DNA from: Nemertoderma westbladi | Lineage: Eukaryota > Animalia > Xenacoelomorpha | Assembly: GCA_032718475.1 (NCBI GenBank) | Contig: JAUCBJ010006674.1 | Span: 7,124 to 71,123 of the forward strand | Length of the DNA: 64,000 nucleotides | Direction: 5' to 3' | In this document: piece after piece, positions 1 to 64,000 of the stretch | Position numbering within the stretch: position 1 is the first letter of the stretch | How the letters are laid out: each line of letters starts with the position of its first letter | The notes under the pieces: model-generated | Seen by the model: only the letters and a program-made list of their open reading frames with translations | Told to the model about the DNA's origin: nothing | Database searches by the model: none | Translations under genes and position numbers: made by a program

Positions 1-45
1 TTTCTTGGATTTGATTTGATATGATAAGGTATAATTATATCTCAC

Positions 46-190
46 CTTTCCGTAATATCCTTTATTGCAATCACAAGTGTATTCCTTTTTATTTTGAGGA
101 CGTGTCTTGCAAACCGCGCCATTTAGACAGGGGTTTGTCCTGCAGACATCGGCTTCCGAACAATTCTTGCCAAGGAAACCCTTTTGGCAA
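46..190 (-). CDS. Exon of host cadherin-like/EGF-repeat gene (EGF repeats)
   Basis: Minus strand ttgcag|T TGC...GGA AAG|gtgag; reads CQKGFLGKNCSEADVCRTNPCLNGAVCKTRPQNKKEYTCDCNKGYYGK. Its phase-2 start matches the phase-2 end of exon 1874-2063. Gene continues beyond the left edge. Confidence 0.9.
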
Positions 191-1873
191 CTGCAATGAG
201 AAAGATTCAGAATATTAATAATTGAAGCGGTTAGTTCGAAAAGGGACTTAATGACAAATTTTCCAAAATAATTTTTATTGCCTACATATAGCAGGATTTA
301 AAGCTCTACCCGCCAGTGAGAGCTACAAAGCCGTATCGCAATTCCTTCTATGAGAAATCCGAGAAACAAAATTTCCCTTTTCTCTGGCTCTGGGCTACCA
401 ACACACAAATCGAAGTACCAAACCTGGGTTACCAAGAACCAAAGCCAGACTTCATATGAAATTCAACATGTTTCAAAATATCAACATTAAAAACTGGTAG
501 GATGTTTGATTGTTTGATGGAAAGATGTTGCGTTTTCATTATTATATTTTATTATCAAACAGGTAAAACGTTTGACTAATGATAATTATTTAAGATGAAG
601 GGGCATTTATTATTTATTAACTTAGGTTGTTTTAATCCAACAAGATGCAGAAGTACATTTTTAAGATTGAGGGATTGTAGCGATGGGTGAAACTGTAACC
701 GGAGCGGCACATTAATGAGGTTTCTTTATGGATAAGCTAATGTTTTTATAATTTGACCGGTGTGATAGTTGGCATATCGAGAATGGATGGACGGGTAGGA
801 CACAGGTTGTGGCAGTGACGAGCAATTACCAAGAAATAATTATCCACAGCCGTCAAAATGAAACACTAAACTGTCACAAATCCGAAATCAAAAGAAAAAA
901 AATCTACACATTTTTTGACAACATTATTTGCAAATGAAGATTAAACTAATTCTGCAATTTAATTCACTATACTGAAGCTAAAACTGAATCCAAAATATTT
1001 TCTAATCTGTCTTAGTATTGATTTACATTATTGCTGCTGGCTCGCATCCTTATCGCAGATACGAAGAAATTAGGACTCTAGGATGAATATAGTCGGGATA
1101 ATTGCCAAACTGTCTCTCAACGAAAAAAATAATTAAATACTTGTCTACCCCGCAGCCATAAAGCAAGCGATAAACATTATATGAAAGGTATCACAATAAA
1201 AATTTATAATTAATCAATTCAGAATGTTAATGGCTCAAATTGAAACTTTATGCAGTAAAACAACACGTTCGGTGTAGCTTCTGCGCAGGACGAAGTAAGC
1301 AAGCTTGTTGTATGGGTACCACTATTTCAGCTTTTCCCCACTTGCCCTCCAGTGGGAGAATGGGGTACTGCTGACTGCTGAGTCCCCCACTCCAATTATA
1401 TTTAAGACTTTGTACAGACTACGTGTGTACAAAGTTTGGTTTAATTAATATAATAAATGAATGAAATGAAATGAAAAGATTTAATAAATTATCAGCCTTC
1501 AAACATTTGCCGACAGGCAGACAGATAACGGTTGAAACAGCGGTATTGTGTAAATCAGTAAATATTTCACATTGATGAAATGGGCTTTGTATAAATAACT
1601 ACCCAGTATATTATTAACCCTGATAATACCCATAATATTATTTGTTCCCAAAGCAATGCCTACACTTCCAACACAAACACAATGCTAAAAGTATAATAAA
1701 CTTATTGACAGACAAATAGACTCTGGCCTATAACAGTAATCGATCTCATTGTTAACTTACTGACAGATATATCGACTCTTGAGTATAAAATTCTCGGACC
1801 CGTTGTTAACTTACTGACATGACAGGCAGATCAACGCTCATATATAACAGTACCGGTTCCATTGATAACTTAC

Positions 1874-2063
1874 TGACAAACATATCGACTCTCATCTATA
1901 ACTGTACAGGTTCCATTGTTTTCGCACGGCTTTTCACTGCAGGCATCAAAGTCCTCACAATATTTTCCATGCACATTTTTGTTTAGGCACTGGCATGTAA
2001 AGTTGTCTGGATTAACTTCATCCTGTATGCATGTCCCATAATAGCAATGGGCTAACTGACAAC
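1874..2063 (-). CDS. Exon of host cadherin-like/EGF-repeat gene (EGF repeats)
   Basis: tttcag|GT TGT CAG...TGT CA|gtaagt; GCQLAHCYYGTCIQDEVNPDNFTCQCLNKNVHGKYCEDFDACSEKPCENNGTCTVIDESRYVC has EGF cysteine spacing; phase 1 to phase 2. Confidence 0.92.
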
Positions 2064-2552
2064 CTGAAATAGAAATATAAACAATTAGAGAACTGACTGG
2101 AGATGAGGTGGATTGCACATTCCCTCTGGAATGACACTTACAAAGAAATGACAGAAAAATCAATGCAATACCTATTTCCCTGTAAATTCCAATAACTCTC
2201 CGTTTGACAGTTATCATAATACAATTATTATACAACTGCCTGATAAAAGAGGCTGATTTCATTTCTCAGCATCGGAGCAGCAAGCCTAATTAAATATTAA
2301 TAAAACGCCTCATTACCGAGGCCTAACTGCTTTGAATTTAATAAATGTCAATTGACAAACTCAATCCTGGGTGTCATGAAAGGGTCTCCAAAGTGATGCT
2401 TCAATCTTTCTTAAGTTGCTGTTTTTTTGCACATGGTATCAAATATATTTTATTAATAATTATTGTAGGGAAACACAGAAGCCATATTGGCAATAATGAA
2501 ATCTAGGTTATTTAGGTTATAATTATTCTAAACAAAAGACCCTAAAATATTG

Positions 2553-2770
2553 ACTACCACAAGGTTCTGTGCTCGGCCCTATTTTATTCTCTATTTATAC
2601 TCGATCACTCTCGAAAGTAATTGCTAAATACGGTATATCGTTCCATTTCTACGCTGATAACACAATTTATCTCGCGTTCAAACCGCAAAACCGCACTGCA
2701 GCCAATGAAAAAATGGAGCGTTGCTTGATCGATGTGCGTAAATGGATGACCGAACATTTGTTTTCCAACA
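2553..2770 (+). mobile_element. L2/CR1-type LINE reverse transcriptase fragment
   Basis: [16 protein letters not shown]...FHFYADNT corresponds to the non-LTR RT motifs PQGSxLGP and YADD (degenerate). Confidence 0.85.
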
Positions 2771-2930
2771 AGGACTGTCATATAGCAAGCAGCAGTCTCG
2801 CCAGCTGCCCGGAATAAACTTACCTACATGTTACTAATTGATTGATACTAAATGTTGCTTGAAGACTAAACGATGTGTAAGGATAATCCATACTGTCGAC
2901 ATCTAGGGGAGGGGTCTGCCATTTATAATG

Positions 2931-3152
2931 TGTAGAGGTTATGCTTATGGATATAGGTTCTTCCACAGCAATAAAAACTATTCAAATTATTCGCGAGGCC
3001 TTGATGTGCTTGATTTTCAGTTTTGGTCTGTATAAATTTAGTTTTTCTTTTGATGTTTTAATCGCCTGATGAAGATGCCCGAAAGGGCCCGCGAATAATT
3101 ATTATATTATTTATTGCTAAGGAAGCCAGCCCCTCTATCTATAACCTCTACA
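2931..3152. repeat. Imperfect foldback/inverted repeat (MITE-like or inverted Penelope pLTR remnant)
   Basis: Nested complementary pairs tgtagaggttat/ataacctctaca, agcaataaa/tttattgct and aattattcgcg/cgcgaataatt; interior contains ctgatgaagatgcccgaaagggc. Confidence 0.6.
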
Positions 3153-3554
3153 TGTATAAGGATAACACTGATGTCAGTTTACATTCGTGTGGTATTTGAT
3201 CAATAGCGTAACACCTATTATTATTTATTTATATAATAACTCAAAATCGGATTTAAAAAAATGTATAGAGCAAATTGAAATGAGATAATATTATCGAAGG
3301 AGAGTAAATCCCCAGGCTCATGGCACTTATGATATATTCAAAAGCAATGGTATTGAAAAATATGCTACATCATCCAATGATCTAAACGCTAAAAAAAACG
3401 GTTAAAAATATAATTTATAAAATGGGAAAACTTTTGTTTGACTATAATAAATGTTGATATATATACTATGATAAAGTAAACCTTACCCCAAAGATGGTTA
3501 CGCTAATTAATGTCTCTCATGACCCGAAGATGGTCATGATAATGTCTCACTTAC

Positions 3555-3654
3555 CCCGAAGATTGTTACGCTTTCGTCTTGATGTGGCCCCTGAATGACT
3601 CTCTTTCTTATCGTTTGGGGGTATTACACTATGTGGCTGAATGTATATTCTCAC
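3555..3654 (-). CDS. Exon of host cadherin-like/EGF gene: end of cadherin-like domain plus RRKR furin-type site
   Basis: tttcag|GTG AGA...CGG G|gtaagt; 100 bp, VRIYIQPHSVIPPNDKKESHSGATSRRKRNNLR(G). Phase 0 start and phase 1 end bridge the two neighbouring exons exactly. Confidence 0.85.
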
Positions 3655-4160
3655 CTGAAATAAAAAAAAGGCTGAATGTATAATTTTCACCTGAAATAAA
3701 AAAAATATTAACAATATTAATGAAAAAAAAGAATTTTTACCCCATTCTTACTTTGTCTTTTGAGGCAAAGCTCTTTCATCATTAACCCTTTTATGTTTAA
3801 TCAATTTATTATAGGAACTGTTCTAGGGATCTTAACCTCGAATGATAAATTTATTTTACCGAAAATAACTTATCTTTTATTGGTGCAATTGTAGAACCAA
3901 TCCAATCACATACATACATTTTAACCGGGTAGTGTATAAGATTAGGAATCACATAATTTTATATTGAAATAAATATCTCCCCAAACCACTTATGCGTTTC
4001 GACCTTACTGGGCCTCTCTCTCTATTCATCGTGGTTTCGTATTCGAAACTGGGACCTCGTATTAATGTCGTCAAAACCAGCTATCATTTTATTAGCCACT
4101 GATTTTTATTAATCATAGTGACAATGTGTTGGCAAGTGTGTTTAAATGTAAGAATAAATG

Positions 4161-5220
4161 TACAGGGTGTCCATAAAATGTTATACTTTTTTTATTTTGC
4201 TTTGTGCAGCTCCATGTTAATGATTTTCAATAATTATGGTGCTATTGGATAGCTAGAGAGTACTATTTTTTTGTTTCAAATTGATTTTGAGACAAATTAA
4301 TTTTATTTTAAAGAAAGAAAGACTTTGCATAATTTCAAAAAATGGTATATATAATATGCATGATGGTTCGAAAAGACAAACTGTCTTACAATTTGCACAA
4401 CAATTCCCTGGGGAATGCCATCCTACTAATACTAACTAACATCAAGTGGGTTATCATTAAATTTAGCTCAGAGAAAACTCTATTGAGAAAACATGGTTAT
4501 GGTCGGGTCTCGCTTACGAAAGTAAGATATATGAAATCGAGTCTCATTTCATAGGCAACCCAGAGAGTTCTCTAAGGCTGGCTGGACTAGCCCTTGGGAT
4601 AAGTAAAAGCACCACTCAACGAGTCATTAAGAAACTGAAATTTAAGCCAGACAAGTTACATATATTACATGGTTTACGTACTACCGGTACAGTTTTTACT
4701 GCAGCCCTGTCATGCAGTAACAGTTAATTAATTAATTAATATATATTTCCTGAAGAAGGCCTTAGGGCAGAAATCGATAGAAAACTCATCTTATTTTGTT
4801 TTAGTTTTGAGCTGATAGACCACTGGCTTCCACCATTTAGTGAATATTATGATAAACAACTCCCTAACGACGGTGTGTTGGCACATCAGAAACGTGTCTG
4901 ATGAGGCAAGTGACCTTATTAAGCGAGTGTAATTTGTGCGGAGTCCATATCAATGTTCCTAAACAACAAATCACCAGAACATGTATTTTCCAGTGATGAA
5001 TCCACATTTCTTCTATCCGGGCATGTCAACCGATGGAACTGCCGATTTTGGGGGAAAGTGAAGCCACATAAAATTACTCAAAACTTCCGTGACTCTCCCA
5101 AAATGATTGTAGGCCGCTATCTCGATAACCAGAGTTATTGGGGCATTTCTTCTTCACTAATAATGTGAACAGTACCAACTATTTGGAAATGCTACAGCAG
5201 TTCTTTGTCCCCCAGCTTGA
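4161..5220 (+). mobile_element. Degenerate Tc1/mariner-superfamily DNA transposon
   Basis: TA+CAGGGTGTCC terminus at 4161; frameshifted transposase with VFSSDESTFLLSGHVNRWNCRFWG (first catalytic D motif); apparently interrupted by an insertion around 4690-4900. Confidence 0.8.
4746..4783 (+). ncRNA. Minimal type-I hammerhead ribozyme-like motif (Penelope-type), one mismatch at base of stem II
   Basis: tttc CTGAAGA ag gcc ttag ggc a GAAA tcga TA gaaa: core boxes, stem I tttc/gaaa, palindromic TCGA in helix III. Confidence 0.55.
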
Positions 5221-5722
5221 TGACAAGAAAAACAAAAAAACAAAAACTTAATTATTTCAGAATGTATTTTTGCACTCTGAATTTTCTGGCAGATCAGTGT
5301 TGATATGATCCTCTGCTCTTCACGAACCCTCATTTTTATCATAATGATGTACCATCAATAGATTTTGTGTTTCTCGTAATAAGCACCCACCCAGCACAGA
5401 ATGCCGTATAATACCACAGGAATTTTTGTTGCTCAGAATTTCCTATGAGTGATGGTGTTATTCCAGGAGAGAAAACAAATAAATACATTTATGTGTCTCT
5501 AGGGGATAACTGATATCATCACTATCAATGATCATCGACACCACCAGATCATCTATAATAAATTATTACTATAAAATACAACACAATGTATGTGACATGA
5601 GCAAAAGTTAATTAATTCTATAATTTATGATGCTTTACGTTTGATACCTTAACAAACCTCAACCTCACCTAGTGTTACTTTGTAGTGTAGTAGTCTCATA
5701 TTATACATGTATTTCCACTTAC

Positions 5723-5994
5723 TTTCAGTTCATCAGTAGCTCCTCCCACGGAAGTAGCAACCACAGTAAAAGTCTGTTTGTCCCGCTTAGCTTTATGCAA
5801 GGTCCGGTTGAGGTAGACAATCCCTTGTTTTCCGTCGACTATGAACTTGTCATGATCCCTCCCAATAAGGGAGTAGGTTATGTTGGTGTGAGGCGTGCCA
5901 TTGCAGTACGCTGTCACATTCAACACATAACGGTCTGGCTTCAGGTAACGCGGAACATCCTTACGTTCTTTAGTTTGTATGAACTTTGGACAAT
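5723..5994 (-). CDS. Exon of host gene: degenerate cadherin-like domain
   Basis: tttcag|AT TGT CCA AAG TTC...CTG AAA|gtaagt; CPKF...VLNVTA...ITYSLIGRDHDKFIVDGKQGIVYLNRTL...FTVVATSVGG matches cadherin repeat pattern (PxF, V.A, I.YSL, F.I/V, G.V); 272 bp, phase 1 to 0. Confidence 0.85.
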
Positions 5995-6679
5995 CTGAAA
6001 ATAATGTGAAAGGAGATTTTCGTAATTTAATTTTTTCAAGCTGAATTTTTTTTACATAATTATTTAATTACACTATCATATCATTTAAACAATGTGCAGC
6101 TGCAATGCAACATGCCGTTTACAATAGTATAGTAGCATATCAAACACTTCCTAAGTTAATGAACCACAGGCAGATGTGTTTGTCATTCAATTCATCTTAT
6201 TATCCGGTTTGGTTTCAAGGTTTGAATCCCAAACTCTACACATTATTATAACAAACAGTTATGAGCAAAATGTTGTTAAAAAACTGGAATAGTAGCCGGA
6301 ATTGAAGGAAAATAATAGCGGGTAGATAGATATAAAATATTTTAATTTATTGATGTTTAAAGATATATACTGTCGAGAGATGGATACATGTCATGGTTAT
6401 ACTTGAACCACGACTCCCGCTCTATAGTAGTGCAAAACACTAATGGTGCAATGAAGCATACCCAGAAACAAATCAACCCAAGTCATTCTGTAAGCCAATA
6501 CACTTTCCTAGTTTGGATATTGTCAAGTTATGTATATATTAAACCATTACGTGCTTAGGGGTATGTATGTATATATTACAACATATAATAACACTTTTAA
6601 TATAACACTAATACTGGTTGATTAAATCTATAGAAACTGTTTCTGATCAGAAATAGTTGTCCTACACTGTAGGTTCGAT

Positions 6680-7135
6680 TATTTATGGCAGTAGTAGTAC
6701 CAGTACTTTTATATGGGAGTACATGCTGAGCTGACCTCTAACTGCAGAGGAAACCAAATCTCTGGATGGCACTTTCACAAGAATGCATCGCCGGGTTCAT
6801 TGTGTCAAGTACAAGGAAAACATCTCCAATCAGACTCTATACAACATTGGAGATGTTCCATTAGTCTCCCCTAGCGTGACATTTGAACGGAACCGCCTGA
6901 GCTTTGCAGGACATTGCTTTCGCCGTGAGGACCAGCCAGTGCATAATATTGTACTTTGGCGGCCGCACTCATGGAGTGAATAAGCATGGGGGACAGCCCA
7001 TGACTTTCTTGAGACGCATCTTAAAGTACACTGGCCTTGAAGATGGAGATGAGGATGATCTAGCAAATGTCATCTGTGATAGGGAGTTGTGGCGGCGCAA
7101 TTTTGTCGAAAAACCGACACAGCATTCATAATATA
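6680..7135 (+). mobile_element. RTE-clade LINE 3' fragment (same family as 38240-39642)
   Basis: VVPVLLYGS...LDGTFTRM.RRV...RLSFAGHCFRR...DRELWR is a typical RTE C-terminus; clearly homologous at the nucleotide level to the minus-strand copy at 38240-38720. Confidence 0.88.
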
Positions 7136-10100
7136 TATATGTAATATAAATATAATGCAGCCGCAATGCAGCATGCCGATCGCAGTAGTAGTACTATACT
7201 CGGCCATAATAAAATTAAATTATGATTGATGTATTTTATCAAGTTGTGCACCTTTCTTATTATTCGATAACGGTAGTCAACATCAATTCAATATCAATGC
7301 ATTAGGTGGAGACTGACAACCAACGAATAGTTTATCACTTATTAAATTAACAAGTTCGTTCTAATATATGATAAAATATTATTTATATCACATGTGAAAA
7401 TCCATTTTAATAGTACACAGGTGTGAATGACGTTATCTTGCCTAAATGGCAGTCCGGTAATGCGATGGAGTGGGGTTGTTCAAAGTTGGCTCGTTTGGAA
7501 AACTGGAGAAAACGCCTCCCCTGGCAGCAGTAATTGCCTTGGTCATTAGCAATAGGAAGTGGGAGGTACGGCCCGTTAGTTCGGCTAATTTTAATCACTT
7601 CAACCCCCTGGCGAGTCACAAAAGCAGCGTGATACCTTCTCTCTGATAGAAAAACCTTCTTGCAGCTCACAAAATTCCAATAATTCAAAGAGAATGTTGG
7701 ACTGAGCTGAATATATTATATTGTTCAGCAGTAATACTATACTGTATTACTGTGATGTCAATTGTATACGTTTTTATTGATATCGCCAGAATTATGGGAA
7801 GACTTAAGAGCATTTTTTAGTGAGCTGCAAAAATACAATGATATTACAAGCATTAACACATAATGAATGTAAAATGAACAAATATGTGGCAAATACATAC
7901 TACCTTAATGGTATCATCAATATCTGTCTTCAATCATACTATTGCTTGATTATATTTCTTATCAGCACAATTCTTACACATTCAGAATAATTAATGCATT
8001 TTCGTCTACACATACATGTTGATTCTGCTATGCTATTAATTCTGAATCTAGTCTGTATTAAACTAGCTGCACATAAACTTCATAAAATGTAAGGATACCA
8101 TCAGACGTTCTAACAAGGTTAAATACAATCACTATCGAACCATATCCTAAACTCCCCCAGCAGACGCCAGATTTCGATCGCTGATTCCCAATACAAGGGC
8201 TAGCCGGTGATCATCATAAAATATATCTCATAAAATGTAATCTAGGTAAGACATATGATAGTGTTCATGACAAAAATCGTCAGTAGCTTTTAACTTTGTC
8301 CTTTATGATTATAGGGAACACATGACTGTAATGCGATACCAGCCATCGTGACTTTGCTTTAATGGTCCTGCATTTATATATGATAAGATGATGTCTTGTC
8401 ACATTATACCCAGAAGTAATTAGTGATATATGATACAGTAGTTCCTAACATATTTTCTTTATACTGTTAATGTATTTCCGGATTTTTAGTATCAATTTTA
8501 CTATAAACAGTTGGTGGTGAAAAAAACATCGCAGGAATACTTTTGAGTTTATTTCGGAGGCTCATTTTCAATTGCTGCCCTGTGTGGAATTTAAATGTAA
8601 TTTACCACCATGGTAGGAAGCCCGAGCGTCCGCAGATCAATTGAATTACTACAGGCTGATTGTCAGATCCCATCTTTCTACTAGTTCATTACAATCCCCA
8701 CCCTTTCCACACAATTCCATATTCCATTGAATATCTGGGGATTCGATACATACATAGATAGCATGATAGGATCCCAATTTAGGCCTACCATACTCAATGT
8801 TTTTGCCTGGAAGAAAGCCAGGTTTCATTACCCATGGAATGACAACATCGATCTGAAGGTAGTGTTACACAATGGGACGCTGTGCGGTACACCTCTGGCT
8901 CTGGGCATGCTCCGAGGAAAGAAAACCTCTTAGGGATGAGTTACCTTCAAGGTACTGCAGATAAACCATAATGCCATGGAGGTGAATTCTCATAGTTAAT
9001 AGCCTGACAATTCTCTGTTTCGAGATGCATGAAATATTGCCTTGGGTTAAGTTAAAATTGGATCACACTGATGTTAAGGACCGAATATCAACAAGATATG
9101 TATATCATCTGCCACTATGCTATGGTGAATGAATGTTACACACGAACAAAACTACCATAATGGACTGCTTACTAACCAATATAGAGAAAGTTTGCTATTG
9201 TTACATAGCAATGAATATAAGCCATTGCATTGCAATGCTGCATGGTTATACAAATAGTTAACCACTGCGGACAAACTATGTGATAAAAACATCACAAAAT
9301 GGGGCTGCTTCTAGTAGAACATAATTTGCATACCACAGAGTTGTCAATTAAAGTAACTCTTATCCAGTTTCAGTGAGCTACTAATTGGGCTAATTACCTA
9401 TTTTGGTAAATTTATTTCAACCTGGATTAAAATTTATACGATTTTAAATAGATCTGGTACTAAAAGTTTTAGCGAAGGGCACGAATTTTTAGTATAATAT
9501 TGCACTTTTTGTGATCTGAAATGGCACCTTTCAGAAAAAAAATAAGTAATTTTTTATGAAAAAGAAATGTTAAAAAGATGTTGACATATTTTCATTACGT
9601 AGATTCTAGTAACAAAAACAGCGGGGATAACAATGGAGTTCCACAACAAAATTCCAGCAAATTTCATCAAGTCGTTCTCGAGAAATATGTACCTTAGTCT
9701 ACAAAAAACTCGTAAAAGTAAGTGCTGAAAAAAACCCTTTAAAGTTTTCAAACCTTACCGCCAATTTTATGTAAATGGCGCAGTTTTCAAAATATACGGT
9801 TAGTTCTATGGAGGCACACCAGCAAACTAAAATTTCCAATATGGCGCTGTTTTCATTTCCGTTATCAGTTTGACTAATCTAGAGTGCCTGTCTGCGTGTA
9901 TGTTTTCTGTCTGTCATTCTGTCAGTTAAAATATAAGGAAGCACACTACAGAAAGACATACTAGATTCCGTCAAACATAAAAAATGACAACATAATTGAA
10001 TTCACCAACGAGGAAATCCCCATAGCAATAAATTTATATAGGTAATGTGTTTCCTTATATATGTTGACAGACAGACAGACAAACCTTTGGTGCTGTGCAA

Positions 10101-10659
10101 AATGTTAAATAATAGTCCTTTGTTTGATAAATACCGTGCCATATAACAATCAATACATAAGTCAAAAACAAAAATAATTTTGGAAAACGGGTTTTACCCG
10201 GAAACTACAATTCGACGTTTAAAAAAATATATTTTTTAAACCCCCAAAGGTACATTCTCACCTTAATATTACATATTTATTTAATATGTTGCGAAAATAT
10301 TGGTTAGTGTATTTGAAAACCCCTTGGCGAACATTTAATGTACTTAATTGAAAGTAATCAGAATATTTGTAAATTGTAAAAAGTTCGATCCTCAGGTGTG
10401 CGGGCACAAAAATTTAATTCTATGATGATGTGCGAAAGTTTCCATAGGCTAAAATGTGATCTATATTTTAATTGTAAATTGAATGCTGATAGCTTACATG
10501 AAAACCAAGCCGGAACCTTGAACCCTTGGGAAGGGTATTGTACAGTACTCCTGACAGTTTATAGTAATGGCTCCACAACATTAATGGAAACTGCCATTAA
10601 CTCCAACACTGTGTCATATGGGTTCATAATCTAATAACTTATCTTCATTCTAATAACAG

Positions 10660-11920
10660 AAATGACAATTGGCAGATGTATCAATTCAGCGCATTCAATT
10701 AGTGCTCGCAGTCTCTTTGCAGTGGGTTGTGTATCTATCCGAAGTCGTCAACAAGAGCCACAATGATCTATATTCACATTGAGATGCCTTTGTACGGTGG
10801 CCCAGAACGGCCAAGCAACTTTTTAAATGTAAAGTGTTCTTTTTAGTGTGAAAATGATCTTTTCAGTGTGAAAATGATCTTTTCAGTGTGAAAATGATCT
10901 TTTCAGTGTGAAAATGATATTTCCATTGTGAAAGTGTAAATCTGAAAGTGCGAAAGTGTAAATTTGAAAGTGCGAAAGTGTAAATTTGAGAGTGAGAAAG
11001 TGTAAATTTGAGAGTACATAACAGTATAGTCTGACAGTACCGTTATGCTAAAGAACGTTTCTGCTGCCACAGCTCTGACAGACTGACTGCACCACACAGT
11101 GCGCCCAGGGCGCAGGGCCAAAGGCCAGCAGACTACATGATGATATGACAAAGCAAATACTGATACCTGTATACATACCAGTGCCAGCGGGGGCTAGCTG
11201 GAGCAGCTTAGTCCAGTACTACAGCAGTCGATTTACCGAACAGCACAACAGTCAGACAGGGCATCGTCGATCACTAGTCTAAATTTAAAAATCCCACCAT
11301 GTTTCTAGCTTTCACATTAACACTTTCTTGCTTTCAAATTTACACTTTCGCACTTTCAAATTTACACTTTCGCACTTTCAAATTTACACTTTCGCACTTT
11401 CAAATTTACACTTTCGCACTTTCAAATTTACACTTTCGCACTTTCAAATTTACACTTTTGCACTTTCAAATTTACACTTTCGCACTTTCAAATTTACACT
11501 TTCCCACTTTCAAATTTACACTTTCAAATTTACACTTTCGCACTTTCAAATTTACACTTTCGCACTTTCAAATTTACACTTTCACAATGAAAAGATCATT
11601 TTCACACTGAAAAGAACACTTTAGCACTGAATAGTACACTTTCACATTTAAAAAGTTTCTTGGCCGTTCTGGGCCACCGTACCTTTGGATATTCTCCAGC
11701 AGGTAGAACTTTGTATATCGAAGAAGATATTTCGGCAGGCAAAACGGAATGAGTGCTTTGATGACGTGCTAAACTACATCGTCGCCTCTACCACTATAGT
11801 TCCCCACTCTATGAACTATTCAATATTAGCAAGTTTACGCAACAAGTGATACTGAAGTTTATTTTCAAACTACCATGAATGGAATGCTATTCCAAACATG
11901 AAGCAACTTAAAGATTAAAC
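10660..11920 (+). mobile_element. Highly degenerate CR1/L2-like LINE 3' remnant, split by the element at 10793-11681
   Basis: Traces of a CR1-type C-terminal pattern (LYxRR, FF...EWNAIP at ~11860-11895) flank the insertion; boundaries approximate. Confidence 0.4.
10793..11681. mobile_element. Non-autonomous DNA transposon, IS3EU-like (TACGG...CCGTA, 6-bp TSD)
   Basis: TIRs tacggtggcccagaacggccaag/cttggccgttctgggccaccgta; TSD CCTTTG at 10787-10792 and 11682-11687; mirror-image subterminal 20-bp and 22-bp (cactttcaaatttacactttcg) arrays. Superfamily assigned only from termini and TSD length. Confidence 0.85.
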
Positions 11921-13074
11921 TTAATGTTTAAATTGGGTAAACCGCTATATTAGACTTAGCAAATTTTATGAGCACAACTTCAGTCTTATTGATGACTTAA
12001 TGGGGAGCCCCAACGGCAACCAACGCGGACGCGTCAAGTGGATGCGTCAAAATCAATAAGAGAGAGAACGGGATTTTTAAATATTAATTTTTAAACTATA
12101 ATTCAAAATGGATGCTGACGATTCGTTGCTGCATTATCCATAACTAAAAGGGATGTATGCCATATAGTTGGTGCTATGGGGTGTGGCTGGCATTGTATGA
12201 GAGATAAAAATATAAGTGGGTTTGAGGTAAGGAAACTTGAGGCATGGCAACGACTGGACCGGAAGGGCTGAAAAGGAACCGAAGGAAAAGGATAACGATC
12301 CTCTATTCAATATCGACATGGATTCCGGGGCTGTATGAGGAAGTTACTGGTACAAACTAAGATTCCCTGTTGTATCGGTGTGGATGTGGCTACCTCATTA
12401 GATTTAATTAAGATGAGATGCTTCATTGGATTGATGGTTCTTACTTCTATGAAATTATCTATTTGGATGTTGAATGATTTAATGAGATTCATTACTTTTT
12501 CATTTTCCAATATAATCGGAGAATGCATGGGTTCGGGTTTTCGGAGCTGCACCAGACATGTGGAGCTGGGCCAGCCCAGAGCTAGGCTGTTATAATCGTT
12601 GTCTCTATTGGCATAGGGGCCGGTATCGGCAGACCCCAAATGCCATGTCCTATGCACTATGCAGCAGGCCTTTGAATTCGCAAATAATATTTGGAGAGAA
12701 AGTTTCTCTACAAAATTTCAGTAAACAGAACAGAAATCGAATGAGTAGTTGAAAAATAAATACATAGATATGGACAAAATGAGCAGTAAAAGCAATCTAT
12801 AGGATATATCTATAATATCTAAGCAATAAATACTGGTACTAATTTCAACTGGAAATAATTATCCACTTTTCGTTCCACAAGATTGGAAAACTTGACAGCT
12901 ACTTGTCGATAACAATGATTCTGTAAGATTTTTTATATTGTTAAATGCTGACTGGTTATGTTTTAAGTTTGTTTTAATAACTGTTTGGAATTATGGAAAC
13001 TGCCTATGCTAAATTATGACCATCATTATTATGACCAGAAAACTATACTTATTTCAAAAATGTATCCCTCAGAT

Positions 13075-13562
13075 GGTCATAAACAATGCACCCCACCCCT
13101 CACATGGTCATAAACAATGTACCCCACCCCTCACATGGTCATAAACAATGTACCCCACCCCTCACATGGACATAAACAATGTACCCCACCCCTCACGCTC
13201 ACATGGTCATAAACAATGTACCCCACCCCTCACATGGTCATGAACAATGTACCCCACCCCTCACATGGTCATAAACAATGTACCCCACCCCTCACATGGT
13301 CATAAACAATGTACCCCACCCCTCACATGGACATAAACAATGTACCCCACCCCTCACGCTCACATGGTCATAAACAATGTACCCCACCCCTCACATGGTC
13401 ATGAACATTGTACCCCACCCCACCCCACACATGGTCATAAACAATGTACCCCACCCCTCACATGGTCATAAACAATGTACCCCACCCCTCACATGGTCAT
13501 AAACAATCTACCCCTCACATGGTCTGGTCATAAATAATCTACCCCTCACATGGTCTGGTCAT
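13075..13562. repeat. 31-bp minisatellite
   Basis: About 15 copies of cacatggtcataaacaatgtaccccacccct with variants. Confidence 0.95.
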
Positions 13563-16500
13563 ATGGTGTAGGCAAACCCTTTTAGAAAAGTAATTGGCTG
13601 TTCTGTGTCCTTGGGCAGTCATTGGCTGTCCACCACATCCATTCTCATCAACAGGCTGCCACAGCACAAGGTTGTTGTCTACAGGTTGGTCCTGCCGAAT
13701 CATTCTCACGACTTCCATGAGTTAGGTTACTATCATAGTAAGTAAGGATGAAGGTGCTTAAATGCTGCATCCGACCTCCACGCAGACTTCCATCTTCACT
13801 GGAATCATACATATATAAAATATATAATCGGATCCAGGTAACTTTAAAATACGTCTAAGGGCTTGTTGTGGAGAAACTCCTTCTCTAATTCATTCTAGAA
13901 TAAGTACTACTATCAAGTATTAATATTAAAATTATTTGCACTTTATACGTATTTTTCTTTTGTTTTTGTTATTTTTTTGTCATTTTTTTTATACACATTT
14001 TCGCGTCCCAATTATCCTAAGCAGTATCTGGACAATTGGACCAATTTTAAAAAATTAGCCCAAAGGTATCCAAAAGGTCCCAAATATCCGGGTACCAGGA
14101 TCCCCCATGCAGCATACAGGCATTCCAAGACTGAATAATTCTCCCTTTATGATTATCCCTATATTATATTATTGGATTGTGTTAGTATGAATAAATACAG
14201 CCTTGTAACACTACAAATGAAGTGGAAAATTAAATTAGGACTGGCGCCATAGCAAGTAGCTTGCTGCACAGCGTTGTCCATCAATTACAAGCTTGTACTT
14301 GAAATAGTTATGAGGCTTGGGGTGACATATTCTCATGTACATGCAGTAATTTGGTGATTATAATGAGTCCTCGCTATTCCTGCCCATCACCCAGGCATCC
14401 TGCAATCTACCTACACGTACACATTAACACATTGTTCCATTTCTGTGTTGGAATGTTGCATGCGATTGTGGTATACCACCTCCATATCGCTGTTTTTATT
14501 ATTTATTAATTGTATGGAACTCCAGGCAATGAGGCAGAACACTTATACCACATTATTATGGTAGGTAAATTGCATATTGCCTATGCGAACGTACAAACAG
14601 GACAATGCCTGGATTATAAGATATAAAGAATGGTGTTCATATAACTTGAGAATAGGATAGATAGAAATACTTCTTACTACATTCAATACAGGCCTTATTC
14701 CTTAATGCTCATAATTATTCATTAAAAACATATAATATTTAATACATTTAATCACTTCATGGGCTCCTTCAAAATATGGATATAACGTAACTAAATGACA
14801 TTGTAGCATAGATTAGTAAAATAATGCTAATTTAGTTAAAGATTTGCTAATTAATTAAAAATGAACATCTTTCGTTGTTCTGCTAAGGATTCATCGCTGT
14901 GCTGTGGGGCTTCTCTTCTCGACCAGGGTATAAAGACAACTCGTGGCAGGACTCACATATCTGCTACCAATGTTCTTGAGTTAAAGTTTATTGTTTTTGG
15001 TTAGAAACTCAAGTCATTGTAGCAATTAAAATTCATTTCCCCCTATTAATTTTAATGTGAATAAATTTTAATAATGTTGTGAATATTTTGTCAATTTAAT
15101 GATTAACGGTATTTCAGTCAATAAAAAATACAGTATAGAGTATATACTGTATATAACCTAAAATATGTAAAGAAAATGCAGGTTTTACAAGAGTTGACCG
15201 GACAGGAATAGTGTGTTGAATTGACCAGAAATAATAGAGGAATTTGATTTAGTTTCTGCTTCGTATCAAAGATAATTATATCAAAAATAAGAATACATTA
15301 GGTTATATAAGCTTACAACAACAATAACAAATAATATAAGTCATCGAGTTATCGCTACCTTACAGATAGCATCAGCACACTGATAATGGATTCAGATTAA
15401 TAAGGTAATACTTTGTGTAATTAACTGTGTTATGTATTCAACTGATAACTTTTCCTGCACTCCCTTGAAGCAGTAACTCAGCCACACCCATGGATTATTT
15501 TATAGAGTATTTATTTGTCCTTAAGCTATAAATACATGCCAGAAATAATTAGCATGTGTGACTGTGGGAGTACCATACTATCATGCTCTATCACAAATAC
15601 TTCAAACTATACAACTCAATGGCAAACTACATTACTCAATGCACATCGAACGAACTATATCTTATTGTTCCCCATCGCTTACTATTTCAGTTCCTCAAAG
15701 GAATAATTTACTTCACAAGACTATCTAATTTCCTACTTTATAACCCCGTAGAGGAACAATATTCCGATGCTGGATTCTCCCCATTTTCTCCTGATACTTT
15801 CACAGCTAATTTTCAACGGGATAAGGGTGCAGATACAAAAAGCCTTTTCCCACTAGGTAGGTATGTTGACAGGTTGACATCTAAGAGATATTCGTGATGA
15901 TAATTATGATTAGTTACAATACGTCTTACCCGGGATGAGTTTATTGTTATATGACATTTATGTGAACTTCATGCTCTGGCATAGAACATTGATGTTCTAG
16001 GAAAGAGCTTCTGATCTATAACCATGTCAATCAAGTACTATATTATTTACAAAGACTACGACAATAGATTGTTGTCCTCTCCCAACCCAATGTTCCAGTA
16101 ATAGGCCCACAACACAATTATAAGGTATTATTCTGCGAACTTCATTTCAAATTTACCAGCATCAAAGCGATGAGTCTTAGAATTGGGGATAATCGATTAA
16201 ATCCAACAAACCTGTCAATAGAAGGCGAATCAACTGGCATACAAAAACCATTCAAGGCTTTTTATCAGTAATAATTTGTTATATGCCAAAAGCAATTTTT
16301 TCTAAGTTTCATCAACTTGTTATAAAAAATAGGAATAAGCAAAAAAAATATATAACAATTATGAATGCTATTTTTTTACTTAAGTATAATAACTTGCCTC
16401 TTTGATATATGTATTATAGTTATCGTCTGTGAGGGAATACAATTTTAAAAACTAGAATTTGCAATCCCCGTTAATTAAAGATATACTGTTAGATAAGTGA

Positions 16501-17102
16501 GTGGCATGTGGGCTGATGGGCTCAAGGAGATAAATTCCATGGATTTCGTGTTTATCTGGATAGCCGCTGACCGGAATTAAAGTAAGAAGTTCGTAGCCTA
16601 TGTATTGATCCCATATGCTTATTGCTAACATAGCACAGCAATCTTTTTACTCCGCCCAAGGACACACCACACTGGCTCACCAGCGACAGTCCTCTATACC
16701 TCATTATTTGCCTATGACTATCTCCTGTCTTGAGGGGTATGCACCGTTGACCATTTATTGACCAATGCTGCCGACGTTTCTATTCAACTATTCCACTTAT
16801 CAAAAATTTATCAGAATTTAGGGAATGCGGCACATCTTGAAAACTCACTTAATGTATTTTGCATGTCACAAAATATTTGAACTCTTAGGAGAGAGGTATT
16901 TTGGAATTATAATATACTGTTGTATCACCATGCATATAACAAACACTACTGAAACTAGCCTCATCAAAAGACCAAGTGTGGCTATATTTATTTACGGTAA
17001 ATGAGGCGGCGTATTCTGTTGAGCAGTGAAGCTCTACAGACGATATAAATGTATTAAGATAACAAAATTACAGTGATTTTCATAGTTAATTAATTTAAAA
17101 GT

Positions 17103-17295
17103 GAGATAAGCGCTACCAAATATATTTCGATCCACATAGTGGACATCTTCAGTGAATTAATGACTGTAAATAGAATTAATAGTAAAACTTGAGTTTGGCC
17201 CTTTAGTTAGTTTTACTATTAATTCTATTTACAGTCATTAATTCACTGAAGATGTCCACTATGTGGATCGAAATATATTTGGTAGCACTTATCTC
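17103..17295. repeat. 87-bp-arm inverted repeat (1 mismatch, 19-nt spacer), probable inverted Penelope pLTR fragment
   Basis: 17103-17189 is the reverse complement of 17209-17295; each arm carries a hammerhead core. Confidence 0.9.
17243..17284 (+). ncRNA. Minimal hammerhead ribozyme motif (mirror copy on minus strand at ~17114-17155)
   Basis: tca CTGAAGA tg tccac tat gtgga tc GAAA tata TT tgg: CUGANGA and GAAA boxes, stem II, palindromic TATA in helix III, short stem I. Confidence 0.65.
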
Positions 17296-17617
17296 CGTAT
17301 AAAGATACGATTTATTAAGTATTAGGATGTATTAGGTGATTGTAAAAAATCAACTATATTTTTATTATCCTGTCCAATTTTTCTAATATATATATTATCT
17401 TTGGAACTGGCACAGGTACGACGTCATCTTCTTCAAAATCATCAAAGTCTAGCTTGTCTAAATGTCTAGCAAAATGCTATAATACGTCCGACATCAAGTG
17501 GCACGTGTGCGTTTAACTGCAGATAAGCATCGAGCTCACACATGGCATTCAATTACAATCTTGAACTTGATCTACTAAATAAATCATGGGTGAGTTAGTT
17601 ATTTAGATTCCCCCTAC

Positions 17618-18720
17618 ATAGTTCCAATTTAAGCCTCATGCGAATTTAGTTCCAATGGAAAATAATTTAGTTCAAATTTTGGCGAATTTAGTTCCAATGC
17701 ATGCGAACTTAGTTCCAATGGATGCGAATTTAGTTCCAATGGATGCGAATTTAGTTCCAATGGATGCGAATTTAGTTCCAATGGAAGCAAATTTAGTTCT
17801 AATGTTTCAGGTGTGGGGCGAGCCACGTAGTTGGTGAAGAATCTGTTTAATGACACTATTAGGTAGATGGTTAAATAATAATTGTAAATAACTAACCCAA
17901 AACGCCCAACCTCCTAACCAAAACAATCTTATCCCAAACAATGCCCAACCTCTTAACCCAAACAATTCAATTAAATTCATTTATATTTAATAATTTAAAA
18001 TGATATTCATTGTAAAAAAAACAACGCCCAAGCTCTTAACCAAAACAACGCCCATCCACCTAAACCGAATCAACTGGTAAATATTTTATTTGGTGTGAAA
18101 ATGGCACAATGTGCATGACTTGAGTATCTAATACTACAGACTGAGTCAGTCAGTATCAGTATACTCTTGATTAATATATATTTCAAAATGTGTAATTATA
18201 CATTTAATTCATTAATAATAATTCGTTTTTTAAAAATGACAGAAGGGTTTTACTTTTACAATTATTTGTAATTATTGTTGACCCTGACCCATCCCAAATA
18301 GTGATAATACGCAATAGGCTTCGCCTACTTCGTGGCTATCCCCACGATTGAAACATTGGAACTAAGTTCTTACCCATTGAAACTAAATTCGCTTATATTG
18401 GAACTAAATTCGCATGAATTGGAACTAAATTCGCATCCAATGAAACTAAGTTCGTTTTGATATTCTGGGATTGGAACTTAAGTTCGCATTTGAAAATGTG
18501 CGATTGGAACTTAGTTCGTGCTACCGTTATTTACAGCAATCTGCATGCGTGTTGTAATTCTGGTCTGATCTAGCTACTGCTGCACTACTTTGGTTATGAG
18601 TTGAACAAAATTCATTGTCATAGGAACAAAATTCGCTAAAATAGGAACCAAGTTCGTTGTGAATTGGAACAAAATGCGAATTTATACATTTTAGGAACAA
18701 AGTCAATTATTGTAATTCCA
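17618..18720. mobile_element. Probable non-autonomous DNA element with inverted subterminal 21-bp arrays
   Basis: (gcgaatttagttccaatggat)n at 17630-17800; reverse complement (ttggaactaaattcgc)n at 18350-18520 and degenerate copies to ~18700. Termini and TSD not resolved. Confidence 0.6.
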
Positions 18721-19774
18721 TAACTCTTCCTATAATTAAATAAGCAATAAGCTTACGAAATAAGTCACTGGTATGTAGCTATAGAAATAATATTAAATAA
18801 GCTAAAATTAAAAAAAATAGTTGGTTATAGGAGGTATACCTTTTGGTCTGCTTCTATAAAATAATGTAAAAAACTAAAATTGTGTTTGAATAACATAATT
18901 TGACAATTATAAATCCTACTTCAGATATTTTTATCTAAGCATGCGAAACCTTAAAGGTAAAAAATACAAAAAATACTTATAATTATTATTATATTCATTT
19001 AGTACATTATAAGATAACCATTATTATAAGTACAGCATATGTAAGTTTAGGAATAACATGAACTCCAGCACAAGGATATGATGATAATAATACGTATAAA
19101 ATGAATGTACAAGACAGAAATGAATTATTGAGTGGACACAAAATTCAATTTATCTATGAATTCCTCCTTGGTGAATCCATCTAGTCATTCATCGATTTTA
19201 AGGGGGGAGTACACCCCCGCCCCCCCATGTCAAATTTTCAAATATCTGTTTCTTATTTAATCTATGGCAGAATTTACTGAGGATTTCAAATCTGAAAACC
19301 TCTTATAGTTCTCGAGTTATCGCTGTCTTCCGTATCAGTCAAATTGTAAGACAGTCAGACAACAGACAGACAGACTAGATTCCACCATACATTAAAATAA
19401 CGTAATGAAAGTTTTAGCCCGGTGATGTTATTATATCATGCCAGAAATAATTAACAAACCAGACCACAGACAGGCAGTTTCAGCGGGAAGGTTTAATCTT
19501 TGAAGGCAATATTATCTCGGAATGACATTTTTCATTGTTCAAAATACTACTCCGCTATTTTTTAACTAATTTCCTTTATTTTTGCCTCATTCGAAAGGGT
19601 TTCGGCAGTTCTTTAAAAGTTATCGGTTGGAATTTTTATATTTCTGTTTTTACAGCCAATTTTTCAGATTAAAGCCAAAAATTTGTTAAAATTTTGCTAA
19701 ATAATAATAAATATTAATAATCGTTTTTATGTTTTAACATCCATAGATTGTATAAATTATTAAGTAATTTAAAC

Positions 19775-19911
19775 AGGACTTAGGATGATCCTCCATGGTG
19801 TAGTGCTCATCATACATGAACGTTCATCGGGAGACGCGGGTTCGATCCCCGCTGGTGGCGAATTAATTTTTTCCGCTCCATTTGCTATAGAGTTGGATCA
19901 TCCTAAGTCCT
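19775..19911 (+). ncRNA. tRNA-derived (Asp/Glu-like) Pol III unit enclosed by perfect 17-bp inverted repeats
   Basis: A-box-like tggtgtagtgc, T-arm gcggg-ttcgatc-cccgc, acceptor-like cctcca/tggtgg, T6 run downstream; aggacttaggatgatcc (19775-19791) and ggatcatcctaagtcct (19895-19911). Anticodon arm is not canonical. Confidence 0.65.
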
Positions 19912-20329
19912 AAAAGTTGTAACCTATAACTTTTGTGGAGCTCACCCCCGTAATTCGAAAAAAATTGGTTTCAGACAATTTCACCTAATATTGAATGACT
20001 AGTAGCATTTTAACAGCAAATCTTGTTTCCTTCAATGGGTGCTAGAGGGCGACTGAAAATTTGAACAATATTCGAAAAAACAAATGTTTAGCCATATTTT
20101 AACAGCCCGTACTGTATAAAATCAAAATATTTTAATTTCAGTAGAAATTGTCGACATTTAAAAAAAGTGTTCAGCCAGGTTTTATAGTTGAATGAATGTT
20201 AATAAAACGCCTGCAAATAACAATCTTAGGGTGAAGAAAGTCCACAATGCCCTCTACTATAAACCAGTGACTAAACCAGTGACTAAATCAGTGACTAAAT
20301 CAGTGACCGGCCCCAAACCGGTCTTACAT

Positions 20330-20985
20330 TATTATCCCACGCTTTGTATAGCCTCCTACAGCCCTCGGACCTGATATTCCAAACTGTGCTCCAGTAAAAA
20401 CTTGTTTTATACAATTTCTGAATATGTATTAGATTTTCAGGGGAGGCAAAATTAAATTCGTGCCTAAGATTAGCTAACTTCCCACGTCTTTCCCAAGGGT
20501 ACATTTTTGTAATCTAAAGTTATACCCAGATGCGCAGCTTGCTCGACCCAGGGTAAGAATATATTATTAACACGTATCATAACTAACAGCGGGTTCCATT
20601 TAAAGTACAATGGTATATACATACACTTACTTTTACATTTGTATGGGTTTTGGTCAATACTTAGTCTCAAATTAAATTCCACACAAAAATTTGCACATAT
20701 ATCTACGATATACTGTAGACCCACAACAGATGGGTATAATAATAATATATCGTCCGCATATGCCAAACAACCATAAAATAAATTAATTACTAATATAACA
20801 AACTACTTTAGATGATTTCAGTCTACCAATTAAAACATTTAATACTATACAAAATAGAATGGGTGAAATAACTGATCCCTGACCCACACCATTATTTATT
20901 GAGAAATCATCTGAACATGAAGAACCCTGACATACGAAACGACGTTGTCTACGATATATAAATAAAAGGCATCTTAATTATAAAG
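20330..20985 (-). mobile_element. Degenerate non-LTR retrotransposon RT fragment
   Basis: NGVGQGSVISPILF and GCLAYADDILLLYPSVVGLQ...LPWVEQAAHLG; stops and frameshifts present. Confidence 0.85.
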
Positions 20986-21074
20986 GGCACTATATATAAA
21001 TTACAATATAGACTTTATAGTTATTACTATAAAGACTATTAATATATTAAATCAAATTAAATATATTAAATCTA

Positions 21075-22135
21075 TTACGGGAAACGTCCAGGGAGGTCAT
21101 AGTGCCCGATGCGACCCTGAAAATGATTTGGAGGGGATTGCTATGCACCTTCCCGGCCGGATTGATAACCCAATACAGGGACGAGATGGATTCAGTGGTG
21201 ATGCAGATCCGATTAACAGGCGAATTGCGGTGGGCTAAGCCTGAAAAGGATTCGACTGTTCGAATAACCCCCGACGAGCCGAACTACCGTCGGATCATTC
21301 AACGTCGGTGGTGCATCTGGACATCTCAACTCTACCTGCAAACCCACATCCATGCATTTAAGTATTATTCGAGCGCTGGAAATCGCCTTTCTATGCTTAA
21401 CATGGAAATACGAAGTTTTAACAGGGATCATACAGACTTATCAGCTTTAAAAAGCGGTTTTACGCCCAGATTGGATCCACCGAAATAAGTGATGTACAAA
21501 AACTTATATCCCTATATCTCGGAGATAAACTGTGAAGGTTAATCCGTTGCTTCGAGGGAGGCAACTCCGACAGATTGGTCGAAAGTTTCCCGGATGGTTC
21601 CAGACCAAATGGGCCTACAAATGTGTCGATTTACGCCGGCGTCATCTGGAATACGACCCCACGTATTTGGAGATATCTAGATTCTTCGATGATGTCTCAG
21701 AAGCGATGAATGGCTCTATGTTCTCCAAACAGAGTCTGGTGAAGCTGGATGGGGGGGTGGGGGGTGATGGTGACCCGCTGCCGTTTCCCACACCCAAACC
21801 CAGACTCCATGCACCCCTCAACACTATGGCGACATACGGGTCCGACGACGACGATGATGAGGTCGATACAGCAGAAGAATGGGCCAGTTTCTTTGCTAAT
21901 TGGGCACCCAAACGGGAAGTAACTTATGATCCACTTATATGTATCTTCTACGGAGAGAAACATGCTGTGGAGTTCTGCCAAAGGTTTAAATATGCGAAGT
22001 TGGTACCCTGTTCCGAGGCAATAATGAAACATCAGGATTGCTTCAAATGTCTAAGCGTCGGACACTATGTGAGGGAGTGTGATAAGCAAGCATGCTGCGC
22101 GATATGTAGCGACTGTAGCGACAATTGCTAGCCTG
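21075..22135 (+). mobile_element. Degenerate BEL/Pao gag fragment (family distinct from copies A-D)
   Basis: Frameshifted gag with CIFYGEKHAVEFC, CFKCLSVGHYVREC (CX2CX4HX4C) and CAIC in BEL/Pao triple-knuckle spacing. Confidence 0.75.
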
Positions 22136-22595
22136 CGTTCGTGGGGAAGTCTGGAGGCGGCTGCAGTTCGCTCTCCTCCGCTCAAACTCCCTTTGTCTGC
22201 GTGGTGGCCAGCGACCGTGGAGGGCGCTGGGCTTCGGGGATGGTGCGGGTCTGCGGGGAAATGACCTCGCAGACCGATATTAATCCCTGGTGCACCATTT
22301 TTTAAATTGTATTGTTTATATTTTTAATTGTATTGTTCTGATTGGTGATGAGAAGAATATATTTTGTTCATATCCATAATCTTATTATAGTATTACCATT
22401 CCTTCTTGACTCACTTCTTCAATCATTAAATCTATTATACTAATTATAGTTATTATATATTTATTACTTTACAGGGCATTATATACAAGATTACAATATA
22501 GAGTTTCCTAATTAGTTCTAAAATGTAGTTCTTAGAAAATATTCCAATCCATTTGGTAAGTACTAGGTACCACTAGAACTATATAATATATGTTA

Positions 22596-22658
22596 AAAAG
22601 TAGGTTTACATAAAAGTAGGTTTACATAAAAGTAGGTTTACAAAAGTAGGTTTACATA
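22596..22658. repeat. Short tandem repeat (aaaagtaggtttacat)x4
   Basis: Directly visible. Confidence 0.9.
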
Positions 22659-25600
22659 TTTATTTTAGTATAATTACAGTATATTGTCATAAAACTTAAA
22701 TTTTGTGGTAACAATATCTCTGACAAGCAACATATTTTCGCAATATGGATTATACTGTATGCCCAAACTACAGTACCAGAAATGATAACAACTCAAGTAT
22801 AATTGCTTCCTATACCCAGAGATTACGATATTCTAATTTATCAGAGGAAGTAATTAGTTGGCCTGCTTTATTTGACCTTGTATACCGGCTGCCACTAAGG
22901 CAGCCTCTACCTGAGCGTCCGTTGATTGACGTCCAAGATCCCAGCTTGTCAATTGGGATTTTTTGATCTACCAGAAGCCCTATGCTGGAAACTCATGGGA
23001 ATTCACAATATAATTATTGGCCATAGGTGGGATAATGAGGTCCTAATATTGATTATTAACTTTGATTGTATTTTTACGAGTTTATTGCATATTATTACTA
23101 TAGAGTACAAATGCATTATGTTTATCAGTTGAAAAGTAAGAGAGGACTACGGATGCTTGTTACTTGGATTTACAAAAATACATGTCCAAGTTTGAAAGTC
23201 ATACTGTGAACCAAGCACAATTAAATTAAGTTAATGAATAATGGGTTTTCTTCCTCAACAAAGGAGTTTGGTTGAGAATTGTCTTGGGGTTGCCATAAAA
23301 GTTTCTGATCTTATGATTTTAACACCAAGCAAAATATAATGAAGTCATTTTCTCGTGTATTAGAAAACAGCCATAGATATATATATATAAATTTGCATTC
23401 AACGATGTTGGACATGGACATATTATATTACAGATATTACATATATACATATTAGAGATTAATTATGTCCAAAAGTGCAGTTAAAGGCGTGGGTTGTATT
23501 TTAGCACTCATTTTTTAAGTTATTTTTATGTATTTCATGTGCTGTAGGCAAATTGCCAATTGGGGTTCGTTTCAGCCTTGGCATAGGGTTAATGTTAAAT
23601 TAATATTGAAAGATTTGTGCCTAAAAGTAAACATTTTACTGTAAACTGTGTTCCTAAATTTAGTTTATTGTTTCGGTTAGAAAAGCTTGCCATCATAACC
23701 TGGTACTTTCCTTTAGAAAGTACCTTAAATGGTGAATATCGAAATTAAATATTCGCGAATTTAAGTTAATATGTTAAAATAGGCTTAAACGACACCACAA
23801 TTGGTAATATGCATACGGTAGTACTTCATACCTTTGGATTCAAGGCTTCCACTAACTGCATGTATACTTACATGATATAAAGTGATACAACCCATTTTAT
23901 CCATCTATATTATTATTTGTTCTTTACTCTATTTATTACTAATTATCACTCCAGGGCGGATATCATTGTTATTTACAAGTACTCCAGATTCAAGTACTTG
24001 TATGTGATCGTTGTGATTGGTTCAAATTCCACATGATCAAGCTTTCAAGCAATACTGATCTAGTTTAACACCATGTGCTACTATCTTATGGCAGCAATGT
24101 CATTACGTACATTTTGGTTGTACAATGTGTGTGACTCAAGATTCTGACATATGTCGTTATGCTGCAGATGTGTATGAAAATGATCAATAATTATTGATTG
24201 GTCGACCTACCAGTGTCGTCTGAACTGGGTCTGGTCTAGGTGTCATTGTAATGGCTGTGGAACCCCAGCGAATAATGGGAATGTGTGTTTTTCATGTGTA
24301 GCAGAATTGTATATTTTTCTACTACAACAAATGTCAAAATAATAAAATAATAGTTAAATAATATTAATTATAATACTAGTGAATATATTTAAATATAAAT
24401 ATCCGAGAGCAAAAATAAAGAACTAGTATGTTGTATTCTCAAAGAAATAATTTTCTCTAAAATAAATTCAAAATTCGCAGTAACCAACGCAAAAATCACA
24501 TTTTTAATAATTTAGAAGGTTTCAACTCAGCATTGATACCATAACCGTTACTTTGTGGATATGAATTCAAATATATTTCATGGTATGTATGCAGAACTGG
24601 CTACTGCTGCTGCATGAATTGTCTACCTGGTAACACCACCAACAATAGGTTACGTCTCCTCTCCATGTTTGGTGAATAGGGATGCACCCAGAACAACATT
24701 AGGTAATAAAAAACGTACCTCGTTAAAATTAGGAAGACGTCCCTGTGGCGTTATACTTGAAGTTAATCCCGAGGGACTAATAACTTGAAGTGGAGGCCTG
24801 ATTCCATAGCTAGTACGTACGCAGCGGCTTATCTTAGAATGTATGGGAACATTGATGTAGAGCGTGACCGGGAGATAACCAACAAAACCTTCTTAGGAAA
24901 TATTCCCCACAACGATTAGGGAAGAATAGTTCGGAGCGATTAAACAATAAATCCTCGCCGGCAGTGATGCCCGTCCGGTTATTGTTGGTGCTGACATTCA
25001 TTGACAACAGGACACGTCTGAAGTTCCATTAAATAATAACTGCATACATTGTGATCCCAAGAAATTTGTACATGGTAAATTGTTAAATAATTTTGTAATT
25101 GGCCTTTAGCAACGTTTTATGTCTTCAGTTGTCGAGAATAAAAGTATTGAAAATTACAATTTAACTATAAACAAAATTAACCAGGCTGTCCATAATATTA
25201 TATCTCTCTTAATATAGAACTTTTCTGGTAATTTGCGCTCGGTCCAGTCTTTCCATATACGTTTAATGTGTAGGCTACTGTAAATGGGTTGACGTAGTTA
25301 ATGTTCCCCGGATATTGATCTCAGTAATGCTCACCCATGGCATCCTTAAAATTCCCCTGTCTGACAGAATTCCTTTGCCTGTTTATTCTCGCATGGCAGG
25401 GGTCCGTCCCACAGGCTCTCCTATATAATTCTCTATGCGTCGGGTGCACGCATAGTGCACCTGATCTCGTAGAGGGCGTTCTTAACCGTACATATGCTAG
25501 ACATTTGTTACATGTGTATCAAATAGTTCCGGTAGTAGACGGCCACAGCTCGGGTTGTAGGTTGGATCCCTGGATCGAATCAAAAGTTGGCGGAATTTAG

Positions 25601-26229
25601 TGCCGGTTGTACACATAGCAAACGTTATAGGTAGACGCCCAACACCAACACCACCACCCCCCCCCCCCCCCCCCCCCCCCATCCCCAAAGCCAAGTGTGA
25701 CATTCCATGACCTCCGACCACCCCGCAAACAGAGGGAGTTGGCACACAATGGTGCAACAGCCAAACTTCTGTCCATCATAAACCACATTCGTTGACAGTT
25801 AATCCATAATTAAATAACATCGAAATTAGTGTTTACATTATACGATCTACGTATTTTCTCAACAGATTTGTTTGCGTATGTGTACAGTAGAACAGTATTG
25901 TATGCTATTGGACTAAACTCACTTGATGATTCCTGTAGGTTGGGAACGTCGGCTGCCAGCATAGCTCCATAGGCAACAAGGACAACGAACATATACCCAT
26001 GTTGAACCATAACCAAAGCTTGTACCTATACCAAAGTTTTAGTACAATCCCTTATCAAAATAGTGATAATCATTCAATAGTGATAATGTAATTATAATAT
26101 AATACATATGAGTAATCGATTTGAAGGTGATAGGCTTATCTTAGGAAGCATTGTTACTATATTTAGATACTTGAATATAATTTTTAAAAATACTGGCTGT
26201 GGATAAGAACATTTAGTTGTATTTTATAT

Positions 26230-26275
26230 TTTTCCATGGGGTCGATAAATGAGTACCAGTTCAATTACTGGGAGC
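26230..26275 (+). mobile_element. SINE central-domain fragment (Nin-like)
   Basis: ggggtcgataaatgagtaccag resembles the conserved Nin-SINE core as I recall it; short match. Confidence 0.45.
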
Positions 26276-28039
26276 AAAACTAGGGATGGAGTAGCAATTA
26301 CCACAATATTTATGGGTATACAATGTATAGCTTTCCTTCCAGAATTATAGTCATTACTTTCAATTTGTGCATGGTTTAAAGGCATGTTAAAGGCAATGGG
26401 CATACGTTTAATTAATTTTTTAAATACAACTAAACTTGATACTTTTTGGTTAAAATTTTTGTATATTTGGAAAATTAAAGGCCTTCCATTAACTAGTTAT
26501 TTAATCATAAATCTTAATATATATTTTGTTTAAATAAGATATGTTTATTTATAAAGTCATCTTTCTATATATCGTATATTATAAACAACTATAAGTTAAT
26601 ATTAAGGTACATTTAATTTACTTAATAATTACTCTGGATTAATTAGCTTCGAATCGTAACTAACAACATAATATATCCGGAGAAAAAAAAGTTAATCTAT
26701 TATAACTACTCTACTCATCCAACCAACTCTAGATATCTCTATGAAATCTTTATAGCAGCTAAACAGAAGTATGATTTGATGTACTGAGGTTGCACTGTGG
26801 TTATAGAAGATGTCTGCACAAACTTCCAGGTTGAATGAGGAAGTTCCTACCATTCGTACCTGAATCTTCTACAACACACGCCCGTACTACAGTGCTGCAG
26901 TACCGTAGCAACCAATGGCTCGGCCCCGCGTAAAGGCAAGAATTGATGAAGCTTTAATATACCTTGATATCTGGTGTCAGGGGAGGGAGGGCATACATTC
27001 CTAGTCGTCCTGCTTGGATAACTTCAATATGATATTTCGTTATCACCGCGGTATGATAATATTGTAAACAACTTTTCCAAACAACAGAATGGTTATACAC
27101 CACCCATATGACCTTTTGGATAACGATTTAAATCGTGGTAATAGCTAATCCGTTTAGTATTCGTTTAATGTGTCAGCAGCAACGCGGTTCATCCATGGTT
27201 ATATGCGACACACCTAGGCAGATCGTTCACAGATTATCACAGCATTCTACTTCATTTACGATCATAAAATTAATACCTCTCCGGGCATATACAATGCATA
27301 TTATAGCCATGAAAATTAACTATATACGTCATTGTTCATAAAAAGTAGCACTTTATAGCGTTACGGTACAAAGCGAGGGAAATAACAAAACGTAAAAGCT
27401 GTAATGTGCTAATGAACAATGCCGAATCTAATTTTATTTATTTGTGTGGAATTATTGTAAATTATTGAAATTTAAATAACTGCAGAATAGCATGACTTGT
27501 TTGTTAAAAACAACATAATTTATTTATCTCGCGCCAAAGCTGTGTAGAGTGAATAATAATACGCAACATTATAAAGAGAGCACAGCAATTACCTTACTTT
27601 TTGTATAAAGATTTTGATGTATATTCAAACGAAGTTATGTCATTATTTATGTATTATGACGCAGTGGCATAGTGGTAATACATCGTAAATATGGGGCGTG
27701 GAGCCATACTGAGGAATAATGTCGCACTGCGACATAAAGTGGGAAAATGTATGTCGCCCTGGCGATTTGGTAGTGCGAAATTAATTCCACACAAATAAAT
27801 AAAATATGCATATCACTTATCTATCTATATTTGAATGTAATTCCACTTTTCTATATATCTGCATGTATTTTCTGAATTTCTCATTACAATATATAATTAT
27901 AACAATTAATTTTTTTTTAACAAAAAGTACATCGCGATTAAGTGCACCACGTTACGACTTATTCGGTTATATCTAACCAAACAATTTTTGAGTTCTGGGT
28001 TCGTCTCTAAAAGTAAAACGAGATGTGCTAATACACAAA

Positions 28040-28230
28040 AAGTGTGGCAGTGTCCAAGTAGATACTGCGCCTAAACCGCTTTAACAATAGTGTTTGCAGC
28101 TCTGGTTCAAATCCGAATAAAAGCTGTTGAAATTTCGCATTGTTGTGTCGAGAAGCAAGACACTTTAGATATTAGTACTTACACAAACCCAGCGATACAA
28201 TGGGGACCTGGATTCTGTTGTGGTAGTAAA
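28040..28230 (+). mobile_element. Degenerate tRNA-derived SINE
   Basis: B-box-like ggttcaaatcc followed by gcaagacacttt and acccagc...aatggggacctgg, resembling conserved invertebrate SINE bodies. Confidence 0.45.
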
Positions 28231-28799
28231 GAAAGGGTTGGATAGTTAGAGACTGAACAACCTTGGCAGTTTGTGTGGCGCCCTTCCTTCGCCTACATTA
28301 TAGGTAACAGCCAAGAGAGAGGAGACTACGGGATGCCTCTGGTGTTTCTTGTCTCACACATTCACCGACCAATTTACTTTTCCCACAAAAATCACTGACA
28401 ATATGTCATACAGTATATGCTGGGACATTGCTTTTCCACCATAATCCTGTATAAAAAATCAAATATTTTGGGCAAGTTAGTAATGGACATGTTGAAATAT
28501 TTGGTGATTGAAAGGATGAGTTTCTTTTATCTTGTAATCAGAAGGACCACCGTGGGTGTGGGTGTGTATGCGTGCACTGCAGGTCTTAGAGCATTAACAC
28601 AGAAAGGGCCACATGGTGAGTGAAGGTGACCAATTGTAATTCTAATTGATAGGCTTGTTTTTTCAATTGTTGGTGTAGCATCGAATATGCAATCAACGCA
28701 TTTACATATAGAAGTACACCTCCGTGCAGGCACTACTCCTCCCGAAAGTTAGAGTAATATCCTATATCTTTCATTTTGCTGGGATATTGATTGACTTTG

Positions 28800-29720
28800 T
28801 AACCTTGGTCAGCTAAGACAAAGGTCAACTAAGGTCACAAGGAATCAGCTAAGAGGCATATCCCCCAGAAACCCAAACGAAAACAGTATGTGCCATGGCA
28901 AAACTCTGAGGTTACTTGTAAGAGAGAAGATCTTAAGATAGCCTACAAAGTTAAAACCGAACAACCAACAACCGAAAACATTAACAAGGTTGAGAAGGCT
29001 AAGGACGATCTTAAATTGGCCTACAACATCAGCCAGGAAAAGTACATACAGGATAAAACTGAAGCAATTACAACTGCTCACATACAGCAACAATCAAGAC
29101 TTACCTGGCAAACTGTAAATGAGGTATCTGGTCGGAAAAGTTGTGCAAAGGGGCGCCTCAAAGCCGATAGTCCTGAAGAACGTGTTGGGAAGTGGAAAAA
29201 TCACTTCAGCAACTTGCTTGGGCAGCCACCAAACATCGAGGTCAGCCCTACAAGGAAAATATATGACAAGACACTACCTATAGAAACAGAGGACTTCACA
29301 CCTGCCGAACTCCAAAGAAGCATTAAAAGCATGTCCAATAATAAACGAGTGGATTAGATGAAATCCCAGCGGAGGTATGGACAACCGGAGTGCTAAACAG
29401 ACCATTATTGAATGTTTGCAACCGGATGTTAAAAGGGGAAAAGCCACCACCAATTTGGACTAAAGGTCAACTAAAGCCTCTCCCCAAGAAAGGAGACCTC
29501 GGCATACCAACAAACTATCGTGGGATCTGTCTGCTTGTGGTAGCTGCCAAAATATACAATAAAATGATTCTATATAGGATTAGGCCTCACATAGAGAAAC
29601 TACTGCGTAAGAGCCAAAACGGATTTCGACCAAGTAGATCAACAATAGCTCAGATACTTGCACTACGGAGACTGATTGAAGGAATTAAGTCAAAGAATCT
29701 CCCCGCAGTCATGCACAGCT
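28800..29720 (+). mobile_element. RTE-clade LINE fragment (pre-RT and RT N-terminus), truncated next to LTR copy B
   Basis: WKNHFSNLL...GLDEIPAEVW...PLPKKGDL..PTNYRGICLL...QNGFRPSRSTIAQILALRRLIE; one frameshift near 29350. Confidence 0.92.
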
Positions 29721-29747
29721 TCTACTAAATAAAGTGGAGAGGGCTGC

Positions 29748-30977
29748 TGTTCGCGCTTTCAGACCTTTGGCAGTTTAACCCGCCAAATTAGAATGTCTTC
29801 TAGATAATAAATCTGCTTTTTAGTCTATGACAAGTATTTGATTCACTACACTAGTCGAAACCAATCCGTGCGCGACCATTCACCCGCTGGATATTCCCGG
29901 GAGATTGGGTTCGACGGTTTAATTTTTATTGCTATGTAAGCCTAATGTATTATTCGACTGACAGTATTATATAATCTCTGACAATATTATTCACCTTCGG
30001 TAATATTAACAGTTCCTTTAGGACGTGGCGCTTTATCTACATAAACAGAGTTATGACTTAAACTACTCGCAACGATATGGCTTAATTATAATCCACATAT
30101 ATGGCGCATTCTTTAGGAATTGCTTCTTTAACAGACTCACTCATACACTATGCTGCACAATACTGCACACTAATCTGCCAATCTTCACTGATTTTAGTCA
30201 CATATAAAAGGAACACAGGCTGACTCATGTAGGGTCTATCAAATAACATTAGATTCACTTCAAACCACTTTAACATAAGTCACAATCGTTATTGGTAACC
30301 TTTCTCTCTTACCTTCGGTATATCAAGAATATTGGGTTGCGGGGTTATTTATCGTTATTCCAAATATAATTATTCATCAACCATATTATGAAGAACTGAC
30401 AGCAAATAGCAGTATAAAACAACAAGTCAGTACCGGTATGTCAGTGCACATAGGCATGAGATATTCAAGTAGTCAGTTGTTTTGAATATATCAATCAGTT
30501 AAAGGATATATGCCCTTTATAATTAAACCTACCAGTGTACGACTAAAAAGCAGTACAGCACAAAATATTTCTAAGCCGTTCTTTCTTTGGCTCAAGACTG
30601 AATGTAAGCACTGCACATAGGCATTGCGTCATTTCTCGGAAATTCTCTGTACAAGGAGCCACAAAAACGCTCTCATTGGCTGACTGAACTGAGAGACGCC
30701 GTAGAACAAAGGAAATCAACACGTATGAATGTCAGCTGTTAACCGTAGTCATAGTAACTACTGTTCAAGAGTAGCTATCACCCTTTTGCGTCACGAATTG
30801 CCATAGAATCATAAAATATACCTTTCACAGTACACATACGGAGGAAATAGGTCTTAGATCCTCTAAAAACACAGATACAGCAATAATACGGTCTCTTACA
30901 CTTATTAAATCAACTACGGAGTATTTTAATGTAAAAGATAATAAAAATAACGGGGCAATTCAGCAAAGGCTTTTACA
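29748..30977 (-). repeat. LTR of copy B (TGTAAAAG...GCGCGAACA)
   Basis: Same termini as the copy A LTRs; the LTR 3' ~680 nt is very similar to copy D, while the 5' (U3) part differs. Confidence 0.9.
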
Positions 30978-31055
30978 CCGCTCCCAGAAAATGGGATTTT
31001 CAGTCTATAAAATATAAAAATCACAGTTTCTAAAACACAAAGATACTCTAAACAG

Positions 31056-32132
31056 TTAGTCTTTCTTGCGCAGACGGCGTTTACGCAGTTTTTTGAGGCT
31101 AGCAAGAGTCTTTTTCTCTTTGGGGGGAGCCACTTTACTAGGAGGGCCATAACTCCTGGGTGAAGGGTGCAATATGATTGCATCAGAAGGTGTAGGATTG
31201 TGGTCGAGGTATCTGCCGTTTCGATATGCTTCTCCTCGAGCTGATTTTCCTCCGATCGTAGCTGGATACGTTCATCCAAAAACTCTCGCAGAGAATAGGA
31301 TCGTCCAAGTTCGATAACTTCTTAGAGATTCTGGATTTCTCAATTGAATTGAGATAAGGACAATTCGTTTATCGATTGGACTCACTGGTATAACTTACGT
31401 TTATCTGAACAAACGCAGGTTTCCCTTTTGATCTTTATAAAATAGCGTTTAACTCGTTTCGTACAACGCTCTCCTTCACCGTGATGAGGGGTTGCATCGC
31501 GTTAAACGTGGACGACCATACGGTTGGATAGTGATATTAGGTGTCCGCGTCACAATCCGGCTAGGTAAGATGGGCGGCTAGCTAGAAATCACTGTAGGAG
31601 GGTTACCGATTAATTATTAGGGTAGCACTAGATCTTGAACAGTGAATACCGTCCGCGAGGATCCGCGACACCACCAGGATCGCAGGTCTGAGGTCCAACT
31701 AAGGAATGAGGAGGTTTGACCGAGTATTCCGGGACTCTGATCGTAGGTTTACTCCAGGATCGTTCGAGCCGAGTGAGCATAGGTGATACGTCAACAAGTT
31801 TCGGTTTACATGGATGTTTATGTCTTTCCGTTTATTAGTTGGGTCTAAGGCATTTATCGTCATAATACCAAAGACGCACGTCTGGTAGGGTAAACGCGGG
31901 TGATATTTATTTGTTGTTACAATGCTTCTATCAAGAATTCCAAATATACGTTGGAGTTACCGCGTCCATTTGTTTCTTAAGTGTCTTTTCTTTCGAGTCG
32001 ATTTCGAATAGAATTTTCGCATTTGAATTTCCGTTTATGGTTCCGACTCCGCTGGGCAGGATATATAGTCGACATAGTCCGTATTGTGTAAATCGATAGG
32101 ATGACAAGACCATCTTCTATCAACTCCGTCAC
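31056..32132 (-). pseudogene. Multiply deleted remnant of ORF2 (exonuclease ORF)
   Basis: Patches homologous to 58683-62936 (TELIEDG, ENSIRNRLER, DVRLWYY, IRVPEYSV, TYSLREFLDER, KKLRKRRLRKKD) with frameshifts; start codon is GTG. Confidence 0.88.
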
Positions 32133-33782
32133 ATCTGCTATATATGAGTTTATCCACATTATAATGAGTTTATATTTAGGCGAGCGGGCGTCGCTACCTA
32201 CCCCAATCAACCCCGGACAGTACGAGATCCTCAGCGCCGATGTGTCGTAGCCGCTGTACTTTCGCCAACGACGTAGCCGCACAACGACAACGACAACCGG
32301 CACAAGTCACTCAACTGTCCGTCCCAAAGTCTTAGATGTACTTCAGGTTTTCCTTGGAGAGTTAGGTTACTTTACGATTGCGACTGGCTACTGTAAACAC
32401 ACTTTAGTAGTAACATTCGCCTATAAACTCACAAGTACCACACACACAACTTGTCACAAATTACACACACTCGGGTCACTTGTCCGTTAGTCAATGCCTT
32501 CCAGAATGTCACTGTATTATTATGTATCCTTGGATACTAGTCAGTGCGCTATTTATTCCCTATGTTATTCAATGGGACAAGCTTTCTATTGTTCGTTTAA
32601 CTCAATTCTAATTCTAGCGTGGTTGTTGCTATGGTGACATTATACAAAGCTAGCGGTAGAATTAGAGTAATTCCAATGCATACAGATCTGGGATGTTATT
32701 TAATAGGAATTCTTTAATAGTCAATGTCCTGTTTATACATGACTTTAAGAATTTTATCGGCTATTAACTATGTTTGGGAGACTTTCACACTCTCATACGC
32801 ATGATAAGATAAATCTCCGCTCCCTTGATCTATTAATTAATGGAATTTTGGGAACTTTATAAATTGCGTAAAATGGCAATTTATTAAATTCATTAAAAGG
32901 CATGAATTTAAATTTATTCCCTGAAATTTTATTATTTGATAATTAAATGGACATATTTTGATTCTAGAACATGTCTAGGGACACAAGATCCTTAATTCTA
33001 AAAAATTGTCTCTTTAAGAATATCGGTAAATGCTACGATATCTTAATTGACTAGAATTGTTGAAGGATCGGGATTTTACAGATCTTGACTTATTAGATTT
33101 TGCAAATATTAATTAATTAATATTTGAGATGGGCACCGATTTATTCCAGAACTTGTCTGGGGACGTTAACCACTGATTCTAGAATTTGTCTTTCAAGTAT
33201 ATCGGTGGGTGCCGCGATATCTTAATCGACTAGAATTACAGATGGTCAAAGAGTTTAACAGATTTATTTTGCGTTATACGCTACTGTTAAAGGGACATCA
33301 CGCTACTATATGTATTATTTAATATACGGTATGAGAGCAATATCGCACGAAGCAATGTCAGTGTGAAGAGGCAAGTCGTTTCCAAGGTCTACCCAGAGCT
33401 TGGTTTAGCCGAGACACGAGGATCTGAACTTTGCATTCCTAATACTCTGCCTACCAATAATACTAAATATAGTAGTGGCTTTATTGTACTTTAATAAGTA
33501 CAGACATTTCATCTTACTGTTGTTACGTATTTATAGTATAATACGGACAGTAAGGAAAGAGAAAAATAATTATCTCTTCGCCGTCGCACTAAATATAATA
33601 TAAGTAATGACGTACGTAATAAACACGAATATATTGCACTATTCTACTAAATAATCGCAAAATAATATTCTACTAAATTAAATAAAACGATTATAATAAA
33701 ATTACATAGTAATACGTACATAAATATAAAAATAATAATAATAATATAAAATAATAGAGTCACACGCCCACTCCGAACGATA

Positions 33783-34055
33783 TTAAGTTGGGGAGTCCCT
33801 AGATGTCGGTTGGATTAGGGAAGTGGTCGTGGGAAGAGTTTCTTGCCTTCCATAGTTTCCGGAGAGCTCTCTGTCTCTTTCCAGTAAACATAAACGACCC
33901 ACTGGGCGATTGAGCTGTTGAGTCTCAAAGACTATCCCTGGTTTCTTAAAGTTCCGCCGCATGACGACGAGCTCTACGGATCGCACCAAACCATCGCTCG
34001 AGATATAAGTCTCGATGATACGTCCTGTTTGCCATCGCTTACGTGGGAGATGTAT
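33783..34055 (-). pseudogene. BEL/Pao integrase C-terminal (DUF5641-like) remnant
   Basis: LPRKRWQTGRIIETYISSDGLVRSVELVV...NRPVGRLCLLE matches W..GRI...DG.VR.V...RPV..L; ends at the stop equivalent to that of ORF 43136-47212. Confidence 0.88.
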
Positions 34056-34080
34056 CAGTTATCCCACAAAAGCTTTTACA

Positions 34081-34550
34081 AATTTGTTGATCAATTTATT
34101 GTGCACAACCGAATCGAATGCTTTAGCTAAGTCAATGTACACCACATCAACTTTATGGCGAAAGTCTAATATCTTAAACCATTCGTTTGAACAGGTTAAA
34201 AGCTGGGTGCATGTGGATCGACGTTTCATGAATCCGTGTTGTGCCTTCGTTATAATTTTATTCGTTCGTAAGTAATCAGGTAGTTCGGATTTAACACAGA
34301 GTTCGCTTGCTCGCTACACAGGTAAGTGAAACTGGGCAGTAATTGTATGGGTCAGTGGGGTTGCCCTTCTTAAATATCGGCACAATATTTGCAGTTAACC
34401 ACACAGTAGGTAAAGCATGAGTGACAAACGAGACATTAAATATAACAGACAACGGACTACATAAACAACGAGCTAACTTAGAATACATGAAGCTAGGTAA
34501 ACCATCTGGAGTATTACTCACTTTCGCATCAATTTTACGAAGTATAGTAT
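34081..34550 (-). mobile_element. CR1-clade LINE RT fragment
   Basis: PDGLP...WLTANIVPIFKKG...NYCPVSLTCVASK...QHGFMKRRSTCTQLL...VDVVYIDLAKAFDSVVH; cut by copy B. Confidence 0.9.
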
Positions 34551-34916
34551 AGGCTCATTCCATGAAAAGGTCAACCCCCCCCCCCCACTAATTTCGAAAA
34601 ATGAGATGTAGCTTTGAATTTATACTTCTTTTAGGTCAAAATTTATCGTACTTCCTGAATTCAGTGCTAAAAATTGTATCAACACAGGTGGTTTCTCAAA
34701 AATAGTCGAATTACAAATTATGTACCTGCTCTGCACAAAATGTGAATAAAAGTGTGCAAAAGTTTCGTTCCATGTTGGCACTTCCTATGACCAATAAATT
34801 AACATTTCTGAGCATGTACCAAATCAAAAACAAACCCTATTTCGAATTTTTTTGGTTTGATTTAATTTCACCAGTGTTTAATTCCTCTGTAATGAAATCG
34901 ATAAAGTTAATCATGT

Positions 34917-35385
34917 GATGTCCCATACTTTACCTAAAATAGTGACATTTTTAGTTTATTCACAGAGATGTAACTCAGCCTAATCACCCAGTGGAATGCA
35001 AAGCACGTTTGTGTTGCGTCATCGTATAAAACAATTAGTTTCATCTTCACTCCCTCAGAAATATCATGGCGGCCAATTGAAAATTGTCCCATACTTTACC
35101 ATTAAAATGGCGATTATATTAGTGCACTGTATTAATGTAATATGTGAAGCCAGGAGTGTTATAATACTCTAAGCTCATAGTCGGTCGTAAGAATAGGAGT
35201 CTATATTTGAACTGAGAATCATTCCTCAGTCAAGAAATCCTTGGGTTTATGCATGTAAAGTCCCATACTTTACCAAAAAATAGTGAAATTTTTAATTTAT
35301 ACACGGAGAAGTAGTCTAACACAGCCCAATCACCCAGTGGAATGCAAAGCTCGTTTGTGTTGCGTCATCTTAAGAAACAATTACC
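34917..35385. repeat. Dispersed direct repeats (~125 bp x2, core gtcccatactttacc x3), probably DNA-transposon subterminal repeats
   Basis: 34920-35040 resembles 35260-35382; core 15-mer also at 35086. Confidence 0.65.
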
Positions 35386-35599
35386 TGTAGTTGAGATTTA
35401 TTTATTTTTATTTATACCGAGTGGTCGTACACATTAATTATAACAATAATTGCATTATTTTTAATTCGCAGGGTAAGCATTTAATAATTTCTATTAAAGG
35501 GATTTAGTTTTGAATGTTGATAATGAATAGTGCACTGATAGTAGTTGGCAGTAGCCGAAGCTAGTTTTGTCAACTGCTATCAACGACCAGTTCGGGGGG

Positions 35600-37260
35600 G
35601 GGGGGGGGGGGGGGGGGGGGTGGTACTAGCCTATCCAACCAGCAACAGCTCAGGCGATTTCCTTTTTCTTTTTCCCACAAAGTACTGTATATTTATTTTA
35701 CTTTTTATTCAATTAATTTAATTTGTATTTTTAGGATATGAAACTGGATAAAATCGCAATATTTTGTATTTTTTTGTAATTTTATTTTCTTGTATTTTAT
35801 CTTACTGTAGCTCATTTATTAGTTTATTTTTTAATTTTCTTCCTAATGATTTTTTCGATTTACTTTGTTTAATATCTACATCTAGCGTGTTCCAGACAAT
35901 GACACCGTTATATTTTAATGATTTCTGTCCTTGTAGTAGTCGGGTCCGTGGTACATAGTAGTTTTTTCTTGTTGTTGATCGTGTGTTGTAAGTATGTACA
36001 GTAGATGTTTGTTGAAACAACGAAGTGATAAAATTTTGTTTTTTGTTATTGTGGATTTCCCACATTAGTTTAGCTGTTTCAAGAAAATGCAGTTGTTCAA
36101 TCGGTAGTATATCTAATTGTTTGTAGAGTGGTGATGCGTGTTCCCTGTAGTGAGTGAAGGTAATAGCTCTGACTAGTTTATTTATTTTAATTTTAATAGG
36201 TTTCGTATGTGTAGATTGAGCGTTACCCCAGATCACTATATACCGTAATTAATGTAAGGTTGTATCAGTGAACAGTAAAGTAATTTTAATATACGTAGTG
36301 GTAGAGTGTGTCGGAGTTTAAAAAATATACCAGCTGATTTTGAGATTTTCTTCAAAACATAAGCACAATGATTTTTCCAAGATAACTTTCTGTCTATCCA
36401 AATTCCTAAAAATTTTGTTTCATTTACATTTTTTATTGGTTGATTACGTATTTTTATATTATTGTGTTTTGTTTCTTTTTTATTTGTAAAAAATAGATAC
36501 TCTGTTTTTTTAAGATTTAATGATAGTTGGTTGTCGGTTAGCCATAGATCAATTTTATGAAGTTCGGTATTTACAGTTTCAGTTAGTATTTCAAGGTCTT
36601 TGTGATTGTAAAGTAGGTTTGTATCGTCGGCAAATAAAGTTGAGTGAAGTGATGTACAGTTCGGTAAGTCGTTTATGTAAATTAAGAATAGTGTAGCGCT
36701 GAGTATAGCCCCCTGGGCTTTCGAAGGCTCGAAGGCTTTCTTAAGATCTATTGATATCAAACAGGCAGATTCTTGTAATTCTAGGATATTTTGTAATTTT
36801 TCGGTTACAGTCAGTATGGCATCTGTTGTTGTAGATTGTTTTCGAAATCCGTATTGGTATTGTGAGAGTATGGAGTACTTGTCTAGATAAGAGATGAGTT
36901 GGGAGTTGATTACGCGTTCAAAGAGTTTACTGAATACAGGTAATATTGATATGGGTCTGTAATTGTTTTTGTCAGTAGGGACGCCGGATTTAAAAACTGG
37001 GGTAATTTTAGCAGATTTAAGAGTGGATGGGAATGAACCGGTTTTAATAGAGAGATTTATCAGATATGTCAAGTGTGGTGCAATATCGTACGCTGCTAAT
37101 TTAACTAGAGTGATGGGGAAGCTGTCGTTAGTTGAACTTGAGTTATTGAGATCTAGTATGTTGTAAATAGTTTCAGTGTTAGAGGTTTCAATAAGTGAGA
37201 AGGAGTTTGGTTTTTTGTGGTTTATATAACGTATTGGGTTTCTGTTTGTTGTACATGCAC
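35600..37260 (-). mobile_element. 5'-truncated CR1/L2-group LINE with internal RT deletion
   Basis: NYRPISILPVFSKLFE, QYGFRKQSTT, DLKKAF joined almost directly to QGAILS..LFLIYINDL, LFADDTNL, KFLGIWID and a CR1/L2-type C-terminus (HTYNTR...WNTL); one frameshift at ~36236. Confidence 0.93.
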
Positions 37261-38239
37261 CACATAAGTCTGTAAGTGCTAACGCGGGATTTCCTTGGTA
37301 AAGTGACACCATACCAGTGATTTCTGAAAGTACCAATGTGCTAACTCAGTAACAGACTTTAACAACATTTAGCAACACCAATTCTTCACCACCCGCAAGA
37401 GGGCTTAAGTGTTCTAAAGTGCTAACTTACTAAAAACACCAATAACAATAGTAATATTAGCAAAGTTAGGAGTTTGAAGTGATGGTATCTGTAAATCTTG
37501 GAAGATAATGATTAGGTGTTTTTGTGTTGAATATTTCAAGACACCACACATCATAAAATGCTAACTCATTATTCGTTCTTTGGGATGTGAAAGGATATTG
37601 AATATATTATAATATTTAATATTTAATCATTTGTTTCAAAAATATCAATATTTATTTAGTTTCAACAACGTCAATAGAATCAAAATATTTATATTAAAAT
37701 TTATGTAACATTACAGAACATAGTTTTTCTAATGTTTCTTATAGTGTTATTGATTGTTTGAAAATCAAGATGTTCAGAATAAATGTAAATTACATTATTT
37801 GAACGTTACAAATTGGTTGGTAACATTATTTCAACGTTTCAAAATAATTATAAACTGAATTGGGGGGTGGGGGGGGGGGGGGGGGGGTGTACACACCAAA
37901 TTTTATACTACCAAGTTTTTGCTAATTTCATTTGTGAAAATGTTCTCAAACATATAAAATATGTTCAATTAAAATATTTTATAACGTTCTATATTTTTCA
38001 TTTTCAAAATAAAATAGAGAATCCTAAAAAAATGTTCTCCTTTTTAAACAATAGAACATACATTTCTGCATTTCCAATCGCTGAGTTTCTCAGGCTACCA
38101 AAGGGGGTCAGAACCTTAATGCGCATATAAGACAATGAATGCTTGTATTTATGGATGTATGTTACCACTATATGATTTCTGCTGATTGCAATTATTTATT
38201 TCTGAAACACATTGTCATCTATATTGTGATCTATGGTTG

Positions 38240-39642
38240 ATTAAAAAGCAATAAACACTATAAACGTAATAAATAGAATGCTGTGCCGGCTTGACGACAA
38301 AATTGAGCCACCACAACTCCCTACTGTATCACCCATGACATTTGCTAGATCATCCGAATCTTCAAGGCCAGTGTCCTTTAAGATGCGTCTCAAGAAAGTC
38401 ATGGGCTGTCCACCATGCTTATTCACTCCATGAGGCTACCAAAGAACAAGATTATGCACTGACTGATCCACACGGCGAAAGCAATGTCCTGCATAGCGGA
38501 GGCGGGTTTGTTCTAGTGTCAAGCCTGGGGGAACCAATGAGACACCTCCAATGTTATATAGTGTCTGGTTGGAGATGTGTGGATTGTACTTGACACAGTG
38601 AACCCGGCGTAGCATTCTTGTGAATGTGCCATCCAGAGATTTGGTATCCTCTGCAGTTAGAGCCCAGCATGGACTCCCATAGAGGAGTACTGGAACTACT
38701 GCTGCTCTAAATAATCGTACCTTAAGATTCCGATTAATTCTATGTGACTTCCAAATCCTGGAAAGCCTATTCAAGGCTGCCCATGCCTTTCCCTTGCGTA
38801 TTCAAAGGTCTCGCCTGACCTCCGGATCCATGAACCCTGGTGACAGAAGTCGTCCACATGCTCAAGCATACCATCCTTTGAGCTTATGCTCATCCGATCA
38901 GAGACTTGCTGATGACTTTCATAGTTAACTGTCAAAATTTTGGTCATTTTTGGAGTTAATAAAAAGACCAACACCAGAAGCAGCATGTTCTAATGAGCTG
39001 AGGAGCCGTTGGGCTCCCTCTAGTGATTCTGAGAGTACTCCTAAGTCATCAGCAAAGTCTAGATCAGTTAGGTACTTGGCAGGATTTCCTCGACTTCTGG
39101 AGCCAGTAGGTGGAGTTATCATCACCCCCATCATCATTATGATGATCTAGTGACATGCTTATAGTCAACCATAATTATGAACAAGAATGGCGCAAGTGTG
39201 TCTCCCTGGAGGACGCCCCATAACACTTAAAGTGGTTCTGTGTCACCGTCAGCAGTAGACACAAATGTTGTCGAACCATCGTATACTGATCTGATTGCTG
39301 CAATAATTGCCTTGAATAAGTCAACAAAGATAACAGCCAGATGCCTGTCTTTCTTTTTTGATCAATCTCTTCAATTATCCTTCTAAGTACCAAAATGGGC
39401 TCCATGGTCTCACGACCTTTAAGGAACCCATTCTGATTTCCAAGGAGCAGTCTCTCAATGGGATCCAGAGGGATCAATGGGATCTAGATAAGCTTTAAAC
39501 ACTCAGGTATTTTATAGACCTCAGGGGGACACCATCTACTCCACTACTGGCACGATTGGTTTTAATGCCCTTTGCAGCAGCCTTCACTTCTGCAAAGGAG
39601 ATATAGCCAATGGGAATATCTGGGAGTACAGACTCAGAACAC
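38240..39642 (-). mobile_element. RTE-clade LINE (RT to 3' end), abutting LTR copy A
   Basis: GVDGVPPEV, NQNGFLKGRET, LTDLDFADDL, LKVRLFRAAVVPVLLYGS, RLRYAGHCFRR across several frameshifts. Confidence 0.92.
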
Positions 39643-40877
39643 TGTAAAAGCTTCTGTGGGATATAACTGGCCCCTTTTGCTTCGCAATCCAGTTTCCCCC
39701 CAGGCGCTGGAATACTCTAAAAAGGTTCTCTAACTGTATATATATTCCCCTCGCCCGCAAGGTACCGTTACAGGTGTTTTAACGGACATAAAAGTCATTC
39801 TGCTATATACGTGTTTTGGCGGACATGGTAAGGCAAAAAACCTGTAATGCACCAACTACCTTTCACAGCTTAGCCGTGATGATTCATATTACGACATCTA
39901 ACAGCTGGTTGCTGACATGGAAACAGCCATTGGATGCATGGTTCTTTGTTTGGCTTGAGCCAATCAGAGCGATTTTTCCTGTCGACGTGTAGCTTTTCGG
40001 CCGATCATAAGGAGAGTGTTCAGTCTTACTGTTTTTACTTGATACTTTGTTGTTATTGCTGTCTAAGCCAGAAACACCGGCTTTTTGGGAAGAACTCTAG
40101 TAAAACTGCTTAGATTATAGAAAGTATAACTGTTACCGGCGGTGTTACCTCACTTAATTTAACTGCACTAATCATATTGTTTGTACTGCTATTTACCGTC
40201 AGTTATTAATTGTATCTATTTGTTGATGGAAATATTGCTCTTTGGAGAATACGGATAAATCACCCAAAATTCCCAATTTTCTTGATACACTACAGGTTAG
40301 AGAGGCGGGCTATATATAACAATTGCGATTTATATCAATGTGGTGTGTATTGAATCTAATGTTATTTAGTAGACACTACCTGAGTCAATTGCTGTTCTCT
40401 TTATGTGTGATCAAATATACTGACGGTCGGCAGAATAGTGTGCATGATTGTGAGTGTGATGTGACTGGTAACAAAGCATTTCCTAAAGAATGCGACTTAT
40501 ACTTTAATCATAAGCCTTATCGTTGCGTTTAGTATAAGTCCTAGCTCTGTTTAAATAGATAGAGCGCCACGTCCTAAAGGAACTGTTAATATTTCCCGAA
40601 AGTTAATAATATCTGTCAGAAATTACATATTAGCGATCAATCGAATAATACAGTAGGCTTACACTGCAACCTTACACTGCAATAATAAAATCTAAGCATC
40701 CGAATTCAGCCTCCCGGGTGTAGATCCATCGGGTGAATGATCGCGCATGGGCTGGCTTCGGCTAATGTTTTGTTTATTAGCATAAAATATTGTCGTATGC
40801 TAAAGGTGTGTTAATTAACTAAAAGACATATAAATTTTGGCAGGTTAAACTGCTAAAGGTCTTCAAAAGCGCGAACA
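39643..40877 (+). repeat. 5' LTR of copy A
   Basis: Direct repeat of 49955-51189 with 4 substitutions seen by eye; CCAAT at 39961, Inr-like TCAGT at ~40020, AATAAA at 40684. Confidence 0.97.
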
Positions 40878-41243
40878 GTAACAGTTACTTTGTATTGCAG
40901 TGTAGGCATTAAATACAGTTTAATACTGTTCTGTCGAACAGTAACAGTTATAATCTTATTGCAGTAGGCAATAGGGTTGCAAAATACCGTAGTGACTGGT
41001 AAAACTGAACCGGTGCTTCTGTAGGTCAGTAGGCCTAACTGTCATCACCGGTACCGGTACTGCTGTACAAGTACATTTAGTATTATTTCGATTGTGATCT
41101 ATTGTATATTGTAGGCTGCCAGGGGAATAGGGATTGATCACCCCTCATTCTTTTGTATAGTTTACTTATTTCTGTCGGTTTTATTTACTAGTAGGCTAAT
41201 ATTGAGCAGAAGGCGTGTGACCCTGCTCAGATTGTTCAGATAA

Positions 41244-41815
41244 TTGTAGGCTGAGCTGCTGTCTGACTGTTGTTGAGTTTGGAGAGATTGCGGTGTGTGT
41301 AGAGTTGGTCTGATAAAGTGCCGTTAGTAAGTTGGGGCAGCCATATGCTGAAGGTCAATCCCCTCTTAAAGAATAAGTCGTACTACCGTGTTAGAACGCA
41401 TACTAACTAACAGTTTCAGAATCTGCATATACTGTAGTTTATTTAGGCTTGATTGTAGTCTGTCAGTGTTTTAGCCTGTGTTTGTTTGTGTGGTCTGTTC
41501 AGGTACCGTAATAGTTATTACTCAAATATTTGTAGGCTGGATTGTTGTCTAGCTATTTTTAGGTCTGAAGGGATTGCTGCGTGTGTAGAGTTGGTCTGAT
41601 CAAGTGCCGTTAGTAAGTTGGGGCAGCCATAAGCGGTAAGGTCAATCCCCTCTTAAAGAGTAAGTCGTACTACCGTGTTAGAACGCATACTAACTAACAG
41701 TTTCAGAATCTGCACATACTGTAGTTTGTTTAGGCTTGATAGTAGTTTGCCAGCGTTTGGTTTGTATTTGTTTGAGTATTCTGTACGGGTAGCGTAATAT
41801 TTATTATTCAGAGTT
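41244..41815 (+). repeat. ~286-bp tandem duplication in the 5' leader of copy A
   Basis: gattgc...gtgtgtagagttggtctgat...aggcttgat begins at 41286 and again at 41572. Confidence 0.9.
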
Positions 41816-43135
41816 TATGCGATTATTCGCAACATTCATGTCCCCAAGTTTATTCCTACAGTAATTGTGCTTGTTATACATACCGTTATAGTTAAACTAA
41901 CCCCGGTACTACATCAGGGCTGCTCGGCGTAGGTAAAGACTGGAGATTTTGTGCTTCGGTCACTCCAGCAGATGCCGTGGTTCTTTTAACTGTTCAAGTA
42001 TATTTAACTACTGATTATTTGTTATACCGGTACTTGTACCTAATTTAGGGTTTAGTGTACAGTGCTTTCCGAAGTAATTAGTGTAGGCAGTATATTTGTG
42101 TTGTAAAGTGGTTGATAGGCACATTCGTTAGCTCTATTAGCTTCTGGGTAGGAACAATCCGTGATACATAACGTAGTACCTATAGCGATACGGTTATAGG
42201 TCGTCAGGCGGTGGTATTTTCCTATCTGGACAGTACAATATATTTACTACTACTTATTATTTCAAATACCGTAGTACCCTGTCCGTTGTAATACAGTAAT
42301 AACCAGAATTCTAACCCTTTGTTAGGCTGGTTTGTAGACTTCCTGTAAAATTACCCTAAAAATTTCGTACGTAATATTTTGTTGTGTTTAATTAGAGAAT
42401 TAATCTCACCCATATCGTAAGTAATTTGTAGTATTAAGTAACTTAGGTAAATTAGAATTATCAGTTTTAGTGTCAAATAAATAGCACTTCACTGAGAGGC
42501 GTTCAGCTTCTGTGTAGTGACTCCCCCAGAAATAATAACATTTATTTCAAATATTGACAAAAACCCATATAACGGGTATATAAATATTATAAATCAACTC
42601 AAACGATTTATAAATAGTAGGCCTGCCATACAACAACTAGGTCTCAATATCAGTTGGACTACTGCTTAAATAACGGTAGTAGAGTAAGTTAAAGTAACCA
42701 AGTAACCCTAAAAATATTCAGAAATTCAATTATTCTAAAAATAATTGACATACCGGTATTTACCATAGGCTTATTATATTTATCTCTATAAATTTGAGCT
42801 GAAATCATACCGGTACTCTGTAATTAATTCTAGTTCATAATTATACTTATATATAATATAGGTGTAAGCTGTCTACCGGTATTCACGATAGGCCTATTAT
42901 ATATTTATATATATTTGTGCTAAAAATTATATACCGGTACTCTGTGACAAATCTAGTCTGTAATAATACTTATATATATATTATAAGCATACCGGTATTC
43001 TAATATATTATATATATATCACGCTACACTGAGCAGCAGTATCGGTAATTAATTATTAGGCTAACAGTGATACTGAATTACTAGACTTACTTTAACTGTA
43101 TTTATAGCCGTAGGCATTCAACTGTGTAAACAAAC

Positions 43136-46100
43136 ATGTCAGATTCAACCAAATCACTGTCAGATAGTCTCTTAGAAAGTGTTAGAATGAGTATTAGACT
43201 TAGACAGCGTATTAAAAGGATCCGTGACCAAGATCCAAGTATAGAACATCCTAGATCCAAGTCTAAGTCACCTACTATTGTAAGAAAGGCCATCCCTACA
43301 GTAGTAGTGTCAGACCCTAGGCTAGTAGAACAACGTAGGTCTATCATCGGCACTCGGGCCCAAGTCAAGCGGGATCAAGAAGCAGCTGTCAAGCAGCAGC
43401 AACATCCTAGCCAAGAACCTAGTTCTCAGCGGCCCGATAGCTCCAGTAGTTCGGATACTGTTGAGCGGACGCCCGAACGCAGAGCGGAGATGGCGGATAC
43501 GGTTTATGATGAGCGGCCAACCTATGAAGAATCAACCGACGCCACTTCTTCTCAAGTGGAAAGCGAAGTGGAAAGCGAATTAACAGCAGCAGAGAAGCCG
43601 CGAACTAGAGACGCCATTGACATCTACCTATCCGACTATCAGCGATTCTTAGGAGACGAAGAGTTGAGGAGACGACTGTCTGGACTTTCCCCCAATAGTG
43701 AAGGAGCCAAGTTTGTGTTGGACGCAATAGATGTGGAAATGTTGGCAGCGAATAGAGCGGAAATTGATGAAAGAATCCGCATCGTTAGAGAATGGGAACA
43801 ACAGTTGAAGAAAAAACAGATAGAGGACAGAAAGACAGCAGCAGTAGCAGCGGCAGAGGCAAAAGCAGCAGCGGCAGAGGCAAAAGCAGCAGCGGCAATG
43901 GCAGTGGTCGAAGCGGAACGGAGGGCATCTGAAGAAAAAGTCCAACTAGAGTTGGAGAATATTCAAGAGAAGCACGATTACTTAAATAAACAGATAACGG
44001 CTAGTGATATGCAGCTGATAAGCCAGACTACTTCCAAGAGACAGGGATTTACATCCTCTGATGAAGGAGATACAACAGATACTGAAGGCAAAGGAAATAG
44101 ATCTCGTCTAAGCAGACGTGGAAGAACATCCCACCGTCATAAATTGCCTGATTTGCCTCCAGCTGTTAGAAGGCAACTAAATAACACCAACTTAGGTAGT
44201 ACAGAACCCATAGACCAGGTGGTTAAAATAGAAAGACTCCCTACAATAGTTGATGAGCCTGAAATAATTAGGCCTGTCGTTCCCAAAGTCACTTCTGTGT
44301 TAGAGACCCCTGTACTTCCAGAGCTTAACTCTAAATTCCCTTTACATAGTACTACACTGCCTGTACCCGGTGGAACAGTCCAAGAGAATATCCCTGTCCA
44401 GATAGCAGAGAGAGAAATCAATAATTTGTCTCCCGTCGTCCCGCGTCAGCCCGCTACTATGTTGGCGACTCCCGCTTCAGCGGTTGAGTGGGTGGAAGAG
44501 GGACGGCGGGGGATGAATCTCCTGCTGGGACAGATGCAGGAGACTGTCCACCAACTTAAGGGAACAGTGAGGGAAAGTAGAGCAGAGTTGCAAGAAGTGC
44601 AGCAAAGTATCGCACTAGAACGCGACAAATTAGTCAATATCCAAAAGGGCATACCAATACCCCCTGTAACATTGTGTCCACCTGTTAGGTCTGAAGTATT
44701 ACATGCGCAAGGTGTGGAGCCTACACGCATCTATACTGCTAGTGAAGTTGAAACTCCTATAGCAAACCCTATTAAGGGTGATTATAGACCTGTTATTAAT
44801 GATATTCCCTATAGACCTGATAATGATCCGAGAAATTTATATACCGATAATTCGATATTAAATAACACGATGGCCCAAGAAAGCTTTACGCGTCAGATGG
44901 CTAGAACAGAAGCCCGCCAAGCGGTCAAAGTAGGAGAGATCGTCAAATTCAATGGAGACGAGATGAAATGGTTACCTTTCAACGAATATTACAAAGACAG
45001 CATACAGAACTCTGTGCTATCTAACGGAGAGAAACTTAGGTTCCTCATCAAGTGCTTGGAAGGACCTCCCAAGTTAATGGCGTTAAAGTTTATTGGACAT
45101 CCAGATGGATTAAGACAAGTTTGGGATACATTAAACATCAGGTATGGTAACAAGGATAACATAGCTAAGTATTTGTATGCAAAATTAGTAGCCCCTCGAC
45201 ACTTCCTTAGTAGCGGGATTATAGAGTTTTCTGATGAGATTCAAGAGATCTGTAGACAACTGGACTGGTTAGGTAAGTCGCATGAATATCAGAGTTCCAT
45301 GGTTATTGGAGCCGTAGTCTCTACCTTACCAAAGGGCGGAGTATGTACACGCTGGGACAAGAAAGTGTTGTACATGAATGAACAACAACGACGAAGTCCT
45401 ACCATGGCTGATCTCATGTCCTTCTTAGATGGTGAGGTAAAACTACAACTCATCAAGCAGTCCAGAGAGAAAACATCGGAAAATAAGGTAAGTGAGAAAC
45501 CCGCTTCTAGGAGAAGAGTAACACCAGTGTGTTATACTGACGACGGCGAAAGCCAAGCTTCTCAAGAAGAGGACAGCGGGAAAGACACAGCAAAATCTTA
45601 CTATGACAAAAAGAACTATAAAGACGTAAGTAAATACAAGTCTCGAACCAGTGACAGGAGAGAACAGGTAACAACAACCCCTCCTACGTCTCCTAAGAGA
45701 ATTCACGGAAGAAAGCCCGAAGAAAGAACGAGAGTGCATAACGTTACCCAAGGTAAGGTGAGTAACATCAAACCAAAATGTGCGCTGTGCGACGGGCCCC
45801 ACTGTTTGAGTGCGTGTGCTGAATTTCTAAAGAAATCCCCTGTAGACAGACGTACAGTCCTGTGGAATAAGCGGTTATGCTATAATTGCCTCAGATCGGG
45901 ACACCAACGGCGAACCTGTTACTCCGACGTAAAGTGTGCAAAGTGTGGCGCGAAACATCACATCTTGTTACACAGTGAGTTCGAACGAGACAACCCGAGT
46001 CAGGTAAGTGAGCCCAAATCACATGTCCAATTCAGTGATGTGAACGACACTGACCAAAGTTCTGAGTGGGAAGGATTCTATACGGACGAATTCTCCGATG

Positions 46101-47212
46101 CCAACGAATCCTGTTATCTAATAAATACCGCAGTGTATCGAGCACTTACTTACGAAAAAGACATCAACGATGAGTTTCCCCAAACTACTTTCGCCAAACA
46201 ACCATCTTGGAAAGCTCCAGCTTCCAACGTAGGAATCAGAGAATTTCCTGTAGTTCAGGTAAGAGTTCACGGTCTTAACAAAAGCTACATAGTGAACGCC
46301 CTCCTGGACTCCGGCAGCACAGGAACATTCATCGATCAAGAACTAGCCGAAGATATCTTTGCTGGACAACCCAAGTTCCGGACTAAATTGAATATGTCAG
46401 GAATTATGCAGGTTTGGAAATCTACCCTAACGGCAGATTACTATGTAGGTGTGTTGTCCACCCCCCAGGATAAGTTAGGAACACAAGGTATAAGGTCAGT
46501 AAAAATGGTGGCTATAAAGAACTTCGCTACTACCCAAGCAGACCTTTATAATTGGGACGAGGATGAGAGCATCCAACATCTTAAGATACCTCGATTCCAG
46601 ACGGATTATCCTGGAGTGCAAATACTTATCGGCCAAAACGCGCACGAGGCGCTCGAGACATTGGAAAAACGACCTGCTCAACCGCAGCCACTACAAACCT
46701 ATGCGGTAAGAACTAGAGTAGGTTGGTACTTTACTGGCCCTTCCCGCAGAACTCTCGAAGAGAGACTACCACCAGAAAGAATATGCCAGATAAATGGTTG
46801 GGAAGTGGAGAGCAGTGAAGTGGACGAACTAACTGAGGGAACACCATACTCCTCAGATAATGACGATATTAACTCCAATGAAGATCAATGGAGACATCGC
46901 CCCGAGATGATTAATCTAGCCGACATCGCTTCCAGAGGAGCGACTCCTCAAGAACGGATAGATACTCCCGGCTGGTTAGGTGGACCCGACTCCCTAAGTA
47001 AAGAAGAAGATGAATGGCCTCCTCATCTTACCACGGCGGAGAGTAGACAGGCCAAGGGAGCGGAGAAAGTAACACGGCAACCCAATCACCCAGCTGGTCG
47101 TTTATGTTTACTGGAAAGAGACCAAAAACTGTCCGGAAACTATGGAAGGCAAGATACTCTTCCTACGACCACTTCCCTAATCCGACAAATATCTAGGGAC
47201 TCCATAACATAA
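43136..47212 (+). CDS. gag-pol: BEL/Pao Gag-protease polyprotein with in-frame loss of RT, most of RNase H and integrase
   Basis: Long coiled-coil N-terminus; DUF1759-like KFNGDEMKWLPF...EKLRFLIKCLEG; knuckles CALCDGPHCLSAC, CYNCLRSGHQRRTC, CAKCGAKHHILLH; protease ALLDSGS; RNase H tail WRH...NLADIASRG...WLGGP...WP; last part of integrase tail. No RT YxDD region and no integrase core. Confidence 0.93.
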   Translation: MSDSTKSLSDSLLESVRMSIRLRQRIKRIRDQDPSIEHPRSKSKSPTIVRKAIPTVVVSDPRLVEQRRSIIGTRAQVKRDQEAAVKQQQHPSQEPSSQRPDSSSSSDTVERTPERRAEMADTVYDERPTYEESTDATSSQVESEVESELTAAEKPRTRDAIDIYLSDYQRFLGDEELRRRLSGLSPNSEGAKFVLDAIDVEMLAANRAEIDERIRIVREWEQQLKKKQIEDRKTAAVAAAEAKAAAAEAKAAAAMAVVEAERRASEEKVQLELENIQEKHDYLNKQITASDMQLISQTTSKRQGFTSSDEGDTTDTEGKGNRSRLSRRGRTSHRHKLPDLPPAVRRQLNNTNLGSTEPIDQVVKIERLPTIVDEPEIIRPVVPKVTSVLETPVLPELNSKFPLHSTTLPVPGGTVQENIPVQIAEREINNLSPVVPRQPATMLATPASAVEWVEEGRRGMNLLLGQMQETVHQLKGTVRESRAELQEVQQSIALERDKLVNIQKGIPIPPVTLCPPVRSEVLHAQGVEPTRIYTASEVETPIANPIKGDYRPVINDIPYRPDNDPRNLYTDNSILNNTMAQESFTRQMARTEARQAVKVGEIVKFNGDEMKWLPFNEYYKDSIQNSVLSNGEKLRFLIKCLEGPPKLMALKFIGHPDGLRQVWDTLNIRYGNKDNIAKYLYAKLVAPRHFLSSGIIEFSDEIQEICRQLDWLGKSHEYQSSMVIGAVVSTLPKGGVCTRWDKKVLYMNEQQRRSPTMADLMSFLDGEVKLQLIKQSREKTSENKVSEKPASRRRVTPVCYTDDGESQASQEEDSGKDTAKSYYDKKNYKDVSKYKSRTSDRREQVTTTPPTSPKRIHGRKPEERTRVHNVTQGKVSNIKPKCALCDGPHCLSACAEFLKKSPVDRRTVLWNKRLCYNCLRSGHQRRTCYSDVKCAKCGAKHHILLHSEFERDNPSQVSEPKSHVQFSDVNDTDQSSEWEGFYTDEFSDANESCYLINTAVYRALTYEKDINDEFPQTTFAKQPSWKAPASNVGIREFPVVQVRVHGLNKSYIVNALLDSGSTGTFIDQELAEDIFAGQPKFRTKLNMSGIMQVWKSTLTADYYVGVLSTPQDKLGTQGIRSVKMVAIKNFATTQADLYNWDEDESIQHLKIPRFQTDYPGVQILIGQNAHEALETLEKRPAQPQPLQTYAVRTRVGWYFTGPSRRTLEERLPPERICQINGWEVESSEVDELTEGTPYSSDNDDINSNEDQWRHRPEMINLADIASRGATPQERIDTPGWLGGPDSLSKEEDEWPPHLTTAESRQAKGAEKVTRQPNHPAGRLCLLERDQKLSGNYGRQDTLPTTTSLIRQISRDSIT

Positions 47213-47754
47213 TAACATATGGAGTGGGTGTGTGACTATATCATTTTATATTTGTTTTTATTTTATATTTATGTATGTATTATTACGTAATTTTATTATA
47301 ATCGTTTTCTTTAATTTTATTTAGTAGAATTAGCGATTATTTAGTAAATTAGTGCAATATATTAGTGTTTATTACGTACTTAATTACTTATAATATATTT
47401 AGTGCGACGGCAAGAAATAATTATTTTTCTCTTTCCTTACTGTCCGTATTATATTATAAATGCGAGACTATAGTAAGATGACATGTCAGTACTTCTTAAA
47501 GTACAATAAAGCCACTACTATATTTAAGTATTATTGGTAGGCAGAGTATTAGGAATGCAAAGTTCAGATCCTCGTGTCTCGGCTAAACCAAGCTCTGGGT
47601 AGACCTTGGAAACGACTTGCCTCTTCACACTGACATTGCTTCGTGCGATATTGCTCTTCTACCTTATAACAAATAATACATATAGTAGCGTGATGTCCCT
47701 CTAACAGTAGCGTAAAACGCAAATAAAGCTGTTAAACCTTTTGACCATCTGTAA

Positions 47755-48030
47755 TTCTAGTCGATTAAGATATCGTGGCACCCACCGATATACTTGAAAG
47801 ACAAATTCTAGAATCAGTGGTTAACGTCCCCAGACAAGTTCTGGAATAAATCGGTGCCCATCCTAAATATTAATTTAATATTTATTAAAATCTGTAAAAT
47901 CCCGATCCTTTAAAATTTCTAGTCAATTAAGATATCGCAGTATTTACCGATATTCTTAGAAGGACTATTTTATAGAATTAAGGATCCTAAGTCCCCAGAT
48001 ATGCTCTGGAATAAAATTTGTGTCAATTTT
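47755..48030 (+). repeat. Two diverged ~162-bp repeats in the inter-ORF spacer
   Basis: ttctagtc(g/a)attaagatatcg...ccgatat...gtccccaga...ctggaataaa at 47755 and 47917; also present in copies B and D. Confidence 0.8.
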
Positions 48031-48646
48031 AACATCAAATAATAAAATTCACGGGAATAAATTTAAATTCATATTTTTAAATGAATTTCATAAATTGTCA
48101 TTTTGTACAATTTATAACATTCCCAAAATTCCAGTAATTAATAGATCATGGGAGCGGAGATTCATATTGAGTGTACTAGAGTGTGAGAATCTCCAACATA
48201 TAGTCAATAGCCGATAAAATTTATAAAATCATGCATAAAGAGGATATTGACAACTAAAGAATTACTATTAAATAACATCCCAGATCTGTATGCATGAGAA
48301 TTACCCTAATTCTACCGCTAGCTTTCCATAATGTCACCATGGCAACAACCACGCTAGAATTAGAAGCAAGTTAAAGGAACAATAAAAGGCTTGCCCCATT
48401 GCGTAGCATAAGAGTATACATAGCGCACTATTAGTATCCAAGGATACATAGTAATAACGTGACATTCTGGAAGACACTGACTAACGGACAAATGGCATGC
48501 ATGTGTGCAGTAAGTAATGATTGTATGGAATTTGTGCGTTTATAGGTGAATGATACTACTAAAGTGTGTTTACAGTAGCTAATCGCAATTGTAAAGTAGC
48601 CCTAACTCTACCGAGATAGCCTCAAGTGGAATCAAGCCTTTGGGAC

Positions 48647-48789
48647 GGACAGTGGTGGGACTTGTGTCGATTATCGTTGTCGTGCTGTTGCTACATGTTG
48701 GCGCAAACACCGCGACAACGGTACATCGGCGCTGAGAAACCCACTGTCCGGGGGCAAAAGTCTAGTAGGCAGCGACGCCCGCTTGCCTA
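48647..48789 (+). promoter_or_regulatory. Conserved structured RNA element upstream of ORF2 (IRES-like candidate)
   Basis: Nested stems with compensatory changes among copies A, B (32177-32325) and D (62984-63134); ends 43 nt before the ATG. Function inferred. Confidence 0.6.
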
Positions 48790-48832
48790 AAATATTAGCT
48801 CATATTGATATCAATAAACTCAGATAGCAGAT

Positions 48833-49876
48833 ATGACGGAATTGATAGAAGATGACCTTGATATTAGAGAGCGATATACTCTACCTTTACAAGCGTTTGT
48901 GGATAGCTTGATACGCGGTGAAGCCGATCCGACTATTACGGAGGACGATGGTCGTTATATCGAACCGCTGATGTCCCAGGAACAACTTACGCGTGAATTG
49001 GACTATCGAAAATTAACCGCTCGCTATACGCATCGTAATGGTACGTATATGGACTTCCTAACTACCGGCCATCCTATCGATTTACATGATACGGACGATG
49101 TATACACCGAAAGGGAAATGGTTCTATTTAAATATCATACCCAGCGGAGTCGTAACGATAAACCGAGAATAGATCACGAAAATTATATTCGTTACATCAG
49201 AGCTTGGGAAGCGAACGCTGATTTACATTGTGATTCACGCCATCGCTATTATCCTGGACGCGCTTACGAAGGAGTTTATGCGTTCCATCCATATTTGTTT
49301 GCCTCCGTCGAGCAGAAATCGCGCCTATCAAGTTATGAACTATTGAAGCGCGTTGGAGAATGTATTTCAACCAAATATGTACGCAAATTCCTCAGGAGCA
49401 TTAATCCGAGTGACATCAATTCGTATAACTTAATAAACTTTATCCGTCAAGATCCGGCCTATGGAGACTTATTTGTCAACTCACACCCTGAGTTACAGGA
49501 AGTATATCGACGGCCTTACGAGTACAGAGCCCGCGAACGCGAGTTGGAAAGAACCATTAAACCAAGGAAGTTTCTAACTGCCTATGGTCCACCCACGGCC
49601 CTCGTTCAGACCACTCGTAAAGGACCCGTAAGAGCGGCTGTCTTGAAACGAGCTCTCAAAGCCGTTAGACCCCTCTCCCCGGACGTTGATGTCAATCAAC
49701 CCGGTACTTCGACCGGCGGATATACCGATCGCAATCCCATACCTTCTGATGCAATCATATTGCACCCTTCACCCAGGAGTTATAGCCCTCCTCGTAAAGT
49801 GGCTCGCCCCAAAGAGAAAAGGACTCTTGCTAGCTTTAAAAAACTGCGTAAACGCCGTCCGCGCAAGAAAGACTAA
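48833..49876 (+). CDS. ORF2 of copy A: in-frame internal deletion derivative (347 aa) of the 1417-aa exonuclease ORF
   Basis: First ~120 aa and last ~228 aa align with the ends of ORF 58683-62936; junction at HENYI-R-YIRAWEAN. Confidence 0.9.
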   Translation: MTELIEDDLDIRERYTLPLQAFVDSLIRGEADPTITEDDGRYIEPLMSQEQLTRELDYRKLTARYTHRNGTYMDFLTTGHPIDLHDTDDVYTEREMVLFKYHTQRSRNDKPRIDHENYIRYIRAWEANADLHCDSRHRYYPGRAYEGVYAFHPYLFASVEQKSRLSSYELLKRVGECISTKYVRKFLRSINPSDINSYNLINFIRQDPAYGDLFVNSHPELQEVYRRPYEYRARERELERTIKPRKFLTAYGPPTALVQTTRKGPVRAAVLKRALKAVRPLSPDVDVNQPGTSTGGYTDRNPIPSDAIILHPSPRSYSPPRKVARPKEKRTLASFKKLRKRRPRKKD

Positions 49877-49944
49877 CTGTTTAGAGTATTTTTATATTTT
49901 AGAAACTGTGATTTTGTATATTTTATAGACTTAAATCCCATTTT

Positions 49945-49954
49945 CTGGGAGCGG
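49945..49954 (+). other. Polypurine-tract position
   Basis: ctgggagcgg abuts the 3' LTR; identical (within cccattttctgggagcgg) in copies B and D. Confidence 0.75.
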
Positions 49955-51189
49955 TGTAAAAGCTTCTGTGGGATCTAACTGGCCCCTTTTGCTTCGCAAT
50001 CCAGTTTCCCCCCAGGCGCTGGAATACTCTAAAAAGGTTCTCTAACTGTATATATATTCCCCTCGCCCGCAAGGTACCGTTACAGGTGTTTTAACGGACA
50101 TAAAAGTCATTCTGCTATATACGTGTTTTGGCGGACATGGTAAGGCAAAAAACCTGTAATGTGCCAACTACCTTTCACAGCTTAGCCGTGATGATTCATA
50201 TTACGACATCTAACAGCTGGTTGCTGACATGGAAACAGCCATTGGATGCATGGTTCTTTGTTTGGCTTGAGCCAATCAGAGCGATTTTTCCTGTCGACGT
50301 GTAGCTTTTCGGCCGATCATAAGGAGAGTGTTCAGTCTTACTGTTTTTACTTGATACTTTGTTGTTATTGCTGTCTAAGCCAGAAACACCGGCTTTTTGG
50401 GAAGAACTCTAGTAAAACTGCTTAGATTATAGAAAGTATAACTGTTACCGGCGGTGTTACCTCACTTAATTTAACTGCACTAATCATATTGTTTGTACTG
50501 CTATTTACCGTCAGTTATTAATTGTATCTATTTGTTGATGGAAATATTGCTCTTTGGAGAATACGGATAAATCACCCAAAATTCCCAATTTTCTTGATAC
50601 ACTACAGGTTAGAGAGGCGGGCTATATATAACAATTGCGATTTATATCAATGTGGTGTGTATTGAATCTAATGTTATTTAGTAGACACTACCTGAGTCAA
50701 TTGCTGTTCTCTTTATGTGTGATCAAATATACTGACGGTCGGCAGAATAGTGTGCATGATTGTGAGTGTGATGTGACTGGTAACAAAGCATTTCCTAAAG
50801 AATGCGACTTATACTTTAATCATAAGCCTTATCGTTGCGTTTAGTATAAGTCCTAGCTCTGTTTAAATAGATAGAGCGCCACGTCCTAAAGGAACTGTTA
50901 ATATTCCCCGAAAGTTAATAATATCTGTCAGAAATTACATATTAGCGATCAATCGAATAATACAGTAGGCTTACACTGCAACCTTACACTGCAATAATAA
51001 AATCTAAGCATCCGAATTCAGCCTCCCGGGTGTAGATCCATCGGGTGAATGATCGCGCATGGGCTGGCTTCGGCTAATGTTTTGTTTATTAGCATAAAAT
51101 ATTGTCGTATGCTAAAGGTGTGTTAATTAACTAAAAGACATATAAATTTTGGCAGGTTAAACTGCTAAAGGTCTTCAAAAGCGCGAACA
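49955..51189 (+). repeat. 3' LTR of copy A
   Basis: Direct repeat of 39643-40877, followed by the TSD GAACAC. Confidence 0.97.
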
Positions 51190-53199
51190 GAACACTTTTA
51201 CTTCTTTAAAGGTATCAGGCGATACCCTGTAATTGAATTAAGACACAGCATTCCGGGACGTGGCTTAATGGTTTATGTATGTATTTACAGAGGTTTAAAG
51301 TTTTGACCTCGAAAAGACCAAGAATAGCAGCAGTGTGCAATAATGGGTAAGAAATTGGTGACACATTTTCAAAATACTTGTAGCAATTTACGTTATAGCA
51401 TTATATGTAAAAAATAAAATTTGAGATTGCACGAAATTTGACATACAGAATGACCTCTCTATTTTCTGGAAAAGGAAACTTATTGCAAGGATTAAGGATT
51501 TAGAATAATATATAATTATGAGAATAAATTAATTAATGGTTGTGGTTATGTGCATCCATGAAATCCATGAACTAGTTGCAAAGACATAGACGTTTAATAT
51601 ATGAATTTAATAGGCCTAATGTGAGCACTTTATGCTTTCTGTTGGCCGGTATTATTCATTTCAGAAACTCATAATCACCTCTTGTGATCTCGGCTTGATT
51701 AATAATCAATTTATTTCAATTTTAGTTATAAAACGCTAACATCTGGTCTGGCTTGCTATGCAATAATTATACAACAAAATTAGCCTTAAAGAGCTAACAT
51801 TTAGAATATGTCTTATGGAGAAACTCTATAGTGCTAACAGTTAGCACTTTACCTTTTTCAATAATTCTGAATCTGGTCGCTAGGGGGCAGTTGTTAAAAT
51901 TTGTTGCTATTTAATTTTTTTTGTAATTCATCTACATCTTTGAGTCAGGTTTGTTGGGAAAAACGAGATTTCGAGACATCTGCTAAAATTGAATGGGATA
52001 TCCAATAGAACAAACGCCATTTACATGGCTACGTTTGTTTTCGTGCTGTGGTCCCTTTCTGGCACCCATCTCCAGTATTTTTCGTGCGAAAATTATAAAA
52101 GTTTTTATGGCTCGCTAAAATTAATTTATTTGAGGTATATAGCGGTTTTTTGGACTCTGATCTAGATTATAGAACTCAAATATAACATTCGAGAAAATTT
52201 TTTGTAATTTTGAATGTTCCCTCTGGGGCACGAAAAAACAAGTAGTGGAAATATGATAATGAAAACTCACCACAAAATCAAATTGATTTTATGACTATAC
52301 AGTTTTTTTGGGATGCTGATCACGAATACGATACTGAAATATAACGTACATTGTTGATTAGGGCATTTTTGGATATGTGTCAATGTGCGGCTCGAAAAAT
52401 ACAATAAGTAGCACAAATTTGATGATCAAAAATCATTACCGAATCAACCTCATTGTTAGATATTATGGGTTTTCTGGCACGCTGATCACGAATATGACTC
52501 GTCAAAATATCGGATTATCCAAATAGATTTTTGCCGTTTGAAATTTCATCCTACTTGTCTCTTACGTCCCACCAGACAAAAACTAAAAATTATAGTTACG
52601 TTGCCACGAATGATTTTTAATAAGTTGTATCGTGCCGTATCGTATCGATCATCGGCTTTGAAAACCAGATTAGCGTCGGAATTACCAAACCAAAAGCAAT
52701 ATTAAACAGTTTGTAATTTTTGCTACTTGTACTTTTCGTTCTGGGGCACCAAAATGGCACCAAAAATGATGTTTGCATTTTAAAAAAATTCTAGCTAGTA
52801 AAAAAACAGTAGCTACAAAAAAAAATATCTAGTAATGTTCTAGAACATTCACCAATATCATAAAAAGTACTAAAGAACACTAAAATGTGACAGGTAAAAA
52901 AATGACAGGGGGTGTCGACAGGGCGGAGTAGGCCAAGTACCAATAACAGTTATATATTAGAACTGTGTTTCCAATGTAATTGCATTCTAGAAACTCATTT
53001 GTCCGTTAATCATTACTTGCTCACAAATAATATACTAGTATCATGTAATTAGAAGCTAATTAATAAATAATTATTTAAAAGTAACAATTAAAACCGAATC
53101 TCACTTCATTAACAACAATTACCTCTTTCTACAGTGGCATAACTTATCATCCCAATCGTTTATTTAAACATATATATTTAAGTACCGGTAGTTATTCTC

Positions 53200-54699
53200 A
53201 TGATGGGAGATCAACCTGGCCCTTCCAGAAAACAATCTTCACTGAAGCGACATCTCCCTTGTGCATCAGATAGTGAGAGCGACAACGACTTAGGACATAA
53301 ACGTTATATCCCCGGTGGTGATAGCGATGATGAAGTCATTGAGATCTCCAAAGAACCGCCAGATAACGAAGGGTCAACATCAATCCAATGCCGTGATTGG
53401 GCAGCGCTCCCACACGAACTTATTTTTAAATTGTTCAGCTATTTCCCAGAATGCGATCGGTTGTCAGCCGGCGGAACTTGTCACAAATGGAATGAGGCCC
53501 AGAAAGATGCGGGGCTTTGGAGAACGAGAGATGTTACCATCAGTGGAGAACGGCATCACGATAAGAAAGAGATTGAAGCAATTAGACAATATGGAGTTCA
53601 TATGGAAAAAGTTGAAATCCGTTGCAATGGGAGACTAAGCAATAGACAACAGATATTATGGCACGTCAGCCAATCAGTGGGTCATCTTAAGGTATCCCAG
53701 CTAAAACAATTCAGTCTATTCGGTCTATTAGGGGGCTTTCAAGGGATGGCTTCCCTCGGTATCTATGACACAACAATATCGCTGTTCTATCAGCATTTAA
53801 TTGAATTCTTCCGATCACAGAAAGAGTTAGAAGACGTGACACTAATAGATTTGCAAGTAAAGCCTTTAATTGACGGTGTTCGAATAATAGAAAGTTTGGT
53901 AAGACACAACCGCGGATCTTTAAGGAAGATCAAAATCGATGAATTAATTCATCCATCTGCCGCATCTACTGCGAGTCCCATGTCATCTGCTATGGGACCG
54001 CTCACTTCATTGAAGGCGTTGACGAACCTGGATATCAATTATAACTACTTGAATACAGATATATTAGAAAGAATTCTGACTAACAGTCCCCATCTAATAT
54101 TATTGGTACTCCGCCTCTGCCTGACTGGATCTGATAATGTTCTACCTGTTGCTGATAATAACAACAGCCCGTGGAGAAAAGCCAACCCCGAGCTCTCGGT
54201 TCATATGCTGTTCGACTTCGAGACAGTTGACGTTCATTCGCTGATTCGCTTGATAAAAGGACGACCTCCTCTGACGAAGTTCGAATTCTTTGCAGCTTGG
54301 ATGGAAACAATCGACGGCTTATCTATACTATTCCGCTATCTAGGTGATCACATGGACCAATGTCTGAAAGAGTTGGTAATGAGGTGCGGACAGGATGAAG
54401 AAATACGTGTTGACTTCGTTTCCATGGTAAGAGATTGTAAGAAGCTAGAGAGCATCACAATTACGGACATGTCTCTCAAAACGGAAGTTGTAACTGATAT
54501 CTGTGAGCTGAAGTTCCAGCAAGAAATAATTCCAGAATTAAAGAAGTGTCACATCGCCTTCGACCCCTTCGAGGGTGCGGATAATGGTGTTGAATTGAGT
54601 ATCCTGAACCGTCAATGGAATGGTAAGATAAAAGCTGGCGGAATTGATTTCCGTTTCAATAAGTTCGGAGATCCTAGGGAGATGGTCACTGTCGGTTAA
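53200..54699 (+). CDS. F-box/LRR-repeat protein, single coding exon
   Basis: F-box motif WAALPHELIFKLFSYFPECDRLSAGGTCHKWNEA...LWR, followed by degenerate LRRs (LKQFSL, LEDVTL, LRKIKI, LTNLDI, LKELVM, LESITI); 499 aa uninterrupted; candidate 5'UTR splice acceptor ctctttctacag ending at 53133. Confidence 0.9.
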   Translation: MMGDQPGPSRKQSSLKRHLPCASDSESDNDLGHKRYIPGGDSDDEVIEISKEPPDNEGSTSIQCRDWAALPHELIFKLFSYFPECDRLSAGGTCHKWNEAQKDAGLWRTRDVTISGERHHDKKEIEAIRQYGVHMEKVEIRCNGRLSNRQQILWHVSQSVGHLKVSQLKQFSLFGLLGGFQGMASLGIYDTTISLFYQHLIEFFRSQKELEDVTLIDLQVKPLIDGVRIIESLVRHNRGSLRKIKIDELIHPSAASTASPMSSAMGPLTSLKALTNLDINYNYLNTDILERILTNSPHLILLVLRLCLTGSDNVLPVADNNNSPWRKANPELSVHMLFDFETVDVHSLIRLIKGRPPLTKFEFFAAWMETIDGLSILFRYLGDHMDQCLKELVMRCGQDEEIRVDFVSMVRDCKKLESITITDMSLKTEVVTDICELKFQQEIIPELKKCHIAFDPFEGADNGVELSILNRQWNGKIKAGGIDFRFNKFGDPREMVTVG

Positions 54700-54915
54700 T
54701 TAGAAGATACTGGAGCTGAATGTCTTGGATGGTTAAATACAAGACGCTCACTAATTCACGCTCGCCGATTAGCTAATAATTATTAATCGTGTTTATATAT
54801 GGTATATTCTCACTATATTTAATATGTTTATTAATATACAGTAACAAGTAACTACAGTATAAATAGAGTCCCGTAATATTTTAATTTTGATACAGCACCA
54901 CCCCCCCCCCCCCCC

Positions 54916-55560
54916 TGTTCGCGCTTTCAGACCTTTAGCAGTTTAACCTGCCAATCTTAAATGTCCTTTTGATTATGAATCGACTTTAGCCCTTACCAAT
55001 TACCTGGTGTACTGAAGTTACATCTGCCGAAGCCAGTCCGTGCGCGGCGTATGACCCACGGTGTGGGAGACTGGATTCGGGTTCTTTAGGAAGTATTGCG
55101 GTGTAGGCTACTTTGTATTATTCGATTGATCGCTACTATATAATCTCTGACAACTATATTTACTTTCGGGGAAATATTAACAGTTCCTTTAGGACGTGGC
55201 GCTTTAAGTATAAAAACAGAGTTATGACTTATACTAATCACAACTAGATGGCCACAGAGTTTCGTAAATAGCGCAATCTTTAGGAGATGCTTTATTAACC
55301 TTCACACGACTTCACACGACTTTACACTACTTCACACTAAATTGCCGACCGTCACTGAATTTGATCATATATAAGGAGGATTGCAACTGACACACGTAGG
55401 GATTATGAAATAGCATTTAATTCACACAAAACCACTATAATTTAAGTCGCAGTTGCTACCGGTAGACTCTTTCTCCGCTTACCTCAGTAATCAATAAGAT
55501 TGAGGGGTTTATGATTATTTATCGGTATTCTGCAAATATAACATCCATTAATATATACAG
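54916..55560 (-). mobile_element. Copy C: partial, more diverged LTR (3' half) of the same BEL/Pao family
   Basis: Starts tgttcgcgctttcagaccttt and contains the invariant 31-mer; similarity fades near 55560. Confidence 0.88.
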
Positions 55561-56539
55561 CAATTCGTCACCTTCAAGGCAGAACCCCCTAAGTCGATTT
55601 TTTTCGATTTTCATGTTTTTGAATTTTTGGGTAATTCGATATCGGCTTTTTCGTCTGGCAGAACCCCGAAGCTTTTCTACCAGCCATTTTTGAGTTAAAA
55701 GCCAAAGACAGTTCCCCGTAACTTATGCCCACTTCGAGGCAGAACCCCACAAGTCAATAATTGGCTTGCAAAACACCGTACAGTAAATTCAAGTATATGA
55801 AATTCAGTCCACCTGGCAAAACCCCTTAAATCAGAAATAACAACCTGTAAAACCCCTTAAATCAGAAACAATAGCCTGGCAAAACCCCGTAATTTATCAT
55901 TTATATACTGGTTTGTATTGCGGCCGGACACAAATATTCATGAGGGAGGCAAACATTATTGAAGGACACAAAACATTAATAGGGGTCCATGGTTGCCAAT
56001 GGATATTAATGTGAGCGTTGGTGATGCTTGCCATCAGACGATCAGATATTAAGTGATTAACTGGAAAAAATACTACCATGGGAACGTGAGCTTCGTTCAA
56101 AGTACCGCCGTTTTGTATACATTCCATCGTCCTAATTAGATGGAAATTAATTGAAAGCGACGTTCGGTTACGTTGTTCAGCTGCCTGTTTTGCTCTGTTA
56201 TACTCCCATATTTTCAATTTACCTCCTACCACCACCATTCATGTGACCCCCCCCCTCCCCCATTCCTGTCTCCCCCTCATGTTCATCATTTTTTTACTCC
56301 TACTCCTTCCCTTTTTAGTAACAACATCGTTTATTGTTTTGGTTAGAAAAACCATCTCTGTAACCTGAAACTTTCCTTCAATCGGCAATAACATAGTTTA
56401 TTGGTTTGATCAGATTGATATGTTATTATTTATTGTTGTTATTTTATTGCTTGACAGTAATGATAATTGAAATACTGTAATATATTGTATGTGTATGGGT
56501 GGTAACATGATTCATACTAAGTGCGAAAGGCGATAGTGC

Positions 56540-56995
56540 CCATGATTAATGTTTGTGCCCTTGATTGATATCTGTCCCTCGTTTATTGTTTGTGTCCCTC
56601 ATTAATGTTTGTGTATCTCATTAATGTTTGTGTCCCTCAGTAATGTTTGTGTCCCTCATTAATGTTTGTGTATCTCATTAATGTTAGTGTCCCTCATTAA
56701 TGTTTGTGTCCCTCATTAATGTTTGTGTATCTCATTAATATTTGTGTCCCTCAGTAATGTTTGTGTCCCTCATTAATGTTTGTGAATCTCATTAATGTTA
56801 GTGTCCCTCATTAATGTTTGTGTCCCTCATTAATGTTTGTGTCCTATATGAATGTTTATGTCCCACATTAATGTTTGTGTCCTACATCAATGTTTATGTC
56901 CCACATTAATGTTTGTCCCCCTGATTAATGTTTGTCCCACACTAATGTTTGTGGCGCTGATAAATATCTGTCCCTCATTTAATGTTTGTGTCCAA
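56540..56995. repeat. 19-bp minisatellite (cctcattaatgtttgtgtc)n, probably within a DNA element starting ~55575
   Basis: More than 20 copies visible; upstream ggca(g/a)aacccc motifs at ~60-80-bp spacing between 55578 and 55890; inverse units at ~55925-55985. Confidence 0.9.
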
Positions 56996-57422
56996 GTTGC
57001 TATAAGTTACTCTAGGTTGCCGGACGTTTTGGACAATTTGGTCAGCAACTAGCAACTTAATTTGAGTAACATTAACTTTTAGTCTCCGTTATATGAGGCA
57101 TCTTTTACAGCAACAAACTTCGCGTTTACTTAGAGCAACTTGATCGGCAACCAGACATGTTCACTAAGTTGCTGATAGAGTTGCTCAAAATGTTGCCACG
57201 TACTGTAGAAAAAACAGGTCTTTAATTATTCGTCATGACGTATTGTAAGTGAACTTTACTTTAACTTTAACAGCTGTAACCCTGTAGCTAGACTTTGTTC
57301 TTACTGTAGAGTACCACCCATGGCTATATTTTGTACTTAAGAGTTCCGCTTTCTTTAATCTCAATTTTGTTCTTATAGTTCTGCATTTGGCTACATTTTG
57401 TTCAATTTGTATTGATACATGA

Positions 57423-58604
57423 TGTTCGCGCTTTCAGACCTTTGGCAGTTTAACCCGCCAAATTATGATGTCTTCTAGATAATAAATCACTTTTAGCCTA
57501 TGACAAATATTTAATTCACTACACTAGTCGAAACCAATCTGTGCGCGATCATTCACCCGCTGGATATACCCGGGAGATTGGGTTCGACGGCTTAATTTTA
57601 TTGCTATGTAAGCCTAATGTATTATTCGACTGACAGTATTATATAATCTCTGACAATATTATTCACCTTCGGGGAATATTAACAGTTCCTTTAGGACGTG
57701 GCGCTATATCTATATACACAGAGTTATGACTTAAACTACTCACAACGATATGGCTTAGTTATAATTCACATATATGGCGCATTCTTTAGGAAATGCTTCG
57801 TTATCAGGCTCACTCATACACAATGCTGCACAATACTGCACACTGATCTGCCGATCTTCACTGATTTTAGTTATATATAAAAGGAACACGGACCGACTCA
57901 TGTAGGGTCTATCAAATAACATTAGATTCACTTCAAACCACTTTAACATAAGTCACAATCGTTATATGTAACCTTTCTCTCTTACCTTCGGTATATCAAG
58001 AATATTGGGTTTCGGGGTTATTTATCGTTATTCCAAATATAATAATTCATCAACCATATTATGAAGAACTGACAGTAAATAGCAGTATAACAATATAAAA
58101 GTATGCACAGTGATTCAGTGTGCGTTAAGTTCATTAGTTTGATATTAAGTGTTGGTTTGTTGATAACCAGTTTGTGATAACGGATATATGCCCTTTATAA
58201 TTAAGCCTACTAGTGTTAGACTAAAACAGAAAAGCACAAAATATTTACAAGCCGTTCTCTCCTGGCTTAGGAAAGAAAGACCAACAACACTGAAAACTGA
58301 TAAGAATAACCTTATTTACAAAGGCTTCCACCCAACACAGAGAAAGAGCATACAGATAGGAAAATTCAGTTCAGTAGATCTGTGATAGGTCGAAATCAAA
58401 ATCAACTCAAATTCTATTGGCAGATACTTTCCCAAGCTGGTTGGACAATCAAACGTAGCCCAGATCCCTTCGCACAGCGAATCAGCCAATCAGCCGGTAG
58501 CTTGCGCTATTCGAGTTATAGATCCCTTTTTAGAGTATTCTAGCGACTGGGGGGGAACTGGTTAGCAAGGCAAACGAATCAGTTATCCCACAAAAGCTTT
58601 TACA
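57423..58604 (-). repeat. 3' LTR of copy D
   Basis: TGTAAAAGC...GCGCGAACA on the minus strand, 1182 bp. Confidence 0.93.
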
Positions 58605-58682
58605 CCGCTCCCAGAAAATGGGATTTAAGTCTATAAAATATACAAAATCACAATTTCTAATATACATAAATACTCTAAACAG

Positions 58683-61600
58683 TTAGTCTTTCTTGCGCGG
58701 ACGGCGTTTACGCAGTTTTTTAAAGCTAGCAAGAGTCCTTTTCTCTTTGGGGCGAGCCACTTTACGAGGAGGGCTGTAGCTCCTAGGCGAAGGGTGCAAT
58801 ATAATTGCATCAGAAGGTGCAGGGTTACGATCGGTATACCCGCCGGTCGAAGTACCTGGTTGATTAATATCAACCTCAGTGGAGCGAGGTCTAACGGCCT
58901 TTAGAGCGCGTCTCAGGACAGCAGCTCCTACGGGTCCTTGACGGGTCGTCTGGACACTAGCGGTGGGTGGACCGTGAGTGGTGAGGAACTTTCTCGGTTT
59001 AATGGTTCTCTCCAGCTCGCGTTCTCGGGTTCGATATTCATATGGTCGCCGAGATATTTCCTGTAGTTCAGGATGCGAGTTCACAAAGATGTCGCCATAC
59101 TCCGGGTCCTGACGGATAAAATTGATCAGGTGATATGTGGTTATATCATTAGGGTTAACGTTTCTAAGGTATTTCCTGACAAACTTGGTGGAAATACACT
59201 CACCAACACGCTTCATTAACTCGTAACTTGGTACGCGTGTTTTCTGTTCAATCGACGCGAATAGATAAGGATGGAACGCGTAAACTCCCTCGTAAGCTCG
59301 TCCAGGGTAATAGCGATGTCGGGATTCGCAATGTAAATCCGCGTTCGCTTCCCAAGCTCGGATGTATCGCAGGGTGATTATCTCGTCTACGCTCTCTAAA
59401 TCGCGATTAAAGGGACAATTGTAACTTTCATGTCCTTTAAGTTGACAGTAGTGACATTGAGTCATAAATTGTGGGCAGACGGCAAATATATGAGAGTTAT
59501 TAAGCCGGCAATAAGCACAATATATTTCCATCATCGGTTGTTCGAGGAAATAGGAACAAGGTACGCTCGAGTCTAGAGGGGTGAAGTGGTCTCTCGATGC
59601 GCATAATCGACAACGTTTTCGAGAAACGTAGTTGGCGTGTCGATAATCGTACGCTGTGAGACGCTGTGGACCTTGATACCACTCTATGACATAATCATTG
59701 TCACTGCTCCGGGAAGTTGTAGGCTGAATCGCTTCTGATTCCAAGCACACTGGTTCATCCTCCAGCTGTATAGACGAAGTGGGTGCGTCTGTCTCAGTAA
59801 GTGGATCCACTGTCTGTATTTCCACGACAGAATAACCTGTAGGTATTCGGGGTCTTTGTATAACAGATGAATGTGAGTTCTGTATACAAACGTCTTGAAA
59901 CACGGCAAATCCAGCGCTACTCAGTTTCTCCGCAGCTGAGTCTCTCAGACTGAGTTTGGTCAGCGCGCGGTCCTTGAACTGACTATCGACGTTACGGAAC
60001 GGAGTCAGAAAGCGCCGGAAACATTCGAAACGTATGAACTTATTGTGTTCGTCTAACTTGGCGAGTTTAGTTCCAAGTATTAACGGGTGAGCGCGTATGG
60101 TACGACTGCACACATCGGCTAGCCAACCGGCAAGTGCTGCGTTTTCAAAGATCGTGTATATAGCTAAGGAAGGGCGAAGTGGAACACTCATAAAGCTATA
60201 TACGGCACCAGGCGCAGTTAATGGTCCATCAAAATATAAACGAGAGTAATGATCTCCATATACTTGCTGGTAATTGGTAGGATTTCCAACTTTGAAATTC
60301 CATCCATATTCTTGAAAGGCAAGATGTCCGATGGATGTCCGTTGTACCTTAGTAATGTCGCTGGGTGTATTGGCATACATAGTGCGAAAGAAACCTCGGC
60401 CTTCGGCCCAAGGAGCAATCAGCTGAGTATCAACGAAAGGGTATGGAATGTTTTCCATATTCCGGAAGTCGTTTTGGAGATCTCCATAAACAGCTGAGCC
60501 GATTTTTAGGATTCTTTCGTTAAACAACATTTCGAGCACGGGTTGGGGTAACATTGATCCGTCGATACCCATGGCCGGTTTGCGCTCGGTGTCGGTGACG
60601 TAACGCTGCGCGAGCTCGAATTGTCCATGTCGAAGTTTCTTTTGTGTCTCCGTAAGGGTTTCAAAAGAATAATCGATCACGTCGGAACACGCTCGAGTGA
60701 ATACGTGGGTAGAACCAGCGAGTCCTCGTATATGTATCATTCGCGTAGTTCCTAGTTCTCCCACCGGAACGCTACCTTCGTTGTCATAAGTAACAACGCC
60801 ATACATCTCGATAACGTTAAGAGTCTCGTTCCATTCTTTAGTGGCGTTTTCGAGAGTCATTCCCACTGGATGCCACAAAGTAGCGCATTCGCTAGCATTG
60901 GGTAAATCTCTATACTTTAAGCATTGTGTAGTATAGGTTTCCACATCTCCATATCGTTTTATTCTTTCTTCCTCGAATAACACGTCAAGATTCCAGTGTA
61001 CCAATCGAGTTTTAATGAATCCATCAAGATTGTACGGAGGTAATATTTCTTTCTCTATTCTGGAAATATTATACGGTTTTCGAAATGAGTTTAGTTTAAC
61101 TAGCTGATCTAGATGTTTTTGTAGTTGTTCGAGTTCGACGAGGTCGAGAGGATTGATCAATGGTAGAAACTTCAGACTATGCGTAGGATCTTCTGGTTTT
61201 ACCATGTAATATTGCTTTAAATTGACGTAATAAGGATGATCCTTAATTCCATAAAATGAGTCCGGCAAAGGTCTAGCGCGTATGTTAACATCGTGCACCA
61301 TGCGACGGACAAGATCCGCTCTATTGTCCGGAGGCTCAACAAGTACGCCATCGACACGGGCAGCCTCGACGGGTGGACGTTGTAGCATGGGAGCGTCAGC
61401 AACGAGCTCTTGAGATCTGAGATCGGTGTTAACCGGTTGAGGCTGTACCGTAGCAAAGAGCTTGTCTTTAAAATGAGGAACCATCGAGGGGTGGAGAATC
61501 GTTTTGGAATAGAGATCCGTCACGAGAATTTGAGCTTCTGGTTGGGCTAAAGCTGCTTCTTCCCTCTCAGTCAGCTCTATATGTCTCTCCTCGAGCTGAT

Positions 61601-62936
61601 TTTCCTCCGCTTGTTGTTGCAAGCGCTCGTCCAGGAATTCCTGTAAAGAGTAGGTTCGTCCACGTTCGATGTCCTCCTCTAGATTTTGTATTTCTCTATC
61701 GAACTGGGGTAAAGCTAGTTCTTTCACCGCTTGGACTTGTTGTTGCAATTTACGTTTCTCCAAGCAATCGTAAGTTCCTTTTCCGATTTTCTGCCGAATA
61801 GCGTCCAATGCATTTCGTATCACGCTCTCTTCGACTTCTGTAACAGGTTGGATCGGAGGAAGGCCAGGACGGTTGTAGGGGTTAAACGGTGATATTAGAT
61901 GACCGCGTCCTAGTCCAGCGAGGTAAGGTTGGCGAATATCCAACGAACCCACTACCGGAGTGCCACCAATCAACTGTTCAGGTAACACCAGATCTTTGAA
62001 CAGTGAGTACAGTTCGGGAGGATCCGTAATACTATTAGGATCTAGAGTTTGAGGTATCACTTGGGAATGGGGAGGTCTGACCGAGTATTCCGGAACTCTG
62101 ATCATGGGTTTACTCAATGATCGCTTAAGGCGCGCGACCGTAGGTGATACGTCGAAAAGGTTACGCTCGAAACTCCCATAAGTATATCGCGTAAAACTAT
62201 GTTTAGCGCAACGTCTCCGAGGATGTTTATGCCTTTCGATTTGCTGGTTAGGTCTAGGGCATTCGTCACAGTAATACCAAAGACGCACGTCTTGAAGGGG
62301 AAACGCGGGTGATCGCTCTCCAGTTTTACAATATTCCTCCATCTGTTCGAAGCTATCTGGAACGACAGGGAGTGGTCGATCGGCGGTAAGATACATCATC
62401 GTAAAATAGAGCCGTTTGAGTTCCGTCATGGGATCTGGATGTATACCTTGAGGATATCGAGTTTCGAGGTTTTGTTGACTAGCAACATTGAGATAGGTCT
62501 CTCTTAGGAATTCTAGATATTCGTTGAAGCCGCTACGTTTATCAGGTTCTTCAACATCTTCTCTTTCGAGTTTATTTCGAATAGAGTTCTCGTGTTCTAT
62601 TCTCGATTTGTCGTTGCGACTCCGCTGGGTATGATATTTAAATAAATCCATTTCCCTTTCGGTATCGACATCGTCGGTGTCGTGTAAATCAATAGGATGA
62701 CCAGTAGTCAAGAAGTCCATATACGTACCATTACGATGCGTATAGCGAGCAGTGAATTTTCTATAGCCCAATTCACGCGTAAGTTGCTCCTGGGATATTG
62801 GCGGTTCGATATAACGACCATCGTCCTCCGTAGTAGTTGGATCAGCGTCGCCGCGTATCAAGCTATCGACAAACGCTTGTAAAGGTAGAATATATCTCTC
62901 CCTGATACCAAGATCATCTTCTATTAATTCAGTCAT
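58683..62936 (-). CDS. Retrotransposon-borne 1417-aa protein with putative DEDDy (WRN/EXD/RNase D-like) 3'-5' exonuclease, CCHC zinc fingers and basic C-terminus
   Basis: ExoI VVTYD718NE720G; LPQPVLEMLFNERILKIGSAVYGD819L (ExoII); FVDTQLIA; SIGHLAFQEYG; PL...Y927TIFE931 (ExoIII-like); CRLCASRDH..C, CAYC..H..CP, CHYCQLKGHESYNC; KKLRKRRPRKKD. The ORF itself is certain; the domain call is by motif recognition. Confidence 0.8.
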   Translation of the reverse strand: MTELIEDDLGIRERYILPLQAFVDSLIRGDADPTTTEDDGRYIEPPISQEQLTRELGYRKFTARYTHRNGTYMDFLTTGHPIDLHDTDDVDTEREMDLFKYHTQRSRNDKSRIEHENSIRNKLEREDVEEPDKRSGFNEYLEFLRETYLNVASQQNLETRYPQGIHPDPMTELKRLYFTMMYLTADRPLPVVPDSFEQMEEYCKTGERSPAFPLQDVRLWYYCDECPRPNQQIERHKHPRRRCAKHSFTRYTYGSFERNLFDVSPTVARLKRSLSKPMIRVPEYSVRPPHSQVIPQTLDPNSITDPPELYSLFKDLVLPEQLIGGTPVVGSLDIRQPYLAGLGRGHLISPFNPYNRPGLPPIQPVTEVEESVIRNALDAIRQKIGKGTYDCLEKRKLQQQVQAVKELALPQFDREIQNLEEDIERGRTYSLQEFLDERLQQQAEENQLEERHIELTEREEAALAQPEAQILVTDLYSKTILHPSMVPHFKDKLFATVQPQPVNTDLRSQELVADAPMLQRPPVEAARVDGVLVEPPDNRADLVRRMVHDVNIRARPLPDSFYGIKDHPYYVNLKQYYMVKPEDPTHSLKFLPLINPLDLVELEQLQKHLDQLVKLNSFRKPYNISRIEKEILPPYNLDGFIKTRLVHWNLDVLFEEERIKRYGDVETYTTQCLKYRDLPNASECATLWHPVGMTLENATKEWNETLNVIEMYGVVTYDNEGSVPVGELGTTRMIHIRGLAGSTHVFTRACSDVIDYSFETLTETQKKLRHGQFELAQRYVTDTERKPAMGIDGSMLPQPVLEMLFNERILKIGSAVYGDLQNDFRNMENIPYPFVDTQLIAPWAEGRGFFRTMYANTPSDITKVQRTSIGHLAFQEYGWNFKVGNPTNYQQVYGDHYSRLYFDGPLTAPGAVYSFMSVPLRPSLAIYTIFENAALAGWLADVCSRTIRAHPLILGTKLAKLDEHNKFIRFECFRRFLTPFRNVDSQFKDRALTKLSLRDSAAEKLSSAGFAVFQDVCIQNSHSSVIQRPRIPTGYSVVEIQTVDPLTETDAPTSSIQLEDEPVCLESEAIQPTTSRSSDNDYVIEWYQGPQRLTAYDYRHANYVSRKRCRLCASRDHFTPLDSSVPCSYFLEQPMMEIYCAYCRLNNSHIFAVCPQFMTQCHYCQLKGHESYNCPFNRDLESVDEIITLRYIRAWEANADLHCESRHRYYPGRAYEGVYAFHPYLFASIEQKTRVPSYELMKRVGECISTKFVRKYLRNVNPNDITTYHLINFIRQDPEYGDIFVNSHPELQEISRRPYEYRTRERELERTIKPRKFLTTHGPPTASVQTTRQGPVGAAVLRRALKAVRPRSTEVDINQPGTSTGGYTDRNPAPSDAIILHPSPRSYSPPRKVARPKEKRTLASFKKLRKRRPRKKD

Positions 62937-64000
62937 ATCTGCTATACGAGTTCACCAATATTATAATGAGTTTATATATGTATTAGGCGAGCGGGCGTCG
63001 CTGCCTACTTCTCCCTTGCCCCCGGACAGTATGAGATTCTCAGCGCCGATGTACCGCTGTCGCTATACTTTCGCCAACGACGTAGCCGTACAACGACAAC
63101 GATAACCGGCACAAGTCACTCAACTGTCCGTCCCAAAGGCTTAGATGTACTTCAGGTTTTCCTTGGAGAGTTAGGTTACTTTTACGATTGCGACTAGCTA
63201 CTGTAAACACACTTTAGCAGTAACATTCACCTATAAACTCACAAATACCACACAACTGGTCACAACTACGCACATTCGGGCCATTTGTCCGTTAGTCAAT
63301 GCCTTCCAGAATGTCACTGTATTATTATGTATCCTTGGATACTAGTAGTGCGCTATTTATTCCCTATGCTATTCAATGGGACAAGCTTTCTATTGTTCTT
63401 TTAACTCCATTCTAATTCTAGCGTGGTTGTTGCTATGGTGACATTATGCAAAGCTAGCGGTAGAATTAGGGTAATTCCAATGCATACAGATCTGGGATGT
63501 TATTTAATAGTATTCTTTAATAGTCAATGTTCTGTTTTATACATGACTTTAAGAATTTTATCGGCTATTGACTATGTTTGGGAGACTTTCACACACTCAT
63601 ACGCATGATAAGATAAATCTCCGCTCCCTTGATCTATTAATTAATGGAATTTTGGGAATGTTATAAATTGCGTAAAATGGCAATTTATTAAATTCATTAA
63701 AAGGCATGAATTTAAATTTATTCCCTGAAATTTTATTATTTGACAACTAAATGGACATATTTTGATTCTAGAACATGTCTGGGGACACAAGATCCTTAAT
63801 TCTATGACAATTGTCTTTTTAAGAATATCGGTAAATGCTACGATATCTTAATTGACTAGAATTATTGCAGGATCTGAATTTTACAGATTTTGATTTATTA
63901 GATTTTGCAAATATTAATTAATTAATATTTGAGATGGGCACCGATTTATTCCAGAACTTGTCTGGGGACGTTAACCACTGATTCTAGAATTTGTCTTTTA

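Follow-up and report, generated by a model that had tools for sequence, protein, structure and literature searches.

Within the window (the whole analyzed stretch of 64,000 nucleotides), three copies of a BEL/Pao LTR retrotransposon, here called A, B, and D, carry a long RNA hairpin and a small second hairpin directly upstream of an extra ORF (ORF2) or of its remnant. It is highly likely that this sense-strand RNA structure is real and has been selected. The reading that I favor, with a probability of about 40%, is that the long hairpin (the rod) acts in cis on the genomic RNA as an export- or packaging-type signal to which a protein binds, and that ORF2 is made by splicing.

In copy A, the rod occupies positions 48646–48750 of the plus strand and has about 40 base pairs, a 3×3 internal loop, single-base bulges, and many G-U pairs, with a 28-bp near-duplex above the internal loop. 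The small hairpin (48766–48789, plus strand) has 9 bp, one bulge, and the loop ACGCC. The corresponding structures lie on the minus strand at 62984–63130 in copy D (rod 63023–63130, small hairpin 62984–63007) and at 32177–32321 in copy B (rod 32214–32321, small hairpin 32177–32200). Each of the three copies is predicted to form a single rod of about 40 bp without branches, followed by the 9-bp hairpin. A sequence-only reading of this region had quoted several stems, all of which were found in their places in A, D, and B, although the inner stem of B contains one U-U mismatch. Its term "multi-stem" overstated the complexity, since a middle helix that had not been listed connects the outer and inner stems, which lie coaxially in a single unbranched rod. 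The structure also forms the GC-rich island that had been described (58% G+C, versus 15–44% in 150-nt windows from more upstream parts of the spacer), with a CpG observed/expected ratio of 1.18, and the small hairpin ends 43 nt before the ATG at 48833, as had been stated. In contrast, the suggested pairing of the hairpin loop with an upstream GGCG is unsupported. The GGCG in the 3′ arm of the rod is predicted to be fully paired (probability of being unpaired 0.0), and the apical GGCG, unpaired with a probability of 0.46 in A and of 0.08 in the other two copies, has no variable position; situated at the distal tip of a 40-bp helix, it would also be badly placed to meet the loop.

The folding z-scores are −6.68 for A, −6.98 for D, and −4.49 for B, and none of 200 shuffled sequences was as stable in any copy. 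The rod region is the most stable of 191 windows scanned along element A. The fold is much more stable on the sense strand: the sense and antisense energies are −57.1 and −42.5 kcal/mol in A, and −59.3/−32.5 and −59.6/−32.6 kcal/mol in the other two copies, an advantage of 15–27 kcal/mol. A comparison with Rfam, which had been proposed in the sequence-only reading, gave no family match: there were no matches at E ≤ 10 in A, and the three in D's spacer were at chance level and away from the rod. The covariance-model search revealed no fourth copy within the window. The small-hairpin pattern had no match in viral contigs or in metagenome contigs, and scans of related loci yielded 2, 69, and 279 pattern matches, of which none was confirmed. 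HDV-like and hammerhead ribozyme cores and an xrRNA were rejected solely by eye, from their consensus features. A palindromic dimerization loop was dismissed as well, the 6-nt palindrome being confined to A. A repeat of the arms of the small hairpin at 47539/47616 does not fold (z +0.85).

Are the pairs under selection? Of 146 cells across the three copies, 97.9% are paired; the three exceptions are U-C, U-U, and C-C, and none is A-C. G-U occurs in one or more copies at 12 of the 49 pairs. Four of the 49 are changed on both sides, a figure matched by 16 of 500 column shuffles, and the five measures of this control (7, 16, 16, 83, and 12 of 500) are marginal. The A-U to G-C double change noticed earlier is genuine; it lies at alignment columns 36/86 and is specific to B. 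Thus, the pair-preserving changes are present as had been claimed, but with an alignment of only three copies, and with a structure derived from the same three sequences, the covariation is suggestive rather than of R-scape grade. In a less circular test, the fold of one copy was taken as the reference and the substitutions of the other copies were scored for broken pairs: 0–3 pairs were broken versus 3.0–8.4 expected (p 0.0005–0.022 in six non-independent comparisons). Random mutants remained as stable in 0, 0, 3, and 2 of 500 cases. The small hairpin shows a single C-G to U-G change, and eight of its nine pairs are invariant. The sequence identity of the rod is no higher than that of the surrounding spacer, indicating that what is conserved outside the base and the tip is its shape rather than its sequence. 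Thus, the pair-keeping substitutions and the strand asymmetry bear out the earlier claim of a selected sense-strand RNA structure.

A sequencing run (X1), whose RNA nature is only a guess, covers the whole stretch and contains the deletion joint of copy B, and thus may well be DNA. Twelve substitutions are listed for it: ten at paired positions of the rod, one in a bulge, and one in the flank. All ten paired-position variants are compatible with pairing, two of them only as a double change. Most of the variants repeat the differences of B or A; two are new, and one of these gives U-G at the site of copy B's U-U mismatch.

The host element of the rod is a BEL/Pao (Belpaoviridae) LTR retrotransposon. 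Element A lies between a 5′ LTR (39643–40877, plus strand, TG...CA, 1235 bp) and a 3′ LTR (49955–51189, plus strand, 1235 bp). The LTR identity of 99.5% and the 6-bp target duplication indicate a recent insertion. Its gag-protease ORF (43136–47212, plus strand, 1358 aa) has a DUF1759 match (E 7e-12), three Cys-His motifs, and an Asp_protease_2 match below the Pfam cut-off (E 0.009), and ends in short pol remnants; neither a reverse transcriptase (RT) nor an integrase core is present in this ORF. Copy B retains an integrase-tail remnant (33783–34058, minus strand) with an above-cut-off DUF5641 match (E 2.8e-6). A DUF1759 gag with Cys-His motifs, a protease, and a DUF5641 integrase tail are marks of BEL/Pao. 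RT is missing in A and B; copy D is on the minus strand with its 5′ part beyond the window edge, so that for D the RT is outside the window, and A is the only copy with gag inside it. The tRNA search found no tRNA gene, and the sequence following the 5′ LTR of A shows no canonical TGG primer-binding site. The leader of element A (40878–43135, plus strand) is unusually long (2.26 kb) and contains a 287-nt duplication at 41236–41810 as well as smaller repeats near 42750–43020. A more divergent LTR fragment of the same family (about 70%) is found at 54915–55541 on the minus strand, and it clusters with the three elements within 35 kb.

ORF2 is full-length in copy D (58683–62936, minus strand), where it encodes 1417 aa with an exonuclease-like domain, CCHC-type zinc knuckles, and a basic C-terminal tail. 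In copy A (48833–49876, plus strand, 347 aa), an in-frame internal deletion relative to D has removed the exonuclease-like and zinc-knuckle regions; the idea that this deletion is a trace of splicing was rejected because its edges are not GT-AG. The remnant in copy B (30990–32133, minus strand) has decayed by large deletions and frameshifts and has no ATG. The start-codon context that had been called conserved has its ATG at 48833 in A, whereas B has GTG at the ORF2 start. When the differences between A and D in ORF2 were sorted by codon position, they amounted to 5–12%, 5–6%, and 24–37% at positions 1, 2, and 3, indicating that ORF2 was under protein-level selection.

The ORF2 product is probably a DEDDy 3′–5′ exonuclease with zinc knuckles, as judged by distant sequence likeness. 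Pfam gave nothing significant in the ORF2 of D. In the Atlas, the whole ORF2 (0.86) and residues 690–1000 (0.92) fall near DNA_pol_A_exo1 clusters (the PF01612 set); 25 of the 30 matches of residues 690–1000 are in this set, and the family is found on 50% of the members of the listed cluster. An exhaustive search of 1.84 billion representatives found two distant relatives (E 4.2e-7 and 8.2e-4), P0001 and P0002, on ENA contigs of about 9–11 kb. The exonuclease-like block and the cysteine cluster are present in both, and the ExoI D-x-E motif was aligned across D, P0001, and P0002 in one alignment and unaligned in another. The profile search with ORF2 found retroviral nucleocapsid knuckles (E 0.0017) and EXD2 at only E 1.2. 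The exonuclease-like region by itself, compared with PDB sequences, returned nothing meaningful, the other protein-homologue searches gave no match, none of five proteins of the window was present in the protein collection, and the AlphaFold models of ORF2 were unusable (pLDDT 30.4 and 29.2).

Copy B shows that the rod can stand beside a dead ORF2. About three quarters of ORF2 has been lost in A and in B, while no large piece of the spacer has been lost. Between B and D, 166 of 671 aligned bases of ORF2 differ (24.7%), with 21%, 16.5%, and 37% at codon positions 1, 2, and 3, and 11 of the 14 indels in B's ORF2 are frameshifting. In the upstream spacer, B-specific columns number 21 of 846. Among B's own changes at paired positions of the rod, four of five keep the pair, including the double change. 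The pairing kept in the ORF2-dead copy suggests that the rod is independent of ORF2 translation. On the other hand, copy B may be a recombinant which has recently acquired its intact spacer from a copy with a live ORF2, since the third-position excess (37%) looks as if the lineage of B's ORF2 were as distant from D as A is. Such a recombination would weaken the timing argument.

The tip of the rod carries a motif, GCUAC-N(1-4)-GUUGGCG (48690–48703 on the plus strand in A), that is kept in all three rods and can form a GCUA/UGGC stem with a loop of 5–6 nt. The same motif, 14–15 nt long, is present at 44453–44467, inside a second long hairpin in gag (44424–44518, plus strand, about codons 431–460). 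The motif was spotted by eye and after the fact; it has four matches in the window (the three rods and gag) and none in each of 100 shuffles. The gag hairpin is the second most stable window of element A and is more stable than 1000 of 1000 synonymous resamplings, with sense and antisense energies of −56.1 and −36.2. A fold of this hairpin with the motif on top is 2.7 kcal/mol less stable than the optimum. Covariance models did not recognize the gag hairpin as a whole; it was absent in one search, and in another only the motif was found (8.5 bits, E 6.9). The 10-mer AGATAGCAGA occurs only at 44400 and 48822, each adjoining a rod.

The non-coding spacer between the pol remnant and ORF2 (47213–48832, plus strand) is 1.62 kb long and has no large deletion in A or B. 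Its last part is an A+T-rich linker (48790–48832, plus strand), which contains a branch-point-like CTCAT at −34, −34, and −36 from the start codon in A, D, and B, and a tandem TAG/CAG, but no pyrimidine tract. The two AGs of this tandem, ending at 48827 and 48830, are candidate acceptors. Two further candidates on the plus strand, TTTATAG ending at 48545 and TTTACAG ending at 48575, look better and are upstream of the rod; in all, 25 YAGs are conserved in the three copies. A short uORF (48550–48582, plus strand) has 10 codons in A and D and 14 in B; its start is kept in all three copies, while its stop is lost in B, and in A the stop is 63 nt upstream of the rod. Elsewhere in the spacer, a second hairpin module occurs in tandem at 47755–47850 and 47917–48015 (plus strand); the two units are 76% identical, with z-scores of −4.5 for the first and −1.5 for the second, and the tip pairs of the module covary in five copies across A, B, and D. 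In addition, about 130 nt are identical between A (about 47527–47658, plus strand) and B (near 33330–33465, minus strand), where the spacer is otherwise about 85% identical. This stretch, whose 5′ 100 nt show no unusual folding, is either a highly constrained element or the result of a recent exchange between copies.

Six putative splice donors with the consensus AG/GTRAG are clustered on the plus strand within about 1 kb of gag-pro (45273–46263), with the G of GT at 45273, 45488, 45753, 45758, 46004, and 46259. Only 0.68 were expected, and none of 5000 synonymous shuffles had as many. No such donor was found on the antisense strand of gag-pro or in the ORF2 of D. Joined to either AG of the conserved TAGCAG, two of the donors would keep the ORF2 frame, whereas the other four are predicted to meet a stop almost at once at any candidate acceptor; among the six, that at 46004 lies directly 3′ of the zinc knuckles of gag and is predicted to give a Gag-only product. 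The cluster thus predicts spliced RNAs for Gag only and for Gag-ORF2, possibly a device for balancing Gag and Pol in a BEL/Pao element with a single ORF. In run X1, which may well be DNA and has no weight either way, none of the six listed joints splices into the ORF2 start.

How would the structure work? In the reading favored here, the sense RNA of the element would fold into the long G-U-rich rod and the small hairpin, and the rod would bind a protein in cis as an export or packaging signal of the unspliced genomic RNA. ORF2 would be translated from a spliced mRNA without need for the rod; splicing to the TAG/CAG before the ATG would place the rod in an intron. The tip motif would be the protein site, bound by Gag, by a host export factor, or by ORF2 itself, and the step served may be export, packaging, or stability. 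The G-U pairs in the absence of A-C, the sense asymmetry, the rod of copy B, the donor excess, and the repeated tip are counted for it. The acceptor at the ATG, lacking a pyrimidine tract, is counted against it, and if the acceptors upstream of the rod are used, the rod stays in the ORF2 leader. A stricter form resembles the Rev/RRE circuit: a spliced Gag-ORF2 protein, combining an exonuclease fold, zinc knuckles, and an arginine/lysine-rich tail, would bind the GCUAC...GUUGGCG tips on the gag and spacer rods and so license the export or packaging of the genomic RNA, with ORF2-dead copies replicating in trans. As a whole, this circuit is improbable.

The sequence-only reading rightly listed splicing and packaging as alternatives, but its headline, an IRES, is not favored here. 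By that account, the rod and the small hairpin recruit ribosomes on genomic or gag-spliced bicistronic RNA, and translation starts at the ATG 43 nt downstream. The location directly upstream of a conserved, codon-constrained ORF2 and the A+U-rich, weakly structured landing stretch would suit it. If the upstream acceptors are used, a rod of 57–59 kcal/mol in the leader would block scanning, and the four phase-0 gag donors meet a stop within 0–10 codons at these acceptors, which would yield a bicistronic RNA. An in-frame Met also follows the gag hairpin, and IRESs inside gag are reportedly known in HIV. However, the rod is unbranched, a pseudoknot is unsupported, Rfam is silent, the pairing is kept in B despite the loss of ORF2 and its ATG, and the splicing route makes an IRES unnecessary. 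I therefore regard an IRES as unlikely. The fold resembles neither of the IRES classes with which it was compared. A dicistrovirus IGR IRES has two or three pseudoknots and a non-AUG start abutting PKI, and in a type IV (HCV-like) IRES domain III is branched and a pseudoknot adjoins the AUG. In comparison, membership of the former was rejected on the rod-and-hairpin fold, the paired or invariant GGCG, the AUG 43 nt downstream, and the Rfam result, and membership of the latter on the unbranched fold of all three copies. What the structure shares with these IRESs and, as far as the accessible text tells, with those of Drosophila gypsy, which has two IRESs plus a spliced env (PMC4276936), is that about 150 nt of folded RNA directly precede a second ORF. 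If the rod is an IRES, it is an unusually simple one.

A shunt or reinitiation on an mRNA spliced to 48545, with ribosomes translating the 10-codon uORF, skipping the rod, and landing in the A+U-rich linker, has a small chance of being correct. The preserved uORF start speaks for it, and a short uORF, a stable long stem, and a UA-rich, weakly structured stretch before the main ORF make up the pararetrovirus and foamy-virus configuration, so far as the source is accessible (PMC5902531). By the same partial account, the uORF stop is 7 and 8 nt before the stem in RTBV and RTSV, not 63 nt as in A, and the unit here lies inside the element, not at a known 5′ end; in B, moreover, the uORF stop is lost and the rod outlives ORF2. 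An equally small chance is given to a splicing regulator, in which the rod, between two acceptor clusters, sets the balance of unspliced, Gag-only, and Gag-ORF2 RNAs. Candidate acceptors do flank the rod in all copies, the gag donor excess is strong, the survival of the rod in B is compatible, and plant Ty1/Copia elements are described, in the part of the source available, as splicing to make excess Gag (PMC5580714). On the other hand, the rod covers neither an acceptor nor the branch-like CTCAT, and the shared tip motif is left unexplained. It is very unlikely that the rod is a small-RNA precursor for Drosha/Dicer or a dsRNA decoy (ADAR substrate), perhaps tied to the exonuclease as a silencing suppressor. 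The unbranched near-duplex of 28 bp would fit. Nevertheless, cleavage would destroy the genomic RNA, and pre-miRNAs have a conserved mature arm or seed and a variable loop, whereas here both arms vary, including would-be seed positions, and the tip is conserved, so that membership of the pre-miRNAs was rejected. The least credible reading is that there is no RNA function at all, the rod being a neutrally drifting old inverted repeat or a G+C-rich DNA promoter for an ORF2 transcript starting in the linker. The rod identity, no higher than that of the rest of the spacer, agrees with drift, and the CpG ratio and a TATATAA at −42 in D agree with a promoter. Yet the TATA match is absent at that place in A and B; G-U pairs without A-C, the strand asymmetry, and the pair-preserving substitutions argue for RNA; and the DNA palindrome at about 17100–17290 is perfectly Watson-Crick, unlike the rod.

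The export or packaging reading has counterparts among retroelements. The MusD MTE, the MPMV CTE, and the HIV-1 RRE are structured cis elements for unspliced RNA, and, as far as the accessible text describes them, they resemble the rod in being structured cis RNAs of 100–400 nt with long irregular helices in the 3′ part of the element (PMC4588558, PMC10309623). Neither these elements nor Rfam families match the rod in sequence. The rod is also simpler than what is accessible on these elements: it is unbranched, is hosted by BEL/Pao, and is upstream of an extra ORF rather than beside the 3′ LTR, and its export role is a prediction. In Cer1, a Ty3/gypsy element of C. elegans, the 3′ ORF (CERV) is spliced to gag exons and drives the export of genomic RNA; Cer1 belongs to a different superfamily from the rod's host, and the accessible part of the source names no cis RNA element for it and gives CERV no obvious homology outside Caenorhabditis (PMC10309623), whereas ORF2 resembles a DEDDy exonuclease with zinc knuckles. 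If ORF2 binds the rod, this would add a second parallel to Rev among invertebrates, CERV being the first. Should the rod be neither an ORF2 target nor an IRES, it would be a structured cis element of the kind that is ordinary in transposons.

ORF2 itself has a parallel in the bdelloid LTR retrotransposons Juno and Vesta, whose ORF3 has a DEDDy-type exonuclease; the accessible text also describes the third ORFs of LTR elements as typically spliced (PMC5408684). Like that ORF3, ORF2 is a non-env accessory ORF located 3′ of pol with a DEDDy-type domain. Unlike it, so far as the partial source allows comparison, ORF2 is carried by BEL/Pao and has 1417 aa with a CCHC cluster and a basic tail; the likeness is one of description only. 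In the literature searched (few subscription papers, no Repbase, and no supplements), neither an RNA element nor a DEDDy ORF was described in BEL/Pao, and nothing was found on BEL/Pao RNA export, packaging, Gag:Pol balance, or extra-gene expression, or on secondary structure in non-autonomous elements. Thus, the rod is apparently a structured RNA element undescribed so far. With its 105 nt, the 24 nt of the small hairpin, and a tip motif that is repeated, it is a compact candidate for a cis element, accompanied by a predicted set of splice junctions, and ORF2 is probably a DEDDy-exonuclease accessory gene in BEL/Pao, the rotifer cases being in other LTR lineages.

Several other features are present in the window. 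The perfect palindrome has arms of about 90 bp and is MITE- or foldback-like. Fragments of non-LTR retrotransposon reverse transcriptases are found at 28833–29728 (plus strand), 35802–37345, 38436–38801, and 34059–34313 (all minus strand), among which RVT_1 was confirmed only for 36236–37345. Minisatellite arrays lie at 11258–11645, 13035–13615, 17638–17825, and 56527–57001, with units of 22, 31, 21, and 19 nt, respectively. Between the elements, a single open frame at 53182–54699 (plus strand) encodes an F-box protein of 505 aa with a weak LRR-like region, which is probably a host gene.

Follow-up and report, generated by a model that had tools for sequence, protein, structure and literature searches.

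Why should an LTR retrotransposon carry, in the position of env, a large intact gene that is not an envelope gene? The question is raised by a locus of Nemertoderma westbladi, analysed here in a window of 64,000 nucleotides (contig JAUCBJ010006674.1, positions 7,124 to 71,123) which holds three copies, A, B and C, of one element family (Table 1). In copy C the gene, ORF3, sits between the integrase end and the polypurine tract (PPT) and 3′ LTR. The initial annotation described an intact 4.25-kb reading frame there, in element sense, with homologues at the matching site in copies A and B, and both statements are confirmed. The integrase stop of copy C is expected near 64590, outside the window. 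As the pol of this copy is likewise outside, the linkage of ORF3 to pol is drawn through the spacer common to the copies (92.7% identity between C and A over 1099 nt). The ORF3 remnant of copy B is 89% identical to copy C over aa 1-120 and 83% over aa 1179-1405, that of copy A 46% over aa 201-486; internal deletion has removed the exonuclease domain from A and B, and it is retained in copy C only. An identity as env was ruled out by a hydropathy scan, in which the best 19-residue Kyte-Doolittle mean was 1.19 (0.73 at the N-terminus), giving neither signal peptide nor membrane anchor and bearing out the earlier remark that transmembrane helices and env features are absent.

Table 1. Features of the element copies in the window (position 1 is its first letter).
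Feature	Position	Strand	Remarks
ORF3, copy C	58683..62936	-	1417 aa, intact, no internal stops
N-terminal 690 aa of ORF3	60867..62936	-	no Pfam match; no counterpart in database relatives
DEDDy-like 3′-5′ exonuclease domain (predicted), aa 700-945	60102..60839	-	from motif order, profiles, relatives
Exo I, copy C	D718 60783-5; E720 60777-9	-	
Exo II and Exo III, copy C	D819 60480-2; Y927 60156-8; E931 60144-6	-	
Three Cys/His zinc knuckles and E..A...R.R...G motif, aa 1109-1222	59271..59612	-	conserved
Arg/Pro/Lys-rich C-terminal tail	58686..59039	-	basic cluster at end
Non-coding spacer, integrase end to ORF3, copy C	62937..64000	-	runs past window edge
Long G-U-rich hairpin upstream of ORF3	63023..63130	-	44 pairs; in 3/3 copies
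Small hairpin beside long one	62984-63007	-	in all three copies
PPT preceding 3′ LTR, copy C	58605..58618	-	identical 14-mer in 3/3 copies
3′ LTR, copy C	57423..58604	-	1182 bp, TG...CA
LTR-internal 12-nt motif, copy C	58177..58188	-	candidate self-primer
Candidate span enclosing motif	58069..58210	-	bounded by splice-donor-like and acceptor/initiator-like sites
Related LTR fragment, 3′ half	54916..55541	-	
Copy B	39643..51189	+	complete deletion derivative, recently inserted; 11,547 bp
LTRs, copy B	39643-40877 and 49955-51189	+	1231/1235 identical
6-bp target duplication, copy B	39637-39642 and 51190-51195		
Primer-site position, copy B	40878..40887	+	TGG absent; perfectly reverse-complementary to LTR 40127-40136
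Leader segment, copy B	40895..40907	+	predicted LTR pairing just upstream of sole AATAAA (40684)
Gag-protease ORF, copy B	43130..47212	+	in-frame fusion with integrase C-terminal remnant
ORF3 remnant, copy B	48833..49876	+	in-frame deletion of ~aa 121-1180
Copy A	29748..34080	-	5′ LTR stub fused to integrase C-terminus (33783-34058); spacer and PPT present
ORF3 remnant, copy A	31098-32109	-	broken
3′ LTR, copy A	30977-29748	-	
LTR motif, copy A	30499-30510	-	

ORF3 is clearly under purifying selection, with dN/dS near 0.09. Between copies C and B, whose N-terminal region is conserved, the ratio is 0.085 over 120 codons and 0.092 over 239 codons. Among the in-ORF variants listed from public contigs 23 of 34 are synonymous (expected share 0.29, p 5e-6), and none of the 12 indels listed falls inside ORF3. 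The nuclease domain itself is overlapped by ten of the contig pieces listed, nine of them gap-free, at 81-97% identity, and the two codon variants listed within it are both synonymous.

The element has most of the hallmarks of BEL/Pao. Copy B lacks RT, RNase H and the integrase core. Its gag matches DUF1759 (E 7e-12), with an aspartic protease (E 0.009), Cys/His knuckles and a DSG motif, and the last 46 aa of the gag-protease ORF are 76% identical to the integrase end of copy A, which matches DUF5641 (E 2.9e-6). A DUF1759 gag and a DUF5641 integrase end serve as BEL/Pao markers. Paired TG...CA LTRs of ~1.2 kb, a target-site duplication, a PPT, a gag with knuckles, a protease, the DUF5641 end and a third gene in the env position are all as in Belpaoviridae (PMC8742986; de la Chaux and Wagner, PMC3118150). 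To this extent the BEL/Pao identity proposed in the initial annotation holds, but the primer site and the size depart from it: the ICTV describes an 18-nt site for tRNA-Arg or tRNA-Gly and a genome of 4.2-10 kb (PMC8742986), whereas copy B has no such site, in agreement with the contigs, and already exceeds that range in its deleted state; nor is the third gene env-like. Since the window contains no RT of this element, it is termed BEL/Pao-type rather than a formal member. The whole element is probably near 18 kb, as copy B, from which RT, RNase H, the integrase core and 3.2 kb of ORF3 are missing, still measures 11.5 kb. In public contigs of N. westbladi the family is abundant, and 4 of the 15 joints listed from these skip the nuclease domain. 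Together with the youth of copy B this suggests that copies without the nuclease are still mobile, as is expected for ORF3 action in trans. In this multicopy LTR retrotransposon of BEL/Pao type, ORF3 is an accessory gene that is intact and under selection.

Its predicted product is an RNA-binding 3′-5′ exonuclease with three zinc knuckles. Three distant database proteins (P0001, P0002 and P0008; 575-648 aa) combine the same nuclease domain with the triple-knuckle module, and the order and spacing of Exo I-III are those of EXD2, Rrp6, Nibbler/Mut-7, EXD1, Egalitarian and RNase D. The D-x-E of Exo I is present, D718 and E720 being invariant in 4/4 family members at 20-30% identity; the best local match of this block is the Exo I block of P0002, equalled by 11 of 1000 shuffles, and it was not recovered with P0001 alone. 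D819 of Exo II has an Asp counterpart in P0001, P0002 and RNase D, whereas P0008 seems to lack an Asp at this column of the alignment. In Exo III, Y927 is followed by Glu931 rather than the Asp of Y-x3-D. P0001 shares this Glu, P0002 and P0008 carry Asp there, and all four family members have an acid after the Exo III Tyr. An alternative upstream register (Y913/S917) would place Ser as the last residue. The ordered DEDDy motifs first reported are found at the very residues named, but the initial annotation does not remark on Glu as the last acid or on the alternative register; a DEDDy-like function stands as a prediction, a strict DEDD does not. Unlike cellular DEDDy nucleases, the domain shows patchy sequence likeness below Pfam thresholds, an insertion of ~30 residues after Exo I, and fusion to knuckles.

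Independent searches each put DEDDy nucleases at rank one, and the fold evidence is weak. The protein language-model neighbours are PF01612 (score 0.92). The ORF scores 47.5 bits with a profile from two of the relatives, where the best of 500 shuffles reaches 4.2 bits; with the family profile RNase D scores 11.7 bits and the best of 1000 shuffles 4.3. RNase D was also the sole plasmid tblastn match (E 6). Pfam yielded no family for whole ORF3 or for the nuclease piece, and PDB sequence searches no nuclease below E 0.9. A single-sequence structure model of the ORF piece reached pLDDT 31, while the second model represents P0002, which heads the alignment, and not the ORF (pLDDT 35). The top structural match of the P0002 model is EXD2, with Foldseek E 0.11 and Z 5.4 over 84 residues, values below the trust levels of the tools; its other neighbours are Rrp6, Nibbler, EXD1, Egalitarian and RNase D. 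A DnaQ/RNase H-like DEDDy fold is a weak candidate assignment from these models.

The knuckle module is common to P0001, P0002, P0008 and L002, the sole locus obtained when viral, metagenome and genome contigs were scanned for the relatives' context; there it lies in an unrelated 904-aa ORF, without nuclease or pol. Its nearest solved structure is the HIV-1 nucleocapsid (E 7.5e-4). A derivation of the knuckles from the element's own gag was rejected, as tblastn of gag against ORF3 gave no match at E<1e-3. The N-terminal 690 aa gave no blastp match to the three relatives at E<0.1, so the unit of some 1400 aa emphasised by the initial annotation is not what is conserved: nuclease and knuckle parts alone are common, and these appear to define an unnamed protein family, delimited here. 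Further members were sought with region 640-1000, which found no homologue among 1574 candidates, and with profile A1, which returned its own member only. The basic cluster of the tail is possibly a nuclear signal.

Juno and Vesta of bdelloid rotifers are Ty3/gypsy-like. Rodriguez et al. (2017, PMC5408684) described a DEDDy ORF3 in these LTR retrotransposons and in Athena/Terminon elements, a precedent correctly given in the initial annotation, and the accessible portion of that paper names no BEL/Pao carrier. Rotifer ORF3 is likewise a separate ORF 3′ of pol in the env place, with a DEDDy-type domain, no membrane segment and an altered acidic tetrad, given in that portion as DEED (PMC5408684) against D-E-D-E here. 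Compared by description, the present ORF3 is distinguished by its 1417 aa, triple knuckle module and 690 extra N-terminal residues, and the homologue searches returned no rotifer sequence. The same portion of the 2017 paper gives the rotifer ORF3s no established function and reports no sign of selection for the types tested (PMC5408684). A transposon-borne DEDDy domain with a suggested role in nucleic-acid end processing is also described for Dada; unlike ORF3, it lies inside the DDE transposase of a DNA transposon and is canonical DEDD (PMC3706591, in the part available).

A candidate substrate is offered by the primer site. The family, which has no tRNA site, likely primes reverse transcription with its own RNA, judging by the letters beside its LTRs. 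The primer-site position of copy B is complementary to a motif of its LTR at 10 of 10 positions. The copy C motif equals the letters adjoining the LTR end, 12/12, in a 13-contig cell of public run X1, a match predicted beforehand for this second LTR subfamily, and a second contig cell matches the copy A motif 12/12, both matches being unphased as regards single molecules. The three LTR motifs differ from each other at 2-4 of 12 positions; as in Tf1-type elements, the primer site next to the 5′ LTR is complementary to a stretch of the LTR, and the two vary together. LTR conservation falls near position 500; a message beginning at the motif, in the manner of Tf1, would fit this drop and would count against the trimming proposed below. 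No tRNA genes were found within the window, and in an 820-nt ViennaRNA fold the helix between motif and primer site had a probability of 0.0. A primer made by a splice junction was ruled out in copy B, which alone could be tested, by the lack of any 7-mer match. In Tf1-type self-priming the release of the primer is credited to RNase H, so that an exonuclease is not required, and we know of no exonuclease gene in Tf1. Self-priming via the mRNA 5′ end is described for Tf1, Tf2, Tj1 and the Tf1/sushi group (PMC4600332, in the part available). Unlike Tf1, the present family belongs to another LTR superfamily, and its primer may be something other than the 5′ end of the mRNA.

The best explanation, put forward tentatively, is that the ORF3 enzyme trims the element's own LTR-derived RNA primer. 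ORF3 would be expressed from a spliced or internal message, and its protein would likely act in trans on element RNA. The zinc knuckles would help the LTR motif to anneal to the primer site, the nuclease would degrade RNA 3′ of the motif and stall at the duplex, and the resulting 3′-OH, abutting the LTR end, would constitute the finished self-primer. Here we infer the fold, catalysis, the expression route, self-priming and the nuclease-primer link, nuclease and primer being tied solely by co-occurrence in one family. The initial annotation had offered RNA end-processing and counter-silencing side by side, and the self-priming signature, which it does not report, favours the former more than the latter.

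A general processing of ends in the particle, unrelated to priming, which would trim the 3′ ends or tails of the genomic RNA or clean the ends of cDNA ahead of integration, is less probable. Such a role has been suggested for the rotifer ORF3s (PMC5408684) and for the Dada domain (PMC3706591), in each case in the part of the paper available; DEDDy enzymes work on RNA or single-stranded DNA, and Tf1-type priming manages without an exonuclease. Most LTR elements, however, replicate without such a gene (PMC8742986), which makes a family-specific need likelier, such as the one posed by the unusual primer site.

About as doubtful is a non-catalytic, Egalitarian-like RNA adaptor, in which exonuclease fold, knuckles and basic tail would bind structured element RNA, such as the long hairpin that precedes ORF3, and so serve the export, transport or packaging of that RNA. 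Third in the Foldseek list for the P0002 model comes Egalitarian-BicD in complex with the I-factor signal (E 0.14), and Egalitarian has all five catalytic residues, which are dispensable for its RNA binding and function; the Glu as last acid would also suit an adaptor, but the invariant Exo I acids and the acid kept after the Exo III Tyr argue against one. The long hairpin is kept in all three copies (z -3.0, -4.2 and -2.0); 4 of 53 pairs have changed on both sides, a count with little covariation power in three related sequences, and other windows of the spacer fold as strongly. An Rfam scan gave no family at gathering level and two chance matches in the spacer, which argues against a known ribozyme or IRES there.

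Counter-silencing, whereby the nuclease would trim or bind piRNA/siRNA 3′ ends or precursors and so weaken host silencing, is unlikely to a similar degree. Among the nearest structures of the P0002 model are Nibbler and EXD1, both of them acting on small RNAs, but the same lists are headed by EXD2 and also contain Rrp6, Egalitarian and RNase D. The abundance of the family and the mobility of its deletion copies, consistent with trans action, would suit this role; against it, the rotifer DEDDy ORF3 has no clear link to copy number and is itself covered by small RNAs, according to the available part of the rotifer study (PMC5408684).

A variant of primer trimming, in which an LTR intron is excised, its 10-12-nt motif anneals and ORF3 trims the tail in the style of an intronic snoRNA, is improbable; if true, it would allow priming without a tRNA and without an RNase H cut. 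That ORF3 is a mere passenger, useless to the retrotransposon whether it was captured from the host or is a nested element, is very improbable: the domain has been lost from many copies, and the knuckles of L002 indicate that ORF3 parts are mobile, but the low dN/dS largely refutes it, and the unchanged position in LTR subfamilies only ~75% alike, a GC3 of 0.415 that equals that of gag (0.413) and the absence of introns also speak against it.

Keyword searches of the literature bearing on BEL/Pao found no BEL/Pao exonuclease ORF. DEDDy third ORFs, already known from rotifers, are here extended to BEL/Pao-type elements, and clear purifying selection, a nuclease-plus-knuckle family and a concrete candidate substrate are new in relation to the rotifer work. 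The ICTV describes BEL/Pao as tRNA-primed, which the self-priming signature contradicts. Should the nuclease prove to finish the primer, the function of a non-env ORF3 would be joined to the question of how tRNA-less elements prime.

ORF3, the large open reading frame of copy C, is an intact part of an LTR retrotransposon family and has remnants in copies A and B, in line with the initial annotation, which had placed such an ORF ahead of the polypurine tract and 3′ LTR. The element structure was pieced together from the three copies within the window. Copy B is complete: a 6-bp target duplication flanks it, and its LTRs agree in 1231 of 1235 bases. Its gag-protease ORF contains DUF1759 (E 7e-12) and continues in frame into what is left of the integrase C-terminus. 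Beyond a spacer of 1620 bp comes its ORF3, from which about aa 121-1180 are deleted in frame. In copy A, ORF3 is broken, and the spacer and the integrase end (DUF5641, E 2.9e-6) are retained; copy C leaves the window about 590 bases before its integrase stop. The spacers of C and A are 92.7% identical over 1099 nt. DUF1759 and DUF5641 are markers of BEL/Pao; the accessible parts of two papers give DUF1759 simply as an LTR domain. On these sequence grounds the element is termed BEL/Pao-type rather than a formal member, because no RT of its own lies within the window.

Coordinates of features in the window
Feature	Copy	Coordinates	Strand
LTR element	A	29748-34080	
LTR element, complete	B	39643-51189	+
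LTR element	C	57423-64000	
ORF3, 1417 aa	C	58683-62936	-
Purine tract then 1182-bp LTR, 3′ of ORF3	C	LTR end 57423	-
Long conserved hairpin before ORF3	C	63023-63130	
Long conserved hairpin before ORF3	B	48646-48750	
Long conserved hairpin before ORF3	A	32214-32321	
Other strongly folding spacer window	C	63650-64000	
Primer site, first 10 letters	B	40878-40887	
LTR match of primer site	B	40127-40136	
Homologous 12-nt motif	C	58177-58188	
Homologous 12-nt motif	A	30499-30510	
Splice-like sites around motif	B	40100-40202	
Splice-like sites around motif	C	58069-58210	
Splice-like sites around motif	A	30396-30532	
Leader segment paired with LTR	B	40895-40907	
LTR partner beside AATAAA	B	40657-40690	
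Second LTR-end/primer-site sequence	B	40939-40952	
LINE-like RT fragment		28833-29728	+
LINE-like RT fragments		34060-34500, 35802-37345, 38436-39483	-
F-box ORF		53182-54699	+
Decayed gag-like fragments		21051-22131	+
Tandem arrays		10790-11680, 13035-13615, 17638-18460, 56527-57001	

Copy A is closer to copy C in LTR and spacer (90-93%), and copy B is closer in ORF3 (83-89% at the amino acid level, versus 46% for A), a mosaic pattern that suggests recombination between subfamilies. LINE-like RT fragments flank the LTR copies; those on the two sides of copy A differ, and its target duplication is absent. Between copies B and C lies an F-box ORF of 505 aa that has no introns (F-box-like, E 1e-9) and gives a weak LRR signal. 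The gag-like fragments (zinc knuckle PF00098, E 6e-4) probably belong to another LTR family. Repeat units in the tandem arrays measure 19-31 nt, and two of these arrays form inverted pairs, an arrangement typical of foldback or MITE-like elements.

No Pfam family matches ORF3, and, as the initial annotation had noted, it contains neither a signal peptide nor a membrane helix. A full search of 1.84 billion representatives returned two matches, P0001 (E 3e-7) and P0002 (E 6e-4), to which a knuckle-profile search added P0008. What these unnamed proteins of 575-648 aa share is the nuclease-like domain and a module in which three Cys/His knuckles are joined to a conserved tail motif; none of the three has a counterpart of the N-terminal 690 aa of ORF3. 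Their contigs are 9-21 kb, compatible with repeats. The ORF3 knuckles resemble HIV-1 nucleocapsid (E 7.5e-4). A further locus, L002, encodes the knuckle-plus-tail module in a 904-aa ORF (615-3329) lacking both the nuclease and any Pfam family; we regard the module as an unnamed mobile domain.

Residues 700-945 are very probably a DEDDy-type nuclease domain. ORF3 scores 47.5 bits with a profile built from two relatives, where none of 500 shuffles exceeds 4.2, and RNase D scores 11.7 bits with the family profile, where 1000 shuffles reach 4.3 at most; with profiles built without ORF3, RNase D does not rise above zero. The Exo I residues D718 and E720 are invariant in all four family members, and D819 of Exo II aligns with an Asp in P0001, P0002 and RNase D, P0008 being without it. 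Exo III allows two registers, Y927/E931 or Y913 with Ser as last residue, of which the former is preferred, as the residues that follow agree with those of P0001 without a shift. Four further searches each scored below their own trust level: PF01612 clusters as language-model neighbours of both the ORF3 piece and P0002 (0.92, reached by 4-10 of 100 shuffles); Foldseek with the P0002 model (EXD2 first, E 0.11, closely followed by Egalitarian, Nibbler and EXD1); VIA-align with the same model (EXD2 first of 48,161 chains, Z 5.4, rmsd 3.3, 84 residues; an exosome chain second); and plasmid tblastn (sole match RNase D, E 6). The assignment is likely since these weak searches agree with one another and with the motif order. 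Ordered motifs and the top ranks of EXD2 and RNase D favour the proposed DEDDy exonuclease; the fold models have low confidence (pLDDT 31 for the ORF3 piece, 35 for P0002). Egalitarian can function without its catalytic residues (10.1101/2025.08.03.668247); a similar non-catalytic RNA adaptor role for ORF3 is unlikely.

DEDDy domains occur in other mobile elements, according to the accessible parts of the sources: in the ORF3s of rotifer Juno and Vesta, with DEED and function not demonstrated (Rodriguez et al., PMC5408684), in Dada transposases (PMC3706591) and in Terminons (PMC6431247). The ICTV profile of BEL/Pao gives a tRNA primer site, 4.2-10 kb and a third gene that is env-like at most (PMC8742986). 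The accessible text of PMC6338049 mentions a DnaQ-like domain solely by citing the rotifer paper, and that of PMC13524379 lacks the word 'exonuclease'. Among the papers listed by searches of the accessible literature, none is on a BEL/Pao exonuclease ORF; Repbase, GyDB, subscription journals or supplements may describe one. The initial annotation had proposed counter-silencing or RNA/cDNA end processing; its observation is confirmed and its interpretation supported in part only. Counter-silencing is unlikely, and so, to the same degree, is general cleaning of RNA or cDNA ends.

Between copies C and B, ORF3 has a dN/dS of 0.085 (120 codons) or 0.092 (239 codons); the value against copy A, where ORF3 is broken, is 0.24, dS being close to saturation. 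In every one of the 30 bins of the compared stretch there are contigs from four public runs, with many variants among them, and the family is therefore multicopy. Among 40 listed variants (1442 in total), 34 fall within ORF3, 23 of them synonymous (p 5e-6) and 25 at third positions (p 2e-6); the nuclease domain holds two, both synonymous. ORF3 makes up 63% of the compared stretch and contains none of 12 listed indels (112 in total). Nine of ten listed contig pieces overlapping the nuclease domain by at least 30 nt are 81-97% identical to it and gap-free. Of 47 joints, 15 are listed, and four of these skip the entire domain; nuclease-less derivatives are therefore common. That ORF3 is a mere passenger gene is highly improbable.

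No TGG follows the 5′ LTR of copy B. Instead, the first 10 letters of its primer site are the exact reverse complement of an LTR-internal stretch, a match found for only 10 of 2243 leader 10-mers. The homologous 12-nt motif differs from that of copy B at three positions in C and four in A. Letters expected after 5′ LTRs of the C subfamily were written down before a contig test on the 8 listed loose-end cells at 57415-57440, which precede the LTR end in plus-strand orientation. One cell (13 contigs, agreement 0.55) ends in the copy C motif at 12/12, and two (14 contigs in X1, one in X4, both public runs) in the copy A motif at 12/12, shared base 57422 included; the chance of a given 12-mer is about 2-3e-7. 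Another (4 contigs) matches the copy B motif at 8/10, and four match no motif, which would be expected next to an LTR that is a 3′ or solo one. Because each cell represents a majority of contigs, motif and primer site are phased in copy B only. A primer-site position complementing a co-varying LTR motif, with no tRNA site, carries the sequence signature of self-priming, as in Tf1 and Tj1 (PMC4600332, accessible part). The accessible texts of PMC3118150, PMC2774666 and PMC8220671 lack 'self-prim', and that of PMC7879559 lacks 'self'. About 60 bases into the copy B leader, the LTR-end/primer-site sequence is repeated and again complements the motif.

When 820 nt are folded with ViennaRNA, the motif/primer-site helix has a probability of 0.0, which speaks against simple fold-back; the duplex in isolation has -13.5 kcal/mol. 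The predicted pairing of leader with LTR just upstream of its only AATAAA could mask the poly(A) signal of the 5′ LTR. Near position 500, where the motif lies, LTR identity between B and C climbs from 49-58% to 69-85%, compatible with a Tf1-like transcript start there. In A and C, a TATAAA stands 11 bases upstream of the motif. In all three LTRs the motif is surrounded by sites that resemble a splice donor (GT), a branch point and an acceptor (or initiator); they may enclose an LTR intron, and together with TATAAA they are compatible with an mRNA whose 5′ end is not at the motif. Upstream of ORF3, all three copies have a 44-pair hairpin (z -3.0, -4.2, -2.0) and a small hairpin. Among 53 pairs there are four two-sided changes, a number reached in 15 of 500 shuffles; Rfam has no match, and the spacer contains other windows whose folding is just as strong. 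A conserved CAG ends two bases ahead of the ORF3 start codon, which suggests expression from a spliced message.

The nuclease and the primer signature are linked only by co-occurrence in one family, and 3′ trimming of a primer would be needed only if the motif is not the mRNA 5′ end. Our best explanation, put forward tentatively, is that the ORF3 product finishes the element's own RNA primer: the zinc knuckles would help the LTR motif and the primer site to form a duplex, and up to this duplex the predicted nuclease would trim the RNA.
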